Sequence record: PX068456.1
Direction: 5' to 3' (one strand)
Source of the DNA: a phage
DNA length: 64,000 nt
Shown: piece by piece, positions 1 through 64,000 of the stretch
Layout: each line of letters opens with the position of its first letter
Numbering within the stretch: the first letter of the stretch is position 1
Program-made: the position numbers and the translations under genes
Notes under the pieces: generated by a model
Databases searched by the model: none
Seen by the model: the letters and a program-made list of their open reading frames with translations, nothing else
What the model was told of the DNA's origin: nothing

Positions 1-57
1 CATTCTTGCGGTACTTCGTGGTATCTTTCAATCTAACAAATAAGAGAGGATTTTTAT

Positions 58-306
58 ATGCGTAAAGTAAATGTTGAAGTGCTTGAAAAATTTATAAACA
101 CTCGTGATTGTACTGTTGGTAAGGTTTATGAGGCTATTCTCCTTGAAGATGGAGATATTGTTCCTGCCCCGTATCACGCCTTTAATGGCCAGGTTAGCAA
201 AGTGGAAGGTGGTCTTGCTGTTTGCTTTATTGATGATGTAGGTGATGCTGTAGCTTTCCCTATCATTAACAAAGAAGATAAACTTAAAATTACAGAACTG
301 AACTAG
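58..306 (+). CDS. hypothetical protein (82 aa)
   Basis: ORF with upstream AGAGAGGA RBS-like motif; no recognisable motifs. Confidence 0.4.
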   Translation: MRKVNVEVLEKFINTRDCTVGKVYEAILLEDGDIVPAPYHAFNGQVSKVEGGLAVCFIDDVGDAVAFPIINKEDKLKITELN

Positions 307-334
307 TTGACTTTCTTTAAAAACAGTTTATAGT
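307..334 (+). promoter_or_regulatory. sigma70-like promoter candidate (TTGACT, ~16 nt spacer, TATAGT)
   Basis: read directly from sequence upstream of the TerC-like gene. Confidence 0.35.
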
Positions 335-383
335 ATACGACATAGAGCGGAGGATTGTCCTCCGCATTAAAGAGGAGAAAAGA

Positions 384-1361
384 ATGCAACTGGGTTTCCC
401 AATTATTGATGTGGTTGTTTTAGTGGGTATTTTAGTCTTGTCGATTTGTATTGATTTCTTTGGACACAGGGAAAACAAAGAAATTTCATTTAAATCTGCA
501 ATTGGCTGGTCAATTTTCTGGATTGGGGTATCATTAGCCTACTATGGTTTTGTATACTTCCAACACGGTGCTGATTTTGCGAGCTTGTTCTTGAGTGGGT
601 ATGTGTTGGAGAAATCTCTTTCTGTAGATAACTTAGTAGTATTTGTGGCAGTATTCGCAAGTTTTGGTATTAAAAGTACACACTTGCAACACAAGATTCT
701 ACTTTGGGGTATTGCAGGTGCGATTGTCTTCCGAGGTGTGTTTGTAGCAGTAGGTACTTACTTGTTGAGTTTGGGCTGGTATGTTAATATCTTCTTCGGT
801 GCGGTCATCCTTTTCTGTGCAGCTAAAATGGTATTCGCTGGAGATAATGACGCAGAAGTTGATTACTCTAAACACTGGGCTACTCGCATTGTTCGTAAGC
901 TGTTCCCTGTATCTGATCAGATGGATGGTGAGAAGTTCTTCACAATCAAAAATGGTGTTCGTGTAGCAACTCCTGCATTGGTTTGTGTGTTTGTAATGGA
1001 AATGGTTGACGTAATCTTTGCAGTAGACTCTGTTCCAGCAGTAATTGCAGTGACACAAGAACCTCTGCTTGTATTTTCTTCAATGCTGTGTGCAATTTTA
1101 GGTCTACGTGCTCTGTTCTTTGTCCTTAGTGTTGCACTGAAATATTTGGTTCATCTGGAGAAAGCAGTTATCGTAGTCCTGGTATTTGTGGGTGTAAAAC
1201 TGATGTATCACCCGTTTGCAGAAACTCTGCACGCAAAAATGAGTTTCCTGCCAGCACACATTGATCCGACGATCAGTATGTATATTGTGTTAGGTACTCT
1301 TGGGCTGGGTGTTATTGCAAGTTTAATCTTCCCTGAAAAAGAAGACCAGACTGTTGCTTAA
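384..1361 (+). CDS. terC: TerC-family integral membrane protein
   Basis: 325 aa, multiple hydrophobic helices, EKSLSVDNLVVF motif typical of the TerC family; RBS AAAGAGGAG. Confidence 0.65.
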   Translation: MQLGFPIIDVVVLVGILVLSICIDFFGHRENKEISFKSAIGWSIFWIGVSLAYYGFVYFQHGADFASLFLSGYVLEKSLSVDNLVVFVAVFASFGIKSTHLQHKILLWGIAGAIVFRGVFVAVGTYLLSLGWYVNIFFGAVILFCAAKMVFAGDNDAEVDYSKHWATRIVRKLFPVSDQMDGEKFFTIKNGVRVATPALVCVFVMEMVDVIFAVDSVPAVIAVTQEPLLVFSSMLCAILGLRALFFVLSVALKYLVHLEKAVIVVLVFVGVKLMYHPFAETLHAKMSFLPAHIDPTISMYIVLGTLGLGVIASLIFPEKEDQTVA

Positions 1362-1367
1362 TTCATT

Positions 1368-1390
1368 AAGCCCCTTCGGGGGCTTTGTTG
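1368..1390 (+). terminator. rho-independent terminator-like hairpin (AGCCCCTTCGGGGGCT + T-rich tail)
   Basis: GC stem with TTCG loop directly after the TerC-like stop. Confidence 0.5.
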
Positions 1391-1593
1391 AGGTGATCTG
1401 ATGGTGGTTTTACGTGTTCTTTGGATTCTGTTTGAAAATATTTGTTTTGCTTTAGGGCTATTTTGTTTGATTTTTATATTGACAACATATATTGATAACC
1501 ATACAATTACTATCAACAGGAACGGAGAACAGATGTATTGTTTCTCTAGAGATTTTAAAAATTGTGTTGAGACTTTAAATGAGAGGGTTACAA

Positions 1594-2184
1594 ATGAAAA
1601 ACATTAAATCTTTTATTGTTGCAGTTGTTTTAGGCAGTGCATTGCTGGTAGGTTGTGATGATTCTGAAAATGTACAAAACCAACGTTACCAACAAACACC
1701 AAATCAGATGGTAGATGAACAATATGTAAATCAACCTGCACCTCAAGTTGTTCAAGCAGCACCTGCACAACCTTCAACAGTTGTTGTGCAAGGAGGCGGC
1801 AGTGGTTCTTCTGGTGTAGGTGAGTTTGCTACAGGTATGCTTCTTGGTCATATGTTGAGTGGTAATAGTGGCGGTGGTGGTTATAGAGATGGTGGTAGCA
1901 ATACAACAGTTATTAATAACAACGCTGCTCCTACAACTAACAGTAAAGCATATACAACACAAAAGCATAGTTTTTATGATAAACAAGGGAATACATATAC
2001 AACCACTAAACAAAACACAATTAAGCAGCAAAGTGTACAAACGTATTCACGCCCATCAACAACAAAAGTGAATAGTAATTACTCTGCTCGTAAGTCTTAC
2101 TCAAGCCCTATTAGCTCTTATAGTAAGTCTTCGAAAAGTTATTCTTCGTCGAAACGTAGTTTTAGTAGCTCACGTCGTCGTTAA
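1594..2184 (+). CDS. putative lipoprotein, low-complexity S/Y/K-rich
   Basis: start moved to second ATG (RBS GAGAGGG); signal peptide ending in lipobox LLVGC; Ser/Gly/Tyr-rich body. Confidence 0.5.
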   Translation: MKNIKSFIVAVVLGSALLVGCDDSENVQNQRYQQTPNQMVDEQYVNQPAPQVVQAAPAQPSTVVVQGGGSGSSGVGEFATGMLLGHMLSGNSGGGGYRDGGSNTTVINNNAAPTTNSKAYTTQKHSFYDKQGNTYTTTKQNTIKQQSVQTYSRPSTTKVNSNYSARKSYSSPISSYSKSSKSYSSSKRSFSSSRRR

Positions 2185-2219
2185 TAATTTAATACAGATT
2201 AAATAAGAAGGAGAAACAG

Positions 2220-3071
2220 ATGAAACTAGAAGTTGGTAAAGTGTATCGCCTGGAAGGTTGGATCTTTAATCAAGAAATTCTTGAGAAGAATAAGGATGGT
2301 TTTGAGTTTGTTGGTACTACCAAAGAAAGTATGCACGATGACGAATACTGTAAATTCGTTGGTAAAAATACAGGTCAAGAACAATTTTGCTTTAAAAGCG
2401 CAATCGGTGATTATGCTTCTGTAATGCCAACGCCAGAAAAAACTTCGAAACAATATACTGTCTTTGGTGTAAAACTTGAAGAGCTTGTAGAACACCCACG
2501 TTTTGAAGAGTTTAAGGTTGCTGCAATGTGCAAGCATTCTGAAATTAAGATACATAATTTGTTTGATTTAGAAGATCGGTTTGATATCTTTATGTATGAT
2601 CGCAGGGGAAAGCATTTTGATGCAACGACTTCAAAATTTGCTGCAACAGAGGATATTAAAATCCTTGATGTTGATACCTTTCTTGAGAGTGTATCGTTTG
2701 TATTCATTCCTAAATGCAAAAAACGTAGTGATCATAAACGTGTGAAAGGAACTCCTCGTAAAAAACGTACTGTAAACAAAGCAACTTTGCACTTCACTTC
2801 TGGTGATAAATATACTCTCAAAGGGTTTGAAAGTGTTTTGTATGATGCTGGAACGGGTAATATCAAGTTTATCATTAAGGCAACCTACAAAGGTACGGTA
2901 TTGCACGAAGAGGCTGTTACACTACCTGTATTCGATATCTCTCGTGTTGAGGTACGGGGTGTTAAAGAGTCCTTCGATCTGGATTTCTTAACCACTAATG
3001 CTACTGGTTATGTTAATCTGGAAGCAGATGGAGCATTTATTACTACAAATTATTTAGATATGTTTGTTTAA
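2220..3071 (+). CDS. hypothetical protein (283 aa)
   Basis: ORF with AAGGAG RBS. Confidence 0.5.
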   Translation: MKLEVGKVYRLEGWIFNQEILEKNKDGFEFVGTTKESMHDDEYCKFVGKNTGQEQFCFKSAIGDYASVMPTPEKTSKQYTVFGVKLEELVEHPRFEEFKVAAMCKHSEIKIHNLFDLEDRFDIFMYDRRGKHFDATTSKFAATEDIKILDVDTFLESVSFVFIPKCKKRSDHKRVKGTPRKKRTVNKATLHFTSGDKYTLKGFESVLYDAGTGNIKFIIKATYKGTVLHEEAVTLPVFDISRVEVRGVKESFDLDFLTTNATGYVNLEADGAFITTNYLDMFV

Positions 3072-3139
3072 TACTTAATTTGTGTTATGATGGTGGTACA
3101 GAGGTATCACCATCTACTAAAGAATATGGAGGAAATTGA

Positions 3140-4243
3140 ATGTCCAGTCCTTTTATCAGTGCCGTAAAAAGCAAACCGTCTGAAATGAGTGTATTCACGG
3201 CAACAACAGAAAAAAGTAAGTCTTTGTTTGCTCCAAGTGCTATGGATGCAAGCCCTGTATATGCCCCTGCTGTTGCACGACCTGTACAAATGCTGCCTCC
3301 AATGTCTCGTGAAGAGATTGAACAAGTTGGTGCTGATGCAGGACTTACTCTTCGTAACCTTAATGCTGAAGTGCTTAAACACCAGCGTTCATCTCAGGGG
3401 GATGAAATGAGTGAACGTTTAACTGCACTTATTAAGCAAGCAAAGCAACTTGATCCTAATTCTATTAAACAATCTAAAGGCTTAGGTAAACTAGTTAAGA
3501 AAGTATTAGGTATGAAAGAAGATTTGTTTGGTGAATTTGACACCATCAATAATCGTATTGAAGGTTTGGTAAAGACACTCCAAACAGACTTGAAAAAAGA
3601 AGAAGATTCTTTACGATATCTGCAACGTTTAGAAGAGGCTATTGCAAAATATGCTCTTAGCTTAAACAGGGATATAGAGCTTCTAACAGCTACTTATGAA
3701 AAAGAAGAAGTTCGCCTTAATACACTACCTGAAAATGAAGTAGAAGAGCGTCAACGTACTCGTGATACTATGGATCTGCTTGAAATTCGTATTGCAGACC
3801 TGAAAGCCTTGCGTTTACTGTGTGTTCAGATGGGGCCACGTGTACAAAGTATGCAGAAAGTATCTGCAAGTTTGATGCGATCAGCCCGTAATATTGTGAA
3901 TAATGTTATTCCTGCTTACTCTGCAAACTTTTCTATGTATATTGAAAGTCTACGCCAGAAGAAAGCAGCCGATACACAGAACAATGTACTGAATGAATTT
4001 AATGCGGCTATTGCAATGGGTAGTGATCTGGCTGCACAAAACCAAATTGAAGCTACGCAACTTGCTAATCGTCAAGTATTGGATATTGAAACATTACGTC
4101 GCGATCAAGAAAACTTAGTTAAAATGTTGGAAGAAACTAACCGAATCAACACTGAAGCCCGTGCTGCTCGTATTGATTACATTCAAGAAGTGCAATCTCT
4201 TGAAGATGGTATGATTCAAACTGTTAAACGTGGTCTACTTTAA
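3140..4243 (+). CDS. coiled-coil protein, possibly TelA-like (toxic anion resistance family)
   Basis: 367 aa, predominantly helical/coiled-coil; assignment rests on size and on the TerC/TerD neighbourhood, not on a verified motif. Confidence 0.4.
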   Translation: MSSPFISAVKSKPSEMSVFTATTEKSKSLFAPSAMDASPVYAPAVARPVQMLPPMSREEIEQVGADAGLTLRNLNAEVLKHQRSSQGDEMSERLTALIKQAKQLDPNSIKQSKGLGKLVKKVLGMKEDLFGEFDTINNRIEGLVKTLQTDLKKEEDSLRYLQRLEEAIAKYALSLNRDIELLTATYEKEEVRLNTLPENEVEERQRTRDTMDLLEIRIADLKALRLLCVQMGPRVQSMQKVSASLMRSARNIVNNVIPAYSANFSMYIESLRQKKAADTQNNVLNEFNAAIAMGSDLAAQNQIEATQLANRQVLDIETLRRDQENLVKMLEETNRINTEARAARIDYIQEVQSLEDGMIQTVKRGLL

Positions 4244-4257
4244 GGAGAAATATATTA

Positions 4258-4463
4258 TGAATATTAAAATTTACAAACTGTCTGGTTCTATGATCGCTGT
4301 CCAGTATGACAATGAAGATCGTTATGTTCTCCTCCAGGATGCCTGGTTAGATGATCCTAATGTATTTACTGTCCTGCGAGAACTACGTTCTGTCTATACC
4401 TATTCTTCTAAAGATGGTTTTGATAGTTCAACGATGGAATTGGTAAAAGAGGAGAATGTGTAA
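4258..4463 (+). CDS. hypothetical small protein
   Basis: start placed at ATG after AAGGAGAAA RBS (ORF track started upstream). Confidence 0.4.
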
Positions 4464-4663
4464 TGAATAAAGATATTCACTTAACTCGTGAAGAATTACA
4501 AACCATTATGGAAGATGCTTTCATTGATGGTTGGAAACAAGGTCAAGAGTCAGATTGGTATGATGCCGAAGACTTTTTGTATTATCATATGACTGCACCT
4601 GTAGACGAGCAAACACATTCTGAAACAACTTTGGCTTTAATTGATCTTAAGGCTGGTGTATAA
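4463..4663 (+). CDS. hypothetical small protein carrying an ELQ-I-DAF-GWK-G motif
   Basis: RBS AAGAGGAG; start overlaps previous stop. Confidence 0.4.
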   Translation: MNKDIHLTREELQTIMEDAFIDGWKQGQESDWYDAEDFLYYHMTAPVDEQTHSETTLALIDLKAGV

Positions 4664-5226
4664 TGGGATGTTTTAGTTTCTTGTGCAAAGAGTCTGGTAA
4701 TGCTGCTCTTTCTACCTCTTTCGATGGTTCTCCTTGCTACCTATTTCTTTTGAAAGGTGGTAAAGTTGTTGAAGAGATGTATGGCAATTATGATAGCTAT
4801 GGTAGTGTTTTCTCTAATGAAGAAGATAAACATGGCAATCGTAAAAGATTTAAGTGGTCTATGCCTTGGGAAGAAGTTTGTAATTTGATGTTCTCTTCCG
4901 ATCTTGGAGATGGTATCGCTATGGTATTAGAAGAGCACTTTACAGGTGAGATCCCAACAGAAAGATCTGAAGAAGACCCTAACCAGGGTTGGGGTGATGG
5001 AGAAGAAGATCCAGATTGCTTCTTCAGCACTGAAAATAATAAATTTAAACGTGTTGACAATCCTTACCACAAAGTGCATAATACTTGCATTGAGACAGAA
5101 GAAGACTCAAAGCTAGAAATTGAAGATGATTTAGTTGTAACTATCTCTTTAAACGAGTTGCAAAAGATCACCAGAGAGGCTTTCTATTTAGGCTGGAGGG
5201 CAGGTAAAGGAGAAGACAGTGCTTAA
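4663..5226 (+). CDS. hypothetical acidic protein; C-terminus repeats the motif of the preceding ORF
   Basis: C-terminal SLNELQKITREAFYLGWRAGKGED resembles TREELQTIMEDAFIDGWKQGQE in the 4463-4663 ORF. Confidence 0.45.
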   Translation: MGCFSFLCKESGNAALSTSFDGSPCYLFLLKGGKVVEEMYGNYDSYGSVFSNEEDKHGNRKRFKWSMPWEEVCNLMFSSDLGDGIAMVLEEHFTGEIPTERSEEDPNQGWGDGEEDPDCFFSTENNKFKRVDNPYHKVHNTCIETEEDSKLEIEDDLVVTISLNELQKITREAFYLGWRAGKGEDSA

Positions 5227-5488
5227 ATTTAATATCAAAGACGATAAATCAGATGAACCTAAATGTTTTGGAGAACTTGACGCAGGTGATACATTCGTAT
5301 ATTATGTTGCGTATCAAGATTCTGGTTTAGATACGTTCAGAAACTTAGTGTTTATTAAAGTTAATACAAACCAAGCAATGTGTCTGAACGGTTCACAAAG
5401 AGGTCAACTTAGCTGTATTTCATATGATACAGAAATGGTAGAAGTGGATTTAGAAGTTACTAACATTACACTCAGAAAGGAGAAATAA
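5219..5488 (+). CDS. hypothetical protein (GTG start)
   Basis: RBS AAAGGAGAAG upstream of GTG. Confidence 0.4.
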   Translation: MLKFNIKDDKSDEPKCFGELDAGDTFVYYVAYQDSGLDTFRNLVFIKVNTNQAMCLNGSQRGQLSCISYDTEMVEVDLEVTNITLRKEK

Positions 5489-5489
5489 T

Positions 5490-6284
5490 ATGTCCAATAA
5501 AATCAGTCTTAAAAAACGTCAAGAAACTCTTACTGTATCTCTGCGTAAGAAAAAGATTAACGATGTTGTTCTTCGTGTCGGTAGCGCCTTAGATATTTCG
5601 GGTAGTATGTGTGAGCTGTATCGTGATGGCACTGTTAGTGATTTTGTAGGTAAACTGCTGCCGTTTGGTATGAAGTTTGATGACAATGCACAGATTGACA
5701 TGTGGGCTTTCAATAGTTCTTCTTTTGAACTGCCTCCTGCAACGGCTGATGTGTATGATGATTATGTCGGCTCTTGCATGTCTAATGTTTGCATCAATGG
5801 TGGTACTGCTTATGCTCCAGTAATGCAGGAGATCTATGATACATACTTCGGTAGTGTACCTATGAAAAATATTACACGCGAAGTCGTTGAGTATGAAGAA
5901 GTCCCAGCTAAGGGTTTCCTTGCTAAACTAACTGGTAAAAAAGAACTTGTAGAAGTAACACGTACTGTTGTAGAACAGGTTGTAGATACTGATGCACAAG
6001 TTGATCGTACTCCTGCAATGATTTTCTTCCAAACTGACGGGGAAAACATGGATACTTCAGCAGTACGTAGCTTACTGAACAAACACCGCAATACGCCTGT
6101 TTACTGGTTTATGGTTGGTGTAGGTAATGCAAACTTTAAATTCCTGAAAGACTTGGCAAAAGAGTACGATAATGTTGATTTTATCGGTATTGCAGATTTG
6201 TCCTTGTCTGATGAAGAACTTTACGATAAATTGTTATCTGAAGAGTTTGGTGAGTGGGTTAAAAAATTCGGAGCAAAAGCGTAA
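5490..6284 (+). CDS. von Willebrand factor A (vWA) domain protein with TerD-like N-terminal segment
   Basis: N-terminus ISLKK..TLTVSL parallels the TerD N-terminus; VVLRVGSALDISGSM looks like a MIDAS D-x-S-x-S motif. Confidence 0.5.
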   Translation: MSNKISLKKRQETLTVSLRKKKINDVVLRVGSALDISGSMCELYRDGTVSDFVGKLLPFGMKFDDNAQIDMWAFNSSSFELPPATADVYDDYVGSCMSNVCINGGTAYAPVMQEIYDTYFGSVPMKNITREVVEYEEVPAKGFLAKLTGKKELVEVTRTVVEQVVDTDAQVDRTPAMIFFQTDGENMDTSAVRSLLNKHRNTPVYWFMVGVGNANFKFLKDLAKEYDNVDFIGIADLSLSDEELYDKLLSEEFGEWVKKFGAKA

Positions 6285-6292
6285 AAAAAACG

Positions 6293-6320
6293 CTTGACTT
6301 TGTAGAAAAGATTAGTAAAA
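6293..6320 (+). promoter_or_regulatory. sigma70-like promoter candidate (TTGACT, 16 nt spacer, TAAAAT)
   Basis: read directly upstream of the TerD-like gene. Confidence 0.4.
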
Positions 6321-6358
6321 TAGACAACGTAAATTAACAACAAAGGAGATAATAAATT

Positions 6359-6955
6359 ATGACTCAGAAAATTTCCCTGAAAAAAGGTTCTAGCGAAAAA
6401 GTTTCTCTGAAAAAGATCGCACCAGCACTGAAACGCATTCGTCTGGAATTCTCTTGGAAATCTAACGAAAAACTGGATCTGGATGTTAGTGCTCTGATTT
6501 GCCGACACAATGCATCTGGTCTGCCGGAACTGTTGTCTCCTCGTCACCTGGTGTGCTACGCACAGAAATTTGATCCTGAACGTTCTACTTTTGCAGGTGA
6601 AGATGTTCGTGATGGTGTAGGACAGATGGAGCAGATTGATGTTACACTGGATAATATCTCTGCTGAAGCACAGGAAATTGCATTCGTAATTACTATTGAT
6701 GACGAAACGGGTAAGAAACGCCTTGGTCACGCTACCGAAGGTTTCCTTAAAATCTTCGATGATGAACGTAATGTTGAACTGCTGGACTTTGACTTCTTGG
6801 CTCCAGAACTTGCAGGTAACACCATTTGCCACGTTGCCTCCCTGGTGCGAGAAGATAGCGAATGGAAACTGAAAGCATATGGTGTAGGTAAAGCTGGGCT
6901 TGACATTTACGATGTAGTTAAAGCGTTTGGCGCTGGCGAAGATTGGTTCGAGTAA
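6359..6955 (+). CDS. terD: TerD-domain stress protein
   Basis: 198 aa; N-terminal ISLKKG..VSLKK and overall size typical of TerD/TerE/TerZ; strongly host-like codon usage (CTG, CGT). Confidence 0.65.
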   Translation: MTQKISLKKGSSEKVSLKKIAPALKRIRLEFSWKSNEKLDLDVSALICRHNASGLPELLSPRHLVCYAQKFDPERSTFAGEDVRDGVGQMEQIDVTLDNISAEAQEIAFVITIDDETGKKRLGHATEGFLKIFDDERNVELLDFDFLAPELAGNTICHVASLVREDSEWKLKAYGVGKAGLDIYDVVKAFGAGEDWFE

Positions 6956-6974
6956 TACATCAAGTAATAAATCA

Positions 6975-6998
6975 TAGCGCCCTTCGGGGCGCATATTT
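6975..6998 (+). terminator. rho-independent terminator-like hairpin (GCGCCCTTCGGGGCGC)
   Basis: perfect GC stem with TTCG loop after the TerD stop. Confidence 0.5.
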
Positions 6999-7019
6999 GA
7001 AATAAAAGAGGAGAAAACA

Positions 7020-7622
7020 ATGAGTATTACTTTAGAAGGTCAAAAACTTATTCGTAGCGGCAATTTTCTTGTAGATATTGACAACAATGAAGATTATGCT
7101 TTAGAAGTTAGTGATGTGCTGTTTGATGCTTTGCAGTCTGGTTTCAATTTTGAAGTTTATGAAGTAATCCGTGGAACTAAACTCAGAGAAACCCTTGGAT
7201 CATCTAGTGATGTTTATTCGGCAATCTGGCAATATTTCGGGTTAATGGAGGGTAAGACATATCTTACTGATAGTTATTCTGAAGATGTTGTTTATCTTGA
7301 TATGGAAGAGTTTCGTCGTCTGTTCAAAAGTGAAGAAAATGAAGAAGAGGGTGAACTTTTTGAAGGAATTACTCTCGAAGGTAATGTTGAAATTGTGTAT
7401 AAAGCAGGAAAAACATTCCACTTACGCGAGAACGGTAAAGCAAAAGTTGATTTTGTAAACAAGACAGTGACAACTGAACATAATTATCTTAAAGATGGTC
7501 AACCAGCTTTTGAACGTGTAAAAATTAAATTTAAAGTGTTGTCTGCACTAGTTACGGATCAAGAACGTATTGATTTTGTAGAAGATGGTGTAGTAACTCA
7601 TACAAAGGTTTACAATATCTAA
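7020..7622 (+). CDS. hypothetical protein (200 aa)
   Basis: ORF with AAAGAGGAG RBS. Confidence 0.5.
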   Translation: MSITLEGQKLIRSGNFLVDIDNNEDYALEVSDVLFDALQSGFNFEVYEVIRGTKLRETLGSSSDVYSAIWQYFGLMEGKTYLTDSYSEDVVYLDMEEFRRLFKSEENEEEGELFEGITLEGNVEIVYKAGKTFHLRENGKAKVDFVNKTVTTEHNYLKDGQPAFERVKIKFKVLSALVTDQERIDFVEDGVVTHTKVYNI

Positions 7623-7631
7623 CAGGGTGTA

Positions 7632-7655
7632 AGAGGGGGATTATCCCCCTCCACT
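7632..7655 (+). terminator. terminator-like hairpin (GAGGGGGATTATCCCCCTC)
   Basis: GC stem after stop of the 7020-7622 ORF. Confidence 0.45.
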
Positions 7656-7714
7656 TGCAAAATAGCCTCTTCTGTGTTACAATAAAAGTTCGTTTAACAA
7701 AATAGGAGGCAAGT

Positions 7715-8224
7715 TTGTCAATAAAAACCTTTGTCGCAATTGCGTTACTATCCTTAACTGCTTTTACATTTACACCTGTTGTGGCGCAAGCCGAAGCTGC
7801 AAACGTAAAAACTGCTAAAGTAGTTCACAAGTGTACAAAGCGTGATAGTAAAGAAAATCTATTAGCTTGTGCAATCTATGCAGAAAGTCGTAATCAAGGA
7901 AAGCGCGGTATGTCTGCTGTTGGTAATGTAGTATTGAATAGGGCGAGAGATTCATATTTCCCTGATACTATAAAAGAAGTTTTGTTTCAAAAAGGACAAT
8001 TCTCTTACACGAAGACATTCAACGTTATGGAACACGATAAGTGGAAAGACGCTAAAGCTATAGCAGAACGTCTACTTTATCTCGATAACCATTTTCCAGA
8101 ATTACGAATTGCATTAGATATTACAAAAGGAGCACTATACTTTAAAAAATCTACAATAAGAGCACACTGGGAAAAAGATATGGTTCTAGTGTACCGCTAC
8201 AAAGAACATCAATTCTATCGCTAA
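7715..8224 (+). CDS. secreted cell-wall hydrolase, SleB-like (candidate endolysin)
   Basis: TTG start after AGGAGG; N-terminal signal peptide (..TPVVAQAEA); AIYAESRNQG...AVGNVVLNR resembles the SleB-type hydrolase motif. Confidence 0.55.
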   Translation: MSIKTFVAIALLSLTAFTFTPVVAQAEAANVKTAKVVHKCTKRDSKENLLACAIYAESRNQGKRGMSAVGNVVLNRARDSYFPDTIKEVLFQKGQFSYTKTFNVMEHDKWKDAKAIAERLLYLDNHFPELRIALDITKGALYFKKSTIRAHWEKDMVLVYRYKEHQFYR

Positions 8225-8234
8225 GGAGATATAG

Positions 8235-8513
8235 ATGAAAGATGGCGTTATCGTTGCAAGTTATCTTGTTATTGGTCTTACAGAAGAGGATGTACATTAC
8301 ATTAGGAAACATTTAGAACAGTTTGCAATGATGTTCATCGAAGACGAAGACAATGTGGATGTTTATTCAATTGAAATGATCAATGATAACGTCTATCCTT
8401 GTATAGCTTTACGAGTCGATGAAGATGTTTGGGAACGTTTTTCACGTAGTCACGATAATGTTGAATGTTCTATGGTTATGTCACAAAACAACATACTGGG
8501 AGTGTTACACTGA
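8235..8513 (+). CDS. hypothetical protein
   Basis: ORF with AAGGAG RBS. Confidence 0.4.
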   Translation: MKDGVIVASYLVIGLTEEDVHYIRKHLEQFAMMFIEDEDNVDVYSIEMINDNVYPCIALRVDEDVWERFSRSHDNVECSMVMSQNNILGVLH

Positions 8514-8743
8514 TGGCTGATGTTATTGAAGTTAACTTTAAAACAAAAAAGAAAGTTGATAAGTATACAATCTTAAAAAATATTTGCGTTGTGTGCTTCA
8601 ATTCTGTAATATATGACTCACGTAAGGGCGAAAATGAAAATGAACCTTACATCCAGATTTCTAAAGGTAAAGGGCAGTGTATCTGCAAAAACTGCGCTGT
8701 AGCAATTAAGGAGGTTGTAGATGAAAACCATTGGGATCAATGA
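8513..8743 (+). CDS. hypothetical small protein with CxxC..CxxC zinc-ribbon-like motif
   Basis: start at ATG overlapping previous stop (TGATG); CVVC ... CICKNC. Confidence 0.4.
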   Translation: MADVIEVNFKTKKKVDKYTILKNICVVCFNSVIYDSRKGENENEPYIQISKGKGQCICKNCAVAIKEVVDENHWDQ

Positions 8744-8915
8744 TACTGGTGAAGTTGTAAAATCTTGGGATGATCTTAGTGGTATCCCTACAGATAAACT
8801 GATTAAACTGCGTGATGTTTGTCGTGATCATCTTAACGAAACATATAAAGAGTATATGGAAGCACGAGATCACAGTTTAGCTATCCAAATGGAACTCGCA
8901 AAACGTAATCAATAG
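8721..8915 (+). CDS. hypothetical small protein
   Basis: RBS AAGGAGG. Confidence 0.4.
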   Translation: MKTIGINDTGEVVKSWDDLSGIPTDKLIKLRDVCRDHLNETYKEYMEARDHSLAIQMELAKRNQ

Positions 8916-8972
8916 GTAAAACCATTTGGACTTTTTAGTCTAAAAATGCTAAAGTAATAATACGGAGGGAGT

Positions 8973-9536
8973 ATGATATTTCACATAACTCCCTATCTTT
9001 CTGGAGATATTGGAAAAGGTATCAATGACACAATAAGTGTCTTACCAGAAGATAGTTGGATTTGCCTAAGAGACATTGATACAATGTTTCTTCTTCCAGA
9101 ACAACCTGCTTGGTTGGAATCAATAGTCCGTTCAAATCCTGATTTTGATGTTCTTGGTGCATCTTGTAATAGATTGGGATCAACATATCAATTATTTAAT
9201 AATGAAAGAAGTGAAGATCCAAATATATTACACCACATTGAGATTGCAAAAAGAGCACATCTAGAATGGGGAAACTCAGTAGAGGAAGTACCTACAGATG
9301 CTATCTTAGCAGGATTCTTTCTTCTCTTTCGTAAGAGTCTGTGGAATGAAATCCCTTTTGAGGAAAGATCAATACAGTTTGATATAATTTTCTCTAAAGC
9401 ATTACACGCTAACAATAAAAGGCTAGGTTTACTACGTGGGTTATATTTATTTCACACATACCGTTTAGGTAATGATGATCCTAGAAAAGCTGTTTCACAC
9501 CTTTTACATTGTCAAGACATGAATAAAATTATTTAA
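8973..9536 (+). CDS. hypothetical protein, possibly glycosyltransferase-associated
   Basis: RBS GGAGGGAG; lies immediately upstream of the glycosyltransferase-like genes. Confidence 0.4.
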   Translation: MIFHITPYLSGDIGKGINDTISVLPEDSWICLRDIDTMFLLPEQPAWLESIVRSNPDFDVLGASCNRLGSTYQLFNNERSEDPNILHHIEIAKRAHLEWGNSVEEVPTDAILAGFFLLFRKSLWNEIPFEERSIQFDIIFSKALHANNKRLGLLRGLYLFHTYRLGNDDPRKAVSHLLHCQDMNKII

Positions 9537-9545
9537 GGAGTTATT

Positions 9546-10232
9546 TTGGAAAATACAAAAATTGGTGTTGGTGTTATTACTGTAGGTAAGCGTCCTCTTA
9601 AAGATTATCTTGTGACTGATCCTAATGCTACTTTTGTTGTACAGTATGATCGGGAACGAAAAGGTGTTGCATATGCCCGTAATGAACTGATGAAAAAGTT
9701 TTATGATGAAGGGTATGATTACTGGTTTATTTTTGATGATGATTGCTATCCGGTTGTGCCAGGTTGGGAAACATATTTTGTAAAACAGGCTAAGGAAAAT
9801 GGCTGGGATTTCTTTGGTATGCCTGAATATTTTAAAGATAAAGTAAAAGGTATTGAAGGTGAAGTGGTTATTTGGGAACTAGGTATGTGCCAGTTTGGTA
9901 TGTATTCCCGTGCAGTTATTGAGAAAGCTGGCTATTTCCGTTCATACACCCACGGTTATGGATATGAAGATGCAGAGTGGATTCAGCGCGTTCCACTGGC
10001 AGGTTTGAACCGAGGTATTCACGGCGTACCATGTCCTATTCGAATTATGGCGTTTATCCATCCTGACGATGTGTTTGGAGATAATCCTTTACCTTTTGCA
10101 AATCTGTCAAAAGAAGAGAAAGAACAGGGGATTGGTGTAAACTGGGAACAATATAAACAATCACTGGAGGATCTTCGCAATGGTAAAACTTTTATCTCTT
10201 ATGAGGAGGCTCAAAAATATGGTAAATCCTAA
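9546..10232 (+). CDS. glycosyltransferase-like protein (GT-A fold candidate)
   Basis: TTG start after AAGGAG; FDDDCYP (DxD-like) and GYGYEDAEW motifs. Confidence 0.45.
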   Translation: MENTKIGVGVITVGKRPLKDYLVTDPNATFVVQYDRERKGVAYARNELMKKFYDEGYDYWFIFDDDCYPVVPGWETYFVKQAKENGWDFFGMPEYFKDKVKGIEGEVVIWELGMCQFGMYSRAVIEKAGYFRSYTHGYGYEDAEWIQRVPLAGLNRGIHGVPCPIRIMAFIHPDDVFGDNPLPFANLSKEEKEQGIGVNWEQYKQSLEDLRNGKTFISYEEAQKYGKS

Positions 10233-11193
10233 TACTCCTGTACTTAAGTGTGATAATAAGTTAGGCAGTGGTTGTGATTACCATCGTATTGTAATGCCAT
10301 TTGCGGGAAATACGTTTAAGCCTAAGAAAGACGTTTTAGTTTTTAATAGAGTGTATTCTCGTGGATCAGACGAAGTTAAACGCCTGAAGGCACAAGGTGT
10401 TAAGATTATTGTTGATTTAGATGACTTTTATTCGCTTAATCCTGAACATTATATGGCTGGCGTATTTACTAATCACTCAAAGACTATTGTAGAGATGGTT
10501 AAGTTAGCAGATGTTGTTACTGTAACAACAGAATACCTAGCTTACAAAATTCGTCATTTAAATCGTAATGTTGTCGTTATTAGAAACGCACTACCTTACG
10601 ATGAAGGTCAATTTACTTTGACAAAAGACCGTTATTCTGACACGCCTATCGTTTGGGCTGGAGGAGCAAGCCATGAACCTGATTTATCTCTTGTAGCTAA
10701 CACATTTGATGATACGCTATTGACAATTGCAGGGTATGAAGTGTATCCTTCTGCACCTGTTGGAAATAATAGTCAGTATCTAACTACTGCGGAGTGGGTT
10801 AAAGTAAAACGTAAAATTCCAAATGCACAGTATAAACCAGCTATTAAAAATTTAGGTGAGTATATGTCTGTGTATGACGGTCACAGTATTGCAATTGCTC
10901 CTCTGGTAGATAATGACTTCAACAACTGTAAAAGCAATCTGAAGATTTTGGAAGCAGGTGCAAAGGGTCTTCCTATTATCTGTTCTCCTGTGCTGCCGTA
11001 CTTCAATCCTGTGGATGCAAAGGCTGTTATTTATGCAGACTCCAAAGCATCTTGGCATTATGAAGTTGTCAAGCTAATGAGGAACCCTAGATACACAGAA
11101 GATCGTGGTATGATGCTTGCAGAACACGTTCGTCTTAATTATAATCTTGCAGATGCCAATGAACTGCGTCGTCAAGTTATTGAAAGTCTTTAA
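10219..11193 (+). CDS. glycosyltransferase-like protein, paralog 1
   Basis: start moved to ATG with GAGGAGG RBS; shares VLTKDRYS..P.VWAG and YDGH.I.IAPLV.N.FNN.KSNLKILEAGAKGLP..CSP with the next ORF. Confidence 0.5.
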   Translation: MVNPNTPVLKCDNKLGSGCDYHRIVMPFAGNTFKPKKDVLVFNRVYSRGSDEVKRLKAQGVKIIVDLDDFYSLNPEHYMAGVFTNHSKTIVEMVKLADVVTVTTEYLAYKIRHLNRNVVVIRNALPYDEGQFTLTKDRYSDTPIVWAGGASHEPDLSLVANTFDDTLLTIAGYEVYPSAPVGNNSQYLTTAEWVKVKRKIPNAQYKPAIKNLGEYMSVYDGHSIAIAPLVDNDFNNCKSNLKILEAGAKGLPIICSPVLPYFNPVDAKAVIYADSKASWHYEVVKLMRNPRYTEDRGMMLAEHVRLNYNLADANELRRQVIESL

Positions 11194-11204
11194 CAAGGAG
11201 CCAT

Positions 11205-12149
11205 ATGCCTAATATTATTCTTGACACACGTGGACATGAAAGGTATAGTGTATGTGATTTTCATAGAATCATTTTGCCATATAAACGCAAACTGACCATT
11301 AATCCTAAGCATAATATTTTTGTGTTCAATGGAGTACCAACTCGTGGAAAGCCAGGTTTCCTGGCTCTTAAACAACTTGGGTTTAAATTGGTAATGGATC
11401 TGGATGATTCTTTAATTATTCCTGAAGGGCATATGTTGGAAGGATTATTTGAAAATCAAATCCGAGACGACCTAAAATGGTTCCTTGAAAGAAGCGATCT
11501 TGTAACTACAACAACTCCAGCATTAAAGGTTGAATTAAGCCAATACAATGATAATGTACATATTGTGCCTAACGGACTACCTTTTGATGAAGGGCAGTTT
11601 GTTCTTACTAAAGATCGTTATTCTAAAAGCCCACTGGTTTGGGCGGGAAGTGAAACACATAAACATGATTTAGCAATTCTTCCTACTTTTGGTAAAGATT
11701 TAACGTTATGTGGATTTCGTAGAGATCACGAAGAGTTAAGTAGTGCTCAATGGTTGCAAATTAAAGAAGAGATTCAACCAGATTGTGTTTATGAAGGTAT
11801 TCGTCCTTATGAGTGTTATATGGAGGCATACGATGGTCATCAAATCTCCATAGCTCCATTAGTAAATAATCATTTTAATAATGCCAAAAGTAATTTAAAA
11901 ATTCTTGAGGCTGGTGCTAAAGGTTTGCCACTCGTTTGTTCTCCACGAGAGAACTACTATACGGAAGAATTTAAAGATCTAATCTTCTTTGCTGATTCAG
12001 TTAAAGAGTGGAAAGATGTTGTAGAATACTTAATCGAATCTCCTGATGTTTGTATTGAGAAAGGATTAGCTCTTGCTAAGTATGTAAGAGATAACTACAA
12101 TATTGATGATTTAAATGAAACCCGCAGACTGCTTATCGAGGATTTATAA
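11205..12149 (+). CDS. glycosyltransferase-like protein, paralog 2
   Basis: tandem paralog of 10219-11193; KILEAGAKGLP resembles GT-B C-terminal motif. Confidence 0.5.
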   Translation: MPNIILDTRGHERYSVCDFHRIILPYKRKLTINPKHNIFVFNGVPTRGKPGFLALKQLGFKLVMDLDDSLIIPEGHMLEGLFENQIRDDLKWFLERSDLVTTTTPALKVELSQYNDNVHIVPNGLPFDEGQFVLTKDRYSKSPLVWAGSETHKHDLAILPTFGKDLTLCGFRRDHEELSSAQWLQIKEEIQPDCVYEGIRPYECYMEAYDGHQISIAPLVNNHFNNAKSNLKILEAGAKGLPLVCSPRENYYTEEFKDLIFFADSVKEWKDVVEYLIESPDVCIEKGLALAKYVRDNYNIDDLNETRRLLIEDL

Positions 12150-12418
12150 TGAACACTTTTGATTTTGAGTATAAACAAGATAATAAAGAACCTATTATTG
12201 TTGAAGTAGATTACTATTATGAAGAACCTAATCCTTTTTCACGAGAAAGTGATTGGGATTATTATGGTGGCCTTATTGTTGATGGTATTAGGTTCTATTC
12301 TGGTACAAAAGAACTTTTTGATATAGATATTTCACCATCGGAAATTGTTTACCAATTTAAGAAACATATGGAAGATTTGGAAATGCAATATATTATGGAG
12401 ACAAACGAATCATTTTAG
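12149..12418 (+). CDS. hypothetical small acidic protein
   Basis: ORF overlapping previous stop. Confidence 0.4.
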   Translation: MNTFDFEYKQDNKEPIIVEVDYYYEEPNPFSRESDWDYYGGLIVDGIRFYSGTKELFDIDISPSEIVYQFKKHMEDLEMQYIMETNESF

Positions 12419-12430
12419 TAGGAGAATCAT

Positions 12431-14203
12431 GTGTCTTATGTTGTAAATAAATATGGGTATAACATTGACCTAAGTCAAGAAGGACATACTGGGTGTCCTC
12501 GTTGTATGAAAGGAGGGCGTGATCGCTCACAAAACAATTTGATGGTATATGGCTTAGATGCCGATGAAGACCATCGAGGCGCACATTGTTTTTCTTGTGG
12601 CTTTACTATCCCTGATCAAAAATGGTTAAATGCACACGGCGAAGAAATTGAAGAGGAGGATATCTTGGGTAGTGAGTTTAATCCAGAAGTACATGATAAG
12701 CTAAAAGCCAGCACTGGAACTAATCCAAAAGGTTATCGCGGTATTCGTGAAGATATCTCTAAACCTTTCGGTGTACGCTATATGTACGATGAAGCTACTG
12801 GCGAAGTAATTTCAACATTATACCCTACAACTAAAGATTACAATATTGCTGGGTATAAACAACGTATCGATCCAAAAGATTTTTCACATCCTATTGGTGA
12901 AACAGGAAAGGATTGTGATCTTTTTGGGGAGTTTAAATATCGTAACCACAGCGGTACTATTCTAATCGTTGGTGGTGAACACGATATGCTGGCTGCAACA
13001 CAGATGCTAAAAGATTATAACAAGGGCGGTAAATATCCTGTTCCTGCTGTAGTATCTGGTACTTGTGGCGAAACATCTCTGCATAAGCAGCTTCAACATC
13101 GTTATAAATTTTTAGATCAATTTAAAAAGATTGTTCTGTGTATGGATAATGATGAAGCTGGACGTGCAGCAGTTGAGAAATGTGTTAAAATCTTACCACG
13201 TAATAAAGTTTATGTGATGGAACTAACGGATGTTAAAGATCCTAACCAGGCACTAGTAGAAGGAAAAATTGATCACTTTCTTGATCGTTTTTTCAAAGCT
13301 AAACTGTACACACCTGCTGGTGTTTATGCTTCTAACGTACTGTATGAAGCAGCCTTGGAATGCCTGGAAGCTAAAATGATCACCCTTCCTCCATTCATGC
13401 GTGTTGCTTCTAATATGTTAGGTGGAGGCTTGGTAGAAGAAGAAATTACTGTTATACTTGCAAAAACAAGTATCGGTAAAACACTGTTGGTTAACGAGAT
13501 TACAAAGCACATTATTCTTGCACACCCAGAACATACTCTTGGTATTTTATCTTTGGAGGCAACGTATAAGAAGTATTCTCGTAACTTACTGTCTTCATTC
13601 TTGCACATCCCTCTTCACCGTAAAACAAAAGAAGAGAAGGAAAAGATTTTAAAAGATAATGAAGAAAAGATTCGTGATTTTTACGAACGAGAAGATGGAA
13701 CACCACGTTTCTATGTTTGTGATGATCGTGGAGCTAACGTAGATGTGATTAAAGAGAAGGTTCTGGAAATGATTATTTATTTCGGAGTAACCATTCTTGT
13801 TATCGACCCTTATTCTGACTTGCTTTCTGGTATGGACGTGTCACAACAAGAGGAACTTGCGACGTGGCTCAAACGCATTATGAAAGAGTACGCAATTACC
13901 ATTGTTGTAATTTCACACGTTAAAAAGTCTTCTAACAATAGTAATGAACATATTGTAGAAGATGATGCAATGGGTAGTAGCTTCCTTGCTAAAGGTGCTG
14001 GTATCACAATTGCGCTGGAGCGTGATAAACAAGCTGAAGATCCTATGGAACGTAACCGCACATATTGCTACATCCTAAAGAACCGTGAGTTCTCAGAGAC
14101 TGGTGCAGCAGGTAGTTTCTTCTATGAGATTAAAACAGCGACACTTCACGATTACGATCAATACACAAGTAACCCAGAGAATATTCCTGATGGTTCTTAT
14201 TAA
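12431..14203 (+). CDS. DNA primase-helicase (zinc-ribbon + TOPRIM + DnaB-like helicase)
   Basis: GTG start after TAGGAG; CPRC...CFSCGF zinc ribbon; helicase Walker A AKTSIGKT and Walker B-like LVIDPYSD. Confidence 0.8.
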   Translation: MSYVVNKYGYNIDLSQEGHTGCPRCMKGGRDRSQNNLMVYGLDADEDHRGAHCFSCGFTIPDQKWLNAHGEEIEEEDILGSEFNPEVHDKLKASTGTNPKGYRGIREDISKPFGVRYMYDEATGEVISTLYPTTKDYNIAGYKQRIDPKDFSHPIGETGKDCDLFGEFKYRNHSGTILIVGGEHDMLAATQMLKDYNKGGKYPVPAVVSGTCGETSLHKQLQHRYKFLDQFKKIVLCMDNDEAGRAAVEKCVKILPRNKVYVMELTDVKDPNQALVEGKIDHFLDRFFKAKLYTPAGVYASNVLYEAALECLEAKMITLPPFMRVASNMLGGGLVEEEITVILAKTSIGKTLLVNEITKHIILAHPEHTLGILSLEATYKKYSRNLLSSFLHIPLHRKTKEEKEKILKDNEEKIRDFYEREDGTPRFYVCDDRGANVDVIKEKVLEMIIYFGVTILVIDPYSDLLSGMDVSQQEELATWLKRIMKEYAITIVVISHVKKSSNNSNEHIVEDDAMGSSFLAKGAGITIALERDKQAEDPMERNRTYCYILKNREFSETGAAGSFFYEIKTATLHDYDQYTSNPENIPDGSY

Positions 14204-14213
14204 GGAGAGAAAT

Positions 14214-14609
14214 ATGAAAGACAACGAAAATATCCTCTATGGGGTATCCCCTTCTGCGTTAGGGTATGATTATACGAAAACTATTGCCAAGTTTAAATTT
14301 CAAGATGGATCGGAGTTAGAACCATACGGTTATGCTTATGGCGAACATTTGTGGTTTGAGGATGGTTGCCTATACCTTCTCATTCAAACTACCAGTGGTT
14401 TTGTGGGAGAGCTTGTAGATCGCATGCTGAAAAATGTTAGTGATAAAGTTGTTCTTGATATCGCTAGTAAGGATGAAAACATTAATAACATTGTTTCCAC
14501 TTTTAGTGGCTTAACAGGAACAGTTAAAATTGACCGTGTAGGCTTGAGAAATACCAATGGTGTCCCTAATTGCCTTATTAAAGTACAATTAAGTGCTGAC
14601 AATAAATAA
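14214..14609 (+). CDS. hypothetical protein
   Basis: start placed at ATG after AAGGAGAG RBS (ORF track started upstream inside the helicase). Confidence 0.45.
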   Translation: MKDNENILYGVSPSALGYDYTKTIAKFKFQDGSELEPYGYAYGEHLWFEDGCLYLLIQTTSGFVGELVDRMLKNVSDKVVLDIASKDENINNIVSTFSGLTGTVKIDRVGLRNTNGVPNCLIKVQLSADNK

Positions 14610-14613
14610 CAAG

Positions 14614-14637
14614 AAGGGGCGAAAGCCCCTTTACAAA
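14614..14637 (+). terminator. terminator-like hairpin (AAGGGGCGAAAGCCCCTT)
   Basis: GC stem followed by T/A-rich tail. Confidence 0.45.
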
Positions 14638-14699
14638 ACAATTAATTTATGGTACAGTATTAACAAATTAAGACTTTAGAAATATTTTAAGGAGGGAGA

Positions 14700-17279
14700 A
14701 TGGGAGCTTTTACTTTCGACATTGAAAGTAACAACTTGCTTAATGACGAAAGTGTAGATTACTTGGCAAGTCCATATCGTTTAAAAGATAGTTTTGCAAT
14801 GCACTGTATTGTGTGTGAAAGTCATGATACTGGAGAGATTATTGCTTTCCATGATGGTGATAAATATCTTTTCGATGGTCGTCCGTATATTGAGACTGAC
14901 GGAAAGTATGAATACCGACTGGAGGAATATGAGCATTTAGAATATACCCATTTCCCTCTTAAAGATTTTCCTGATTTTGTAAATGGAACAGGTAAATTTA
15001 AAGGTAATTCAAACTATAAAATTACCAAAGTAGTTGGACACAACATCATTAACTTCGACTTACTGGCAATTAAATTATTTTTTAAACTCAACTACAGTAT
15101 TAAGTACAATACTTGGGGTAATAGTAACATTGAAATTTGTGATACTATGATCTTAAGTAAGACACTAAACCCTGATCGCTTCGGTGGTCATAGTCTGGCA
15201 GAGTTATCTAAGAAAGCTGGAGGGGATGTTAAAATTGATTTTAGAAAAAACATCCCTGAAACTGAAAGATTTAGAACATTTGCAGCAGATATGCTGTATT
15301 ACTGTATTTACGATAACAAAGCTAACACCGCAGTGTTCCGTTATTTGATGGAAGAGTGGGGTGATTATAATAAGTGGTCTGAACCATTTAACTTAGAACA
15401 ACGTGTAGCTGATATTATTACACGTCAAGAGCACCGTGGCTTTGCTTTCAATATGAAACAAGCAGAAGATAATATTCGTGATCTGGATGCTCGAATGGAA
15501 GCATGTCGTTTAGAGGCAGAACCTGTACTACCTCCTAAACCTGCTACTAAAGGTTATTTGAAATCATTCATTCCACCTAAACTACAGTTTAAAAAGAATG
15601 GTGAACCTTCAAGTAACATGATAAAGTTTGCAGAGAAACATTCTGGTGAACTTGTACAAAAAGAAGATGGTTGGTGGTTATTTGCATTAGGTAAAGAGTT
15701 TAAACTACCTATTCCAGCAGAAGAACCTATTTGTGATCCTACAGTACCTGCTACTTTAGACGACACTACACATATTAAAAATTGGTTAGTTGGTTTAGGT
15801 TGGAGTCCATCTGAATATAAAGATAAAGATATCACTCTTAAATCTGGCACTAAGATTAAGAAAGATGAAGCACAAATGGAGAAAGCTATTCGTGACTATG
15901 TTGATCAAACATTAGCATCTAACTTCTGCCAGGATAGATGTGATCATCTGGAGTGCACACCAGAAACTTTGGAATGGAAACTAAGAGATCGTATTGCTAA
16001 AGCTAAAGGTCGTGGTGTTAAAGTGCTTACTAACCCTTCCTTTACAAAAGGGCAAGAGAAGGATATTTGTCCTAACTTGGAAGCACTAGGTGAAAAGTTT
16101 CCTTACGCTACGCAGATTGTGCAGTATCTTACGTATAAACATCGTAGAAACTCTATTCTAGGTGGTGGTGCTGATTGGGAAGAGGATGAAGAGGATTACG
16201 ATAAAGGTTATCTGGCGGCAGTAAGGGCTGATGGTCGTATACCAACTCCTGCTGCAACGTGTGATGCAGCTACGTCTCGTATGAAACATAGGTTAGTAGC
16301 AAATATTCCACGTGTAACATCTCTGTACGGATATGAAATGCGTAACTTATTTGGTGTAGAAGTTCCAAAATACTTCCAAATTGGTTATGACTTTGATTCT
16401 CTTGAGGCAAAGATAGAATCACACTACTGTTGGCGGTACGAGCAGGAACCACACGAATATTGTAATGCTCTATTGTTGGAAAAACCTAATGATGTTCATA
16501 CAATGATGGCTCGACGTATTTCTGACACTATTGGTCGTAAGTTTGAACGAAGCCCTGCTAAATCTGTTAAGTATGGTATTACTTATGGTGCTCAAGCTGC
16601 AAAAGTAGCAAAAACTATTGGTAGTGATATGTATACAGGACAGCTTGTATACGATGCTTTCTGGGAAGCTGCAAAACCTCTTGCACTTCTTAAAGAACGT
16701 CTGCATGATTTTTGGGTTAAAACAGGTAAGAAATACATTCTTGGTATTGATGGTAGGAAAGTACCTACACGATCTGCACACGCAATACTTAACTCTCTGT
16801 TCCAGAGTGGTGGTGTTATTTGTGCAAAAAGAGCAATGGTTATCTACGATGATCTTATCGAAGAAGAAGGATTAGCTGTTGACTTTTTTGTTGATGACTG
16901 GAAAAATAAGTCATTCGTTCAACAAATGATTGCATATCACGATGAAGCACAGCTTGAAGTAACTCGTGATCTCGTGCATTTTAAATGGTTCTCTAAAGAA
17001 TCTTTAGGTTGGACTCAAGTTGATGATCCAGAAGAACAAAAGAAAATTGATAAAGAATGTTTGGATAAAGTTAACGCCTGGAAAGAAGAGGAAGAGAAAC
17101 GTACTGGCAAGATTTGGGCTAACGTACATGAATCTCCGAAAGGTGGTTGGTTTACAGCCTATAGTCGTGCTGGAGAGTTAGCATCTATCGCTGTTAATAA
17201 AGCTGGTGAGTATTACAATCTTAATGTACCTCTCACTGCTGGTTACGATGTTGGTAACTCATGGGCCAGTTGTCACTGA
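14700..17279 (+). CDS. DNA polymerase, family A, with 3'-5' exonuclease domain
   Basis: 859 aa; N-terminal FDIESNNL exo motif; RKFERSPAKSVKYGITYGAQ (motif B-like); HDEAQLEV (motif C). Confidence 0.85.
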   Translation: MGAFTFDIESNNLLNDESVDYLASPYRLKDSFAMHCIVCESHDTGEIIAFHDGDKYLFDGRPYIETDGKYEYRLEEYEHLEYTHFPLKDFPDFVNGTGKFKGNSNYKITKVVGHNIINFDLLAIKLFFKLNYSIKYNTWGNSNIEICDTMILSKTLNPDRFGGHSLAELSKKAGGDVKIDFRKNIPETERFRTFAADMLYYCIYDNKANTAVFRYLMEEWGDYNKWSEPFNLEQRVADIITRQEHRGFAFNMKQAEDNIRDLDARMEACRLEAEPVLPPKPATKGYLKSFIPPKLQFKKNGEPSSNMIKFAEKHSGELVQKEDGWWLFALGKEFKLPIPAEEPICDPTVPATLDDTTHIKNWLVGLGWSPSEYKDKDITLKSGTKIKKDEAQMEKAIRDYVDQTLASNFCQDRCDHLECTPETLEWKLRDRIAKAKGRGVKVLTNPSFTKGQEKDICPNLEALGEKFPYATQIVQYLTYKHRRNSILGGGADWEEDEEDYDKGYLAAVRADGRIPTPAATCDAATSRMKHRLVANIPRVTSLYGYEMRNLFGVEVPKYFQIGYDFDSLEAKIESHYCWRYEQEPHEYCNALLLEKPNDVHTMMARRISDTIGRKFERSPAKSVKYGITYGAQAAKVAKTIGSDMYTGQLVYDAFWEAAKPLALLKERLHDFWVKTGKKYILGIDGRKVPTRSAHAILNSLFQSGGVICAKRAMVIYDDLIEEEGLAVDFFVDDWKNKSFVQQMIAYHDEAQLEVTRDLVHFKWFSKESLGWTQVDDPEEQKKIDKECLDKVNAWKEEEEKRTGKIWANVHESPKGGWFTAYSRAGELASIAVNKAGEYYNLNVPLTAGYDVGNSWASCH

Positions 17280-17416
17280 CATCCCTTTGATTTTAAAGGA
17301 GTTTTTATGTGGGACAATCTATTATTGCCAAGGTTGTTCCACACTTTTAAACCATTTCATAATTAGATGTTTGAACATCTAGAATAACGCAAAGACCATA
17401 AGAGATAGGAGAAAAT

Positions 17417-18010
17417 ATGAATATTGAAGATCAAAAAGTACGCGCTTTAGAAGTATTACGTATGTGCCAACTGGTAGATCCGTTTGCAATTGTAGCTGGC
17501 GGCGCTGTACGTGATTGGCGATTAGAAACACCTGCGCAAGATATTGACATTTACTTGCGTATGCCTAACCACAATACAACCGTACTGGTAGAGAAATTTT
17601 TGATGTTGGGTGTTGGTGCACGTAATGTTAAACAACTTACTAAGCAAACAGAACACACTTATGCCGAACTACCACATTTGAAATGGGTATTTGAAGCATA
17701 CTATAAAGATCTTAAGTTTAACTTTATGATCATGGAAGAGGGTGTACGCAGTGAAATCGTATGGAACTTTGACGTAGCTATTTGCCTGTGTTACTGGGAT
17801 GGTCAAAATTATGTATATCATCCAGACTTTGACTTTGCATTGAAGACTAATATTTGCACTATTAATCACCGATACACAGGTAAAGAAGCACACGTCCGTA
17901 AAATGGCAGAACGTTTCCCTATGTTCCGCTTTGTAAAAGACGTTTTCATCCCCAAAGAACCAGAAGTACGTACACTGGATTCGTTTAACAACGAAGAATT
18001 TAAGATTTAA
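17417..18010 (+). CDS. minimal nucleotidyltransferase, CCA-adding-enzyme/poly(A) polymerase head-domain-like
   Basis: 197 aa; AIVAGGAVRDWRL...DIDIY matches the GGxVRD...DxD signature of class II tRNA nucleotidyltransferases. Confidence 0.55.
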   Translation: MNIEDQKVRALEVLRMCQLVDPFAIVAGGAVRDWRLETPAQDIDIYLRMPNHNTTVLVEKFLMLGVGARNVKQLTKQTEHTYAELPHLKWVFEAYYKDLKFNFMIMEEGVRSEIVWNFDVAICLCYWDGQNYVYHPDFDFALKTNICTINHRYTGKEAHVRKMAERFPMFRFVKDVFIPKEPEVRTLDSFNNEEFKI

Positions 18011-18013
18011 GTG

Positions 18014-18043
18014 TTGACAAACCTTACAATTATGTGTTATTAT
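18014..18043 (+). promoter_or_regulatory. sigma70-like promoter candidate (TTGACA, ~18 nt spacer, TATTAT)
   Basis: read directly from sequence. Confidence 0.3.
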
Positions 18044-18053
18044 GAGGACTTGA

Positions 18054-18452
18054 ATGACAGACAATCGTTCTAAAATCTTAGTCGAGACGTTCTATAGTAG
18101 AGAAACTAATCGTCTTGAACTAACTAAAAAAGATGTTGAACCTCAAGATAATACCTTTTTTATTCAAATACTATGTCTCTTTGGTGGATACAACCGTTTA
18201 ACAGTGCGGGTAGAAGACAAAGAGATATCTGAAACCACTATCACAAAACGTGATCTAATGCTACTACAGGACACAATACGAGATGTTTTGGACAATCCTG
18301 GAAAAGCAAAAGTAATTAACCTTGGTGGAGAAAAGATACAAATTCTCCATTTTGAAAGTGGTGAAATAGGATTTGGTATTGGTCTTGGTAAATACCTGTT
18401 GGAAGAAACTGACGCTACTCTTTTACGAGAGTTTTGTGTTAAAGTAATGTAA
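18054..18452 (+). CDS. hypothetical protein (132 aa)
   Basis: ORF. Confidence 0.45.
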   Translation: MTDNRSKILVETFYSRETNRLELTKKDVEPQDNTFFIQILCLFGGYNRLTVRVEDKEISETTITKRDLMLLQDTIRDVLDNPGKAKVINLGGEKIQILHFESGEIGFGIGLGKYLLEETDATLLREFCVKVM

Positions 18453-18468
18453 TTATAGAGGAGAATTT

Positions 18469-19416
18469 ATGCCAGTAATTAATTCTGAAATCGACCGCCG
18501 TACTAAAAAAGAAGCATTCTGGGCTGAAGGTATTGTCGAATATGTCAAACTAGATAAGTTTGATGAAATGAAAGTCTCTTATATTAAGGTTGCAGGTCAG
18601 CCAGATAAGAAAATTGAATCAACTCACAAAGCATCTCTGCTTATTAAAGAGAAAGGTGCTGGTGCTGATGATAAAGGTGTTTGGGTTAGCCTAGGTGAAG
18701 TTAAACTGCACCCAGAACATGAAAATCTGCAAGTTAAAGATGGTGATAAGTGGGTTACTATCGAAAAAGGTGTAGAACTAACTATGGATGTTAAACCTTC
18801 TGAATGGAATGGCAAAACATACTACAACTCCTCTAAAGGTAAAATCACTATTCTTTCAACAGAAGGTGTTCAGCAAGCGCAATCCTCCTCAAAAGGTGGA
18901 AATAAGCCATCTAATAACGACGGTAGCAAGCCTAACTACAAAAAACGTGATACCGTAGGGATTGAAACAGGACACGCTGTAAACGGCGCTCTGGAGCTTC
19001 TACGTGCTGGTGTGAAAGGTGATGCTTTCGACTTGGCTGGTGTGGTACAATCTGCAACTGTTACTCTGAAAGCTGAAATTGCTAAAGATCGTGGCGTTGA
19101 TGTAACTGACTATGATCTTGGTGCTTCAGTTGGACACGCAATTCTTAACGCTTGTCGTGATCATACAGGTAAAACTGTAACGGCAGAAGAGATTATTGAA
19201 GCTGCTCGTGAAGTTCTTGCTTTGTCTGATAAAGTAGCTGCTGCTATCCGTGGAATGTCTACCCCAGTACAAGAAGTTAAGAAAGAAACTAAAAAAGTAG
19301 AGAAGAAAGAGCCAGCACCGAAAGAACCAGAACCTGTTGTTCAAGATTTCGATGATGATATCCCATTTGCTCCTATTGGTTTGCAATATGGTCGAAACTT
19401 CCTGCACTGTTTCTAA
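18469..19416 (+). CDS. single-stranded DNA-binding protein (putative)
   Basis: acidic C-terminal tail DFDDDIPF typical of SSB; position within the replication module. Confidence 0.55.
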   Translation: MPVINSEIDRRTKKEAFWAEGIVEYVKLDKFDEMKVSYIKVAGQPDKKIESTHKASLLIKEKGAGADDKGVWVSLGEVKLHPEHENLQVKDGDKWVTIEKGVELTMDVKPSEWNGKTYYNSSKGKITILSTEGVQQAQSSSKGGNKPSNNDGSKPNYKKRDTVGIETGHAVNGALELLRAGVKGDAFDLAGVVQSATVTLKAEIAKDRGVDVTDYDLGASVGHAILNACRDHTGKTVTAEEIIEAAREVLALSDKVAAAIRGMSTPVQEVKKETKKVEKKEPAPKEPEPVVQDFDDDIPFAPIGLQYGRNFLHCF

Positions 19417-19440
19417 TAATTAAATATTGTGTGAATATAA

Positions 19441-19462
19441 GGAGCCTAACGGCTCCTTTTCT
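19441..19462 (+). terminator. terminator-like hairpin (GGAGCCTAACGGCTCC + TTTT)
   Basis: same GGAGCC..GGCTCC stem family as the 20.6 kb terminator. Confidence 0.45.
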
Positions 19463-19476
19463 TTGAAGGAGATATA

Positions 19477-20208
19477 ATGAGCGAATTTGTAAACAACACC
19501 GCATTAAACTACCTGCAAACCCTCGAAAGCAATAGTGTAGATTTGATTCTTACTGACCCACCATATGCTATTTCTCGTGACACAAATTTTCAATCTGGAG
19601 AGCCTACTGGAAAAGATACGGATAGATTCCGTGTATCTTACAACTTTGGTGACTGGGATGTTGTAGATATTCCTTACTTTAGAGAAGTATTCAAAGAAGC
19701 CTATAGGGTGCTTAGAAAAGGTGGCACTTGCATAGTTTGGTATGATATCTGGAAGATCCAGGAGCTACGTGAAATCCTTGAACCGCTTGGTTTTCGTATG
19801 TTCCGTACTATTGAATGGATTAAAACAAACCCTGTACCCATCAACAGTGGTGTTAACTACCTTAGTAACGCTAAAGAGATGGCTATTGTTTGTGTTAAAG
19901 GTTCGAAGCCAACCTTCAATGCTTCCTACCATAAGGGTGTGTTTGAGTATCCTATCTATCAAGGAGCAGATCGTTTTCATCCAACACAAAAACACTTGAC
20001 TTTGTTTTGTGACCTTATTAATATACATACCAACGAAGGAGATGTAGTCTTAGACTTCTTCTCTGGAAGTGCAACAACACAAATTGCGGCACTTTTAACA
20101 GGTAGAGAATACTTAGGCTGTGAAGCCGATGTAAATATTTTTAAGCAAGCGGAGGAACGACTAAATGAGTACACTGAACAGCAAAATCACCCTGAAAGCA
20201 CTGATTAA
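19477..20208 (+). CDS. DNA methyltransferase (amino-MTase, DPPY motif; N6-adenine or N4-cytosine)
   Basis: LILTDPPYA near the N-terminus and LDFFSGSATT (FxGxG-like AdoMet motif) near the C-terminus. Confidence 0.8.
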   Translation: MSEFVNNTALNYLQTLESNSVDLILTDPPYAISRDTNFQSGEPTGKDTDRFRVSYNFGDWDVVDIPYFREVFKEAYRVLRKGGTCIVWYDIWKIQELREILEPLGFRMFRTIEWIKTNPVPINSGVNYLSNAKEMAIVCVKGSKPTFNASYHKGVFEYPIYQGADRFHPTQKHLTLFCDLINIHTNEGDVVLDFFSGSATTQIAALLTGREYLGCEADVNIFKQAEERLNEYTEQQNHPESTD

Positions 20209-20596
20209 CAACGGTATGAATTTGGACTCTGGTCTGTCTCCAAAGATTTCTATGGCACGACTGGAACAAGTTACTGGTCTTCGTCAAGTAAGTAATGGCG
20301 GTAAGATTATTCGTGATGACGCTGTACCTTTTAATAAATTTCAGATTGAACGTCACTACGATCCTGTAACTGCAAGTCTTACTGGTGTAACTTTCTCAGG
20401 TTATCGTACTGCTGGATACCAACGTAAGGTTGTAGCTGAACGTATTAAGAGTCGCAAACAGAAAATTGCAACATTGAAGAAACTGGTAGAGAAAGATGTT
20501 TCAGAACTTCTTAACCTGTATGAAACTCTTGAGACAAAAGGTGAAAATCATAAACTCTTTTCTAAAGAAGATGTAAGCGTAATTTTCACTGATTAA
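20165..20596 (+). CDS. hypothetical protein (overlaps MTase 3' end)
   Basis: RBS GGAGGAA; 44-nt out-of-frame overlap. Confidence 0.4.
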   Translation: MSTLNSKITLKALINNGMNLDSGLSPKISMARLEQVTGLRQVSNGGKIIRDDAVPFNKFQIERHYDPVTASLTGVTFSGYRTAGYQRKVVAERIKSRKQKIATLKKLVEKDVSELLNLYETLETKGENHKLFSKEDVSVIFTD

Positions 20597-20607
20597 GATA
20601 AAAGAAA

Positions 20608-20630
20608 AGGAGCCTAATGGCTCCTTTTTT
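20608..20630. terminator. bidirectional terminator (AAGGAGCCTAATGGCTCCTTTTTT) at the convergence point of the two modules
   Basis: GC hairpin flanked by an A-run upstream and a T-run downstream, between the last plus-strand gene and the last minus-strand gene. Confidence 0.6.
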
Positions 20631-20631
20631 A

Positions 20632-23451
20632 TTAGTCGTAATATTTCAAACCTGTAATAAAGACTGATCCCCAATCGTACAAGCTGGAGTAGTTTATTGT
20701 CCAAGTAGATGCCGTACCAGAGAATACGTCACGAACAACGTCTCCGTTGGAATAGTAAACATCCACACCAGTATGTCCGTTCCTTGGTATAGTGAAGGAT
20801 ACTCCTCCTAAATTTCCAGGATACGTGCAGACATAAGGCGATCCAGCTTTTGATGTTTCTCCTGTAGAAGCACCTTCAAGCTGTGGCAACCAAACTGCAA
20901 GGTTACTAGTACCATCCCCAGCGAAAATCTCCGCACCAGTTGCATCCAAGGCAATTATTTCAAAACTTATGGAGGACTGTTTGGCTATCCCTGTTTTATG
21001 CAGAATAGCACGATACCAACCGTTGCCCATAGATATAATATTAGCTTCACTTCCTGTGAATGTACCTGCTGCTAAATCAAAAGTACCCTCATTAACTTCA
21101 GTTCCTGCTTTTAATCTTAGTTTGGCCTTAGTAATCCCGTTCGCTTTCAAGAAAACAGAGGCAGACCAGTTACGTCCGGCAGATATGTTGTACGCGTTAG
21201 TATATGTTGCAGTTAAGATATGACTACCAGAGGTTGTAGTCGGAGTTAATTTGAATACATTAGCAGTAGTTCCAGCCGGAGAGTTATCAGATGAAGCTGC
21301 AACAGTTAAGTTGGTCTTTACCCACGGGCTTGCACTTGTTAAGGCGTTGTTGACAAAAATTTGTGTAGCTGTGTTAGCTGTTACACGTCTACCTACAGGG
21401 GTAGTGCCAACATACTCCAACGGAGCAACCAAGGTGTTAGTGGCTACAAGTGTATCTCCAGAAGCACGAGCAAAAGAGTTCCCACCATTAACCTTAACAT
21501 CTGATGGAAGAGTTTCTTGCGTCAAATCATAGTCCATCACGACAGGTTTATCTTCTACTTTTCCTGCTGTAACGCTAACATTAAAACGTACTAAAGGAGA
21601 TAACACATCATTTGCTTCGTCATAATATGCAACATCAAATATCGTAGTACCTGCTGCAAAACCATATTGTTCTACTTGATCTGCATAGGTAAACGTATAA
21701 CTGTTCGTATTAAGCGTTTGTTCAGTTAATACAGATGCTGTTAAGACGTTAATATTACGGAAGTAGTGTTTACTATAACCTTGAGCATCCCATGCTAAGA
21801 TTGTATCTTGATTAGGTTGGGAAGTAGCTGTTGCTCCAGTTGGAACAGCCATATCAACCCAAACAGGTGACGTTGATGTTAGGTCTGTACCGTCTGCTGC
21901 TGATTTAGCAAGTTTTGTAGCTGCTGTCTGGTATACAGAAGAAATATAATGGATACGACCATCAATACCTTCTTCATAAACATAACCACTGTAACGTTCA
22001 GCACCATCTACCCAAGAACCAATGATAACATCATCACGTGCCGTAGAGATGGCTCTTTGTACATTTCTGTATTTCTGCCAATCCACACCATTAACTTCTA
22101 CACCATATAGATAAGAACGTCCTAGGATCTGCCAAACAATTTTTGCTTGAGAAGCAGGAACTATTGTACGCATCTTATCAAAGATAGCTATCGTAGCATC
22201 ATGGTAACGTGTAGTGTTACTGTATCTACCTGCAACAGTCGAAGATGCTGATACAGCATCATTTTCACCTTGTCCCCAAATAATCGCTTTAACCTTACTT
22301 GCATAAGGTGTGACTTTAGTGATAAAGTTAGTTAAGCATGGCCCGTCTGCTGTGTTATCCAGATCATACCAGTAGTTGTCTGGTGTACCTGTTCCGGCTT
22401 TATCATCTGCATATTTATCTGCTGCTGACGATCCAGAAGCTGTATTTAACGGGAGAACTTCAGCATTTGCTAAACCACGTTGCGTAGCATATGCATTACG
22501 GGCTGTTGTGCTACTCATTGCTGCTTTATTTGCACCAGATAGTTCTGTAAAGTGTGCATTTACGTTATCTTGTCCAGCAAAGACAATAACTTCTTTAATG
22601 AATGAATCATCTGTAGCTATTGAGTTATTAAAGATAACGGGTGCTGCTTTGGTGCTCTTAACGCTAATTTTAAGGTATGTTGGAGCAAACCCATAAAGAG
22701 GAATAGAGTCAGAGATATCAAAGTAAGCGTAAGTATTCGTGGTTGTTGTAGTCCACTGGACACTGTTATTACTTAAATCTAATACTTCTACAGTATAAGT
22801 ATCACCATCTAGCGGATCAGCTACATCCCAAGCAACACGAACGTCTCCGTAGCTGTTTGCCACGGCTGTTACATTAGAAATAACAGGAACAGCATTAACA
22901 CCTAAATAAGAACTATCAGAGGCCACCACTGTTCCTTGATAAGTTGCAGTGCAACCTATACGGCAACTGCCATCTTTAAGAGCAGTTATTAATCCTGTAG
23001 GACTTACAGTAGCTACTTCTGGATCTGTTGTGGTGTACGTAATTACCATATCTGGAAGGTCTTTAGCACCTTCTGGACTGATTGTAGCAACCAATTGTTG
23101 AGTAGTTCCTGCATCCATAGCAGACAGACTTTCAGTGTACACACTTAATTCTGAAGCATAGCCACCAGATTGATCAGTTAAGACAGCACCTAAATTATTT
23201 TTAGCTGTCATTATTGCATCAAAACCGCCTTCAGCAACAAACTCCATCATACCGTTATTATCTATAACCATTTTGGTATTATCTGAAGATGAAAAAGCTA
23301 TATCAAATAACGCACCATCTTCCGGTGAAACTGTGTATGTCAGTTGCTTTTTACTACCAACTATTGCAATACCAATAGAGGAAGTGGTTATAGATGTAGC
23401 TGTTACTACTGAAGCTGATGTTGTTGACATAAATAAAGGAATAGGATACAT
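20632..23451 (-). CDS. tail fiber/receptor-binding protein with Ig-like domain and SGNH/sialate-O-acetylesterase-like domain
   Basis: 939 aa; N-terminal Ig-like stretch; VIFAGQDNV and AIIWGQGENDA resemble SGNH esterase blocks. Confidence 0.55.
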   Translation of the reverse strand: MYPIPLFMSTTSASVVTATSITTSSIGIAIVGSKKQLTYTVSPEDGALFDIAFSSSDNTKMVIDNNGMMEFVAEGGFDAIMTAKNNLGAVLTDQSGGYASELSVYTESLSAMDAGTTQQLVATISPEGAKDLPDMVITYTTTDPEVATVSPTGLITALKDGSCRIGCTATYQGTVVASDSSYLGVNAVPVISNVTAVANSYGDVRVAWDVADPLDGDTYTVEVLDLSNNSVQWTTTTTNTYAYFDISDSIPLYGFAPTYLKISVKSTKAAPVIFNNSIATDDSFIKEVIVFAGQDNVNAHFTELSGANKAAMSSTTARNAYATQRGLANAEVLPLNTASGSSAADKYADDKAGTGTPDNYWYDLDNTADGPCLTNFITKVTPYASKVKAIIWGQGENDAVSASSTVAGRYSNTTRYHDATIAIFDKMRTIVPASQAKIVWQILGRSYLYGVEVNGVDWQKYRNVQRAISTARDDVIIGSWVDGAERYSGYVYEEGIDGRIHYISSVYQTAATKLAKSAADGTDLTSTSPVWVDMAVPTGATATSQPNQDTILAWDAQGYSKHYFRNINVLTASVLTEQTLNTNSYTFTYADQVEQYGFAAGTTIFDVAYYDEANDVLSPLVRFNVSVTAGKVEDKPVVMDYDLTQETLPSDVKVNGGNSFARASGDTLVATNTLVAPLEYVGTTPVGRRVTANTATQIFVNNALTSASPWVKTNLTVAASSDNSPAGTTANVFKLTPTTTSGSHILTATYTNAYNISAGRNWSASVFLKANGITKAKLRLKAGTEVNEGTFDLAAGTFTGSEANIISMGNGWYRAILHKTGIAKQSSISFEIIALDATGAEIFAGDGTSNLAVWLPQLEGASTGETSKAGSPYVCTYPGNLGGVSFTIPRNGHTGVDVYYSNGDVVRDVFSGTASTWTINYSSLYDWGSVFITGLKYYD

Positions 23452-23468
23452 TTAATCTCCTTAAATAA

Positions 23469-23486
23469 TAAGCCCCCGAAGGGGCT
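23469..23486 (-). terminator. terminator-like hairpin (AAGCCCCCGAAGGGGCTT)
   Basis: GC stem between two tail fiber genes. Confidence 0.4.
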
Positions 23487-23490
23487 TTGA

Positions 23491-25461
23491 TTATGTGCGT
23501 TTAGCAACAATAGCATCCACGTAATCGCCAACACCACAATATGTTAGTTGTAGTATTGTTACTCCGTTAGGATCTGTATTAATATCACTAGAACCAATTA
23601 CTTTGTAAGATGGATCTAAAGTAACAGTACGACCTCCAGTGGCATCTTGGATAAGATAAACTATTGCAGAGAATGGTTTAGGTTTTGTACTATCTTCGAC
23701 ACCAGGCCATGCTTTTATAGTAGCGTTACCAGTAAGATTCAACACATTCATGTTATGTGTTCCTGGAGGTGTCCAGTCACCTGTAACAGAATTGTTGGTA
23801 TATGCTGTAACCTCTATAAAATTAGTTGTTACTTTTGTTGGAACTATATCTTGACCATCTACAGAATTAGTGAGTTCTTCCCATGCCCCATCTTTACGAG
23901 CATAAGTCTTACCATCACTAGGTGCATCTGTGATACTAGGTAGTGTACCTTGAGAAGTCCAGACCGTTGCAGATGTTTTTAAGAACACCTCGCCAGTGGA
24001 GATATTAAAGGCATAATCACCTTGTTTACCATCACTAGAGATTGGATCTGTTGTTTTAACAATCCAAGTTGCACCGTCTGTACCGTTAGTACCAGCGTCA
24101 CCTTTCTCACCTTTTTCACCCTTATCACCTTTCAAACTACCCATATCTACATATTCAGCAGTTTGAGTTTGTTCATTATAGGTGTAAATGTAAAGATGAC
24201 CTGTATCTTCCGTCAGATAAGCATCACCGTAATTGGCTGTAGGAGGAAGCGCACTTGCAGACGCAACGTGTCCTTTTGCAGTGATTGGAGTACCAGCTAA
24301 ACGACCAACATTTGTCCACTCTGTGGCTCCTTGCAACCAGACCCAAAGTTCACTATTGATCAGATAACCATCACCCTCTTCTCCAGTTTGTGGTAGTTCA
24401 GAAGTGTTAGTCAGAATGTCAATAATGGTCAACCCTGCACCAGTTGGCCCCGTCAAGCCTTGTATACCCTGTTCACCTTGATCACCCTTGTCTCCCTTAT
24501 CACCTTTTTCTCCTTTCAGAGAGGCAATATATTCGTCAATAGTACCAACGTTACCAGCATTTAACCAGACTTGATAAGCTGAATCACCAGTGTTACCCTT
24601 ATCTCCTTTGTCGCCTTTATCTCCTTTTGGCCCCACTATAGCACCCATATTAATCCATTCTACACCGTTTGACACGTATAGATATGTACCAACACTCCAT
24701 GCTTGAGATGTGTTTCCATGAGATGCAGAAGGAAGATCTGAAACGGAATTAGCTGCGCCTTGGTAATCAAAACCATTAGCATTGTTACCTGGCACACCTT
24801 GTGGCCCCTCTGGGCCAGGCTCCCCTTTATCACCTTTAATTGAAGCAAGATAGTCTAGTTCTGTACCTTCATTTCCTGCTGCAAGCCATACTTCATAAGC
24901 AGATTTACCTTCTGGCCCCTGTGAGTTTACTTTTCTCCAAGCAGTACCATCCCAAGCATACATATTCTCGCCTACAATCCATGCATCCCCTGCATTGTTT
25001 CCACTTGTAGGTAATTGGTTGGTATTAGATAGTGTCCCTAATAGCTTTAATGGAGCACCTGGATCACCTTTTAAAGAAGCCAACCACTGTGTCTCAGTAC
25101 CTTGGAAACCATTGTCTACGGCAATCTGGTAAGCTGATTTACCAGCTTCTGGGATGGATTCTCTAAGATCTTCAATTTCAGCTTCAATAGCATCTAATTC
25201 TGATTCTATTTGAGCAATGTCATCTGCATTACCCACATTTTTCCAAGCTGTATCTGAAATCCCTCCAGTAGATGTAGGAGTAGAGTTAGCAGGTACAACT
25301 TTAGGTAGAGAACCTTTCCACTGATAGTAGTTACCGTCAGCTTCAAAGAGCAATGCTTCACGAGCATCTCTTAAGGTAAAACCACTTGCAAAACTTCTAC
25401 GCTTTCTATAGCGAGACTCTACCATGTCTGCAATGGCACTATTTGGACGTGTTAAAATCAC
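23491..25461 (-). CDS. tail fiber protein with collagen-like Gly-X-Y repeats
   Basis: GTG start after AAAGGAG; repeated GDKGDKGDKG, GEKGDKGDKGDQGEQGIQGLTGPTG, GDKGEKGEKGDAG tracts. Confidence 0.7.
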   Translation of the reverse strand: MILTRPNSAIADMVESRYRKRRSFASGFTLRDAREALLFEADGNYYQWKGSLPKVVPANSTPTSTGGISDTAWKNVGNADDIAQIESELDAIEAEIEDLRESIPEAGKSAYQIAVDNGFQGTETQWLASLKGDPGAPLKLLGTLSNTNQLPTSGNNAGDAWIVGENMYAWDGTAWRKVNSQGPEGKSAYEVWLAAGNEGTELDYLASIKGDKGEPGPEGPQGVPGNNANGFDYQGAANSVSDLPSASHGNTSQAWSVGTYLYVSNGVEWINMGAIVGPKGDKGDKGDKGNTGDSAYQVWLNAGNVGTIDEYIASLKGEKGDKGDKGDQGEQGIQGLTGPTGAGLTIIDILTNTSELPQTGEEGDGYLINSELWVWLQGATEWTNVGRLAGTPITAKGHVASASALPPTANYGDAYLTEDTGHLYIYTYNEQTQTAEYVDMGSLKGDKGEKGEKGDAGTNGTDGATWIVKTTDPISSDGKQGDYAFNISTGEVFLKTSATVWTSQGTLPSITDAPSDGKTYARKDGAWEELTNSVDGQDIVPTKVTTNFIEVTAYTNNSVTGDWTPPGTHNMNVLNLTGNATIKAWPGVEDSTKPKPFSAIVYLIQDATGGRTVTLDPSYKVIGSSDINTDPNGVTILQLTYCGVGDYVDAIVAKRT

Positions 25462-25479
25462 TTTACTACTCCTTTTATA

Positions 25480-25497
25480 AAGGGGCTTTCGCCCCTT
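25480..25497 (-). terminator. terminator-like hairpin (AAGGGGCTTTCGCCCCTT)
   Basis: GC stem. Confidence 0.4.
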
Positions 25498-25501
25498 TTA
25501 A

Positions 25502-27916
25502 TTAAGCATTATTGACAGTAACAAAAGTAACAGGGTTCAGAGCTTTAATTTGTGTATTCTCTGCTGTAGGTGTTACAATTGGATCTGCAATATCTATTGT
25601 GTACAAACTATTTGTCACATATGTAGCACGTGCTATAGTTGTCACAAGATCGCCGCCATTTGCACCTGCACCTGGAATAACAATCTTAGTACCTGCTGCT
25701 TTAGCGTAGCCATTACTAGCCCAGTTTAAAGCATTAGACTGTAGATAGGTTTGACCTGTAACAGTTGCTTTTATTTTCTCGTTGTCACTAAAGAAAGCAC
25801 CACCTACTGTAACAACATGTTTTTTACCGCTGGCACAATGAATAACTGTTCCAGTAGGGAAGTCACGCCCACCTGGGAATTCATCATAATCTGTAAAATA
25901 TTGTTCAGAAATAGTGGTTAAAACTGGCCCACGATGACCTGTACCATCAACAGCAGTTGGAACACCAAAGTTATTTCCAACCTGATCGCAACGATCCGTG
26001 TAGATTTTAGCAAAGGAAACTGTTGTTTCATCTCCGCTAAGTGCTGTACATCCTACCCACTTCATATATGTGAATTGGCTGCGAGCATAGAAACCGCCAC
26101 CACTTCCTTCTCCGCTTCCGTGTTGACCAATAAAGTCAATACTACGGCAACGAATATTATTAAAAGTAGAGCTAGATGGTAGCCCACGCCATTTAAAATC
26201 ATTACAATTGATGTTACTAACAATTGTAGAGTTTTCCCAGGCGTCTGATCCAGCCGTTGCAATCTCAATCGAAGATTCTGGAATATCCAAATTCTTAATT
26301 GTAAAGTTAATTGGTGGCCCCGCATATCTTCCACCGTTAACACCCCAGTCAATAAAGACCATGCGTGTTGAAACAGACGGATCATTAAGCAGATAACCAG
26401 TTAAACCATCAACTTCAAAGTCTTGGCATCCGTATAATGCAACACCACAAGTAGTTAAACCTGTACCTGTTGAAACTGCTGTGTTAGGATAAACTTCGTT
26501 ATCACGTATTGTGAAGTTTTTACCCATTTCAACGTGTAGACATTGACGGCAATTGTAAACTCTATTTCCAACGATACTGAAGTTACGTACATATTGTGAA
26601 TCAGGAGCATCAACACCATATGGGCCACTACCTGCTACACCAATACCAATACCCCAGTTTGCACCTTGTCCAGAAGCATCTACGTTAGCAATGTGGTTAT
26701 TCTCGATGATCAAACCTTCAGTGTAGTGTCTTTGAACTACGTTAAGTTCAATAGCATCACCTTTAATATCGTGAATATAGTTGTTAGAGTAACGCCCATA
26801 GGTCATTACTTCTCCAGTACCTTGTTGCAGGATCGCATATTTACAACCATACATTTCGTTGTAACTGAAGTCCAACGTACCTTCACTTGTCATTGCTTGC
26901 ATTAAGAATGCTGCTGTAGATGTTGCGTTGGAGAAGATATTACGATAGAATCGGCAATCACCACCTAACATCTTAACATAACATTTTTCAAAGCGAACGT
27001 TTTCAATCCAACAGGACACAGTAGAAATCATTGTTCCACCGTTACCAGTGAATGTACCACCATACCAACGAATACCAGACATAGCAATTGAGCTTGTGAA
27101 TCTATAATTCTTATCTGCTCGTACTTGAATGTTATTCGTGTTAGCGAAAGTAATGGTTTTTAGAATTGCTTGAGTATCATCGGTAACTCCATCACCAATT
27201 GCACCAAACTGCTCAGGCGTTACAAAGTATTGAGCTTGTAACAGGTTGCCTCCAGATGGAAGACCAACCATTGCTGCACCAGTGGTAGATGACAAAAGGT
27301 TTTTCTCTACGTAAGAAGTAGAGGCTGTTGTTTTACCAATAAAAGCAAACAATTTGTTAGGTAGACCAGTAGACGGATCTAAACCTAATGGTTCTGCCAG
27401 AATAATTTTACTATCTTTGATAGTAAATGCTTCACCCTGAATCTGAATTACACCGTTAATGGTGACAATAGCATTATCAAAGATATAAGGAGGACTGATT
27501 TCTGTTTCATATCCTGTAGCACCTTTAAAATACCAAGGATACACATCTGAAGCTAACTGTTCAGTTTTAAGAGCATACAGAGTCCAGTTACTGTCTCCTA
27601 CAGGTGTACCCTGCATAGGTACAGGGTTCGCAGTAGTGGCAGATGGAGCATAGTAGTACCCACTCAAGATACCGTTTTCAAAATAACGTAACTGGTTAAA
27701 TACAGTTTCAGTTGATCCTGCTGACCAAGCAACAGGACTCTTAAAGAAGAAGTTATCAACAAGTGCTTTACGCAGTGTAGGTATTAAACCTGTTTCGGTT
27801 TCTACAGTTGCTGTAGCATCCCCGTTAATAACATCATGCATCTGGTTAGACGAGAATATAACCAGATCAACACCTTGTTCTAGTGTCGTAGCAGGATATG
27901 TTGGAAAATTCGCCAT
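25502..27916 (-). CDS. tailspike protein with pectate-lyase-like parallel beta-helix (candidate depolymerase)
   Basis: 804 aa; QFGAIGDGVTDDTQAI motif typical of beta-helix glycosidases/lyases; repetitive N/G-rich strands. Confidence 0.6.
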   Translation of the reverse strand: MANFPTYPATTLEQGVDLVIFSSNQMHDVINGDATATVETETGLIPTLRKALVDNFFFKSPVAWSAGSTETVFNQLRYFENGILSGYYYAPSATTANPVPMQGTPVGDSNWTLYALKTEQLASDVYPWYFKGATGYETEISPPYIFDNAIVTINGVIQIQGEAFTIKDSKIILAEPLGLDPSTGLPNKLFAFIGKTTASTSYVEKNLLSSTTGAAMVGLPSGGNLLQAQYFVTPEQFGAIGDGVTDDTQAILKTITFANTNNIQVRADKNYRFTSSIAMSGIRWYGGTFTGNGGTMISTVSCWIENVRFEKCYVKMLGGDCRFYRNIFSNATSTAAFLMQAMTSEGTLDFSYNEMYGCKYAILQQGTGEVMTYGRYSNNYIHDIKGDAIELNVVQRHYTEGLIIENNHIANVDASGQGANWGIGIGVAGSGPYGVDAPDSQYVRNFSIVGNRVYNCRQCLHVEMGKNFTIRDNEVYPNTAVSTGTGLTTCGVALYGCQDFEVDGLTGYLLNDPSVSTRMVFIDWGVNGGRYAGPPINFTIKNLDIPESSIEIATAGSDAWENSTIVSNINCNDFKWRGLPSSSTFNNIRCRSIDFIGQHGSGEGSGGGFYARSQFTYMKWVGCTALSGDETTVSFAKIYTDRCDQVGNNFGVPTAVDGTGHRGPVLTTISEQYFTDYDEFPGGRDFPTGTVIHCASGKKHVVTVGGAFFSDNEKIKATVTGQTYLQSNALNWASNGYAKAAGTKIVIPGAGANGGDLVTTIARATYVTNSLYTIDIADPIVTPTAENTQIKALNPVTFVTVNNA

Positions 27917-28257
27917 TAATTTTTGTCCTTACTTTGTGTGCGCTTCGTAATCTCCTCTAGCATTAATTGAACAGGAGCATTTTTTAAATCCATTATTTTT
28001 TCAATCTTCTGTTCTAAGGCAGTATTATTTGCCATTAATGTAGAGTTGATCTGGTTAAGCATTTGAGCAAGTTCTGCTTTGGTAGCATAAGTGGATTCAA
28101 CAAACACCAACTTCTTTTCTAGTTCACGGTATTTGTCTTCCATTTTATCCAAATCACTTGCTATATCATCTATCTTCTGTTTGAAGACCACCCAGATTAC
28201 ACCAATAAGAGGGATAATCGCCTCTTTAGCGATATCCCATACTTCTGTTAGCTCCAT
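27916..28257 (-). CDS. small membrane-anchored coiled-coil protein
   Basis: one N-terminal hydrophobic helix (IIPLIGVIWVVF) followed by coiled coil. Confidence 0.4.
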   Translation of the reverse strand: MELTEVWDIAKEAIIPLIGVIWVVFKQKIDDIASDLDKMEDKYRELEKKLVFVESTYATKAELAQMLNQINSTLMANNTALEQKIEKIMDLKNAPVQLMLEEITKRTQSKDKN

Positions 28258-28266
28258 ACATTACCC

Positions 28267-28818
28267 CTATTTCTTAGGTCTTGTAGGCCAAGTTATATTA
28301 GGTGCATCTTCAACGTTAATTTGAATCAGTGTTGCACGATATAGTTTAACTTTTCCTAACCAATCTTTTTGTTCTTCAGATAAACCTTGTAATTCCTCTA
28401 AATCTTGAATTGCAGATATTTGATTTGTGGCCCAAGTTAATTCTTTTTCCATTTTAAGGTTGGCATCTTCTATTGCAAACCCATTATGAGAAATAAACTT
28501 ACCATTGTCATATTTCCACGATCCTAGATTGCTTTCTTCTTCTATCTTATCTGGAACATTGTATGTTACAAGAACAGTAAGACCAGCGGGAAAATATGTA
28601 GAAACATCTTTCGTAGCTGCAACAACTACATTGTTGTGATCTAGAGTTAAGAAATAGGCATCAGGGTAATTTTTGGATAAATATTTCTGAATTTCGTACC
28701 AATCATTACCATCTTTATCTTTAAGAAAACCAGCACCTATTGAAAGATAGATGACATTTTCTTCTGTCAATTCTGGTTGATATAGTTCAAAGCCAGTGTA
28801 AATAACATCTTTTTTCAT
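28267..28818 (-). CDS. hypothetical structural/assembly protein
   Basis: ORF in tail fiber region. Confidence 0.4.
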   Translation of the reverse strand: MKKDVIYTGFELYQPELTEENVIYLSIGAGFLKDKDGNDWYEIQKYLSKNYPDAYFLTLDHNNVVVAATKDVSTYFPAGLTVLVTYNVPDKIEEESNLGSWKYDNGKFISHNGFAIEDANLKMEKELTWATNQISAIQDLEELQGLSEEQKDWLGKVKLYRATLIQINVEDAPNITWPTRPKK

Positions 28819-28830
28819 GTGTTCTCCTTA

Positions 28831-29811
28831 CTAAACGTTGGTTACTGTTATCCACCTACCATTAATGTAATATTGTAGTGGGGCAGACCAATACCAAGCA
28901 CCACGAAGTTCTTTCTTATCACCAAAACCCCAGCCTGTGATCACGTGACCAGCATAGAAAGGAGATTCAGATACACCAGCTTTAATACGTGTACCTAAAC
29001 GGATAGAAGACACAACAGAGGAAACTCTATTGTTAATGTTATTAATTTGGCCTTGCAAGTTACTATTAACGTTGTTAATATTATTTTGCAGTGTACTTTG
29101 CAATGAGTTTAGTCTTGAGTTAAGATAATCTAATCTTACAAGAGCATTACCATTGCCAGTATCTTGACCAGAATTAGAACGAGGATTGTCTATTAAAACA
29201 TAACCTGCATCATACAAACGGACTCCACAAGATGTTCCTCCAGTAGATGGATTTATTCTATAAATATAGAGTTGACCACCTGCACCTGGTTCAGAAGACA
29301 TATTGCCTACTGTTTGTCCATTATAGTTTCTAAAAAATAATGTTGCAGGATCTGTAGCACCTGTACCACAAGTGTAAATATCACCTGCATAGATAGCACC
29401 ACCATTATCACGCTTAACAAGGACATTCCCTACAACTTGGTTTGATGTTGCGTCTGTAATGTTAGCTGATAAGTGATTATGGCTGTTATCTACGACTTGA
29501 ATAGATAATGTTACAGCAGCATTACCATTCCATGTAACTTCACCTGTAGCATCACCTGCCATTGTAATTTTAGTACCGACTATAGGAAGATATGTAGTAG
29601 GCAATGTTGGGAAGAATTCATCTTGCATATAACGAATCCAAGACCCAATATTGTTTAAGATCCAGTTCATTTCTTCACAAGTCATAATCTGACCAAAGTC
29701 CATACCGACATTACGGATGGTTTCTTTTGGTCTAATCTTGTTTGTGTTTCCCGTTCCTGGGAGGGTTACTGTTTGTGTCGCCCAGTCAGGGTAGTATTGT
29801 GGCTTTGCCAT
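28831..29811 (-). CDS. tail fiber-like protein
   Basis: N/Q/S-rich C-terminal region; position. Confidence 0.4.
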   Translation of the reverse strand: MAKPQYYPDWATQTVTLPGTGNTNKIRPKETIRNVGMDFGQIMTCEEMNWILNNIGSWIRYMQDEFFPTLPTTYLPIVGTKITMAGDATGEVTWNGNAAVTLSIQVVDNSHNHLSANITDATSNQVVGNVLVKRDNGGAIYAGDIYTCGTGATDPATLFFRNYNGQTVGNMSSEPGAGGQLYIYRINPSTGGTSCGVRLYDAGYVLIDNPRSNSGQDTGNGNALVRLDYLNSRLNSLQSTLQNNINNVNSNLQGQINNINNRVSSVVSSIRLGTRIKAGVSESPFYAGHVITGWGFGDKKELRGAWYWSAPLQYYINGRWITVTNV

Positions 29812-29824
29812 TAAGAGTAACTCC

Positions 29825-30454
29825 TTATTCTATTTGAGCTATCAGCATAGTCATTCGCCCTGTATCATCTCCTTCAGCCTCTGTGTAAAGAGAACCTAAA
29901 CCACCTATACCATGAGGTGGCTTTGTGGCATAATAGGAAGTGAAACCAAAGGCTGCACCCGCTTTCGCACCTAAGCGATAACTACTTAGGATCGGGAAAA
30001 CGTTAAGTAACTGTGCTACTGCCTGATCGGATTGTAGACACAAATTATAAAAGAATACGTCGAATGTTTTATTTAATCCAACGTATGTATTGATCGTTTC
30101 TTTTTCTGTTCCTGTAAAACGAGCGAACATATCAATGATATCATCTCGCGTACCAGAAGACGCAACACGATAAGCCCTGATTTTTAATATTGTACGATAC
30201 TCTTCATCCGTAGCACCATTTCTCTCCATCCCCATCTCTTCACCAATAAGATCTAAATACTTACCAGTTGCAGTAGAGATTAAGCGGTGTTTGGCAAGAT
30301 AGATCATTGCCTGATCTATCTTTTGTTTTTCGCTAGAAATGATATAGAGTAGTTTGACAATGTTCGGAGAAGATTTAAAATCTTCAATCAGTAGGTCTTT
30401 AACATCTTCATTGATACTATCCCACGTTGTCACATGGTCAACACTCACTGCCAT
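29825..30454 (-). CDS. baseplate/tail component (putative)
   Basis: position only. Confidence 0.35.
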   Translation of the reverse strand: MAVSVDHVTTWDSINEDVKDLLIEDFKSSPNIVKLLYIISSEKQKIDQAMIYLAKHRLISTATGKYLDLIGEEMGMERNGATDEEYRTILKIRAYRVASSGTRDDIIDMFARFTGTEKETINTYVGLNKTFDVFFYNLCLQSDQAVAQLLNVFPILSSYRLGAKAGAAFGFTSYYATKPPHGIGGLGSLYTEAEGDDTGRMTMLIAQIE

Positions 30455-30456
30455 TT

Positions 30457-31944
30457 TTAGACTCCGTACTCGTAGGAAATATTATCAAGGTCAAAGGATG
30501 GTACAACATTGTACGCTGGAGTGATATCTCCCTCATTATATTTACTGTCATCCTCAGTATTAAGTTTAACATAAACACGGAGAGAAGTCAAGCGTCCGAA
30601 CGCAAGTGCAGAATAAATTACACCTTTTATCTGGTCGTTAGTTACTGTTGACCCTAATTCAAAATAAGCCTGTAAGTTTGCAAGAGCAGAAACAATATTT
30701 TCTCTTTCTGTTGTACTTAACACACTACCATTACCAGTTTGATATACCAGTTTAAGTGAGTATTCCGCATTATCACCAGGAGAAAAACGAATTACTTCTT
30801 GACCACCATCTTCTGTTACGATAGTAATTGCTGTCGTACCATAAGTTAATGTGTTAATAGGCTTAGTATTATAAATAACCTGTGCAACTTCTTCTGCTGT
30901 ACCACCGTACACAATAGTTTGGAATGTCATAGCTGGAGCATGTTCCTGATCGTGTAGTGTAGGGTTATCATAAATCTTAACCTTTGTCACACCATCTGTC
31001 AGTAATAGAGCTTTAACAATAGCAGCACGAGTAGCAGCATTAGCTTCATCCATATTATCATTGAAACGAGAACGGAATTCTGCATCTGTTTCAACATCTG
31101 TACCTGGAGAGAACGGATAGAAGTTACCTGTATCTAAAAAGCCTGTAAACGTTGAAGAAATACCTGTAATACTTTCTGTACCTACTGGATTATAACCAAC
31201 ATCTGAACACGTAACTGGAATTTCACTCCATTTTGTACCAATTGCAATGGATGCATAAAATTTCACTGGTGTTACTAGACCTATTGGGTTAACATTATCT
31301 TCTGGATTATAACCCATATAAACATTACTAGCATCATTCCATACTAAAGCACGATCTGTTGTTGATACGTTAGCTTTAATGAAATTCGTGAGATCTACAA
31401 TAAAGTTTGTATTGCTAGGACTTAGTGTTTTACTGTTAAGACCACCATCAATAGCACTTTGAATGTAGAAAGTAATAGAAGTTTCACCAGAAGCTGTTGC
31501 GTTTGCTTTAGAAATGGTATATGCTCCAATCTTAGCATTCAACATTGTTGGTGCACTGACATAATATGTCAAATCGTTATCGGCATTAAAATAAACATCT
31601 GTGCTTAGTTCATAAGTCCAAGCTGCCTTATTGTTAGATTTAACATAAGCATAACCACTACCAGCAGAAGCAGCTTTACGATAAAAACCTCTTTTAGAGA
31701 AGATTTCATCAAGGTAAATACCTTCTGCACCATCTAAGGTTTGGGTATTGTAAACACCTTGCATACCTTCCCAAAGGGTGTAATCTGTATATGCAATAAT
31801 ACGAAACAGTTGACCAAAGACAGTATCTTCAGATGTAGCTGTATCTGCACCGAAAGTGTTTTTCAATGCTGTCATATAATTATTTAAAATATCATCAAAC
31901 GTTGGAATGACAAAACCAGCATCTGTTAAACCATAATCTGCCAT
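30457..31944 (-). CDS. baseplate component (putative)
   Basis: 495 aa; position only. Confidence 0.35.
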   Translation of the reverse strand: MADYGLTDAGFVIPTFDDILNNYMTALKNTFGADTATSEDTVFGQLFRIIAYTDYTLWEGMQGVYNTQTLDGAEGIYLDEIFSKRGFYRKAASAGSGYAYVKSNNKAAWTYELSTDVYFNADNDLTYYVSAPTMLNAKIGAYTISKANATASGETSITFYIQSAIDGGLNSKTLSPSNTNFIVDLTNFIKANVSTTDRALVWNDASNVYMGYNPEDNVNPIGLVTPVKFYASIAIGTKWSEIPVTCSDVGYNPVGTESITGISSTFTGFLDTGNFYPFSPGTDVETDAEFRSRFNDNMDEANAATRAAIVKALLLTDGVTKVKIYDNPTLHDQEHAPAMTFQTIVYGGTAEEVAQVIYNTKPINTLTYGTTAITIVTEDGGQEVIRFSPGDNAEYSLKLVYQTGNGSVLSTTERENIVSALANLQAYFELGSTVTNDQIKGVIYSALAFGRLTSLRVYVKLNTEDDSKYNEGDITPAYNVVPSFDLDNISYEYGV

Positions 31945-32189
31945 TAGTTATCCTCCTTATCAGGGGCAGGTGATCTGCCCCAACGTAAATCTATTAAATT
32001 CTTCATTAGTCTGGATGGTGTGATCATAAAAACAAAAGCCCAGCCCATCCATTCAGGAATTTCTTTATCAATTCCCAAATAAATAAACATACTGGACATA
32101 ACAATCATACCAATAGCATTCCAAACTTTAGTAGAGCTGACTTTATTATCAGGATATGTACAAAACATTCCGATTAAAAACTTTCTCAT
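31944..32189 (-). CDS. small two-helix membrane protein (holin-like candidate)
   Basis: 81 aa; two hydrophobic segments (NAIGMIVMSSMFIYLGI, WMGWAFVFMI), charged C-terminus. Confidence 0.4.
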   Translation of the reverse strand: MRKFLIGMFCTYPDNKVSSTKVWNAIGMIVMSSMFIYLGIDKEIPEWMGWAFVFMITPSRLMKNLIDLRWGRSPAPDKEDN

Positions 32190-32494
32190 AGTGCGTTCTC
32201 ATTACTTTTTAAATCACGAGATACAGCTAATTCCCCAAGGTCTACAGAACCCGCTGAATGCACAAGTACAGCAGCACTAAGACTAATGGCAGTAGTACCT
32301 GGGGCAATATCAGCAGGTAGGGAATACGCCCTTTGCGTCTCCTTATCATAGATAACCTTATACCCACCCAAATCCACACCAACTGAGAAGTAAATAACCT
32401 CATTCTGCTTAACGCCAAAATGCCGAGCAATGGCTTGCTTATTGGTTAATATTCCAGTGGAACCTTTACCGCCTTGGGAGAATAATTCGTTCAT
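32186..32494 (-). CDS. hypothetical protein
   Basis: ORF. Confidence 0.4.
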   Translation of the reverse strand: MNELFSQGGKGSTGILTNKQAIARHFGVKQNEVIYFSVGVDLGGYKVIYDKETQRAYSLPADIAPGTTAISLSAAVLVHSAGSVDLGELAVSRDLKSNENAL

Positions 32495-32518
32495 AAGTAC
32501 CTCTTTGTTTTTCTAGGA

Positions 32519-32538
32519 AACCCCTCCGAAGAGGGGTT
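32519..32538 (-). terminator. terminator-like hairpin (AACCCCTCCGAAGAGGGGTT)
   Basis: GC stem. Confidence 0.4.
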
Positions 32539-32543
32539 AGTGA

Positions 32544-34616
32544 TTAAATAACATCAATAAGAGACATCCTTATAGCTTTCTGTGTAAGACCTGTTGTCCA
32601 TCCTACTTCTGTTGCGTCTGCCGAGCCTATTTCCCAAACACGCATCTCTGCTATTTCTATGGTATCAGTAGCATTAGTCACTGGGCCTACCGTTATCGTG
32701 AACGATGTGGCCGTGTCGTCGATAATAAAGTTTATTATAGAAGTATTCCATCCTGACGCGGTAGACTGGTAAGTCACACTACCGTTTACTTTTACTGTTA
32801 TCGGCCCCGCGAAAGTAACGGCGAGAGCAAATCTTGTTCTTGAGTTAGGTTTAGAAAGCGATATTGACGCTTTATCATAATTGCCGCCAGTTGAGCATTT
32901 TAAAGACGATCCACTACGCACTGCCGCAGTAGACGTGCTCCATACTCCGTTTATATATGTCCAGCTATAAGGTGCATTTCCCGTGGTATTGAGGGTGTTA
33001 AATGTTCCAGCTAAACCAAGTTTATCTGTATTCTGAAATGCAGAATACATTTTGAAAAGGTCGTCATCATACGCCGTTGTTTTTGCGATAGTGCCTTGGA
33101 ACATGACAGACTCTGTTAGACGACCTGTGGTTGTTGTTCCGAGTTGTGCATCAAGCACCGAGTCACTGCATATAATGCCGGAAATATTCGCTCGCAGTAC
33201 CCTTGCTCTATTTAAGGTGCTGAGCACTGGTGTGTAACCACCTGACCCGGCTTCGTGAGCCTCAAATCCTTTAATATTTAACTTATAAATACTTCCTGTG
33301 AAATTATCTGCGCGGAAGTAAGCGCCACGAATAAGTTCCCCATAAGCATTAGATATGTTCAGTGAGTAAACTTCCGTAGACCCTTCCAAGTGGAACATGC
33401 TGTCCTGCATATTTTCAGCGACAGGGTTCTCGATGATAATATCTCTCCCTGGTCCTACATACATAAAACCTTTATACTGAAACCCGTGTATATTGCGTAA
33501 ACGCATTACAAAAGTCCCCCAGTACGAACTACCTCGCTGGATAGCGTACCCATAACCAGTGTTGGCATTCTTACCAGTTAATCCATAAGCCTCAAAGTCG
33601 TCAACATCTATGAGTACGTTACCGCCTTGCGGTCTAAAACCACCCTGTTTAAATCCAAAGCTACGACACCCTTTCATCCTGAAGTGGGTGGTATTGACAA
33701 CGTTTACCGCAACATCTGATGTATCAGCAGCGGCTGCTGATGCTTCGGTGCTATATGTGCGTCCGAACTGTATATTTTCCAGGGTAATTGAACGGGTAAA
33801 CCCTGTGCTATCAGGGTTGCCGTCGTCCACTCCGATATTGAATACTCTGTCGTCGTCAGTCCAGATAGTCCCTCCAGCATTCTCATCATATACTGCTGGT
33901 CTGTCGCAATATATGCGAATCTTATCGCATGTATTTTTACTCAATTCAGTAGTGGACAGTTTAAAAGTCATCCATGAAGGTAAAAGAATATTTCCAATAT
34001 TATTGGCTTTAGCATATGCCAAAGCCGCGTTAAATTCAGTATCTGCGAGATAATCTTTATTAGCATTTGCCGGTATGAAATCTGCAAGGGATAGCACATC
34101 TCTTAATGAAAATTTACTATTCCTTAATGGTAAAACTGATGAAGTCAGATCTGCTCTTAATGATGCATCACCAACACTAACCCAAGCACCTAGAGCAATC
34201 CCACCAGTAGCGTCTGGTGTTGAGTCAGAAGCAACCGTTTTCGGCAGATCACCACCCCACGTATAGCACTGCCCACCAGCGATATGCCAAACAGCATCAG
34301 TATTATTATTTAATGTAGCACCCTCCTCAAAGCTACCATCAACAAGTGTTAACCCCGCTTCAGCAAGACTACGACACCACTGTTCACGATCATTAAGAAG
34401 ATTGTTATTCAACTCTTCCTGAACAGTATTACCATTTGAGGATTGTATTAAATCTGCTCCATCTGTATCTTTCAACTGGGTGGCTAAAACCACCCCAGTG
34501 TCAGTAAGAAAGTTAGAAACTGTGCTTTTAACAGTTTTATCAGGTTGATCTAAAACCAGGTAATCTGAACCATTAACTTTTGATGTTTCCGGTAAATTAG
34601 TAATTGTAGTTGACAT
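32544..34616 (-). CDS. tailspike/tail fiber protein (second beta-helix-like RBP)
   Basis: 690 aa; shares an N-terminal W.G.LPK.V...STP..TGGI...AW motif with the collagen-like fiber. Confidence 0.5.
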   Translation of the reverse strand: MSTTITNLPETSKVNGSDYLVLDQPDKTVKSTVSNFLTDTGVVLATQLKDTDGADLIQSSNGNTVQEELNNNLLNDREQWCRSLAEAGLTLVDGSFEEGATLNNNTDAVWHIAGGQCYTWGGDLPKTVASDSTPDATGGIALGAWVSVGDASLRADLTSSVLPLRNSKFSLRDVLSLADFIPANANKDYLADTEFNAALAYAKANNIGNILLPSWMTFKLSTTELSKNTCDKIRIYCDRPAVYDENAGGTIWTDDDRVFNIGVDDGNPDSTGFTRSITLENIQFGRTYSTEASAAAADTSDVAVNVVNTTHFRMKGCRSFGFKQGGFRPQGGNVLIDVDDFEAYGLTGKNANTGYGYAIQRGSSYWGTFVMRLRNIHGFQYKGFMYVGPGRDIIIENPVAENMQDSMFHLEGSTEVYSLNISNAYGELIRGAYFRADNFTGSIYKLNIKGFEAHEAGSGGYTPVLSTLNRARVLRANISGIICSDSVLDAQLGTTTTGRLTESVMFQGTIAKTTAYDDDLFKMYSAFQNTDKLGLAGTFNTLNTTGNAPYSWTYINGVWSTSTAAVRSGSSLKCSTGGNYDKASISLSKPNSRTRFALAVTFAGPITVKVNGSVTYQSTASGWNTSIINFIIDDTATSFTITVGPVTNATDTIEIAEMRVWEIGSADATEVGWTTGLTQKAIRMSLIDVI

Positions 34617-34624
34617 TTTTACTC

Positions 34625-36784
34625 CTATATATAAAATTTTTGTGTTGTTACTAAATCTTCTCCAGATTTAGTGGCTAATGTAATTCCACTTAGGGTGGCA
34701 ATCTCAACATTTACCTGTTTAAGAGTGATATCTTGCAAGTAGCAATTCAAAGGCACATTACCCATATAAAACACTTGGGATTTTGAATTAAGAACAGTTA
34801 TTGAATCATGCATTATTTGTGGGTAAGCCCATATGTATTGATATAAACCAACAAACTTCTGGTCATTCAATACAATATTGCCTATAATCATTTTCCACAA
34901 ATATGTTCTATAGTTTGATTCAGGATCAAAGCCATATAATGGTGCTAGAGTTGCATCTGGAACAAACCCTGCAAGATAATGTATCTTATCGTAACTAAAA
35001 CCTAATTGCTCATTAGGTATTGTGATAGCGTCGAAAGATCTTTCCATCTTACCTTCCAACAACCAATCATAACATTCTGAACAATAAAAGTCAAAGTTTT
35101 CTGGGATATAATAATCTTTAGGGAAGTTAACAAACTCCATCATACCATTACCCAAAATGGATGGCACAAATGGTAACAATGTAACTTTAGCTCCAGGATA
35201 TGCTAATCTGGTATCTGTTGCAAATTTAGCAACACGCAGTCCTAATGTTTTAGAAAGGAATGCATAATATTCATCATATGGCGTACCAGTTTTATAATTT
35301 TTAACTGTACCAACATCTTGTGCATACAATCCAGTTTCATTATTAAATGCAACTTTGGTTGTATAATCATAAATACACGGTAGATTGGTAGCTGTGTTAT
35401 ACCACCACCACGGTTCACCAACCTGAATAATAACCGGAAGATCATTAGCAGCGGATATAGAAGCTATCTTATTTATTACACCTTGTAAATAATTCATCCC
35501 TTCATCAATTGAAGGAGATAAAACATAACTTGGTGGCTCATAACCTGTAGCAGCAAGATCATCATTCCAAGTATGTTGTACCCATTCTACAGGACACACT
35601 GTACTCATAAGTTCAAAACTTAAGGAGTTCATTACTGTGTAGCCCATAGCTTTTGCATTAGCGTGGAAATTATCAAACCAGGCTTCTGTTGCTGGGTTTA
35701 AATATTCTGTTCTATTCAAAGCCCATTTATTAGATCCAGCATCCCAACTAAATTGATAATAGTGTGACATACCATTATAATGGTTAATCATATCTCTATA
35801 ACCTAATCTATAGGTGTTAGAAATAACTCGCTCTGGGGTTAGGTTATACATATCATCATAAGATGTACACATTCTTATGGTGTGTGCTGGAACATTTAAA
35901 TTACCCATATTCATCATACTATAACCCGTATCAGGTTCCAGTATGGTAAACTTAAAGGAAAGATCCTCATTGTCTACAGGAATAATATCTTCAATTTCTT
36001 GATACCTTGTGGAGATCAAGGAGAAGAACATATTATCTATCTGTGTAGTGTCAACAACAATATCATTTTCTGGCCCAGATTTTAAATTTGAGAAATCTAA
36101 TTTTATTGTTGCTGTTTTACCATCCTCTGAAACTTCTTCTGCATAAAAGTTTAGAGATACATAATGGACTGTTTCATCCTTCAGTGTCACTGTTAAGGAT
36201 GGCAGTAATTTTTCTTCTTTTAACCCAGGAACACCTTGACTAAGTTCCATTTTAAACCAAAGTTTTTCTTTACTTAAGTCAGAATGTTCTTGGTAGCCTA
36301 ATCCTTTGTGATCATATTTATCGTAAGTTGACCAAATAATCCCAGCAAGACCAGCCACTGTCCTATTAACCATTCTTGCTGTGAAAGAATCACCATTAGA
36401 GATAATAGAACAACTCTCTGTTGCTTGAGAATCTATTGTCCAAAACTTAGGATCAAACATTCTAGACTTCACAACAGGCCAAGTTAGCGGGGTTGTATTC
36501 GATTGATTAGTCGTAATAACACAACGAATTTCTTCATTGATCATCATGTTATTTTGACTTATGCTAGTAATCTCAAGAGTAAAATAAAGATCTAAAGAGT
36601 TTGCCGGACGTTCATATACATCAACCACTACAGTAGCAGAATCTGCATCAGAAGGGAACGTTACTGTTCCCTGTTTAGCTACATAATCTCTACCAGCGAC
36701 CGCCGTTCCATCGACGGTCTTATAGCTGAATGAACTGGCATTTACTCTCGTATTTCGAGTTACAGTAAAAATAGCCTGTTTCAT
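34625..36784 (-). CDS. large virion structural protein
   Basis: 719 aa; position. Confidence 0.45.
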   Translation of the reverse strand: MKQAIFTVTRNTRVNASSFSYKTVDGTAVAGRDYVAKQGTVTFPSDADSATVVVDVYERPANSLDLYFTLEITSISQNNMMINEEIRCVITTNQSNTTPLTWPVVKSRMFDPKFWTIDSQATESCSIISNGDSFTARMVNRTVAGLAGIIWSTYDKYDHKGLGYQEHSDLSKEKLWFKMELSQGVPGLKEEKLLPSLTVTLKDETVHYVSLNFYAEEVSEDGKTATIKLDFSNLKSGPENDIVVDTTQIDNMFFSLISTRYQEIEDIIPVDNEDLSFKFTILEPDTGYSMMNMGNLNVPAHTIRMCTSYDDMYNLTPERVISNTYRLGYRDMINHYNGMSHYYQFSWDAGSNKWALNRTEYLNPATEAWFDNFHANAKAMGYTVMNSLSFELMSTVCPVEWVQHTWNDDLAATGYEPPSYVLSPSIDEGMNYLQGVINKIASISAANDLPVIIQVGEPWWWYNTATNLPCIYDYTTKVAFNNETGLYAQDVGTVKNYKTGTPYDEYYAFLSKTLGLRVAKFATDTRLAYPGAKVTLLPFVPSILGNGMMEFVNFPKDYYIPENFDFYCSECYDWLLEGKMERSFDAITIPNEQLGFSYDKIHYLAGFVPDATLAPLYGFDPESNYRTYLWKMIIGNIVLNDQKFVGLYQYIWAYPQIMHDSITVLNSKSQVFYMGNVPLNCYLQDITLKQVNVEIATLSGITLATKSGEDLVTTQKFYI

Positions 36785-36792
36785 TATTTTCC

Positions 36793-39669
36793 TTATTTGG
36801 TTACATCAACACTAATATCATTCATAGTTAGAACAGTTAGTGTTGGTATGTTACTATTATCCAAAATTGGTAAAGCGTTTTGAGGGTTTAGTTTACGATA
36901 CAAGGCATATAAACCAAAACCACGTAATAGTTCTCCAGCATGGAAACCAAAGAACATTCCGTTATCTGAATCTGGGCGTGGTGCAACACTCCAGGAACCA
37001 TTCATCGGATGGTTAGGGGAAAGCACAATATAGTTTTGCTGAATCAGATCAAAACATCTGTCTGCTACAATACCAATGTTTGGAATTTGTGAATCATAAC
37101 CTGCCAAGCCCATGATTGAACAACCTGCCATAAACAGTGCAGACATATGACTAGTAAAGTCATCTATAGGTGCAAGAACTGTACCATCTGGATTAAAGAT
37201 AGTTGGTGTTCTTCCATCATTATTGTCTTGGAACCATTTAAGATAGTTGATCCAATTTTTACAAACTGTTACTAGTTTTTCAGGAGGTGTTTCTCCTCTT
37301 TGTACAAGTTCGTATACAGCATGACAAGCACAGTAGAATGCACGAGCTTCATAACCATCCCACGCTTTTTCATTCCAGTGTTTCATTGTGAACGTATTTG
37401 GTTCACCGTATTTTCTTGCATCCCAACGATCCCACACATACGCTTGTGCCATAGGCCCAGGCATCACAGGATCGAATGTGTTATAAAACCACATTTGAGA
37501 ATCATACAAGAAATTGATACTGTTATTTAAACGCGTCCAATCAATATCTCTACCTGCAAAACAGTATAAGGAAGGGTATTGGTATCCTGGGTATGGAATA
37601 CCACGCCAACCATCATACAATGCAGTGTTTGGGTCACTGATATTAGAGAATGGAATTATTCCTGGTGTGTAATTAAGACTATTTAACTTATAGTCAATAA
37701 TAGTACAATCACCTAACTTAGCAGTATGAGGACTTGAAGCCTGTACAGTGATACGGAAGTACATGGTATAATCATCACCAGAAGATGACGAATATCTTTC
37801 AGGTACATCGTTAATACAATAGAAATCTATTGTTCCTGTTAAACCATTGACAGGAGCCGTATCGAGAACTAAATTTACCTGATCTACAGCAGTAAGGTTT
37901 ATTGCTGAAGGTTTAGGATCTGTTTCTGGATGATTAGGCTGGTAAGCACTTAACTTAAAATCAGAAGCTGATAAAGTCTTCGTACTCCATACCCCTTGCG
38001 TTTTAGGAAGCATAGCCCACCATCTCCAACCTTGAGCATCCGTGATAGTCATGTTAAAGTCATCTTCATATGTTCTATATGTAATAGACTTAACATTAGC
38101 TTTTGATGTAGGAGTTAACCAAAAACCAACAGTAACACCACCATCCGTATCCATTGATGCGGTAACAATCTGGTCATTATTAGTTCCAACAATGCCTGTT
38201 ACATACTTAAATTGTACCACAGTATTGCTACCCCAGTCAACAATAATTCGCGGATCTGCGATAATATATGTTCCACCATTCGGAGGGGTGCTTCTCATAA
38301 AGCTGGATAATGGAATATCCATGCTTGTCATATTAGCTGTACCCAGTGGTAAGCCACAGCGGTAAGTTACTGTGTTATTTTCATCTTTGGTTTTACTTAG
38401 TTCCAACTCTGGACGGAAAAGAATACCATGTCCTGCGTCATCTACACCTTGAAACTGAACTCGTAACTTAGAGTTCTGATCAACTTTAAACCAAATGGCT
38501 TGCTGTTCTAATGTTGTTTGAGCAGCAACATCTTGCCTAATAACAATATAACCTAAAGTATCTCTTGAATATTTAGGTATTGCTGTAGATGGATACGAAT
38601 AATCGTAAGAGATGCCATCTGTAAACGGAATAGTTGCATATGTAGACTTACGGAAGAATTTATCAAACATATCAATGTTTGAGTAATCTTGACACACTAG
38701 CAGTGAAGACTGCCAGCATAGCCAATATTTTCTTTCTCCTGTAATTTGGTACATCAAGTAATTAGCATCACACCACCAAGTTTCGGCATCTGACGCATTA
38801 TCCTGAAAGCCCATTTCTACCGGAACGTTAACTGGTCTGTTATGCCACATAGTGTTACGCTCCATTAAATAACCACCGTGTTCAACAGGGTTACAAGTCG
38901 CGTAGTTAAATTTATATGTACCGTTTACAGAAGTATTTTTTAGTTGAACTGTTCCGTATTGAGATGTTGGAAAACCTTCTTCTAAGATATTTCCATCCCA
39001 ATCAACTTTACGTCCTAGACGATCAATGATCCAATCAACATCCCATTGATCTCCATTCTTAGACCAATCTGTTGTTCCATCTGCATTAACAGCATATACT
39101 GTAGCGTTTACAGAGTTCCATCCTAGATTACCATTAAAAGCAAACCATGCTTTATCAAGGTATTCTCCCCAATGTGGAGCACCATGAGGAATAACTGTTC
39201 TACCGTTAGTCCACGTCATTAAGCTACCCTTAAAACCTCCGTGTGTAGGGTAGCCATCATCTGTAAGAGGATAGTGTGCAAGACGTGGTTCTTTACCGTT
39301 AATAATCCAGTTAGGGCGATATTTTGCTGGCGGATCTGGTATAGGTTGACCACCAAAGAAGTAATCTATATAGGCTTGCCAATATTTTTTAGCAGAGTCT
39401 AAATACTTTGTATCGCCGGAAGCCAGGTATGCATAAGCGCAACCAAGAATAAGCACGGATTGACCTTCTGTTGTAGCATCCCCGTTTGGTTGCCCTTCTT
39501 GAGCAGTCCAGTTTATAAAGTGTCTGTTATTAGCTAGAACGTTTTGTGGGTTTAATACATAGTGTTGCACTGTAGGATCTACAGTTAAACCTGTATTACG
39601 ATCTAAGAACTGAATATGTCCATCGATCAGTTGAAAAACATTGTCAATTCTGTGCTTAATTCTTGACAT
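36793..39669 (-). CDS. large virion structural protein (baseplate/fiber-associated)
   Basis: 958 aa; position. Confidence 0.45.
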   Translation of the reverse strand: MSRIKHRIDNVFQLIDGHIQFLDRNTGLTVDPTVQHYVLNPQNVLANNRHFINWTAQEGQPNGDATTEGQSVLILGCAYAYLASGDTKYLDSAKKYWQAYIDYFFGGQPIPDPPAKYRPNWIINGKEPRLAHYPLTDDGYPTHGGFKGSLMTWTNGRTVIPHGAPHWGEYLDKAWFAFNGNLGWNSVNATVYAVNADGTTDWSKNGDQWDVDWIIDRLGRKVDWDGNILEEGFPTSQYGTVQLKNTSVNGTYKFNYATCNPVEHGGYLMERNTMWHNRPVNVPVEMGFQDNASDAETWWCDANYLMYQITGERKYWLCWQSSLLVCQDYSNIDMFDKFFRKSTYATIPFTDGISYDYSYPSTAIPKYSRDTLGYIVIRQDVAAQTTLEQQAIWFKVDQNSKLRVQFQGVDDAGHGILFRPELELSKTKDENNTVTYRCGLPLGTANMTSMDIPLSSFMRSTPPNGGTYIIADPRIIVDWGSNTVVQFKYVTGIVGTNNDQIVTASMDTDGGVTVGFWLTPTSKANVKSITYRTYEDDFNMTITDAQGWRWWAMLPKTQGVWSTKTLSASDFKLSAYQPNHPETDPKPSAINLTAVDQVNLVLDTAPVNGLTGTIDFYCINDVPERYSSSSGDDYTMYFRITVQASSPHTAKLGDCTIIDYKLNSLNYTPGIIPFSNISDPNTALYDGWRGIPYPGYQYPSLYCFAGRDIDWTRLNNSINFLYDSQMWFYNTFDPVMPGPMAQAYVWDRWDARKYGEPNTFTMKHWNEKAWDGYEARAFYCACHAVYELVQRGETPPEKLVTVCKNWINYLKWFQDNNDGRTPTIFNPDGTVLAPIDDFTSHMSALFMAGCSIMGLAGYDSQIPNIGIVADRCFDLIQQNYIVLSPNHPMNGSWSVAPRPDSDNGMFFGFHAGELLRGFGLYALYRKLNPQNALPILDNSNIPTLTVLTMNDISVDVTK

Positions 39670-40142
39670 TAAATCACTCCTGCCATCACTAAACTACCTA
39701 TCCAGGTAGCTCCATTATCATAACTAACAAATTCAAAAATATCTGTAGCTCCCTGTTTATAACTCAAAACAGGAGCGCGACCAAAACTCCATTTAACAGA
39801 TTGAGGCCACGTTACTTTATTTGCTCCACTGCCTTGACGTAGGGATAGCGTAAAGTTTTGAACAATGTTAGTTGTAACTGGAACATTACTAAATGAAATA
39901 CTGCAAGTTGGACTAGATAAAGTGGCAGAGAAATACTCTGCCGTGCTAATATCTAAAGCTAGGGTATTTGTGACAGTACCCCTTGCAGAAAGACGATTTC
40001 GTGTAACACCAGCACCCGCAAGAAGAACACGTAATGATGTTTTCTTAGTGATGCCTGATTGATCTGTTACAAAATAATCTGTGTCTGAAACAGATGTTGT
40101 TACAGGTAGATCAGACACCTTGATTGTAGTTAAATCAGCCAT
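39669..40142 (-). CDS. baseplate component (putative)
   Basis: position. Confidence 0.35.
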   Translation of the reverse strand: MADLTTIKVSDLPVTTSVSDTDYFVTDQSGITKKTSLRVLLAGAGVTRNRLSARGTVTNTLALDISTAEYFSATLSSPTCSISFSNVPVTTNIVQNFTLSLRQGSGANKVTWPQSVKWSFGRAPVLSYKQGATDIFEFVSYDNGATWIGSLVMAGVI

Positions 40143-40770
40143 TATTATTTGTAGCTCCCATTGTTGCTGTTATAGCATAGTTGTAATTGGTTGCAAGACC
40201 TTTATTGGCTTCGTTAACAAGGTATTTTTCAAGCAATGCCTCGTTAGACCACTCATTCCACCAAGTAGAATAAGTATCTTTCGGAAGACCAACAATGTTA
40301 ATAAAGCGATAGAGTCTATTTGCAGATTCAACAATTTCAAATGCTTCACAAGTGATTGCTGCATTATCATCACCAGCTTCTGGATAGATATATTCTTCAG
40401 ACGGCTGCGTACTGAACAGCGCACTAACAACTTGTTCACCAACTGTAACAGTAACGTTCATTGAGTAATACCTATCATCTCTATCATAAGAGGACGTGTA
40501 TGAATTAATATTATCTATATAAACATTACTTGCGATAGTTGATAAGAAAATGCGATCAACAATCTCTTTCTTCTTGGCAACACCAATAATCTCTTGTAGA
40601 TATGGAACCCCAAAATTAGAATTGAGGAACCATTCTCCACGGAAAGTTCTAAGTGTTATTCCAAGCGTCTGTGCTGCAATTTCACTTTTAGTTGTGGTTA
40701 GTGTTAAATCACCATCCACCATTATTAAATCGTTAGAACCATCAAGTTTTAAATCAAATGGTATTCCCAT
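40135..40770 (-). CDS. baseplate component (putative)
   Basis: position. Confidence 0.35.
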   Translation of the reverse strand: MGIPFDLKLDGSNDLIMVDGDLTLTTTKSEIAAQTLGITLRTFRGEWFLNSNFGVPYLQEIIGVAKKKEIVDRIFLSTIASNVYIDNINSYTSSYDRDDRYYSMNVTVTVGEQVVSALFSTQPSEEYIYPEAGDDNAAITCEAFEIVESANRLYRFINIVGLPKDTYSTWWNEWSNEALLEKYLVNEANKGLATNYNYAITATMGATNNNG

Positions 40771-40773
40771 CTG

Positions 40774-41511
40774 TTAACCTCCATTTGGTTTGTCGGAAGT
40801 AACAGTGCTACCACCAGTTTCAACACCGCGTACAGGGTGTGTATGTGTGTGTAAACCAATGCCACCACTATCTTTCATACGACCGTCAGGTGTGATTGTT
40901 AAACCGTTTAAATTTACAGTACCACCTTTATATGTCATAGTCCCGCCTTGCAGTGTAAGTTTTCCTCCTCCTGCATCAGTAAGAACGATACTGTTTGGTG
41001 TCATATCTATTTTCATACCTTGTGTGTTGTACACAGATATATTACCGTTAGGATCAAACGAAGCGTAAGTTTGCTTATTATTTGAGATAACAACTTTTTC
41101 AGAATCTACTTCTTCAGAAGAATCTGTAGCTGTTGCTATCTTAGGAATAAAACAGGCTGGATACAAACCACAAGGTTGAATTAATGTTCCGCTACTGGCT
41201 GTATCTCCGTCTGTCTGGAAAGCATTCGACGGATCTCTTTCTGAAAAGACAACAACACCAATATCTCCTGCTTTAATTGGAAATGAAATTCTACCTGTAC
41301 CACCACCATTTACCATAAAAGGAACATCGTGGAATGTTGGGTAATCTATTTCATCTTCAGTCGATCTGGTATTTTTTACGATAGATTCTAAAGTTACTGT
41401 CTTAGATCCATAATCTACACCAATTACCCTTACAGGTAAAGATGTATGTACTTCCGCAACTTGCTCGTTGATTAATCCACGGATTGCTGTTACAAAATTT
41501 AAAGCATCCAT
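40774..41511 (-). CDS. baseplate hub/spike-like protein (putative)
   Basis: Gly-rich C-terminal strands; position. Confidence 0.35.
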   Translation of the reverse strand: MDALNFVTAIRGLINEQVAEVHTSLPVRVIGVDYGSKTVTLESIVKNTRSTEDEIDYPTFHDVPFMVNGGGTGRISFPIKAGDIGVVVFSERDPSNAFQTDGDTASSGTLIQPCGLYPACFIPKIATATDSSEEVDSEKVVISNNKQTYASFDPNGNISVYNTQGMKIDMTPNSIVLTDAGGGKLTLQGGTMTYKGGTVNLNGLTITPDGRMKDSGGIGLHTHTHPVRGVETGGSTVTSDKPNGG

Positions 41512-41513
41512 TT

Positions 41514-42524
41514 CTAGCCCTTCTTAATAATTGCAGATACAGATACAGACTCTACTTCAGTTGTCCAGTCTTTACCTTCCCTATCTCCTGTATGAACAAC
41601 AGATACTACCTTAAAACCACCATCGTAGTTATGGCTCTTGAGCCAAACAGTTTTTTCTGGTAAGATAGCACCGTTCATCTCACATCTGAACTTAACACCA
41701 TCTGTAGGCTTTTTAGCTTTCTTAGAAGATTTAGTTACTTTTTGTGTCGGTTTAATATCGTTGTGGAAAGGTTCTGGACTACCAATTAAACCTGTTTCTG
41801 CACTAATATATGCGCATCTTGCACTAGACATTTGTGATCTTGGTGTTACGTAAACAGATCCGTCTTGTATTGATACATTATGATCAATACCTTTACAGAT
41901 ACTTTCTAAGTAATGTGATGTGTTCCCACACATAGCTGTTGCAGATGATAAAGTTTTCTCTGTGTCTACGTGAATATTACCTTCTGTAGTACCCAAGTCT
42001 TTAACTAAATCTTTAACAACCTTACTTACTTTTGTACCTTTCGGATAACTTCTGCTTGTCCTTGCTTCGGAGATGTTAATACCACCATCCAGACAATGTA
42101 ACACTGTACGTCTGTCTGTATTGTTAAAGGTATCACTCACCCACTGCACCGTTCCCTTAAAGATCATAATTAACTCTTGACCTTCATAACCTACCGCTAA
42201 AGCAACAGCCAAGTTGTTACGAATACCTTTGTTAATATAATTAACAGTATCATCACTTAGGTTATAAATAGTTATCTCGGCTTGATTAGGATCTTTATTA
42301 TTATCTTTTCTTATTGTGAAAGATATTTGGTGCTCCGTAATAACATACAAATTAGGGGTTGATTTTTTAGCATCCCCTAGTTTAGTATCTAAGTCTACTG
42401 TAGATTTGAAAGAGGAATTTTTTGTCCTTTTTTCTTTAGTATTAGTAGCTGTACCTATTAACAGTTTGTATGCTCTGTTTAGATTGGGTGCAGGAGCTTT
42501 TGTGTAATTTCTTTCTTCTGCCAT
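41514..42524 (-). CDS. tail/baseplate protein (putative)
   Basis: position. Confidence 0.35.
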   Translation of the reverse strand: MAEERNYTKAPAPNLNRAYKLLIGTATNTKEKRTKNSSFKSTVDLDTKLGDAKKSTPNLYVITEHQISFTIRKDNNKDPNQAEITIYNLSDDTVNYINKGIRNNLAVALAVGYEGQELIMIFKGTVQWVSDTFNNTDRRTVLHCLDGGINISEARTSRSYPKGTKVSKVVKDLVKDLGTTEGNIHVDTEKTLSSATAMCGNTSHYLESICKGIDHNVSIQDGSVYVTPRSQMSSARCAYISAETGLIGSPEPFHNDIKPTQKVTKSSKKAKKPTDGVKFRCEMNGAILPEKTVWLKSHNYDGGFKVVSVVHTGDREGKDWTTEVESVSVSAIIKKG

Positions 42525-42540
42525 TTAAAAACTCCTTTTA

Positions 42541-42960
42541 TCATGCTTGATATGGAAGAGCGTCGATATAAACCAAAGCAAATCTTTTATCTACACCTGT
42601 GTCATAGTAATTAGGTCTACCGTTTATTTTAACAGTATCTACCAAATAGAGTTGACCATCCGGCACAGATTCTATATACTTATATGGTTCTAGAAGATCT
42701 AAACCATTGGTTACTTTAAAAGTTACACTAGGGTTGTCTCCTGATAATCCTAATTGCATTTGCCACGCTTGATCTCTTGTATTCCATCTCAAACGTATAT
42801 CATAATCTACTCCATCGAGAGTTACCGTATATGTTTGGTCTGGGTACTGTTCTGTAGGTAAGTACCAAGAATAATAACCTAAATTTCGATCAATAAATAC
42901 TGCATTGTAGCCACTATTAGATGTGCTTCTACTGATCTTTGAATAAGATGAAATAGCCAA
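42541..42960 (-). CDS. hypothetical structural protein
   Basis: position. Confidence 0.35.
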   Translation of the reverse strand: MAISSYSKISRSTSNSGYNAVFIDRNLGYYSWYLPTEQYPDQTYTVTLDGVDYDIRLRWNTRDQAWQMQLGLSGDNPSVTFKVTNGLDLLEPYKYIESVPDGQLYLVDTVKINGRPNYYDTGVDKRFALVYIDALPYQA

Positions 42961-42971
42961 AAATTTTCTCC

Positions 42972-43682
42972 TTATTTTTTACCATCTGCACTGTGATCAC
43001 TAAGATGTTCTGTACCAGTTGCTTTCCCTGTTCTTGCATCCAAATCAGCATCTGGACTAGTACCTTTCTTGTTTTTAACACCTGTATTCTTATTTGGTTT
43101 TGTCTTAAGTGCAATAGCATTTGTTTCCCCGTAGGAAACTAATCTTACTTGTTCAAATTCCAAGTCAAATTGCATTGCATATTCTGTTTGATATTCATAT
43201 GATATGCCTTTCAAAATAACATTCTCATACACCTTATGTTCTGTTATTAAAATGATAGGCTGTCTTTCATCAAATATTTTATCTAAGTAAGTAATTGCTT
43301 GACTGATACGAGTACCGTTAACACCAGCACTATATAGCATATCTCGCATTAATCTTACAGGTGTCTCTGTAATCATTCCTGATAAAGAGAAAGTATTATT
43401 CTTAACTTGAACGTGATCCGATACATTAGCACCATTTTCTACAGGATAACTAGTTACATCTGCTTGACGTTTTACGCCGATATTTGGAACAGCATCAAAA
43501 ACTATAGCTTGGTAGTTTTGAATATATTGATCACTTGCACTATTGTAAACACTTGCTAAAATACAAAAACCGTTCTCCCCTTTCACAGTAGAGGCAGAGT
43601 TATTTGTGTTTTTTGTAGAATTTATATCTTGTTCCGCTTTATAAACCGCTTGAACGTGTTGTTCTGGAGTGTTTGCTGCCAT
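42972..43682 (-). CDS. hypothetical structural protein
   Basis: position. Confidence 0.35.
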   Translation of the reverse strand: MAANTPEQHVQAVYKAEQDINSTKNTNNSASTVKGENGFCILASVYNSASDQYIQNYQAIVFDAVPNIGVKRQADVTSYPVENGANVSDHVQVKNNTFSLSGMITETPVRLMRDMLYSAGVNGTRISQAITYLDKIFDERQPIILITEHKVYENVILKGISYEYQTEYAMQFDLEFEQVRLVSYGETNAIALKTKPNKNTGVKNKKGTSPDADLDARTGKATGTEHLSDHSADGKK

Positions 43683-43729
43683 ATAATTTTACCTCTTAAT
43701 GTGATAAGAAACATTCTCCCTTATCACTC

Positions 43730-43760
43730 ATTTTATCACGAAAAACAACTCTTTGTCAAG
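43730..43760 (-). promoter_or_regulatory. sigma70-like promoter candidate on minus strand (TTGACA ... ATAAAAT)
   Basis: read on the reverse complement, downstream of the tape-measure terminator. Confidence 0.35.
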
Positions 43761-43767
43761 ACAAATA

Positions 43768-43792
43768 AAAAGCCCCGCCGAAGCGAGGCTTT
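43768..43792 (-). terminator. terminator-like hairpin after tape measure gene
   Basis: GC-rich imperfect hairpin AAAGCCCCGCCGAAGCGAGGCTTT. Confidence 0.4.
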
Positions 43793-43797
43793 ATGCA

Positions 43798-45777
43798 TTA
43801 ACCACCAGTAGAAGATTGTCCACTGCTTAACTGAAGAGTTAAACCTTGTGAGAAGTTACTAAAACTGGTATTCATTGTCGCATCTAGATAATTACTAAAA
43901 CCATAACCATCTGGAATAACATTAATCTGGAATGCGTTGTCTGGGATAACAACCGTATTCTCTAGACTTAACGGTACTGGAACACCTTGGCGTGGTGTTA
44001 GCATAGATGCTGTTAAATCAGGTCTATTGTAACCAATACTAGAAGCACTTGGATTTAAGGCACTAGTTAAGAAACTACTATCAAAGTCACCTAAAGGTTG
44101 ATTTTCAGGTTTATGTTGATCTCTTCCAATAGGCCAATAAGCCCAAGGATTACCACCAACCTGTGCATCATACCCATACTGCGTACCATTATAATAATCT
44201 CTTACAGCTTCTTTAGTATTGTTTTTTGGCCCAACCTTATTGGAAAAATCAAGGAAATATTTTGCAATTTTTGCAAGGCTACTTACAATACTACCAGACA
44301 TTTCACCAAGACCACGAGCAGCTTCTTGGAAAGTTTTCATATTTTCTGCAAAATCTGGTGCAGATTTTAAACCATCCATAAAACCTACAAGTAAGTTATT
44401 GGTAAAACCTTCTCCTGCTGCACTAATTTCTGCTCTTAGTTTAACAAAATCTTGTGCTGCTTTGATGTTTTCATCGTTAAGAGTTGCTCCTGAATTTTTT
44501 AACATATCCAAGACTTTCATGTACTCTTTACCGTTATCCAAAAACATACGTTGGTAGTGCATTAAGTCATCACCAAGGTTTTCCATCAAACGACCAATTT
44601 GCGCGGAGTTCATTCCTCTTTTTTGACCTTCATTAACAAGTGCTTGAACAAAGTCTAGAGGTCTGTTCTGGAATTTAGCAACATCTTCTTTCGACCAACC
44701 AAATTGGTTCATGATTTCATTAATACCACTATCTCCACCTTTCCATTTACCTGATTTTTCATCAAATTCAGAGTGGAGTACAGTATTACCTAAACGTTCA
44801 CGAACGTCTTTAATATTGTCAATGGCTTTAATAATGCTGGCAGAGTCTACACCGTTCATTTCACCCCAAGTACGCATTGTTAAAATTGCGTTAGGGTTTA
44901 CCTGTACGTTCTGACCACCTTTACTAACCATATTAATACGTTCTGCCGCCGCTGTAATATTTTCAGCTATTTTGCTTATACCTTGATATAAACCAGCACC
45001 TAAAAGAGCAGCACCAAACATAGCAGGGTTAAGAGCAATAGCAGCATTACCTACACCAGATAGCTTACGTTGTCTATCTCGTTGTCTTGCTTCTTTCTCT
45101 CTTCTTTGCTGACGTTCGAAATCCTTTCTTTCTCTTTCTCGGATACGCTGTCTTCTTTTATCTTCTGCTTCTTGCAGACGGGCAATTCTACGTCTAGCTC
45201 TCTCTTCATCAAGAAGTTGTGCATTCTTCTCTTTATGAGATCTGCGTAGTTCTTCTAACTGTCTAGCCAAAGTATTATTCATTTGTTGGCTAGTGATCAC
45301 ACCTTTACGATAAAGTTCAACAGTTTCTTCTACAATCTTTTTAGATTTTTCTAGAATTCTGCTGTCTGCTTTTGTAAAAGGCATAGCTTTAAAACTAAAA
45401 TCGTCTTGCTTCATATTAGCAAGTGCTGCACGTTTAGCGGCGGCTTCTGCGGCTCTTTCCTCTGGTGTTTTACGTCCTCCAGAAGATCCAGAACCACCTC
45501 TACCACTTCCTCCTTTTCCACCACCGCTTGAACCTCCGGTTGGTGGGATTGGTGGAGGATTACCGCCGCCAAGACCTGACATTTGCTGCCTTATTCTTTT
45601 AGCATACTCTTCCATACTTTTAAATTGACGACGCATTTTAGTCATATTTAAAGATGGTTCAATAGATTCTGTAAAAGTTTTAAGGTTTTTAATTGCGTCT
45701 TTAGTATTTTTTAAACTGTCTTTATCTACAGTAAACGTTACTGTATTCTTAATCTTGGAAGTGTTAATTTCTAACAA
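43798..45777 (-). CDS. tail tape measure protein
   Basis: 659 aa, long coiled-coil, Arg/Glu-rich repeat stretch and Gly-rich tract; located after tube/chaperone genes. Confidence 0.65.
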   Translation of the reverse strand: MLEINTSKIKNTVTFTVDKDSLKNTKDAIKNLKTFTESIEPSLNMTKMRRQFKSMEEYAKRIRQQMSGLGGGNPPPIPPTGGSSGGGKGGSGRGGSGSSGGRKTPEERAAEAAAKRAALANMKQDDFSFKAMPFTKADSRILEKSKKIVEETVELYRKGVITSQQMNNTLARQLEELRRSHKEKNAQLLDEERARRRIARLQEAEDKRRQRIRERERKDFERQQRREKEARQRDRQRKLSGVGNAAIALNPAMFGAALLGAGLYQGISKIAENITAAAERINMVSKGGQNVQVNPNAILTMRTWGEMNGVDSASIIKAIDNIKDVRERLGNTVLHSEFDEKSGKWKGGDSGINEIMNQFGWSKEDVAKFQNRPLDFVQALVNEGQKRGMNSAQIGRLMENLGDDLMHYQRMFLDNGKEYMKVLDMLKNSGATLNDENIKAAQDFVKLRAEISAAGEGFTNNLLVGFMDGLKSAPDFAENMKTFQEAARGLGEMSGSIVSSLAKIAKYFLDFSNKVGPKNNTKEAVRDYYNGTQYGYDAQVGGNPWAYWPIGRDQHKPENQPLGDFDSSFLTSALNPSASSIGYNRPDLTASMLTPRQGVPVPLSLENTVVIPDNAFQINVIPDGYGFSNYLDATMNTSFSNFSQGLTLQLSSGQSSTGG

Positions 45778-45796
45778 GGGTAATCCTCCGTATTAC

Positions 45797-46024
45797 TTAT
45801 GAATCTGGAATTAATTTTTTCATAGCCGTATCCAGTTCTCTTATTGTTCTCTGTTGACCACGTTTAATATCCGCATCTTTAACGTGAAGATCTTGTACAT
45901 AGTCTTCAAATGTTAAATATTCATAAATTTTAAGTAGATAATCTACACCATAATTATCTAACGAGGACAAGGTTTCGGAGGTATTCTTAATTACCTTACA
46001 AAGAATTACTTCATACCATGTCAA
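45797..46024 (-). CDS. tail assembly chaperone-like small protein (putative)
   Basis: position between tube and tape measure. Confidence 0.35.
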   Translation of the reverse strand: MTWYEVILCKVIKNTSETLSSLDNYGVDYLLKIYEYLTFEDYVQDLHVKDADIKRGQQRTIRELDTAMKKLIPDS

Positions 46025-46071
46025 GCTAAGGGTTTGTGAGGCAATTTCAATTGCTGATTTAATTGCCGGAC

Positions 46072-46554
46072 TTAACTCTTCGCTAGAGTCTCTATTCCTT
46101 GAAATTGGGTCAACAGTTTTCCGAAACCTCGTTTGAAAAAAGGGGCATAGTTCACCTCAAGAACTTTTGCAGCTAAGTCAACAACTAATTCTGGGTGAGC
46201 AAAAAACAATTCATCAAAATTATCGGAAACACTGTGTCCTGCTTCTGTGTAAACTTCATCTAAAATTTTACGTAAGAATGCAGCTAAGTTTTTTTCTTCC
46301 AGACCACTGAATAATTGGATCAGTGCCATAGCAATACGAGCTTCTAGATCTTCGTCTGCTGACATAAGAGCAGTATTATACATTGTCATAGGAACAGCCA
46401 GTACACTACCTAGTTCTGGAATCCTTTCAAAAACTTTAGTCGGACTCCACTTGAGAACTCTAAATTTTACACTGCGTCCTTCATCCAGATCAATTTCAAC
46501 CATTACTTCTGGACGAGCAAATTTTGCAATAGTATTATCTTTTTGTTGTTCCAT
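46072..46554 (-). CDS. tail assembly chaperone-like protein (putative)
   Basis: position. Confidence 0.35.
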   Translation of the reverse strand: MEQQKDNTIAKFARPEVMVEIDLDEGRSVKFRVLKWSPTKVFERIPELGSVLAVPMTMYNTALMSADEDLEARIAMALIQLFSGLEEKNLAAFLRKILDEVYTEAGHSVSDNFDELFFAHPELVVDLAAKVLEVNYAPFFKRGFGKLLTQFQGIETLAKS

Positions 46555-46573
46555 TATTTCCTCTCTTTAAAAA

Positions 46574-46593
46574 TAAAGGGCATTTCTGCCCTT
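46574..46593 (-). terminator. terminator-like hairpin (AAAGGGCATTTCTGCCCTTT)
   Basis: GC stem. Confidence 0.4.
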
Positions 46594-46597
46594 TTTA

Positions 46598-47077
46598 TTA
46601 CTGAATAGTTAGAGCACTAATAGAGTTAAGTGCGTTAACACCAACACCTACAGTAGAACGAAGTAGGCTTGCATCTTTAAGACCAATTACCCATTGGTTT
46701 TCTTGAATAGTTTCACCAATAGTATCGTCCGGTTGGCTTTGAATCCAACCAATTGTGCTGATATAATATCCGCGAGGGTCTTCTAGATATACGCTAAATG
46801 CTACTTGACGAGTAGAATACATCGTTTGTGCATAAGCAGCAAGAACTTCGTTTGCTGGGGAAGTACGTTGCAGTGACATTGTTAGCGTACCTAAACGGTT
46901 ACGACTAAGCGCCAAGGAAACGTCACCATCAGTACCTGAATATGGGTTGATGATATCGTTAGTTTTGTTAATAACAATTTTGGTATCTGCGGCGAAACCC
47001 CAAGGTTCCCAACCACCCAAAGACAGGATTACTTGAGAAGGATCATAGGCCATTACGCCAGTAAGCATTTTATCCAA
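46598..47077 (-). CDS. tail tube protein (putative)
   Basis: 159 aa, directly downstream of the sheath-like gene. Confidence 0.45.
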   Translation of the reverse strand: MDKMLTGVMAYDPSQVILSLGGWEPWGFAADTKIVINKTNDIINPYSGTDGDVSLALSRNRLGTLTMSLQRTSPANEVLAAYAQTMYSTRQVAFSVYLEDPRGYYISTIGWIQSQPDDTIGETIQENQWVIGLKDASLLRSTVGVGVNALNSISALTIQ

Positions 47078-47109
47078 AGTGGATCTCCTTTTATACTACT
47101 TTTCATATA

Positions 47110-47127
47110 AGCGGGGTTTCCCCCGCT
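47110..47127 (-). terminator. terminator-like hairpin (AGCGGGGTTTCCCCCGCT)
   Basis: GC stem. Confidence 0.4.
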
Positions 47128-47135
47128 GCTTTTAA

Positions 47136-48542
47136 TTATGAAGATACAGTAGAGCTATTGGAATTCTGGCTATTTGCAGTGCGGTTCGTCAGAACGTTTA
47201 CCTGCACTTTAACATAGTGGAAGAATCCAGCATATACGTATTCAATAACCATACCATCAACCAAACGTGCATTGATTTGAGCATCAGTCATATCTGCACG
47301 AGATGGGATATAGATAGTAGGTTTAAGGCTTACCAGAAGTCCTGTTTCCTCTGAAGTTACTACCTCATTGGCAATAGAACCATTGTTAATACCTACTTGG
47401 ATTGGGTTTGCAGTAACAGCCTGACGAATCAAAGCAAGACCAGCAGAAGTTGCTCTAACACCACTACCAAGCATAGATTGCTGTTTAAATAGAGCGAACA
47501 GAGATTCTTCTACGCGAGCTTTGAACCACAGAGCGTGTACCACATAGTCAACATAGAAACCACTAACCATGAAACCATCACGGTAGAACAGAACACCGTG
47601 TTCTTTACGGTAAATATTACCATTCTGTTGAACGATAAAGTTTTCTGCTGTCTGACCAAGTTTTTCAATCTCGATACCAACAAGGGTTTTACCATGCAGG
47701 GTAGTAGTACCTGGTGTTGCAGAGCAGATAGAACCAACTACAGCAGCTTCTGGGAACACTGTATCAGCGTTAGTCATCCACAATGCCATACAAGTGTTAT
47801 TGTAGCCCATATCACCTAAGCGTTCTAGAATGTTATCTTCTTGTTTAGTTAGAACACCTGGTTGCGAGGTAGAGAAGAAATACACTTTATCGTGCTCTTC
47901 TACATAACCTGCTAGATCGATAATATCTTGTTCTGCGTGAGAATCAGATAGTAACCAGAACCAACTGTTTTCATAATCTGCAATTTTAGCAATATCTTCT
48001 AAGATATCATTTGCATATTCTACTTTAGTTGTGAATCCTGAACTATCCATAGTAGCGTATTTACCTGCAACTGGGGTTACAGTGATAACACTACCATCGT
48101 TTGACACAGTGAAGAATTCTTTATACACCATGTCTGCGTTGATCATTTCTGTTAAACCAACAACAATCTCTTGAGCAGTTGCAGTATCATCGGCAACAAA
48201 CTTGAAGTCCTTGCTTTTTGAATTTGCTTTAATAGTGATAACGTAAGTTGCACTATCTTCAACTACTGGAGTTAGAGTTGTTTTAGAAACATCACGCTTA
48301 CCGACGATAACTTGTTCTGGTGCGAACAGACCGTCAAATAGTAGTTTTGCCATTTTATAAGCTGGATCGGCAGTGCCAAAACCTGCTTGCAGAAGTGCGT
48401 CTGAAGAAGTGAAATAATCTACAAGATTGCCAGTAACGTTATGCCCTGTAAGAATTAGAGGGATATCAAACTGTGTTTCACTAATTGAAGTAGCACCGTA
48501 GGTAAGGGTTACGGAAACTACCTTATCACGAAAAGTTGCCAT
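47136..48542 (-). CDS. tail sheath protein (putative)
   Basis: 468 aa; gene order sheath-tube-chaperones-tape measure. Confidence 0.5.
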   Translation of the reverse strand: MATFRDKVVSVTLTYGATSISETQFDIPLILTGHNVTGNLVDYFTSSDALLQAGFGTADPAYKMAKLLFDGLFAPEQVIVGKRDVSKTTLTPVVEDSATYVITIKANSKSKDFKFVADDTATAQEIVVGLTEMINADMVYKEFFTVSNDGSVITVTPVAGKYATMDSSGFTTKVEYANDILEDIAKIADYENSWFWLLSDSHAEQDIIDLAGYVEEHDKVYFFSTSQPGVLTKQEDNILERLGDMGYNNTCMALWMTNADTVFPEAAVVGSICSATPGTTTLHGKTLVGIEIEKLGQTAENFIVQQNGNIYRKEHGVLFYRDGFMVSGFYVDYVVHALWFKARVEESLFALFKQQSMLGSGVRATSAGLALIRQAVTANPIQVGINNGSIANEVVTSEETGLLVSLKPTIYIPSRADMTDAQINARLVDGMVIEYVYAGFFHYVKVQVNVLTNRTANSQNSNSSTVSS

Positions 48543-48562
48543 TTATGCTCCTGTTAGAAACT

Positions 48563-49264
48563 TTATTCCAATGAATTATCCGTTGGGATATACTTAATTA
48601 ATGATCCATCATCAGTCGTCGTAAAGTAATAAGTTTTACTTCTGTGAGCAACAATGTAAATCTTATCCAAAGGAAGATCTATTGGAGTAGGATCATCGTA
48701 ATCATCTCTGAACGAATGAATGTTCATATTAATTGCTTCAATTTCGGTAGTTACTAAATCCTCAATAACCATCGTAGTATTGAATGTAAGAAATATTCTC
48801 GCTCTTTGTTCAGTTTTATCTCCATCCAGAACAGTGTTAGCCTGTGCAACATTTGTTGCAGACAAGAAGCTAATACCTTTGGAATAAAGATACTGGTATT
48901 TTAATTCATCTGCACCACGAAGTGCCGCAAGAACATAACTTAAAAGTGTCATTGGTCTTCCTCTAAAAGCCATAAGTTCTATTTCATACTTATTGTCCAT
49001 TAGATATGAAAACGCATCTTCACTAAAAGAATATTTTTGTGACCAACCACCTGAATCATCAGATGATACAATACGTAATGTCAGATATGGGGTTGTTGGT
49101 TTAACAAATGGCTTATCCATAACATAAACCGGAAGCCCCACGAGTCTTTGTAAGAACTTAGCGATATTTATTAATATCGTATTTTCATACAATTCAATTT
49201 GTTCGTAGATATTAGCCAAAATTACCACCCTCCTCAGAATAAGAATAGGTGTTATTCTGGTCAT
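48563..49264 (-). CDS. neck/tail completion protein (putative)
   Basis: position. Confidence 0.35.
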   Translation of the reverse strand: MTRITPILILRRVVILANIYEQIELYENTILINIAKFLQRLVGLPVYVMDKPFVKPTTPYLTLRIVSSDDSGGWSQKYSFSEDAFSYLMDNKYEIELMAFRGRPMTLLSYVLAALRGADELKYQYLYSKGISFLSATNVAQANTVLDGDKTEQRARIFLTFNTTMVIEDLVTTEIEAINMNIHSFRDDYDDPTPIDLPLDKIYIVAHRSKTYYFTTTDDGSLIKYIPTDNSLE

Positions 49265-49628
49265 CTAGAATAGCAACACAATGTGTGTGTATTAAGAAAG
49301 ATGTTCTTGTCCAATCTTTCAAAGAATAAATGGAAAACCATTGTCCATCTATTAGTATTTGGTCAGATAATTGGTCTGATCCTTGCTGAATGCCTCTGAT
49401 TTCTGTTTTTGTCCAGAAGCTATATTGTGCCTTAGATCTGTATCCTTCTGGCAGTGCTTGAAGTGTTCTACCTGATATTGGTTGCAAACTTGCAGCCTCT
49501 ATTGTAAAGTCTTCATATGCTACTGTATTACCCATATTGGAAATTGGCGAATCAGGATCTTGAACATAGGTTCTTTTACGACCCTGATACGTTGTAAGAT
49601 CAAGGAGAGTAAATTGGTCTAATAGCAT
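49212..49628 (-). CDS. head-tail joining protein (putative)
   Basis: position. Confidence 0.35.
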   Translation of the reverse strand: MLLDQFTLLDLTTYQGRKRTYVQDPDSPISNMGNTVAYEDFTIEAASLQPISGRTLQALPEGYRSKAQYSFWTKTEIRGIQQGSDQLSDQILIDGQWFSIYSLKDWTRTSFLIHTHCVAILDDQNNTYSYSEEGGNFG

Positions 49629-49672
49629 TGTATCTCCTTTTTAGTATACATCAAAAACAGACTTATTGCAAG

Positions 49673-50161
49673 TTATTTTTTAGAACGACCCTTCTTGATT
49701 TCTGATTCAATACTGTTAATTAAGTGTCCAGTATCAATAAGAATATGAGAAGAGTAGTTACCTTTATCTCTACGGATTTTAATAGTCACAGGAGATAGTG
49801 GTCTATAACGTTGCAGAGCAATCGCTTTAGCAATAGATTCTCGTGAAACTTTTGCAATAGGTTCAAAGGCAGCTAAACCCCTTCCACGAAGTAAATAATT
49901 TCTAAACACTTCATCAAAATGTTTAGGTATTTCTTTGCTGGCGTGGACTGCACCATCCGTTAAAAACGGACGTGCAGGAGTATTGTTTGTTTCATTACCA
50001 AACTGTTGTATGGCAGCAATTGCAGGGATAGTGAGATCTGATTCTGGATGGCGAACAGCAGTAAGAAAACCAGCATCTATTTCTATATTATCCAGAGCCA
50101 GCATTTTACTAAAATATTCATCTAACGACATATCATCGCCACGTTTGATCTCACATTTCAT
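49673..50161 (-). CDS. head-tail connector protein (putative)
   Basis: position. Confidence 0.35.
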   Translation of the reverse strand: MKCEIKRGDDMSLDEYFSKMLALDNIEIDAGFLTAVRHPESDLTIPAIAAIQQFGNETNNTPARPFLTDGAVHASKEIPKHFDEVFRNYLLRGRGLAAFEPIAKVSRESIAKAIALQRYRPLSPVTIKIRRDKGNYSSHILIDTGHLINSIESEIKKGRSKK

Positions 50162-50709
50162 TATTTATCCCTTCTGTAGTAACCAATGGGGCCATAGTTT
50201 CTGGCATACTTGATATTTCTCGTATGTCGATCTACACTGCCAACACCACCTAAACCATTTACTGAATTAGGATCACTGTTGACACGATCAATTTCACGAG
50301 CATCAACACCACCAACTAATACTTTACTCGTTACACCTCTACCAGAAGTACAACCAGGTATCATCATATCACCATCAAGATATCCTTTATAGATATTTTC
50401 CCAAGGTGAGATGTATTCTGTCTGTCCAGTACCAAAGGTTACTTCAACCTGTACTTCGCCAACTTTCTCTTTTCTAGAAAGAGCACCACCTGTCTGTGTA
50501 TTATGATTTAGTACGTCTGTATTCCACAAGTATTCAAGTACAGAGATCAGACTGTTCCACAGTACGGCACATTTATTGGCATCATCATTCCCTAGCACAT
50601 CTATCCACGTTTGAATGATCTGTTCAATCATTGCATCAGGAAGTGTTTCTTGTGAAGGATTAAACACCAATATACGGATCATAGGTACAAGGTCACTAGC
50701 TACAAGCAT
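50161..50709 (-). CDS. head completion protein (putative)
   Basis: position. Confidence 0.35.
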   Translation of the reverse strand: MLVASDLVPMIRILVFNPSQETLPDAMIEQIIQTWIDVLGNDDANKCAVLWNSLISVLEYLWNTDVLNHNTQTGGALSRKEKVGEVQVEVTFGTGQTEYISPWENIYKGYLDGDMMIPGCTSGRGVTSKVLVGGVDAREIDRVNSDPNSVNGLGGVGSVDRHTRNIKYARNYGPIGYYRRDK

Positions 50710-50721
50710 GTAAACCTCCTA

Positions 50722-51090
50722 TTACTTTTTAGTGCGCTGTGCACGTTTCTTTGCTGGTGTGTCTACTGTTTTAACTTCAATTTTATCTTGCTTTTTTAAT
50801 TCTACAGGTGCATAATCTTCATAGCTAACGAGATAGTAGCCAGGATGTTCTTCACTTCCGAAAGGATGAACCTGAATTCCTGTCTCTTCACGTAGACGAA
50901 CTAAGAAGTGAATGAAGTTACCGCCAAGGGCTACTCTACCATCTGTAGTATAGAATGACATAGGTGGAGCAACACTAAGTGTCTTACCTGCATCTAATGC
51001 AGGAGATAGTGAAGCAAAATCCATAATCATTTCATGGTAGCTAAAATATGTTTTCAGTACAGCGTTACCCATAATCGTGTTTCCTCTCAT
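50722..51090 (-). CDS. hypothetical head-associated protein
   Basis: position. Confidence 0.35.
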   Translation of the reverse strand: MRGNTIMGNAVLKTYFSYHEMIMDFASLSPALDAGKTLSVAPPMSFYTTDGRVALGGNFIHFLVRLREETGIQVHPFGSEEHPGYYLVSYEDYAPVELKKQDKIEVKTVDTPAKKRAQRTKK

Positions 51091-51115
51091 TGTTAGTGGG
51101 ACACATAATAAAAAA

Positions 51116-51138
51116 GCCCACCCGCAAGGGGCAGGCTT
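51116..51138 (-). terminator. terminator-like hairpin after capsid gene
   Basis: AGCCCACCCGCAAGGGGCAGGCT stem. Confidence 0.45.
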
Positions 51139-51157
51139 TTTAGAATCCCGTTAAGGA

Positions 51158-60557: not shown

Positions 60558-60633
60558 TGGTCAGTGCGGCAGGACTCGAACCTGCGACCCGAAGCATCCA
60601 AAGCTCCCACGCTACCAACTGCGCTACGCACTG
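60558..60633 (-). tRNA. tRNA-Pro(UGG): tRNA-Pro (anticodon TGG)
   Basis: acceptor CAGTGCG/CGCACTG, D arm GCGC-AGTTGGTA-GCGT, anticodon loop TTTGGAT, T arm GCAGG-TTCGAGT-CCTGC. Confidence 0.7.
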
Positions 60634-60640
60634 TAAATAC

Positions 60641-60715
60641 TGGCTGGAGATCTAGGAATCGAACCTAGTCATCACGACTTCAAAGGCCGTTGCCTTCCCA
60701 CTAGGCTAATCTCCA
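60641..60715 (-). tRNA. tRNA-Gln(UUG): tRNA-Gln (anticodon TTG)
   Basis: acceptor TGGAGAT/ATCTCCA, anticodon stem ACGGC/GTCGT loop CTTTGAA, T arm CTAGG-TTCGATT-CCTAG. Confidence 0.7.
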
Positions 60716-60814
60716 ATAAAACTAAAAATCACTTAAAAAGAACCGCTAGAGTTTGAAGGAGAAAACCATGAGCGAAAAGAGAAATTTTCTCTAGCGATTC
60801 CATTTAAATAATCT

Positions 60815-60889
60815 TGGAGCGAGTAACAGGACTTGAACCTGCACCTGGAGGGTGGAAACCTCATATGCTACCATTAACACTATACCCGC
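60815..60889 (-). tRNA. tRNA-Gly(UCC): tRNA-Gly (anticodon TCC)
   Basis: acceptor GCGGGTA/TACTCGC, anticodon loop TTTCCAC, T arm GCAGG-TTCAAGT-CCTGT. Confidence 0.65.
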
Positions 60890-60944
60890 TTAACAATATT
60901 ACTCTAACATATTATTAGCCCCTTTGTCAAGAGGCTTTTGATAT

Positions 60945-61268
60945 TTATTTTAAAATAGTAGATGCACCACGTCTGTTTAGATATGCAATAGTAAAATCCA
61001 AATCACCTATTTCTTCAGGTTCCCACTGACCTTCTAAACCATAACAAGAACAATGATATGCGTGTACTTCATAAAACAAAGATGTTTTCATATCATAAAA
61101 ATAAACGTGAGATTCACCTTCATAATATGCACAATCATAAGTGGCAGAAAGAATTACAATGTTATCCTTATCTAACTCTACTTCATAATATCTTTCAACA
61201 TCTTCAATATCATCAAAACCATCGAAAACATTGATATTAAAATATTTCTCTAACTCTTTTTCTGTCAC
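60945..61268 (-). CDS. hypothetical protein embedded in the tRNA cluster
   Basis: 107-aa ORF between tRNA-Gly and tRNA-Thr. Confidence 0.4.
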   Translation of the reverse strand: MTEKELEKYFNINVFDGFDDIEDVERYYEVELDKDNIVILSATYDCAYYEGESHVYFYDMKTSLFYEVHAYHCSCYGLEGQWEPEEIGDLDFTIAYLNRRGASTILK

Positions 61269-61291
61269 ATATACTCCTTTAGAGTTAAAAT

Positions 61292-61366
61292 TGGTGCTCC
61301 CACAAGGACTCGAACCCTGATAAGTTGCTTACAAGGCAACCGTAATAGCCGTTATACGATAGGAGC
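61292..61366 (-). tRNA. tRNA-Thr(UGU): tRNA-Thr (anticodon TGT)
   Basis: acceptor GCTCCTA/TGGGAGC, anticodon stem GTTGC/GCAAC loop CTTGTAA, T arm CAGGG-TTCGAGT-CCTTG. Confidence 0.7.
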
Positions 61367-61445
61367 AAAATATTTGCTTGGTAGGATTTGATACCTACAA
61401 TTCTAGAAAATTCTAGAGGTTTCTATTAACTCTACAAGCACTATT

Positions 61446-61530
61446 TGGCGATGGATCAAGGATTTGAACCTTGCTAGAACTTTCGTTCACGGATTAACAG
61501 TCCGTCGCCCAACCACTAGGCCAATCCATC
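61446..61530 (-). tRNA. tRNA with Asn anticodon (GTT) but an unusually long, hairpin-forming variable region
   Basis: acceptor GATGGAT/ATCCATC perfect, anticodon arm ACGGA-CTGTTAA-TCCGT, 15-nt variable region GAACGAAAGTTCTAG, T arm CAAGG-TTCAAAT-CCTTG. Confidence 0.5.
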
Positions 61531-61537
61531 TTTAATT

Positions 61538-61623
61538 TGGTGCAGGTAGTTGGACTCGAACCAACGAAGCCCCGAAGGGCAGGAGATTTACAGTCTCCAG
61601 CAATTGCCGCTATGCGATACCTA
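61538..61623 (-). tRNA. tRNA-Tyr(GUA): tRNA-Tyr (anticodon GTA), type II
   Basis: acceptor GTAGGTA/TACCTGC, anticodon stem GGAGA/TCTCC loop CTGTAAA, long variable arm, T arm GTTGG-TTCGAGT-CCAAC. Confidence 0.7.
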
Positions 61624-61629
61624 CGTGTT

Positions 61630-61705
61630 TGGTACATCGTGAAGGATTCGAACCTTCGACCTTGGAGTTAAAAGCCCCTTGCTCTACCAACTAAGCTAAC
61701 GATGT
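61630..61705 (-). tRNA. tRNA-Lys(UUU): tRNA-Lys (anticodon TTT)
   Basis: acceptor ACATCGT/ACGATGT perfect, D arm GCTT-AGTTGGTA-GAGC, anticodon loop CTTTTAA, T arm GAAGG-TTCGAAT-CCTTC. Confidence 0.7.
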
Positions 61706-61838
61706 ATAAATTATCTTTAAAATAGCCAGTGTTTGCGGCACTTGACTATGAAGTATTAGGGTATCGGTAAGATGGTGGAGGCCATCTGCCGAAAGTTTAC
61801 TCTATTAAAGTAAGATTACAAGCTACATTAAAGATAAC

Positions 61839-61924
61839 TTGGCGGTAGATGTAGGACTTGAACCTACACGCCGTTTCCGACGACAGTTTAGCAAACTGTT
61901 GTGGCTACCATTTCACCAATCTAC
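61839..61924 (-). tRNA. tRNA-Ser(GCU): tRNA-Ser (anticodon GCT), type II
   Basis: acceptor GGTAGAT/ATCTACC perfect, anticodon stem ACAGT/ACTGT loop TTGCTAA, long variable arm, T arm GTAGG-TTCAAGT-CCTAC. Confidence 0.7.
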
Positions 61925-61933
61925 CGTTCTTAA

Positions 61934-62086
61934 TTATTCAAAACAACCGGAATCTTTTTGTTCTGCTTTTACCATACGAATATTTTTACCATCTTCAGAT
62001 TGTTGAAGATTAGAATACTCATAAACAACTTTATTATCTACAATCTTAACTCCGGTAACAACCTGTCCAATAGTTTTATAATTCAT
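61934..62086 (-). CDS. hypothetical small protein embedded in the tRNA cluster
   Basis: start moved to internal ATG with AGGAG RBS so that it does not overlap the tRNA-Ser(TGA) gene. Confidence 0.3.
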   Translation of the reverse strand: MNYKTIGQVVTGVKIVDNKVVYEYSNLQQSEDGKNIRMVKAEQKDSGCFE

Positions 62087-62104
62087 AAAGCTCCTAGTTG
62101 AATT

Positions 62105-62194
62105 TGGAGGAAGATAATGGAGTCGAACCATCACCGTATCGCTACAATGGGCCAGGGTTCAAACCTGGTTGCGCACCGCTGCGCCCTACCTTCC
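62105..62194 (-). tRNA. tRNA-Ser(UGA): tRNA-Ser (anticodon TGA), type II
   Basis: acceptor GGAAGGT/ATCTTCC, anticodon stem CCAGG/CCTGG loop TTTGAAC, long variable arm, T arm GATGG-TTCGACT-CCATT. Confidence 0.6.
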
Positions 62195-62257
62195 CGTTAT
62201 CATACTTTAAATCTAACATAAAACTATCTTGCTTGTCAAGTAGTTTTTAAAACTTTT

Positions 62258-62339
62258 TGGTCGGGGTGACAGGATTCGAACCTGCATACTCCAATTACTC
62301 GGTTAACGCCTGATTAGAAGTCAGGTGAGATACACCCCG
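62258..62339 (-). tRNA. atypical tRNA-like gene with Arg anticodon (TCT); no recognisable D arm, 23-nt region between anticodon and T arms
   Basis: acceptor CGGGGTG/CACCCCG perfect, anticodon arm CCTGA-CTTCTAA-TCAGG, T arm GCAGG-TTCGAAT-CCTGT. Confidence 0.45.
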
Positions 62340-62411
62340 TTTTCACAGTAACTATAACAAAAAACTAAGTGAATGTCAAGATATTTTTACTAAAATTATT
62401 ATTTAAATTGA

Positions 62412-62517
62412 AGCCTAGTTATGGAATCGAACCATATTTCGTATTTAGTTAGACAAAGCGGTCTAACATATTTTTCAGGCTTTGATGGCCTCGGAATTAC
62501 CAAATACCCTACTAGGC
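62412..62517 (-). ncRNA. tRNA-like element of ~106 nt (canonical T arm and matching acceptor halves, oversized body)
   Basis: T arm TATGG-TTCGATT-CCATA and perfect acceptor GCCTAGT/ACTAGGC about 100 nt apart; internal 7-bp hairpin GTTAGAC..GTCTAAC; no confident anticodon arm. Confidence 0.25.
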
Positions 62518-62519
62518 GT

Positions 62520-62605
62520 TGGTGCAAGTGGAGGGATTCGAACCCTCAATCATTTAAGCGTTGCGTTTTAAGCACAATGTGTATCACCAATTCCACCACA
62601 CTTGC
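62520..62605 (-). tRNA. tRNA-Leu(UAA): tRNA-Leu (anticodon TAA), type II
   Basis: acceptor GCAAGTG/CACTTGC perfect, anticodon stem TTGTG/CGCAA loop CTTAAAA, long variable arm, T arm GAGGG-TTCGAAT-CCCTC. Confidence 0.7.
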
Positions 62606-62719
62606 ATATAGGAGATGCATAGCACCTCCTTTTAAATGGTGGTTCCCCAGGGTTACAATCCCTGCCCTCGACACTTATGAGGTGTGCGCTCTCGTCAGTG
62701 AGCTATGGAACCTTGAATA

Positions 62720-62986
62720 TTAAGCATACTGGGTCATTTCGCCAGCTTCGCGTTTCTCCAGAAGAACTGTAATCAAAGCAATAGCTGCTTCTTCTTCGTG
62801 AGGCAGCCCCATTTCATCCAGAAGAGCAAGGAAGTCAATTACCAAACTTTCTGTTTTAAGGCTCACGCTACCATTTTCGTTTTCAGTAAGAACTGATTCA
62901 GGTTCAAAAATAAAGATTGCTCCACCTTTATTATCAATCAATACGTGCTTCTCAATCAGTTCTTTACCATAAGTACGTTCTGTCAT
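62720..62986 (-). CDS. hypothetical protein
   Basis: 88-aa ORF. Confidence 0.4.
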   Translation of the reverse strand: MTERTYGKELIEKHVLIDNKGGAIFIFEPESVLTENENGSVSLKTESLVIDFLALLDEMGLPHEEEAAIALITVLLEKREAGEMTQYA

Positions 62987-63166
62987 AGTTTTCTCCTTTT
63001 TGTTTAACTTGTGCTTATCTTAGCAAATAACTAGCTATGTTGTCAACTAGTTTTTACAATATTTTTTCTTGATCTGTAACCTAGTGTATAACCGCATACA
63101 AAAGATACAATAGCAATAAAAACAGATAAGCCAAAAATAATTTCTGTAGACATACTGTTTCCTTAA

Positions 63167-63388
63167 TTATGTGAAATCTAATTCCTCCTCTGGTGCTGTG
63201 TAATTTAGAAGAAGATCAGTTACACTTTGATGTTGATAAACCCTTTCGGGACTGTCATCGAATGCCAAACTTGTACAAATCGAGCATAGATCCGACTCTT
63301 GAATATTACCATTCCTGTCTCTACGGGAATGATTAGTCAAGTGTCTGTTACAGGCTCGGCAACGAAAATAAAAATTATGTTGTTTCAT
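63167..63388 (-). CDS. hypothetical Cys-rich small protein (zinc-finger-like)
   Basis: CRACNRH ... CSIC pairs of cysteines. Confidence 0.4.
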   Translation of the reverse strand: MKQHNFYFRCRACNRHLTNHSRRDRNGNIQESDLCSICTSLAFDDSPERVYQHQSVTDLLLNYTAPEEELDFT

Positions 63389-63459
63389 AAATCCTTCGTG
63401 AAGCCCATCCAGGGCAGTTGTAGGCTCTCCTTACCTTAATCTTATCACGAAGTTTTTAT

Positions 63460-64000
63460 TTAGTCAACCTGGATGGTTCCCATAGTACGAAGAACCTCTA
63501 CGTCAACACGGTTGCGGATATCAGTAAATGTTTCATCACGTCCTTCTACTTGTGGTGTAATAACCTTACCATTCTTGAAGATAACTTGTAACTCATTGTC
63601 TTCATCCTGGATATCTTTAAAAGAAAGATTATCTACAAGAGAAAGATTACCATTGGTATCCTTAACAACCTTAATAAAACCTTTTGCAGAGCGTTTACCA
63701 GGATCAGTTTTAGGCTCCTTACTTACCAAAATTTCGTGTTCACCGATGATGCTACCTGTTGCTTTAACAGCAAAACCAAAAGTATCTCGTGTATTGAACT
63801 GATAAGTATAACTACCAACACCAAATACAATATTGGAAGCTGCAAAACCTTTCTTCTTCAGTCGGCGTAAGATCTCGTGTTCTCGTTCAACAGTAATAGA
63901 ATCACCATAAATCATACCGATATGCTGATCAAGAACCTTGTAGCCTTTTCGGTTGATAGTACCACCAAACACTTCCCAAAGGATTTGAATAGAACCTACT
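63460..64000 (-). CDS. nicotinamide phosphoribosyltransferase (NAMPT/NadV-like), C-terminal part; gene continues beyond the window
   Basis: IVFGVGSYTYQ..TRDTFGFAVKAT..DPGKRSAKG..VIFKNGKV matches the conserved C-terminal region of NAMPT; the in-frame ORF is open to the window edge. Confidence 0.6.
   Translation of the reverse strand, partial: VGSIQILWEVFGGTINRKGYKVLDQHIGMIYGDSITVEREHEILRRLKKKGFAASNIVFGVGSYTYQFNTRDTFGFAVKATGSIIGEHEILVSKEPKTDPGKRSAKGFIKVVKDTNGNLSLVDNLSFKDIQDEDNELQVIFKNGKVITPQVEGRDETFTDIRNRVDVEVLRTMGTIQVD

Follow-up and report, generated by a model that had tools for sequence, protein, structure and literature searches.

A phage tRNA gene with an asparagine anticodon and an extra variable arm: conservation, probable identity and possible role

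The stretch of DNA analysed here (the window, 64,000 nt) comes from a phi92-like E. coli myovirus and carries a cluster of 16 tRNA genes at positions 59836..62712, all found by ARAGORN on the minus strand. One of these, a tRNA-Asn(GUU) gene of 85 nt with an encoded CCA, spans 61446..61530 on that strand and is supported by ARAGORN, by the Rfam model RF00005, by its fold and by 53 identical records. The initial annotation had given exactly these coordinates; the gene runs on the minus strand, however, and the quoted letters correspond to the window read in reverse complement. The genes for tRNA-Tyr (61538-61624) and tRNA-Lys(UUU) (61630-61705) lie on one side and that for tRNA-Thr(UGU) (61292-61366) on the other, all on the minus strand. 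A promoter-like site on the same strand (TTGACA-18-TAGATT with an extended -10 TG, 62210..62239), recognized by its match to the consensus alone, is located upstream of the run Ser-Ser-Lys-Tyr-Asn-Thr. The long-arm gene is the sole tRNA-Asn of the phage's tRNA cluster, and the annotated relative OP177727, in which the cluster stops before the NAMPT gene, likewise has a single tRNA-Asn. In some phi92-like relatives, the tRNA cluster is interrupted by HNH endonuclease genes.

ARAGORN called 61446-61530 as a tRNA-Asn(gtt) of 85 nt, and RF00005 was matched over its full length with 56.5 bits (gathering score 29, E = 1.2e-10), in an alignment that made CUGUUAA the anticodon loop and put a 12-nt insertion into the variable region. 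Folded for minimum free energy, the gene gives a cloverleaf with an additional variable-arm hairpin, GAAC-GAAA-GUUC, at -29.5 kcal/mol (z = -2.6 against shuffles). The 5' strand of the acceptor stem, GAUGGAU (61524..61530, minus strand; G1-C72, A2-U71, U3-A70), belongs to a helix in which all 7 pairs covary in the homologue alignment. It is followed by the D arm GCCU-AGUGGUU-GGGC (61507..61521, minus strand), drawn by ARAGORN with three Watson-Crick pairs, a U13.G22 pair and both G18 and G19, and by the anticodon arm ACGGA-CUGUUAA-UCCGU (61489..61505, minus strand), defined by Rfam and by comparison with E. coli tRNA-Asn, with the anticodon GUU at 61496-61498 on the same strand. The variable region GAACGAAAGUUCUAG (61474..61488, minus strand) has 15 nt, namely a 4-bp stem closed by a GAAA tetraloop and, at the 3' end, three unpaired nucleotides (UAG), an arrangement supported by the fold and by compensatory changes in homologues. 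The T arm CAAGG-UUCAAAU-CCUUG (61457..61473, minus strand, from Rfam) and the 3' strand of the acceptor stem, AUCCAUC, with discriminator G73 (61449) and the encoded CCA (61446-61448; together 61446..61456, minus strand), complete the molecule. The acceptor and T stems are thus in the 7/5 configuration. The gene has the cloverleaf of RF00005, including a 7-bp acceptor stem, a 5-bp anticodon stem with U33 and a purine at 37 in its 7-nt loop, and GGUUCRANUCC in the T arm; its homologues covary in all five helices, and a 15-nt variable region with its own 4-bp stem and GAAA loop gives it a class II-type architecture (variable region of more than 10 nt with its own stem-loop). An 85-nt tRNA with a 15-nt hairpin-forming variable region, as the initial annotation had described it, is therefore what ARAGORN, Rfam, folding and covariation recover. 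Its asparagine anticodon arm was confirmed as well: a different anticodon register, which had been named as the way in which that reading could fail, does not emerge because Rfam, ARAGORN and the GenBank tRNAscan-SE annotations all read GUU.

The 85-nt gene occurs with 100% identity in 53 phage records, compared with 96.7-99.4% for the 4.5 kb around it, and the phi92-like phages PaulScherrer, EmilieFrey and JohannJBalmer of E. coli K-12 have it unchanged. The number of GenBank phage records matching it is 155, and 696 match its T5-like homologue. Long-arm homologues occur in hundreds of phage genomes of the phi92-like, phAPEC8-like, PVP-SE1, T5-like and T4-like groups. Furthermore, about 12% of the tRNA(GUU) genes in a sample of viral contigs carry the extra arm, and long-arm tRNA(GUU) turns up in viral contigs of very different kinds as well as in tRNA arrays of bacteria. 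No close homologue of the 85-nt gene was detected by blastn at E <= 1 in 5,426 E. coli genomes.

In an alignment of 21 homologous sequences, 98.8% of cells can pair, compared with 73.6% in shuffles and 33-48% in slid controls, and changes on both sides were recorded in 20 of the 24 pairs, including all 4 pairs of the variable arm. The stem of that arm is exchanged as a whole among homologues (GAAC/GUUC, GAGA/UCUC, GAGU/ACUC, GUUC/GAAC, GUC/GAC), and 62 of 106 loops are of the GNRA type. G18 and G19 are present in all 116 long-arm family members examined for them, 75 of which have an A-U or G-C pair at 15-48. Consequently, 61446-61530 is a real and conserved phage tRNA gene with a GUU anticodon and an extra hairpin arm; the tRNA is under selection and its fold is no chance product. 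The wide occurrence of long-arm homologues rules against a one-off chimera. Note that 19 contigs hold both a long-arm and a short-loop tRNA(GUU), a coexistence that is compatible with complementary roles or with redundancy. Long arms are also borne by phage tRNAs for Thr, Lys, Cys and Trp, as a module of about 1 nt, 3-4 bp and 3-4 nt.

The comparison with the host that the initial annotation had proposed was carried out with an E. coli tRNA-Asn reference sequence (asnT/U/V/W) that was confirmed in 5425 of the 5426 complete genomes. The phage and host molecules share the anticodon GUU, G73, 16 of the 17 positions of the anticodon arm, the UAAUCC of positions 36-41, the 7/5 configuration and an encoded CCA. 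They differ in length (85 nt in the phage, 76 nt in the host), in the variable region (a 15-nt hairpin arm as opposed to the 5-nt loop AUGUC) and in the first acceptor pair, which is G1-C72 in the phage tRNA and not the U1-A72 typical of bacterial tRNA-Asn. Outside the anticodon arm only 14 of 41 positions are identical, whereas 27 of 41 are shared with the tRNA-Ser(GCU) that the phage itself encodes.

Asparagine identity in E. coli resides in G34, U35 and U36 together with G73, a set that can be transplanted into another tRNA (PMC9976931). The long-arm tRNA-Asn carries all four bases. Among 119 distinct long-arm tRNA(GUU) sequences, G73 is present in 113 and U1-A72 in 77 (65%), and the short-loop tRNA-Asn of the same contigs give comparable counts (23/24 and 15/24). 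About 42% of the long-arm family has C2-G71. When the anticodon arm is left aside, family bodies are most similar to the co-resident short-loop tRNA-Asn (0.59), followed by tRNA-Ser(GCU) (0.50) and tRNA-Tyr (0.47). A classifier of isotypes built as position-weight matrices from 2,114 phage tRNAs, with the anticodon masked, ranked Asn first in 52 of 92 long-arm family members and among the top two in 80, with Ser first in 2, Tyr in 4 and Leu in 1. The window gene itself scored 35.0 bits for Gln, 29.9 for Ser, 29.5 for Trp, 29.2 for Tyr and 29.1 for Asn; outside the anticodon arm it is not Asn-like and is without a clear isotype signature.

Several marks of the amino acids that normally go with a long arm are missing. 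In phage tRNA-Ser, G2-C71 is found in 83 of 88 sequences (94%) and A3-U70 in 69 of 88 (78%), but the window tRNA has A-U at 2-71 and U-A at 3-70, and so lacks the serine acceptor pattern despite G1-C72 and G73. Leucine and tyrosine identity require A73, and for LeuRS and TyrRS alike G73 acts as an antideterminant (PMC9976931); A73 is present in 46 of 51 phage tRNA-Tyr and in 63 of 66 phage tRNA-Leu, while the window tRNA has G73 and the anticodon GUU. The geometry of the arm (0-1 unpaired bases, 3-4 bp, 3-4 unpaired bases) resembles that of tRNA-Tyr. With tRNA-Ser the molecule shares the long variable arm, G73 and C11-G24, but not the acceptor pairs, nor the arm of 5-8 bp with a single 3' spacer base that most phage tRNA-Ser have; long-arm tRNA-Asn have 3-4 bp and 3-4 unpaired bases. 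The window arm has 4 bp and three unpaired 3' bases, unlike most Ser arms; the phage's own tRNA-Ser(GCU), however, has an arm of 4 bp and 15 nt too. Other isotypes that bear long arms in the same phage contigs also keep their discriminators (Cys U73 in 6/6, His C73 in 4/4, Trp G73 in 5/5, Ile A73 in 16/16, Lys A73 in 7/8). Across the long-arm family, the primary structure thus bears asparagine marks and lacks both the serine set and the Leu/Tyr discriminator, and the extra arm was most likely acquired without transfer of Ser, Leu or Tyr identity. The initial annotation had also suggested a chimeric or recoded molecule whose identity is altered; this finds no support since the asparagine identity bases are complete, the A73 of Leu and Tyr and the G2-C71 of Ser are missing, and family bodies are of the Asn type. 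One point nevertheless speaks for the initial annotation: the body of this particular gene lacks a clear isotype signature and is closer to tRNA-Ser(GCU) than to host tRNA-Asn, and some mis-serylation may occur.

We propose that the gene probably encodes a functional elongator tRNA-Asn with a grafted variable arm. The tRNA would be transcribed from the minus strand within the polycistronic tRNA cluster and processed in the same way as its neighbours. Host AsnRS would charge it with asparagine through G34, U35, U36 and G73, and during infection it would decode AAC and AAU as asparagine, supplementing the host tRNA-Asn or substituting for it should the host tRNA be depleted. The added helix, directly 3' of the anticodon stem, would alter the shape of the tRNA at that place. 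This may enable escape from cleavage of the anticodon stem by TOPRIM nucleases (PARIS AriB, P2 OLD), and the arm could let the phage retain, in its host-identical form, the anticodon stem-loop that AsnRS needs. As class II synthetases, AsnRS among them, come to the tRNA from its variable-loop side, the extra arm could hinder charging.

Three other readings of the gene deserve consideration. In one of them, to which we assign a very low probability, the molecule is a missense tRNA that is charged by SerRS, alone or together with Asn, and inserts serine at AAC and AAU, much as nematode nev-tRNAs or bacterial allo-tRNAs act. Serine identity does not depend on the anticodon but on the arm and G73 (PMC9976931; PMC7609411), and the window tRNA has the long variable arm, G73, G1-C72 and C11-G24. 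The tRNA-Ser(GCU) of the phage, a single base change (GCU to GUU) away in its anticodon, shares the 15-nt variable length and the GAAA loop and is, equally with Gln, the nearest in body within the cluster, while the Ser and Asn matrices score the window gene nearly equally. In this phage it is a weak argument that SerRS would need a longer arm, because its own tRNA-Ser(GCU) has a 15-nt region and a GAAA loop. Against outright recoding stand the 2-71 and 3-70 pairs already described, the three unpaired bases that follow the arm as in Tyr, where Ser mostly has one, and the near absence of first ranks for the Ser matrix in the family. Moreover, U1-A72 predominates in the family and C2-G71, frequent in it, is an antideterminant for SerRS in E. 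coli tRNA-Leu (PMC9976931). Other long-arm isotypes retain their own discriminators and not G73. Finally, the gene provides the lytic phage with its only tRNA-Asn and does not vary among 53 genomes, and systematic Asn-to-Ser errors would be costly. Recoding to serine is consequently unlikely.

A history of leftover structure, in which a neighbouring gene for Ser(GCU) or Tyr(GUA) was duplicated, shifted by one anticodon base to Asn and kept its arm as tolerated baggage, is in our view unlikely too; a Tyr origin would also need a change of A73 to G73. The tRNA-Tyr gene is 7 nt away and Ser(GCU) belongs to the same putative operon, their anticodons are each one substitution from GUU, the geometry of the arm is Tyr-like, and the body of the window gene is far nearer to Ser(GCU) than to host tRNA-Asn. 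The switch of identity would be easy because four bases suffice for asparagine. Taken alone, the window gene is compatible with such an anticodon shift, but we set this origin aside since the similarities and classifier ranks of the family favour an Asn-type body, nearest to short-loop Asn and not to Ser or Tyr. The window body itself is identical to Tyr at just 20 of 41 positions. Compensatory substitutions in all four arm pairs and the frequent GNRA loops show that the arm is kept across distant phage families, and the same module is met again on the tRNAs for Thr, Lys, Cys and Trp, which argues for recurrent gain or selection and not for a single accident. A conflict with homing endonucleases, which we consider improbable, would instead have the 10-nt insertion and the turnover of the variable region selected at the DNA level, because they abolish or displace the sites that the nucleases recognize, or co-carried by homing, with no benefit to the RNA. 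Homing endonucleases target phage tRNA genes, notably those for tRNA-Asn. The preferred SegB homing site in T2L, RB1 and RB3 is indeed a 27-bp sequence within the tRNA-Asn gene (PMC2330249). The short-loop tRNA-Asn allele of T5 overlaps an ORF with the annotation T5orf172 or putative homing endonuclease; it takes the place of the long-arm allele at one and the same locus, where the 3' flank does not differ. The HNH endonuclease genes inside the clusters of some phi92-like relatives fit as well. Yet covariation of the arm and its stable tetraloops speak of selection on the RNA fold, and the spread of long-arm tRNA(GUU) over very diverse viral contigs and bacterial arrays also weighs against homing.

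For the working tRNA-Asn that we favour, the leading hypothesis on the role of the arm, which draws on analogy with known systems, is that it may help the tRNA to evade nucleases of the anticodon stem, PARIS AriB and P2 OLD among them. Phages are known to encode anti-defence tRNAs: T5 tRNAs for Lys, Thr and Asn act against PARIS, tRNA-Thr against P2 OLD and tRNA-Tyr against retron Eco7. AriB cleaves the E. coli tRNAs Lys(UUU), Thr(UGU) and, more weakly, Asn(GUU) between positions 40 and 41, in the last case at U36AAUC|C41, and the substitution U39A abolishes cutting of tRNA-Lys (PMC12409363). The window tRNA-Asn is, like the anti-defence tRNAs, a phage copy of a nuclease-targeted tRNA and is clustered with the PARIS targets Lys(UUU) and Thr(UGU). 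Known anti-defence tRNAs, however, resist because bases of the anticodon loop or stem are substituted or because the stem is shorter, whereas the window tRNA-Asn keeps the host sequence and adds an arm. Its positions 36-41 are UAAUCC, the same as in the host site cut by AriB, and the published hallmark of resistance, a substitution at or next to the cleavage site, is absent from it. In the same window, Lys(UUU) has UAACUC and Thr(UGU) has UAAGCA, both altered at position 39, while Asn is unaltered and extra-armed.

A similar alternation is seen in T5-like phages. At one locus, about 136 records have a tRNA-Asn of the short-loop form whose anticodon stem is mutated (the T5 type) and about 274 have a long-arm tRNA-Asn with a host-like stem. 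The Thr(UGU) of T5 is short-loop with G39, and that of the BASEL-collection phage Bas33 (HildyBeyeler) and about 100 other T5-like phages is an 87-nt long-arm molecule with a host-like UAAUCA. In the 14-kb tRNA cluster region of Bas33 that was examined, the only Thr(UGU) gene and the only Asn(GUU) gene are both long-arm. The Thr(UGU) of Bas33, in the same cluster as its long-arm tRNA-Asn, shares with the window tRNA-Asn a GNRA-capped short arm on a normally short-loop isotype and a host-like anticodon stem. It is of another isotype, though, and the functional support that it lends (OLD rescue, and PARIS escape with tRNA-Lys alone) is indirect: expressed alone, it strongly rescued OLD-sensitive phages (preprint 10.64898/2026.07.10.737580), and Bas33 has been published to escape PARIS with tRNA-Lys alone supplied. 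The resistance of Bas33 could also come from other differences in the tRNA body. A short-loop Thr tRNA of T4 is OLD-resistant as well, published mechanisms of resistance concern the anticodon stem and not the variable arm, and Asn is merely a secondary target of AriB (PMC12409363). In environmental viral contigs, UAAUC at positions 36-40 was not enriched in long-arm tRNA(GUU) (41%, against 40% in short-loop), a comparison that is a weak test because the hosts of these contigs are not identified. Two further candidates for functional evidence were rejected. Rescue from PARIS toxicity by the tRNA-Asn of T5 is inapplicable because the gene tested experimentally, unlike that of the window, is a 78-nt short-loop molecule with a mutated anticodon stem. 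The long-arm-type tRNA-Asn of Bas34, reported to be insufficient against PARIS, is a pseudogene with a disrupted T arm and 3' acceptor strand and without an ARAGORN call. In the full-text-searchable literature, which leaves subscription-only work such as the 1980s sequencing of T5 tRNAs outside, we found no description of a long-arm phage tRNA-Asn or of the variable arm being involved in nuclease evasion.

A broader conjecture, which we put forward tentatively and think less probable than not, is that the GNRA-capped short arm is a portable, identity-preserving module and a steric shield against anticodon-stem nucleases (PARIS AriB, OLD and relatives). Its recipients would then be Asn most often and also Thr(UGU), Lys, Met/Ile(CAU), Ile, Cys, Trp and His, a generalization that is equally tentative.

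Reviews confine long variable arms to the tRNAs for Leu, Ser, bacterial Tyr and Sec (PMC7609411, PMC9976931). The nematode nev-tRNAs (PMC3333845) and allo-tRNAs (PMC5389517) share with the phage molecule a long arm and an anticodon for an amino acid other than Leu, Ser or Tyr. Their identity, however, comes from a Leu, Ser or Ala body, with mistranslation or suppression as the outcome, whereas the marks of the phage tRNA follow its anticodon. Allo-tRNAs furthermore have acceptor and T stems of 8/4 or 9/3 (PMC5389517), in contrast to the 7/5 found here. The known exceptions to the rule are thus cases of mistranslation, while the phage long-arm tRNA-Asn appears to keep its cognate identity and is common.

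If the arm guards against defences that cut tRNA, this would account for the tRNA copies with host-like anticodon arms in phages and would represent a new structural principle in the arms race between phages and their hosts. It would also mark a naturally validated site for the insertion of a helix in the engineering of Asn, Thr and Lys tRNAs. Should the arm prove to be a portable shield, it would constitute a second general route by which tRNAs serve counter-defence, one not described so far, and the restriction of long arms to Leu, Ser, Tyr and Sec would fail in the virosphere.

ARAGORN calls an 85-nt tRNA-Asn(gtt) gene on the minus strand of the window (61446-61530), which gives a full-length match to the Rfam tRNA covariance model (56.5 bits; gathering score, 29; E = 1.2e-10). 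Its minimum-free-energy fold, with which the ARAGORN drawing agrees, adds a fifth hairpin (GAAC-GAAA-GUUC) to the cloverleaf. The molecule consists of an acceptor stem (GAUGGAU/AUCCAUC), a D arm (GCCU-AGUGGUU-GGGC), an anticodon arm (ACGGA-CUGUUAA-UCCGU), a 15-nt variable region (GAACGAAAGUUCUAG), a T arm (CAAGG-UUCAAAU-CCUUG), and a 3' end with discriminator G73 and an encoded CCA. The initial annotation had described an Asn(GUU) anticodon arm combined with a long variable arm, and ARAGORN, Rfam, and the fold all bear this out; the Rfam alignment treats the variable region as a 12-nt insertion and reads the anticodon loop as CUGUUAA, in the same register. According to reviews, only Leu, Ser, bacterial Tyr, and Sec tRNAs have long variable arms (PMC9976931, PMC7609411).

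The window belongs to a phi92-like E. coli myovirus (Justusliebigvirus; top match OP177727, 99.4% over 4.5 kb). ARAGORN places 16 tRNA genes in a minus-strand cluster (59836-62712) in which Lys(UUU), Tyr, Asn, and Thr(UGU) adjoin one another, with a promoter-like site (62239-62210) upstream of the run Ser-Ser-Lys-Tyr-Asn-Thr. The existence of the gene is already known, as a routinely annotated tRNA-Asn; in the annotated relative OP177727, the cluster stops short of the NAMPT gene, and tRNAscan-SE calls a single tRNA-Asn in it. The host tRNA-Asn, found in 5425 of 5426 complete E. coli genomes, is 76 nt long with a short variable loop. Phage and host molecules match at 16 of 17 positions of the anticodon arm and at only 14 of 41 in the remaining body, and a search of E. 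coli genomes with the 85-nt gene returned no close homologue. Elsewhere in the window, the 79-nt tRNA-Met(cat) (60058-60136, minus strand) has its anticodon at position 37 and, by parse, a discriminator U, unusual for a Met or Ile2 tRNA. An unannotated tRNA-like gene (62261-62339, minus strand; Rfam 40 bits, missed by ARAGORN) lies directly downstream of the top promoter-like site of the region (62379-62351). It combines acceptor stem CGGGGUG/CACCCCG, a 7-nt linker alone in place of the D arm, anticodon arm CCUGA-CUUCUAA-UCAGG (UCU, Arg AGA), a long variable region in which CCGA-GUAA-UUGG forms a hairpin, an ordinary T arm, and A as discriminator. At least 80% of it is covered in 211 phage records, where its annotation is nearly always missing, with 83-87% identity in FelixO1-like phages.

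The long-arm tRNA-Asn is a family and not a one-off accident. The gene recurs at 100% identity in 53 phage records and at 93% in Klebsiella phages. Homologues of 82-87 nt, all with GUU, G73, CCA, and the variable-arm hairpin, occur in phAPEC8-like phages, Salmonella phage PVP-SE1, three genera of T5-like phages, T4-like phages of Klebsiella, Enterobacter, and Serratia, and one Pseudomonas jumbo phage. When 21 homologues were aligned, 98.8% of cells were paired, compared with 73.6% in shuffles and 33-48% in slid controls, and 20 of 24 pairs, including all four of the variable arm, showed changes on both sides. A pattern scan of IMG/VR revealed more than 100 further long-arm tRNA(GUU) of 79-94 nt, very diverse, and a scan admitting both long-arm and short-loop forms found the long arm in 13 of 109 tRNA(GUU) genes. 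In bacterial assemblies the long-arm form is nearly confined to dense arrays of 10-36 tRNA genes per 8 kb. Arrays with 18-36 tRNA genes in 8 kb, for example in Mycobacterium, Verrucosispora, Thermoguttaceae, and Haliscomenobacter (comparison loci L136, L145, L202, L233, L238, L213, and L205), fit the mobile tRNA array units of the literature. Several 146-kb 'Campylobacter phage' records (MG065639, MG065645, MG065656, and MG065689) contain the tRNA-Asn of phi92-like coliphages at 100% identity; their host labels, or the records themselves, appear doubtful.

Asn identity in E. coli is defined by the three anticodon bases and G73 and can be transplanted into another tRNA (PMC9976931); all four bases are found in the window gene. 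Leu and Tyr identity requires A73, with G73 listed as an antideterminant for both enzymes (PMC9976931). Ser identity, in turn, is independent of the anticodon and is set by the arm together with G73 and the uppermost part of the acceptor stem (PMC9976931), which makes Ser charging the serious rival. We parsed about 2,100 phage tRNAs out of the retrieved contigs and compared them. G73 is frequent in both phage tRNA-Ser (68/88) and long-arm tRNA(GUU) (113/119). G2-C71 is present in 83/88 of the former and 43/119 of the latter (A-U in the window gene), A3-U70 in 69/88 and 22/119 (U-A in the window gene), and U1-A72, found in 77/119 long-arm tRNA(GUU), was not seen in tRNA-Ser (G1-C72 in 71/88). 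Arms of phage tRNA-Ser mostly have stems of 5-8 bp, one unpaired base on the 3' side, and varied loops; those of long-arm tRNA(GUU) have stems of 3-4 bp, 3-4 unpaired bases as in Tyr, and a GNRA loop in 62/106. Short-loop tRNA-Asn of the same contigs have G73 in 23/24 and U1-A72 in 15/24, and co-resident short-loop Asn are the nearest relatives of long-arm Asn bodies when the anticodon arm is left out. A weight-matrix classifier with the anticodon masked ranked Asn first in 52/92 and among the top two in 80/92, with Ser first in only 2/92. Long-arm Thr(UGU), Met/Ile(CAU), Ile, Lys, Cys, Trp, His, and Glu also occur in these contigs, and the discriminators of long-arm Cys, His, Trp, Ile, and Lys match their own isotype, not the G73 of Ser. 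Because of these discriminators and the body comparisons, the extra arm does not appear to carry Ser identity along. In IMG/VR loci L012-L130, a sample ascertained via long-arm Asn and thus biased in its isotype frequencies, the long arm is present in Thr(UGU) 12/53, Met/Ile(CAU) 13/80, Ile(UAU) 12/23, Cys 6/45, Trp 5/42, His 4/45, and Lys 8/103 (e.g., L023, L038, L054, L055, L121, and L123); some of the Ile(UAU) show unusual T arms and may in fact be of a different kind.

The body of the window gene itself has no clear isotype signature (Gln 35 bits; Ser, Trp, Tyr, and Asn near 29-30 bits in the classifier). Its match to the phage's own Ser(GCU), which likewise has a 15-nt arm, is 27/41, not exceeded by any other tRNA compared. 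Overall, the window tRNA is quite probably charged with Asn, and significant serylation seems very improbable. The further suggestion of the initial annotation, a recoded or chimeric tRNA, is mostly rejected, given the complete Asn identity set and the Asn-like bodies of the family.

Between positions 40 and 41, the AriB nuclease of the anti-phage system PARIS cleaves E. coli Lys(UUU) and Thr(UGU) and, to a weaker extent, Asn(GUU); U39A in tRNA-Lys abolishes cleavage, and PARIS is neutralised by the combination of T5 Lys, Thr, and Asn tRNAs (PMC12409363). At this motif, UAAUCA in host Lys and Thr, the window Lys(UUU) (61630-61705, minus strand) reads UAACUC and Thr(UGU) (61292-61366, minus strand) UAAGCA, both altered at position 39, which suggests adaptation to PARIS-like nucleases. 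The window Asn reads UAAUCC, as in the host, and is the member of this trio with the extra arm.

In T5-like phages, the Cys-Asn locus holds either a short-loop T5-type allele overlapping a putative homing-endonuclease ORF (about 136 records) or a long-arm allele with a host-like stem (about 274 records). In T5 itself, the variable loop of tRNA-Asn is short and the anticodon stem is mutated. The T5 allele (78 nt; L009 6953-7030 = NC_005859 33952-34029) has a mismatched stem, GCAUC/GUUGA, and overlaps T5.069 (T5orf172 or putative homing endonuclease in the annotation of relatives); the long-arm allele measures 83-86 nt (e.g., Lindwurm, L005 55-137). Both occupy one locus with a shared 3' flank, which looks like cassette replacement driven by homing. 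Thr(UGU) likewise has two forms, the T5 short-loop form with G39 and an 87-nt long-arm form with host-like UAAUCA (36-41) in Bas33 (HildyBeyeler) and about 100 other T5-like phages. Within the 14-kb tRNA cluster region examined in Bas33 (NC_105119), Thr(UGU) (87 nt, arm GGA-GUAA-UCC; L365 7001-7087) and Asn(GUU) (86 nt; L365 1777-1862) are all long-arm. An added tRNA-Lys alone suffices for Bas33 to escape PARIS (PMC12409363), and Bas33 Thr(UGU) expressed by itself strongly rescues phages sensitive to OLD, the P2 tRNA nuclease (preprint 10.64898/2026.07.10.737580); neither study mentions the variable arm. Taken together, this is indirect evidence that a long-arm form of a normally short-loop tRNA may translate and resist TOPRIM nucleases with its cleavage motif intact. 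The annotated tRNA-Asn of Bas34 (SelmaRatti, MZ501103; L010 401-483) is long-arm, with T arm and 3' acceptor strand unpaired, and is not called by ARAGORN. We take it as a probable pseudogene located at a deletion junction; its disruption would be a possible reason for the dependence of Bas34 on external tRNA-Asn in published PARIS experiments.

As the best explanation, the window gene probably encodes a working tRNA-Asn with an extra arm maintained by selection, and we infer for the arm a possible role as a shield against tRNA-cutting defences. Against such a shield, AriB cuts Asn only as a minor target, resistance is also seen in short-loop phage tRNAs by way of anticodon-stem changes, and across environmental contigs the anticodon-stem motif does not differ between long-arm and short-loop tRNA(GUU). 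Two other accounts are less probable. DNA-level conflict with homing endonucleases could shape the arm, in line with the preference of SegB for a site that lies in T2L's gene for tRNA-Asn (PMC2330249), or the arm could simply be inherited from a Ser or Tyr ancestor.

Full-text searches of the literature turned up neither an account of a long-arm phage tRNA-Asn nor any link between the variable arm and escape from nucleases. In the known exceptions, nev-tRNAs (PMC3333845) and allo-tRNAs (PMC5389517), identity follows the body and causes mistranslation; unlike these, the window tRNA apparently keeps its identity. What is new is a tRNA with a grafted arm that apparently retains its identity and is common in the tRNA arrays of phages and mobile elements.

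What the first reader, a model, noticed from the sequence alone, without database searches (positions are those of the whole stretch)
62258..62339. Atypical tRNA-Arg(TCT)-like gene: perfect acceptor and anticodon arm but no D arm and a 23-nt extra region
The anticodon loop CTTCTAA matches the classic Arg(UCU) loop, the acceptor stem is perfect and the T arm canonical, yet the D arm is replaced by about 7 nt and 23 nt lie between the anticodon and T arms. Second example of the same non-canonical architecture in this cluster, which argues against a chance artefact.
Basis: seen in the sequence. Interest (0 to 1): 0.5.

Follow-up and report, generated by a model that had tools for sequence, protein, structure and literature searches.

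The report
Rewired phage arginine tRNA gene
This is a real, conserved phage gene for an arginine tRNA that has no normal D hairpin but appears to rebuild that arm from two separated strands, a tRNA design I could not find described and that standard tRNA finders miss.

Summary
Window 62258-62339 (minus strand) has a perfect 7-bp acceptor stem, a 5-bp anticodon stem with loop CUUCUAA (anticodon UCU), a canonical T arm, A73 and an encoded CCA. Only 7 nt stand where the D arm should be, and 23 nt lie before the T arm.

It is not an artefact or a pseudogene. I collected 71 distinct homologues from 103 sequence sources. They occur in unrelated phage groups and are virtually absent from cellular genomes.

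Covariation changes the reading. Three nucleotides of the 7-nt connector always pair with three nucleotides inside the 23-nt region (9 pair combinations, 71/71 fully paired). The bases that follow, GUAA(N)UGGA, match the D-stem/D-loop sequence of T4 tRNA-Arg, including the GG and the A after it.

So the 5' half of the D arm appears moved to behind the anticodon arm. Every member carries an arginine anticodon (UCU, CCU, UCG or GCG).

The window uses AGA heavily and has no other arginine tRNA. I conclude it is most likely a working tRNA-Arg(UCU) with a rewired core. Expression, charging and 3D shape are untested.

The parts
62258..62339 (-). Whole gene: rewired tRNA-Arg(UCU), 82 nt including the encoded CCA. 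Element position p corresponds to window coordinate 62340 - p.
   Evidence: Rfam tRNA model 40 bits. Family model R1 100.6 bits. Homologues in many phages.
62333..62339 (-). Acceptor stem, 5' strand (positions 1-7, CGGGGUG).
   Evidence: Pairs with positions 72-78. 99.5% of cells are paired and all 7 pairs show compensatory changes in 54 sequences.
62331..62332 (-). U8 A9.
   Evidence: U8 was not fixed by any search pattern or filter and is U in 54/54. A9 is also 54/54, but the extraction filter required it.
62326..62330 (-). Connector U C U C A (positions 10-14). This is one strand of the rebuilt D stem, equivalent to nt 22-25 plus nt 26, and runs straight into the anticodon stem.
   Evidence: 11:42 is C:G in 54/54. 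12:41 is UA 34, GC 11, AU 9 with none unpaired. 13:40 is CG 45, GC 5, UA 4 with none unpaired. In the wider set 71/71 are fully paired, with 9 combinations.
62309..62325 (-). Anticodon arm (positions 15-31): stem CCUGA/UCAGG and loop CUUCUAA. The anticodon UCU is at 62316-62318.
   Evidence: All 5 stem pairs show compensatory changes. C35 and U36 were left free by the filter and are invariant. Anticodons across the family are UCU, CCU, UCG and GCG only.
62302..62308 (-). Conserved 7-nt bulge CGUUAAC (positions 32-38) between the anticodon stem and the rebuilt D stem. Its role is unknown.
   Evidence: The first six bases are CGUUAA in 54/71 and CAUUAA in 12/71, in a filter that left this stretch free. 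No supported pairing partner was found.
62297..62301 (-). C G A G U (positions 39-43). G A G is the second strand of the rebuilt D stem, equivalent to nt 10-12. C39 faces A14 and U43 faces U10.
   Evidence: Covariation as above. The 14/39 pair is A/C or C/A in 53/71, Watson-Crick or G-U in 16/71, and other in 2/71.
62290..62296 (-). D-loop-like motif A A U U G G A (positions 44-50), proposed to correspond to A14 A15 N16 U17 G18 G19 A20.
   Evidence: A50 was not imposed by the filter and is A in 53/54. The string GUAA(N)UGGA equals G12 to A20 of T4 tRNA-Arg. It is kept in divergent members found only by the model.
62286..62289 (-). G U A U joiner (positions 51-54) leading into the T stem. It resembles the end of the AGUAU variable loop of canonical phage tRNAs.
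   Evidence: The alignment. Canonical tRNAs with '...UGG AGUAU GCNGG UUCGA' appear (for example L046).
62269..62285 (-). T arm (positions 55-71): GCAGG UUCGAAU CCUGU.
   Evidence: 99.3% of cells are paired and 3 pairs show compensatory changes. It is identical to the T arm of a T5-like canonical tRNA-Arg(UCU).
62262..62268 (-). Acceptor stem, 3' strand (positions 72-78, CACCCCG).
62258..62261 (-). Discriminator A73 plus encoded CCA.
   Evidence: The discriminator is A or G in 66/71. CCA is encoded in 38/54.
62351..62379 (-). Promoter-like site TTGACA - 17 nt - TATAGT with a TG extension. It ends 11 nt upstream of the mature 5' end.
   Evidence: 11 of 12 consensus matches. This is a consensus match only, not shown to be active.

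Best explanation
It is a functional, phage-encoded tRNA-Arg(UCU) with a rewired core.

Shown by comparison of sequences:
- The RNA has four helices that all covary: a 7-bp acceptor stem, a 5-bp T stem, a 5-bp anticodon stem and a 3-bp helix. The 3-bp helix forms between the strand just before the anticodon arm and a strand inside the 'extra' region.
- The molecule is therefore a three-way junction. It has one long anticodon-side arm: 5 bp, then an A/C pair, then 3 bp, with a conserved 7-nt bulge CGUUAAN.
- The strand that leads on to the T stem carries GUAA(N)UGGA, the sequence of the D-stem end and D loop of canonical tRNA-Arg.

Inferred:
- Relative to a normal tRNA, nucleotides 10 to about 21 have been moved from in front of nt 22 to behind the anticodon arm.
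- If so, the D stem can still stack on the anticodon stem. U8-A14, A15-U48 and G18G19 with the T loop can still form, and an A sits where ArgRS reads A20.
- The RNA would be transcribed from its own sigma-70-type promoter, trimmed, and charged by the host ArgRS through A20-like A50, C35, U36 and A73.
- It would be carried by EF-Tu on its normal 12-bp acceptor/T branch and used to read AGA (and probably AGG). These codons are common in the phage and rare in the host.

Why arginine tRNAs in particular took this shape is unknown. Escape from tRNA-directed host nucleases is a guess.
For: Real gene:
- Rfam tRNA model 40 bits against a threshold of 29.
- A promoter-like site with 11/12 consensus matches lies directly upstream.

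Conserved and under selection:
- Full-length homologues occur in Felixounavirus, Asteriusvirus, Mydovirus, Justusliebigvirus and Streptomyces phages and in about 100 viral metagenome contigs.
- There are 71 distinct sequences.
- Overall 94.8% of cells are paired, with 313 compensatory cells against 82 in shuffles.

Rebuilt D stem:
- Positions 11-13 pair with 40-42 in 162/162 cells, against 75.8% in shuffles and 10-43% in slid controls.
- There are 9 pair combinations and 71/71 sequences are fully paired. Neither filter constrained these positions.

D-loop equivalence:
- GUAA(N)UGGA matches T4 tRNA-Arg G12 to A20.
- It is kept in divergent members.

Arginine identity:
- Anticodons are only UCU, CCU, UCG and GCG. 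These span both arginine codon boxes, which have only arginine in common.
- C35 is invariant, position 36 is U or G, and position 73 is A or G in 66/71.
- These match the bacterial ArgRS identity set of A20, C35, U/G36 and A/G73 (PMC9976931).

Need for the tRNA:
- AGA is 10.8 per 1000 codons and 27% of arginine codons in the window's ORFs.
- No other arginine tRNA is present in the window or in a close relative's whole annotated set of 16.
- The Felix O1 genome paper noted AGA as over-represented and remarked that a tRNA for it was expected but not found (PMC3185647).

Filling the slot:
- In 42 of 43 further loci scanned, no canonical tRNA-Arg(UCU) was called. This includes arrays of 16-26 tRNAs. 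Two large arrays checked earlier give the same picture.
- In L072 the rewired gene is split by a homing-endonuclease insertion that carries a canonical tRNA-Arg(UCU).

Ancestry:
- The acceptor stem is nearly identical, and the T arm identical, to a T5-like canonical tRNA-Arg(UCU).
Against: - No expression, processing, modification or charging data were available.
- The 3D equivalence (U8-A14, G18G19 with the T loop, A20) is inferred from sequence order and identity only. Those positions do not vary, so covariation cannot test it.
- The conserved 7-nt bulge has no explanation in this model.
- One contig (L089) carries a canonical tRNA-Arg(UCU) right next to the rewired one, so the two may not be fully redundant.
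- ARAGORN rejects the sequence and the general tRNA model scores it lowest of the cluster.
- Part of the apparent invariance was imposed by my search patterns and filters. I controlled for this by reading each half from hits found with a pattern on the other half.
Confidence: 0.7

Rival explanations
1. It is a tRNA-Arg look-alike used as a decoy or shield, not as a decoder. It would soak up or mislead a host tRNA-directed nuclease or another tRNA-binding defence protein. Alternatively it is a decoder whose odd shape was selected because such nucleases cannot cut it.
For: Phage tRNAs are known to counter tRNA-cleaving defences, including PARIS, retron effectors and anticodon nucleases (papers listed, such as PMC11464382, PMC11555353 and PMC10264068). 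The architecture is restricted to one amino-acid identity. A strongly conserved bulge has no role in the decoding model. One contig keeps a canonical copy beside it.
Against: No arginine-specific phage defence was found in the searches. A pure decoy would not need a conserved discriminator, an encoded CCA, a full T loop, and anticodon variants that track all arginine codon boxes. AGA-rich phages with large tRNA arrays have no other AGA decoder.
Confidence: 0.15
2. It is a decaying tRNA pseudogene that lost its D arm and picked up junk sequence.
For: ARAGORN does not call it. Annotators label it tRNA-Undet, tRNA-OTHER or nothing.
Against: There are 71 distinct versions across unrelated phage families, with compensatory changes in four helices. 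The non-helical segments are more conserved than the stems. A near-consensus promoter lies upstream.
Confidence: 0.02
3. It is a canonical tRNA that has been misfolded on paper. Two versions exist: tRNA-Leu(UAA), read from the CGUUAA stretch as annotated in phage 121Q, or a class II tRNA with a self-contained variable hairpin.
For: 121Q annotates its copy as tRNA-Leu(taa). The minimum-free-energy fold of the window copy draws a CCGA-GUAA-UUGG hairpin.
Against: A stem around CGUUAA is paired in only 38% of cells, no better than shuffles. The variable hairpin is paired in 72% of cells, with one compensatory cell and 60 unpaired cells. The Rfam model finds no D arm.
Confidence: 0.01
4. It is a working tRNA that reads arginine codons but is charged with a different amino acid, because the changed core redirects it to another synthetase.
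For: The core region that many synthetases read is altered. Charging was not tested.
Against: The same architecture carries UCU, CCU, UCG and GCG anticodons, which are linked only by arginine. C35, U/G36, A/G73 and an A after GG all fit ArgRS. A canonical tRNA-Arg(UCU) replaces it in L072.
Confidence: 0.03

Closest known systems
Canonical phage tRNA-Arg(UCU), for example from T4 and T5-like phages
   Same: Same anticodon loop CUUCUAA. The acceptor stem is nearly identical, and the T arm identical, to the T5-like gene. The string GUAA(N)UGGA equals T4 G12 to A20. It sits in a phage tRNA cluster and has the same presumed job of reading AGA.
   Different: The canonical genes have a normal D hairpin between nt 9 and nt 26 and a 4-5 nt variable loop. 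Here the D-stem strands are separated by the whole anticodon arm plus a 7-nt bulge, and the D-loop-like sequence lies just before the T arm.
Metazoan mitochondrial D-armless tRNAs (tRNA-Ser for AGY/AGN codons), reviewed in PMC7609411 and PMC4013460
   Same: There is no D hairpin and the molecule is a three-way junction. From my own knowledge, models of these tRNAs also lengthen the anticodon stem by pairing connector and variable-loop bases.
   Different: The mitochondrial forms are short and have a short variable loop. The A. suum example has a truncated T arm and a flexible, less rigid fold (PMC7609411). They carry serine identity and live in organelles. The phage RNA is longer than a normal tRNA, keeps U8, a GG motif and a full UUCGA T loop, carries arginine anticodons, and would work with ordinary bacterial machinery.
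Circularly permuted tRNA genes of the red alga Cyanidioschyzon (from my own knowledge)
   Same: The order of tRNA segments in the gene differs from the canonical order.
   Different: In those genes the 3' half precedes the 5' half, and processing through a circular intermediate restores a normal mature tRNA. Here the two ends are in normal order and only an internal block is displaced, so the mature RNA itself would be rearranged.
tRNAs with long variable arms: class II tRNAs and allo-tRNAs (PMC5389517)
   Same: There is a long stretch between the anticodon arm and the T arm, and the overall length is 82 nt.
   Different: Those tRNAs have a self-contained variable hairpin plus a normal D arm. 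Here the variable hairpin is not supported and the stretch supplies a D-stem strand and a D-loop-like motif instead.

Membership tests
tRNA (Rfam RF00005, canonical elongator tRNA) | 7-bp acceptor stem, discriminator base and 3' CCA | tested here: met
   Perfect in the window copy. 99.5% of cells are paired and all 7 pairs covary. CCA is encoded in 38/54.
tRNA (Rfam RF00005, canonical elongator tRNA) | 5-bp T stem with a UUCRA-type T loop | tested here: met
   GCAGG UUCGAAU CCUGU. 99.3% of cells are paired.
tRNA (Rfam RF00005, canonical elongator tRNA) | 5-bp anticodon stem and 7-nt loop with U33 and a purine at position 37 | tested here: met
   Loop CUUCUAA. 95.6% of cells are paired and all 5 pairs covary.
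tRNA (Rfam RF00005, canonical elongator tRNA) | D hairpin between nt 9 and nt 26 | tested here: not met
   The Rfam alignment deletes 15 D-arm positions and leaves 4 nt. Only 7 nt separate the acceptor and anticodon stems.
tRNA (Rfam RF00005, canonical elongator tRNA) | Score at or above the curated threshold | tested here: met
   40.0 bits against 29.
tRNA (Rfam RF00005, canonical elongator tRNA) | Is charged and used in translation | not testable with these tools
   Needs tRNA sequencing, charging assays and ribosome work.
Bacterial tRNA-Arg identity set (PMC9976931) | C35 and U36 or G36 in the anticodon | tested here: met
   C35 is 54/54 and U36 is 54/54 in alignment A1. G36 occurs in the UCG and GCG members.
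Bacterial tRNA-Arg identity set (PMC9976931) | A or G at discriminator position 73 | tested here: met
   A in the window copy. A or G in 66/71.
Bacterial tRNA-Arg identity set (PMC9976931) | A20 in the D loop, the main ArgRS determinant | tested here: inconclusive
   An A follows the GG motif directly, as A20 follows G19 (53/54). That it occupies the same place in space is inferred, not shown.
Mitochondrial D-armless tRNA | No D hairpin | tested here: met
Mitochondrial D-armless tRNA | Short variable loop and loss of the conserved D-loop/T-loop contacts | tested here: not met
   There is a 23-nt region with a conserved GG, and a full UUCGA T loop.
Mitochondrial D-armless tRNA | Organelle origin and serine identity | tested here: not met
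   It is in the phage genome and only arginine anticodons occur.
Class II or allo-tRNA (long variable arm) | Self-contained variable-arm hairpin supported by covariation | tested here: not met
   Positions 38-41 with 46-49 are 71.6% paired, with 1 compensatory cell and 60 unpaired cells.
Circularly permuted tRNA gene | The 3' half is encoded upstream of the 5' half, so the acceptor strands are in reversed order | tested here: not met
   The acceptor 5' and 3' strands are at the two ends in normal order.

The most novel reading that the evidence does not exclude
This is a previously unrecognised class of natural tRNA. It would be an arginine tRNA, charged by the ordinary host ArgRS and used by ordinary ribosomes, in which the 5' half of the D arm has been moved behind the anticodon arm. 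That would make it the first elongator tRNA outside mitochondria without a D hairpin. It is widespread in phages of enterobacteria, actinobacteria and uncultured hosts, and is missed by tRNA finders. It may have been selected because the altered core escapes host enzymes that attack or recognise normal tRNA-Arg.
Probability: 0.5. Interest if true: 0.85.

Novelty: new variant of a known kind. Interest (0 to 1): 0.78.

Why it matters
Outside animal mitochondria, working tRNAs are taken to share one cloverleaf. If this RNA is charged and used, the D arm's chain connectivity is not essential for a bacterial synthetase, EF-Tu or the ribosome. It would only require the pieces to end up in the right places.

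That has several consequences:
- It gives a natural test case for which parts of the tRNA core each enzyme really reads, starting with ArgRS and A20.
- It is a ready-made unusual scaffold for tRNA engineering.
- It corrects phage annotation. Felix O1-type, phi92-type and 121Q-type phages have been described as lacking a tRNA for their favoured AGA codon (PMC3185647), or the gene is labelled Undet, OTHER or Leu.
- It raises a testable question about phage-host conflict: why only arginine tRNAs took this form.

Tried and rejected
1. The minimum-free-energy hairpin CCGA-GUAA-UUGG in the 23-nt region. Rejected: 72% of cells are paired, with one compensatory cell and 60 unpaired cells.

2. The reading as tRNA-Leu(UAA), as annotated in 121Q. 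Rejected: the stem around CGUUAA is paired in 38% of cells, no better than shuffles.

3. Pairing of bulge G33-A36 with U43-N46, checked by eye on alignment A1. Rejected: G/G and A/C combinations occur in whole subgroups.

4. A second member in the window. The family model finds none. The next best hits are ordinary tRNAs at 29 bits or less.

5. Copies in cellular genomes.
- There was no match in 5,426 complete E. coli genomes.
- An anticodon-independent pattern hit only 6 contigs in 185,579 species genomes. All 6 are metagenome-assembled; 4 are real members and 2 are chance matches.

6. Members with non-arginine anticodons. None were found with two anticodon-independent patterns or with the model.

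7. Literature.
- Nine full-text searches found no description of this architecture.
- Two papers on unusual tRNAs do not describe it: a 2020 review (PMC7609411) and the allo-tRNA paper (PMC5389517).
- Subscription-only papers were not searchable.

8. I did not use the metagenome scan, because the viral and genome collections gave enough sequences.

Full report
WHAT IS THERE

The window is from a phi92-like phage (Justusliebigvirus, Stephanstirmvirinae); close relatives are 97-99.9% identical over this stretch. The finding lies inside a minus-strand cluster of 16 ARAGORN-called tRNA genes at 59836-62712.

Read on the minus strand, 62339 to 62258 is: CGGGGUG UAUCUCA CCUGA CUUCUAA UCAGG CGUUAACCGAGUAAUUGGAGUAU GCAGG UUCGAAU CCUGU CACCCCG A CCA.

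- ARAGORN does not call it.
- The Rfam tRNA model does, at 40.0 bits against a threshold of 29. Its alignment removes 15 D-arm positions and inserts 20 nt before the T arm.
- Relatives annotate the locus as tRNA-Undet, tRNA-OTHER or tRNA-Leu(taa), or leave it blank.
- A promoter-like site, TTGACA-17-TATAGT with a TG extension, ends 11 nt upstream.

IT BELONGS TO A LARGE PHAGE FAMILY

A 96-nt blastn query found 201 phage records that cover at least 80% of the query. These include full-length matches of 81-87% identity in four groups unrelated to phi92:
- Felix O1-like phages
- the 348-kb 121Q group
- Klebsiella Mydovirus
- Streptomyces phages

Three short patterns, each fixing a different part of the molecule, pulled roughly 100 further contigs from a viral metagenome collection.

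A filter that put no constraint on the connector bases or on the bulge region gave 71 distinct sequences from 103 sources. An earlier, stricter filter gave the 54 sequences of alignment A1.

The family is essentially confined to phages:
- An anticodon-independent pattern hit only six contigs in 185,579 bacterial and archaeal species genomes. All six are metagenome-assembled, and two are chance matches.
- There is no match in 5,426 complete E. coli genomes.

A covariance model built from A1 scores family members at 85 bits or more, a few divergent members at 40-57 bits, and ordinary tRNAs at 38 bits or less. In the window it finds exactly one member.

THE D ARM IS REWIRED, NOT MISSING

The acceptor, anticodon and T stems all show abundant compensatory change. 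The new result is a fourth helix. Positions 11-13, in the 7-nt connector, pair with positions 40-42, inside the 23-nt region.

| Pair | Observed |
|---|---|
| 11:42 | C:G in 54/54 |
| 12:41 | U:A 34, G:C 11, A:U 9, none unpaired |
| 13:40 | C:G 45, G:C 5, U:A 4, none unpaired |

- Taken alone, this helix is paired in 162/162 cells. Shuffles give 75.8 +/- 2.2% and slid controls give 10-43%.
- In the wider set there are nine combinations: CUC/GAG, CGC/GCG, CAC/GUG, CAG/CUG, CGG/CCG, CAU/AUG, CUU/AAG, CCC/GGG and CGU/ACG. All 71 sequences are fully paired.
- The next position, 14 opposite 39, is A/C or C/A in 53/71 and a standard pair in 16/71.

Two competing folds fail:
- The hairpin drawn by energy minimisation in the window copy is paired in 72% of cells, with one compensatory cell.
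- A stem that would make CGUUAA an anticodon loop is paired in 38% of cells.

HOW IT MAPS ONTO A NORMAL tRNA-Arg

The bases after the new helix, G42 U43 A44 A45 (N46) U47 G48 G49 A50, read GUAA(N)UGGA. T4 tRNA-Arg(UCU), whose sequence I confirmed, reads G12 U13 A14 A15 U16 G18 G19 A20, which is GUAAUGGA.

The connector reads U8 A9 and then U C X Y Z. Its C pairs with G42, as C23 pairs with G12 in T4.

The simplest description is that nucleotides 10 to about 21 were moved from in front of nt 22 to behind the anticodon arm. This gives the following order:
1. acceptor 5' strand
2. U8 A9
3. nt 22-25
4. nt 26
5. anticodon arm
6. bulge CGUUAAN
7. a base facing nt 26
8. nt 10-13
9. A14 A15 N U G18 G19 A20
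10. GUAU
11. T arm
12. acceptor 3' strand

On this mapping the D stem can still stack on the anticodon stem. The partners for U8-A14, A15-U48 and G18G19 with the T loop are all present.

This spatial equivalence is inference. Those bases do not vary, so covariation cannot test it. Whether A50 corresponds to A20 or to A44 of an AGUAU variable loop is also ambiguous (one search shows canonical tRNAs ending ...UGG AGUAU GCNGG).

The acceptor stem and T arm of the window copy nearly match a T5-like canonical tRNA-Arg(UCU). This points to descent from a normal arginine tRNA.

Some of the invariance was imposed by my patterns. Each half was, however, also seen conserved in hits found by a pattern on the other half. 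Three divergent members found only by the model keep the same layout with different sequences.

WHY I THINK IT IS A WORKING ARGININE tRNA

- Every member carries an arginine anticodon. UCU is in 68 of the 71, CCU in 2 and UCG in 1. Three further divergent members carry UCU, UCG and GCG.
- One contig (L097) has three rewired genes, for UCU, GCG and UCG. The AGR and CGN codon boxes share nothing except arginine, so the architecture tracks the amino acid.
- The bacterial ArgRS identity set is A20 (the main determinant), C35, U/G36 and A/G73 (PMC9976931). The family has C35 invariant, U or G at position 36, A or G at position 73 in 66/71, and an A directly after GG in 53/54.
- The window's ORFs use AGA at 10.8 per 1000 codons, which is 27% of arginine codons. 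From general knowledge, AGA is one of the rarest codons in E. coli.
- No other arginine tRNA is in the window or among the 16 tRNAs annotated in a close relative's whole genome.
- The Felix O1 genome paper listed Arg[AGA] as over-represented and said a tRNA for it would have been expected (PMC3185647). The gene described here fills that gap.
- In 42 of 43 further loci scanned, no canonical tRNA-Arg(UCU) accompanies the rewired one, even in arrays of 16-26 tRNAs that carry canonical Arg(ACG) or Arg(UCG). Two large arrays checked earlier agree. The exception is L089, where both sit side by side.
- In L072 the rewired gene is split by an insertion of about 700 nt. The insertion holds a GIY-YIG homing-endonuclease ORF and a canonical tRNA-Arg(UCU), which looks like a natural replacement.
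- Homing endonucleases also flank the gene or sit in the cluster in other phages. This offers a route for its spread between unrelated phages.

WHAT REMAINS OPEN

- Expression, end processing, modification, charging and ribosome use are all untested.
- The conserved bulge CGUUAAN has no assigned role.
- I have no evidence for why arginine tRNAs alone adopted this form. Phage tRNAs are known to counter tRNA-cleaving defences (papers), so escape from such enzymes is a reasonable guess, but only a guess.

COMPARISON WITH WHAT IS KNOWN

The gene works like, and almost certainly descends from, canonical phage tRNA-Arg(UCU). It fails one defining feature of the canonical cloverleaf, the D hairpin.

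- It resembles animal mitochondrial D-armless tRNAs in topology. It differs in length, in keeping the GG and T-loop motifs, in identity and in setting (PMC7609411, PMC4013460).
- It is not a circularly permuted gene of the red-alga type, because its ends are in normal order.
- It is not a long-variable-arm tRNA.

Nine full-text searches found no description of this architecture, and neither did two papers on unusual tRNAs. Papers behind paywalls could not be searched.

VERDICT

This is a real and widespread phage gene family for arginine tRNAs that, as far as I could find, has not been described. Its D arm appears to be rebuilt from separated strands. I rate it a new variant of a known kind. 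My confidence that it is a working tRNA-Arg is about 0.7, and I score its interest at 0.78.

Noticed in passing
window 62410-62517 (minus strand): A tRNA-like RNA of about 108 nt that neither ARAGORN nor Rfam calls. It has a 7-bp acceptor stem GCCUAGU/ACUAGGC, a T arm UAUGG-UUCGAUU-CCAUA and a 7-bp hairpin GUUAGAC-CGCUUU-GUCUAAC. A possible anticodon arm AGGC-CAUCAAA-GCCU would have A instead of U at position 33 and UCA at the anticodon position. The segment 62390-62512 is missing from Salmonella phage UAB_1, and probably from other close relatives that show the same gapped match, so it is an insertion or deletion. It is not a member of the rewired tRNA-Arg family.
   Followed up: partly
window 61367-61445 (minus strand): An intergenic stretch between tRNA-Asn and tRNA-Thr folds into a tRNA-like shape. 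It has a 6-bp end stem, a palindromic UCUAGA hairpin with a 4-nt loop and a T-like arm GUAGG-UAUCAAAU-CCUAC, but no anticodon loop. The fold z-score is -2.7.
   Followed up: no
window 61706-61839 (minus strand): A 134-nt intergenic RNA between tRNA-Ser(GCU) and tRNA-Lys has an unusually stable fold. It is -34.1 kcal/mol, z-score -4.3, and none of 200 shuffles folds as well. An 11-bp stem closes it. No Rfam family matches.
   Followed up: no
window 61446-61530 (minus strand): The tRNA-Asn(GUU) is 85 nt long and carries a class II-like variable arm, GAAC-GAAA-GUUC. That is unusual for an asparagine tRNA. Felix O1-type phages have a normal 77-nt version.
   Followed up: no
L072 (IMGVR_UViG_3300020037_006570), minus strand, from the element start to about +820: A rewired tRNA-Arg gene is split after position 46 by an insertion of about 700 nt. 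The insertion carries a 205-aa ORF with GIY-YIG homing-endonuclease motifs (read by eye) on the opposite strand, and a canonical tRNA-Arg(UCU). The matching 3' acceptor strand follows the insertion.
   Followed up: partly
L089:1522-1692 (minus strand): A rewired and a canonical tRNA-Arg(UCU) lie next to each other on one 154-kb viral contig. This is the only such case among the 43 loci scanned.
   Followed up: partly
L097:478-558, 3326-3405, 3407-3496: One 30-kb viral contig carries three rewired arginine tRNAs, for UCU, GCG and UCG. The UCG copy also has an extra GGCC-GUGA-GGCU hairpin before the T arm.
   Followed up: partly
window 62210-62239 and 62351-62379 (minus strand): Near-consensus sigma-70-type promoter-like sites sit directly upstream of individual tRNA genes (tRNA-Ser(UGA) and the rewired tRNA-Arg). 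This suggests that genes in the cluster have their own promoters.
   Followed up: no
window 62105-62194 (minus strand): The tRNA-Ser(UGA) called by ARAGORN does not reach the Rfam tRNA threshold. It instead gives a sub-threshold match to the selenocysteine tRNA model, at 35.3 bits against 47.
   Followed up: no

What the first reader, a model, noticed from the sequence alone, without database searches (positions are those of the whole stretch)
63460..64000. Nicotinamide phosphoribosyltransferase gene at the window edge: NAD+ salvage, possibly linked to the Ter module
The product matches the conserved C-terminal half of NAMPT. Phage NAD+ salvage enzymes can replenish NAD+ depleted by host NADase-based defences. 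Phosphoribosyltransferases are also recurrent partners of Ter systems, so this gene and the Ter-like module at the other end of the window may be functionally connected.
Basis: partly seen in the sequence, partly recalled or inferred. Interest (0 to 1): 0.5.

Follow-up and report, generated by a model that had tools for sequence, protein, structure and literature searches.

The report
Phage NAD+-rebuilding enzyme Namat, gene end
The window edge holds the last third of a phage gene that looks like nicotinamide phosphoribosyltransferase but is almost certainly Namat, the second enzyme of the known NARP1 pathway that rebuilds NAD+ after bacterial defences destroy it. This phage group is already listed as carrying NARP1, and the gene has no link to the tellurite-resistance-like genes at the other end of the window.

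Summary
A minus-strand ORF ends at 63460-63462 and runs off the window at 64000. It encodes the last 179 residues (31%) of a 577-aa NAMPT-family protein.

The window comes from a Justusliebigvirus (phi92-like) E. coli phage. In 99%-identical genomes the full gene sits 71 nt downstream of a PRPP-synthetase-like gene.

The pair is not canonical Prs + NAMPT. It matches NARP1: Adps (ADP-ribose to ADPR-PP) plus Namat (ADPR-PP + nicotinamide to NAD+).
- The window carries the Namat signature GSYTYQFNTRD, with the two adenine-clamping aromatics.
- The best solved-structure match is SPbetaL1 Namat.
- In 135 related loci, an aromatic at the third motif position tracked an adjacent Adps-like gene in 100 of 103 cases, and no non-aromatic locus (0 of 32) had one.
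- Osterman et al.'s supplementary tables already list phi92, PHB05 and three BASEL Justusliebigvirus phages as Adps/Namat carriers.

The proposed Ter link fails. The Ter genes lie about 56.5 kb away on the opposite strand. The sister-genus phage phAPEC8 has the Ter genes but no NARP1. Bas63 has a working NARP1 but no Ter genes.

Verdict: correct family, refined function, already known, low interest.

The parts
63460..64000 (-). 3' end of namat (nicotinamide ADP-ribose transferase, a NAMPT-family type II phosphoribosyltransferase). It holds codons 399-577 plus the stop codon (63460-63462). The first 398 codons and the upstream adps gene lie beyond the window edge.
   Evidence: Open frame. Pfam, PHROG and PDB matches. 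The protein is 100% identical to the C-terminus of the 577-aa PHB05 protein. The best solved-structure match is SPbetaL1 Namat, 9W5X/9W5W.
63784..63816 (-). Selectivity-clamp helix (SCH) signature GSYTYQFNTRD. Tyr (position 3) and Phe (position 7) are the adenine-stacking aromatics that define Namat. TRD is shared with NAMPT.
   Evidence: Translation. The motif GS-X-Phi-X-Phi-X-Phi-TRD is defined in PMC12774641. True Nampts differ: H. ducreyi NadV GAQTYQRNTRD, mouse GGALLQKLTRD, T4-like phage Nampt GGGLLQEVTRD.
63898..63909 (-). YGDS. It is equivalent to SPbetaL1 Namat Gly360-Asp361-Ala362, which contact the NMN ribose and the AMP phosphate and ribose of NAD+.
   Evidence: Translation. Alignment. 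Residue roles from PMC12774641.

Best explanation
The fragment is the 3' third of namat, the second gene of the two-gene NAD+ reconstitution pathway 1 (NARP1) of a Justusliebigvirus (phi92-like) coliphage.

Mechanism, shown for homologues in phages Bas63 and SPbetaL1 and inferred here:
1. An NADase defence effector (SIR2, TIR or SEFIR type) cleaves NAD+ into ADP-ribose and nicotinamide.
2. The PRPP-synthetase-like enzyme Adps, encoded just upstream beyond the window edge, uses ATP to pyrophosphorylate ADP-ribose to ADPR-PP.
3. Namat then swaps the pyrophosphate for nicotinamide and regenerates NAD+ in one step, without host NMN salvage enzymes.

The part encoded in the window supplies the ribose/phosphate-binding YGDS loop and the selectivity-clamp helix. 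The aromatics of that helix stack on the adenine of ADPR-PP and favour it over PRPP.

In this phage genus the pair sits at the head of the leftward (minus-strand) gene block. It precedes a few small ORFs, a 16-tRNA array and the terminase and structural genes. The pair is absent from the otherwise syntenic slot of the one sister-genus (Phapecoctavirus) genome examined, phAPEC8.
For: 1. Clamp motif. The Namat-specific motif GSYTYQFNTRD lies inside the window (definition).
2. Solved structures. The best match is SPbetaL1 Namat 9W5X/9W5W. For the fragment: 156 bits, against 140 for H. ducreyi NadV, 71 for Xanthomonas Nampt and 65 for human NAMPT. For the full-length proxy: 400 against 340, 176 and 169 bits.
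3. Full-length proxy (PHB05). It is 39% identical to the in vivo validated Bas63 Namat and 46% to the crystallised SPbetaL1 Namat. All catalytic-core residues are invariant: D13, Y15, F189, R192, D215, H245, R306, D308, G360, D361, T398, R399, D400.
4. Upstream gene.
   - It lies 71 nt upstream and is Prs-like.
   - It is 36% identical to Bas63 Adps and keeps the SPbetaL1 catalytic Lys162.
   - It has the Adps-type loop DDICDGGRTF instead of the canonical PRPS DDxxxTGGT.
   - It scores far below every Prs equivalog cut-off, as Bas63 Adps does.
5. Adps adjacency.
   - Of the 80 closest IMG/VR relatives, 74 have a same-strand Adps-like gene within 4 kb, and in 72 it lies upstream. Three of the six exceptions are cut by contig ends.
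   - Across 135 phage and bacterial loci, an aromatic at motif position 3 goes with an adjacent Adps-like gene in 100 of 103 cases. Non-aromatic loci have one in 0 of 32.
   - In an NJ tree the protein groups with Adps-associated sequences next to the Bas63 clade.
6. Published listing. Osterman et al. (bioRxiv 10.1101/2024.02.11.579819) list PHB05, phi92, JohannJBalmer, PaulScherrer and EmilieFrey as 'Adps-associated' in Supplementary Table 2. Their upstream genes appear in Supplementary Table 1 of Adps homologs.
7. Matching counts. 56 phage records have the fragment at 95% identity or more, and 56 have the Adps at 95% or more.
Against: - No enzyme of this genus has been assayed, so the function is inferred from 39-46% identical homologues.
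- adps and the first 398 codons of namat are not in the window. They are inferred from 99%-identical genomes.
- Percent identity over the fragment alone does not separate Namat from the bona fide NadV of Pasteurellaceae (53% to each). The call rests on the motif, the neighbour and the full-length scores.
- The variable clamp loop (SCL, outside the window) has Lys at the expected position. It is followed by Asn-Phe rather than the Trp of Bas63, so the third stacking residue is uncertain.
- Namat keeps some NMN-forming activity with PRPP in vitro, so 'NAMPT activity' is not excluded as a side reaction.
- The motif-neighbour association counts related sequences, not independent events.
Confidence: 0.9

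Rival explanations
1. Canonical NAD+ salvage. The gene encodes a true NAMPT/NadV that makes NMN from nicotinamide and PRPP. The neighbouring gene is a true PRPP synthetase. Host NadR/NadD or a phage NMNAT then completes NAD+, as in NARP2.
For: Pfam, NCBIfam and PHROG all name it nicotinamide or nicotinate phosphoribosyltransferase, and they name the neighbour ribose-phosphate pyrophosphokinase. The catalytic core is identical to that of NAMPT. SPbetaL1 Namat does make NMN from PRPP in vitro.
Against: - The same libraries give the experimentally proven Bas63 Namat and Adps the same names and scores, so they cannot discriminate.
- The window carries the aromatic clamp that true Nampts lack.
- No Prs-like neighbour was found next to any of the 35 clamp-less Nampt/NadV loci examined.
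- No nucleotidyltransferase (NMNAT) domain appeared in the listed part of the Pfam census of the window ORFs (25 of 31 families shown). None is annotated in the 19 kb around the gene in PHB05.
- In Bas63 the pair worked in a pncC nadR double mutant, and Adps did not make PRPP.
Confidence: 0.07
2. Ter-linked phosphoribosyltransferase. The gene works with the TerC/TelA/TerF/TerD module at the other end of the window, for example by making the nucleoside-like metabolite proposed for Ter systems.
For: A genuine abbreviated Ter module is present: TerC 384-1361, TelA 3140-4243, vWA-TerF 5490-6284 and TerD 6359-6955. PRTases are described partners of Ter systems (PMC7824862). Both modules occur in every Justusliebigvirus genome seen.
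Against: - The two are about 56.5 kb apart, on opposite strands and in different gene blocks, with tail, head, terminase and tRNA genes between them.
- They separate in both directions. Phapecoctavirus phAPEC8 has all four Ter genes (67-81% identical) and no Namat or Adps anywhere in its 147.7 kb. Bas63 has a proven NARP1 and no Ter gene.
- TerD occurs in 144 phage records. Adps-like genes occur in 1567 and NAMPT-family genes in 2025.
- Ter PRTases are described as nucleobase PRTases inside Ter operons. This protein belongs to the NAPRTase family.
Confidence: 0.02
3. An inactive remnant or decaying gene with no current function.
For: Only a truncated piece is visible in the window. The sister-genus phage phAPEC8 lacks the gene.
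Against: The truncation is only the window edge. The frame is open for all 179 codons. The protein is 97-100% conserved in 56 phage genomes. All catalytic and clamp residues are intact.
Confidence: 0.01

Closest known systems
Namat of Bacillus phage SPbetaL1 (PDB 9W5X, 9W5W; NARP1)
   Same: It is the best solved-structure match: 1e-44 for the fragment and 1e-118 for the full-length proxy. It shares the same catalytic core and the same SCH signature (GSFTYQYNTRD against GSYTYQFNTRD). An adps gene lies directly upstream.
   Different: Identity is 46% overall. The coliphage protein is 577 aa against 491. It has an insertion of about 30 aa after the catalytic His region and one of about 57 aa between RPDSGDP and the FGG motif. 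Its clamp loop has Lys-Asn-Phe where SPbetaL1 has the stacking Arg40. Its C-terminal tail is longer.
Bas63 (JohannRWettstein) gp79/gp80, the NARP1 pair validated by deletion in vivo
   Same: The gene order is the same (adps then namat). Both are long-form Namats, 593 and 577 aa. The SCH is GSYTYQYMTRD. The Adps loop DDICDGGRTF is the same. Both are E. coli phages.
   Different: Identity is 39% for Namat and 36% for Adps. The phage family differs (Felixounavirus), as does the genomic position (among nucleotide-metabolism genes rather than ahead of a tRNA array). Bas63 has no Ter module.
NadV of Haemophilus ducreyi and other Pasteurellaceae (PDB 9KE8), a bona fide bacterial Nampt
   Same: It is 53% identical over the fragment and scores 340 bits with the full-length proxy. 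The catalytic core and TRD are the same.
   Different: The clamp positions are non-aromatic (GAQTYQRNTRD). No Prs-like neighbour was found in any of 29 Pasteurellaceae loci.
Human or mouse NAMPT and Xanthomonas Nampt
   Same: The fold family (PF04095), the dimeric type II PRTase core and the catalytic His are shared.
   Different: Identity is about 31% over the fragment. The SCH-equivalent is GGALLQKLTRD, with no adenine clamp. The substrate is PRPP and the product is NMN.
NARP2-type phage Nampt (Nmnat-associated, e.g. Cronobacter phage leE-like, Caulobacter phage CcrSC)
   Same: These are phage-encoded NAMPT-family enzymes used to restore NAD+.
   Different: Identity to SPbetaL1 Namat is 33%. 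The motifs are GGGLLQEVTRD and GGGMATADMDRD. No Adps neighbour was found in the six leE-like loci examined. They work through NMN plus an NMN adenylyltransferase.

Membership tests
Namat (NARP1 nicotinamide ADP-ribose transferase) | NAMPT-like catalytic core: Asp13, Tyr15, Phe189, Arg192, Asp215, catalytic His, Arg306, Asp308, Gly360-Asp361 and Thr-Arg-Asp398-400 (SPbetaL1 numbering) | tested here: met
   All are invariant in the alignment of SPbetaL1, Bas63 and the PHB05 full-length proxy. The window itself shows YGDS and TRD. The N-terminal residues are seen only in the 100%-identical-over-fragment PHB05 protein.
Namat (NARP1 nicotinamide ADP-ribose transferase) | [quoted passage not shown] | tested here: met
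   Window 63784-63816 encodes GSYTYQFNTRD, with Tyr at position 3 and Phe at position 7.
Namat (NARP1 nicotinamide ADP-ribose transferase) | Selectivity-clamp loop (beta1-beta2) with Arg, Lys or Tyr at its third position and a stacking residue there or next to it | tested here: inconclusive
   This loop lies outside the window. PHB05 has TPR-NDK-NF. Lys is at the expected position, but it is followed by Asn and then Phe rather than an aromatic directly, as in Bas63 (K-W).
Namat (NARP1 nicotinamide ADP-ribose transferase) | An Adps-clade PRPS-like gene immediately adjacent (97% of Adps genes have a Namat neighbour, per Osterman et al.) | tested here: met
   The gene is not in the window. It is present 71 nt upstream in PHB05 and is 100% identical in EC.P2. 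It has the Adps-type DDICDGGRTF loop and the conserved Lys162 equivalent. It is listed as an Adps homolog in Supplementary Table 1.
Namat (NARP1 nicotinamide ADP-ribose transferase) | Preference for ADPR-PP over PRPP, with direct NAD+ formation | not testable with these tools
   This is a biochemical property. It has been shown only for the SPbetaL1 enzyme.
Namat (NARP1 nicotinamide ADP-ribose transferase) | Rescue of phage replication from NAD+-depleting defences, independent of host pncC and nadR | not testable with these tools
   This has been shown for Bas63, Fado and engineered SBSphiJ, not for a Justusliebigvirus.
Canonical NAMPT/NadV (NMN-forming salvage, including NARP2) | Membership of the NAPRTase/NAMPT sequence family | tested here: met
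   PF04095 at 1.5e-21. NF006629 gives 463 bits for the full-length proxy, above the cut-off of 405. The proven Bas63 Namat scores 468, so this feature does not discriminate.
Canonical NAMPT/NadV (NMN-forming salvage, including NARP2) | Open pocket entrance: SCH-equivalent without adenine-stacking aromatics | tested here: not met
   The window has Tyr and Phe where H. ducreyi NadV has Gln/Arg, mouse Nampt has Ala/Lys and leE-type Nampt has Gly/Glu.
Canonical NAMPT/NadV (NMN-forming salvage, including NARP2) | Genomic association with an NMN adenylyltransferase (NadM/NatV/NadR) rather than with Adps | tested here: not met
   No nucleotidyltransferase or Nudix family appeared in the listed part of the Pfam census of 64 window ORFs (25 of 31 families shown). 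None is annotated within 19 kb in PHB05. The neighbour is Adps-like. The rest of the phage genome was not scanned.
Ter-system-associated phosphoribosyltransferase | Embedded in, or adjacent to, the Ter gene cluster | tested here: not met
   The Ter genes are at 384-6955 on the plus strand. namat is at 63460-64000 on the minus strand. About 56.5 kb of replication, tail, head, terminase and tRNA genes lie between them.
Ter-system-associated phosphoribosyltransferase | Co-inheritance with Ter genes across genomes | tested here: not met
   phAPEC8 has Ter genes but no Namat or Adps. Bas63 has NARP1 but no Ter genes. TerD is in 144 phage records and Adps-like genes in 1567.

The most novel reading that the evidence does not exclude
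The most novel reading not excluded concerns the long form of Namat. The Justusliebigvirus and Felixounavirus enzymes (577-593 aa) carry about 30 and about 57-85 extra residues that the crystallised 491-aa SPbetaL1 enzyme lacks. The Justusliebigvirus enzyme also has a Lys-Asn-Phe clamp-loop variant. These extras could form a subdomain that changes regulation, substrate range (for example other ADPR-derived products) or coupling to Adps. That would make this enzyme mechanistically distinct from the solved Namat. The insertions lie just outside the window. Only their presence and frequency were checked: a long RPDS-to-FGG spacing in about half of 78 relatives.
Probability: 0.1. Interest if true: 0.35.

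Novelty: already known. Interest (0 to 1): 0.15.

Why it matters
- Annotation. Public records and all three family libraries call this gene 'nicotinamide (or nicotinate) phosphoribosyltransferase' and call its neighbour 'ribose-phosphate pyrophosphokinase'. The better reading is the NARP1 counter-defence pair.
- Host range. This predicts that phi92-like coliphages, several of which are considered for therapy, can resist NAD+-depleting defences such as SIR2-HerA, type I Thoeris, DSR1/2 and SEFIR.
- A natural comparison. The sister-genus phage phAPEC8 has the same backbone and the same Ter genes but lacks the pair. Comparing the two genera could measure what NARP1 contributes.
- No new biology is revealed. 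The pathway, its structures and its presence in this phage genus are all published.

Tried and rejected
1. Family libraries. Pfam, NCBIfam and PHROGs were tested for separating Namat from NAMPT and Adps from Prs. They cannot, because the proven Bas63 proteins get the same names and scores.
2. A possible third NARP1 gene. The 73-aa CxxC...CxxC ORF just downstream (63167-63388) follows namat in six related IMG/VR loci, two of them with unrelated flanks. It was rejected because the same ORF (about 75% identical) sits at the same place in Phapecoctavirus genomes such as phAPEC8, which was shown to lack NARP1.
3. The Ter link. It was rejected on distance, strand and separation in both directions across genomes. 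No PRTase-like domain was found in the unannotated ORFs of the Ter region, even at E <= 1.
4. PDB entry 9KE8. A paper search for it found nothing relevant. A genome scan identified it as H. ducreyi NadV.
5. A locus search with a broad eight-sequence alignment failed for lack of conserved stretches. It worked with five closer sequences.
6. A terminator downstream of the gene. None was predicted, and promoter-like sites were no more frequent than in shuffled sequence.
7. Structure prediction of the terminase insertion (a side observation) gave pLDDT 44.8, too low for a fold search.
8. The large protein-database searches were not used, because the verdict did not depend on them.

Full report
**1. 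What is there**

On the minus strand an ORF ends with a stop codon at 63460-63462 and stays open to the last base of the window. The 179 residues it encodes match three libraries:
- the NAPRTase/NAMPT family in Pfam, at 1.5e-21;
- three PHROG families named nicotinamide phosphoribosyl transferase, at 2e-73 to 1e-57;
- 32 distinct solved NAMPT-family sequences.

The observation and its coordinates are therefore correct. The gene is read leftwards, so the missing part lies beyond coordinate 64000.

**2. Source and full-length gene**

The last 1.3 kb of the window is 98-99.3% identical to 56 phage genomes of the genus Justusliebigvirus (phi92-like, Stephanstirmvirinae, about 147 kb). The best match is vB_EcoM_PHB05. 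The encoded fragment is 100% identical to the protein of six of these records.

In PHB05 the gene is 1,734 nt (577 aa), so the window holds residues 399-577, or 31% of the protein rather than half. A 297-aa gene annotated ribose-phosphate pyrophosphokinase lies 71 nt upstream on the same strand.

The first 12 kb of the window match phage EC.P2 best, at 99.4%. EC.P2's copy of the upstream gene is 100% identical to PHB05's. 56 records carry the fragment at 95% identity or more, and 56 carry the upstream gene at 95% or more.

**3. Why this is Namat and not a canonical NAMPT**

The gene pair 'Prs + Nampt' is exactly the configuration that Osterman et al. showed to be mis-annotated (bioRxiv 10.1101/2024.02.11.579819).
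- The Prs-like enzyme, Adps, pyrophosphorylates ADP-ribose to ADPR-PP.
- The Nampt-like enzyme, Namat, joins ADPR-PP and nicotinamide directly into NAD+.
- Deleting the pair from Bas63 sensitised it to SIR2-HerA. The rescue did not need host pncC or nadR.

The crystal-structure paper on SPbetaL1 Namat (PMC12774641) defines what separates Namat from Nampt. The catalytic core is unchanged, and Namat adds an adenine 'selectivity clamp'. [quoted passage not shown]

Window 63784-63816 encodes GSYTYQFNTRD, a full match. True Nampts differ at these positions:

| Enzyme | Motif |
|---|---|
| Window (this phage) | GSYTYQFNTRD |
| H. ducreyi NadV | GAQTYQRNTRD |
| Mouse Nampt | GGALLQKLTRD |
| T4-like phage Nampt (leE-like) | GGGLLQEVTRD |
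| Caulobacter phage CcrSC Nampt | GGGMATADMDRD |

**4. Similarity scores**

The best solved-structure matches are 9W5X and 9W5W, which are SPbetaL1 Namat.

| Solved structure | Fragment, bits | Full-length proxy, bits |
|---|---|---|
| SPbetaL1 Namat (9W5X/9W5W) | 156 | 400 |
| H. ducreyi NadV (9KE8) | 140 | 340 |
| Xanthomonas Nampt | 71 | 169 |
| Human NAMPT | 65 | 176 |

A genome scan identified 9KE8 as Haemophilus ducreyi NadV, at 98% identity.

Percent identity over the fragment alone does not separate Namat from Pasteurellaceae NadV: it is 53% to each. The assignment therefore rests on the motif, the neighbour and the full-length comparison.

The full-length proxy is 39% identical to Bas63 Namat and 46% to SPbetaL1 Namat. 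Every catalytic-core residue named in the structure paper is invariant.

**5. The neighbour is Adps-like**

- It is 36% identical to Bas63 Adps.
- It conserves the Lys equivalent to SPbetaL1 Lys162, whose mutation abolishes activity.
- It has the loop DDICDGGRTF where canonical PRPP synthetases have DDxxxTGGT. The Adps structure paper reports this PP-loop region as conserved across Adps homologues and proposes it as an annotation rule (PMC13586617).
- Like Bas63 Adps, it scores far below the cut-offs of all Prs equivalog models. For example, it reaches 98 bits against a cut-off of 297.

**6. Independent test on related loci**

I fetched three sets of loci:
- the 80 closest IMG/VR relatives of the fragment, 46-99% identical;
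- 57 bacterial loci related to H. ducreyi NadV;
- 6 T4-like phage Nampt loci.

In the IMG/VR set, 74 of 80 loci have a same-strand Adps-like gene within 4 kb. It lies upstream in 72, with a median gap of 23 nt. Three of the six exceptions are cut by contig ends.

In the bacterial set, the 29 Pasteurellaceae NadV loci have no Prs-like neighbour. The 26 whose motif could be read have a non-aromatic position 3. The other 28 bacterial loci all have an upstream Adps-like gene, 24 of them with a DDICDGG-type loop. The 27 whose motif could be read have the aromatic form.

| Motif position 3 | Adps-like neighbour | No such neighbour |
|---|---|---|
| Aromatic | 100 | 3 |
| Non-aromatic | 0 | 32 |

Fisher's exact test gives p = 6e-28. 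These sequences are related, so the p-value overstates independence. In a neighbour-joining tree the protein groups with Adps-associated sequences beside the Bas63 clade.

**7. Already published**

Supplementary Table 2 of Osterman et al. lists the Namat homologues of PHB05 (MF805809_00104), phi92 (FR775895_00104), JohannJBalmer, PaulScherrer and EmilieFrey as 'Adps-associated'. Supplementary Table 1 lists their upstream genes as Adps homologs.

Those three BASEL phages plus Bas63 account for the 'four phages' in which the operon was first noticed. No paper in the searched library reports an experiment on the Justusliebigvirus pair itself.

**8. The Ter idea**

The Ter-like module is real. On the plus strand it comprises TerC (384-1361), TelA (3140-4243), a vWA-TerF-like protein (5490-6284) and TerD (6359-6955). 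It belongs to the rightward gene block (58-20596), which also holds glycosyltransferases, primase-helicase and DNA polymerase. namat heads the leftward block (20632-64000), which holds tail, head, portal, terminase and tRNA genes.

Across genomes the two modules separate in both directions:
- phAPEC8, of the sister genus Phapecoctavirus, has all four Ter genes at 67-81% identity. It has no Namat or Adps homologue in its complete 147.7-kb genome. Its syntenic slot goes straight from the leftward early genes to small ORFs and the tRNA array.
- Bas63 has a proven NARP1 and no Ter gene.

TerD is found in 144 phage records. Adps-like genes are found in 1,567 and NAMPT-family genes in 2,025. Ter-associated PRTases are described as nucleobase PRTases inside Ter operons (PMC7824862). 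This protein belongs to the NAPRTase family. The link is not supported.

**9. Mechanism, shown versus inferred**

Shown in other phages:
- the two reactions, the ADPR-PP intermediate and the substrate preference of Namat;
- the roles of the clamp residues;
- counter-defence against SIR2-HerA, Thoeris type I, DSR1/2, SEFIR and Kongming.

Shown here by sequence:
- family membership and an intact catalytic core;
- the clamp motif in the window;
- the Adps-type neighbour in near-identical genomes;
- clade membership.

Inferred:
- that the Justusliebigvirus enzymes catalyse the same reactions and protect these phages;
- that the window's own genome carries adps.

Uncertain: the third clamp residue. 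The loop reads Lys-Asn-Phe rather than Arg or Lys-Trp. The role of the two insertions that make this a long-form Namat is also unknown.

**10. Verdict**

The specific enzyme and pathway should be corrected to Namat/NARP1, and the Ter connection dropped. The feature is an already catalogued member of a known system, so interest is low.

Noticed in passing
window 57449-57910 (minus strand), inside the terminase large subunit gene 55952-58036: The terminase Walker A motif is split by a 154-aa insertion. The sequence reads VMIYGGAAG | CVSAETEY...HIFVTGN | SGKSRLLLL, whereas Bas63 TerL has a contiguous LYGGAAGAGKT. The insertion starts with Cys, ends with Asn and is followed by Ser, which is the pattern of a mini-intein in the P-loop. 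Pfam (E <= 1) and a PDB sequence search found nothing. A single-sequence structure model was all-beta but low in confidence (pLDDT 44.8). phAPEC8 TerL has nearly the same length (691 aa, 86% identical).
   Followed up: partly
window 384-6955 (plus strand): An abbreviated Ter-like module is present: TerC, TelA, a vWA-TerF-like protein and TerD, interspersed with ORFs of unknown function (1579-2184, 2220-3071, 4663-5226). These ORFs have only phage-specific PHROG matches and no PRTase or HAD domain. The module is shared at 67-81% identity with the Phapecoctavirus phage phAPEC8. It is followed by a cell-wall hydrolase (7715-8224) and several glycosyltransferase-like genes (8973-12149).
   Followed up: partly
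window 59836-62712 (minus strand): An array of 16 tRNA genes, including three tRNA-Met, two Ser and two Leu, lies directly downstream of namat and the small ORFs and upstream of the terminase region. phAPEC8 has only 11 tRNAs annotated at the syntenic place.
   Followed up: no
window 63167-63388 (minus strand): A 73-aa ORF with two CxxC pairs (zinc-ribbon-like, phrog_37033, function unknown) lies immediately downstream of namat. It also occurs, about 75% identical, in Phapecoctavirus genomes such as phAPEC8, which lacks NARP1. It is therefore a backbone gene and not a third NARP1 component.
   Followed up: yes
L001:9760-11493 (PHB05, beyond the window edge) and IMG/VR loci L005-L084: About half of the closest Namat relatives are 'long forms', with 40-80 extra residues between the RPDSGDP motif and the FGG motif relative to the crystallised SPbetaL1 enzyme. 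Justusliebigvirus and Bas63 belong to this group. The insertion ends just before the first residue encoded in the window. Its function is unknown.
   Followed up: partly
bacterial loci L097-L153: In a neighbour-joining tree, Pasteurellaceae NadV (a true Nampt, with no Adps neighbour and a non-aromatic clamp) forms one cluster nested among Adps-associated Namat-like sequences. Many marine Gammaproteobacteria and Acetobacteraceae carry chromosomal adps-namat pairs with the full clamp motif. This suggests switching between Namat and Nampt specificity within one clade. The tree has no support values.
   Followed up: partly
PHROG library, seen with L001:11568-12458 and L001:9763-11493: phrog_12872 (547 positions, named nicotinamide phosphoribosyl transferase) matches Adps over its first 222 positions and Namat over positions 221-536. 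The profile seems to be built from fused or merged Adps-Namat proteins.
   Followed up: no
L091:24129-24929 (phAPEC8, not in the window): The sister-genus phage phAPEC8 annotates a phage-encoded Sir2-like protein. The AntiDefenseFinder paper lists the anti-TIR gene Atd1 in Phapecoctavirus and Justusliebigvirus. These phages may therefore carry further NAD-related conflict genes outside this window.
   Followed up: no
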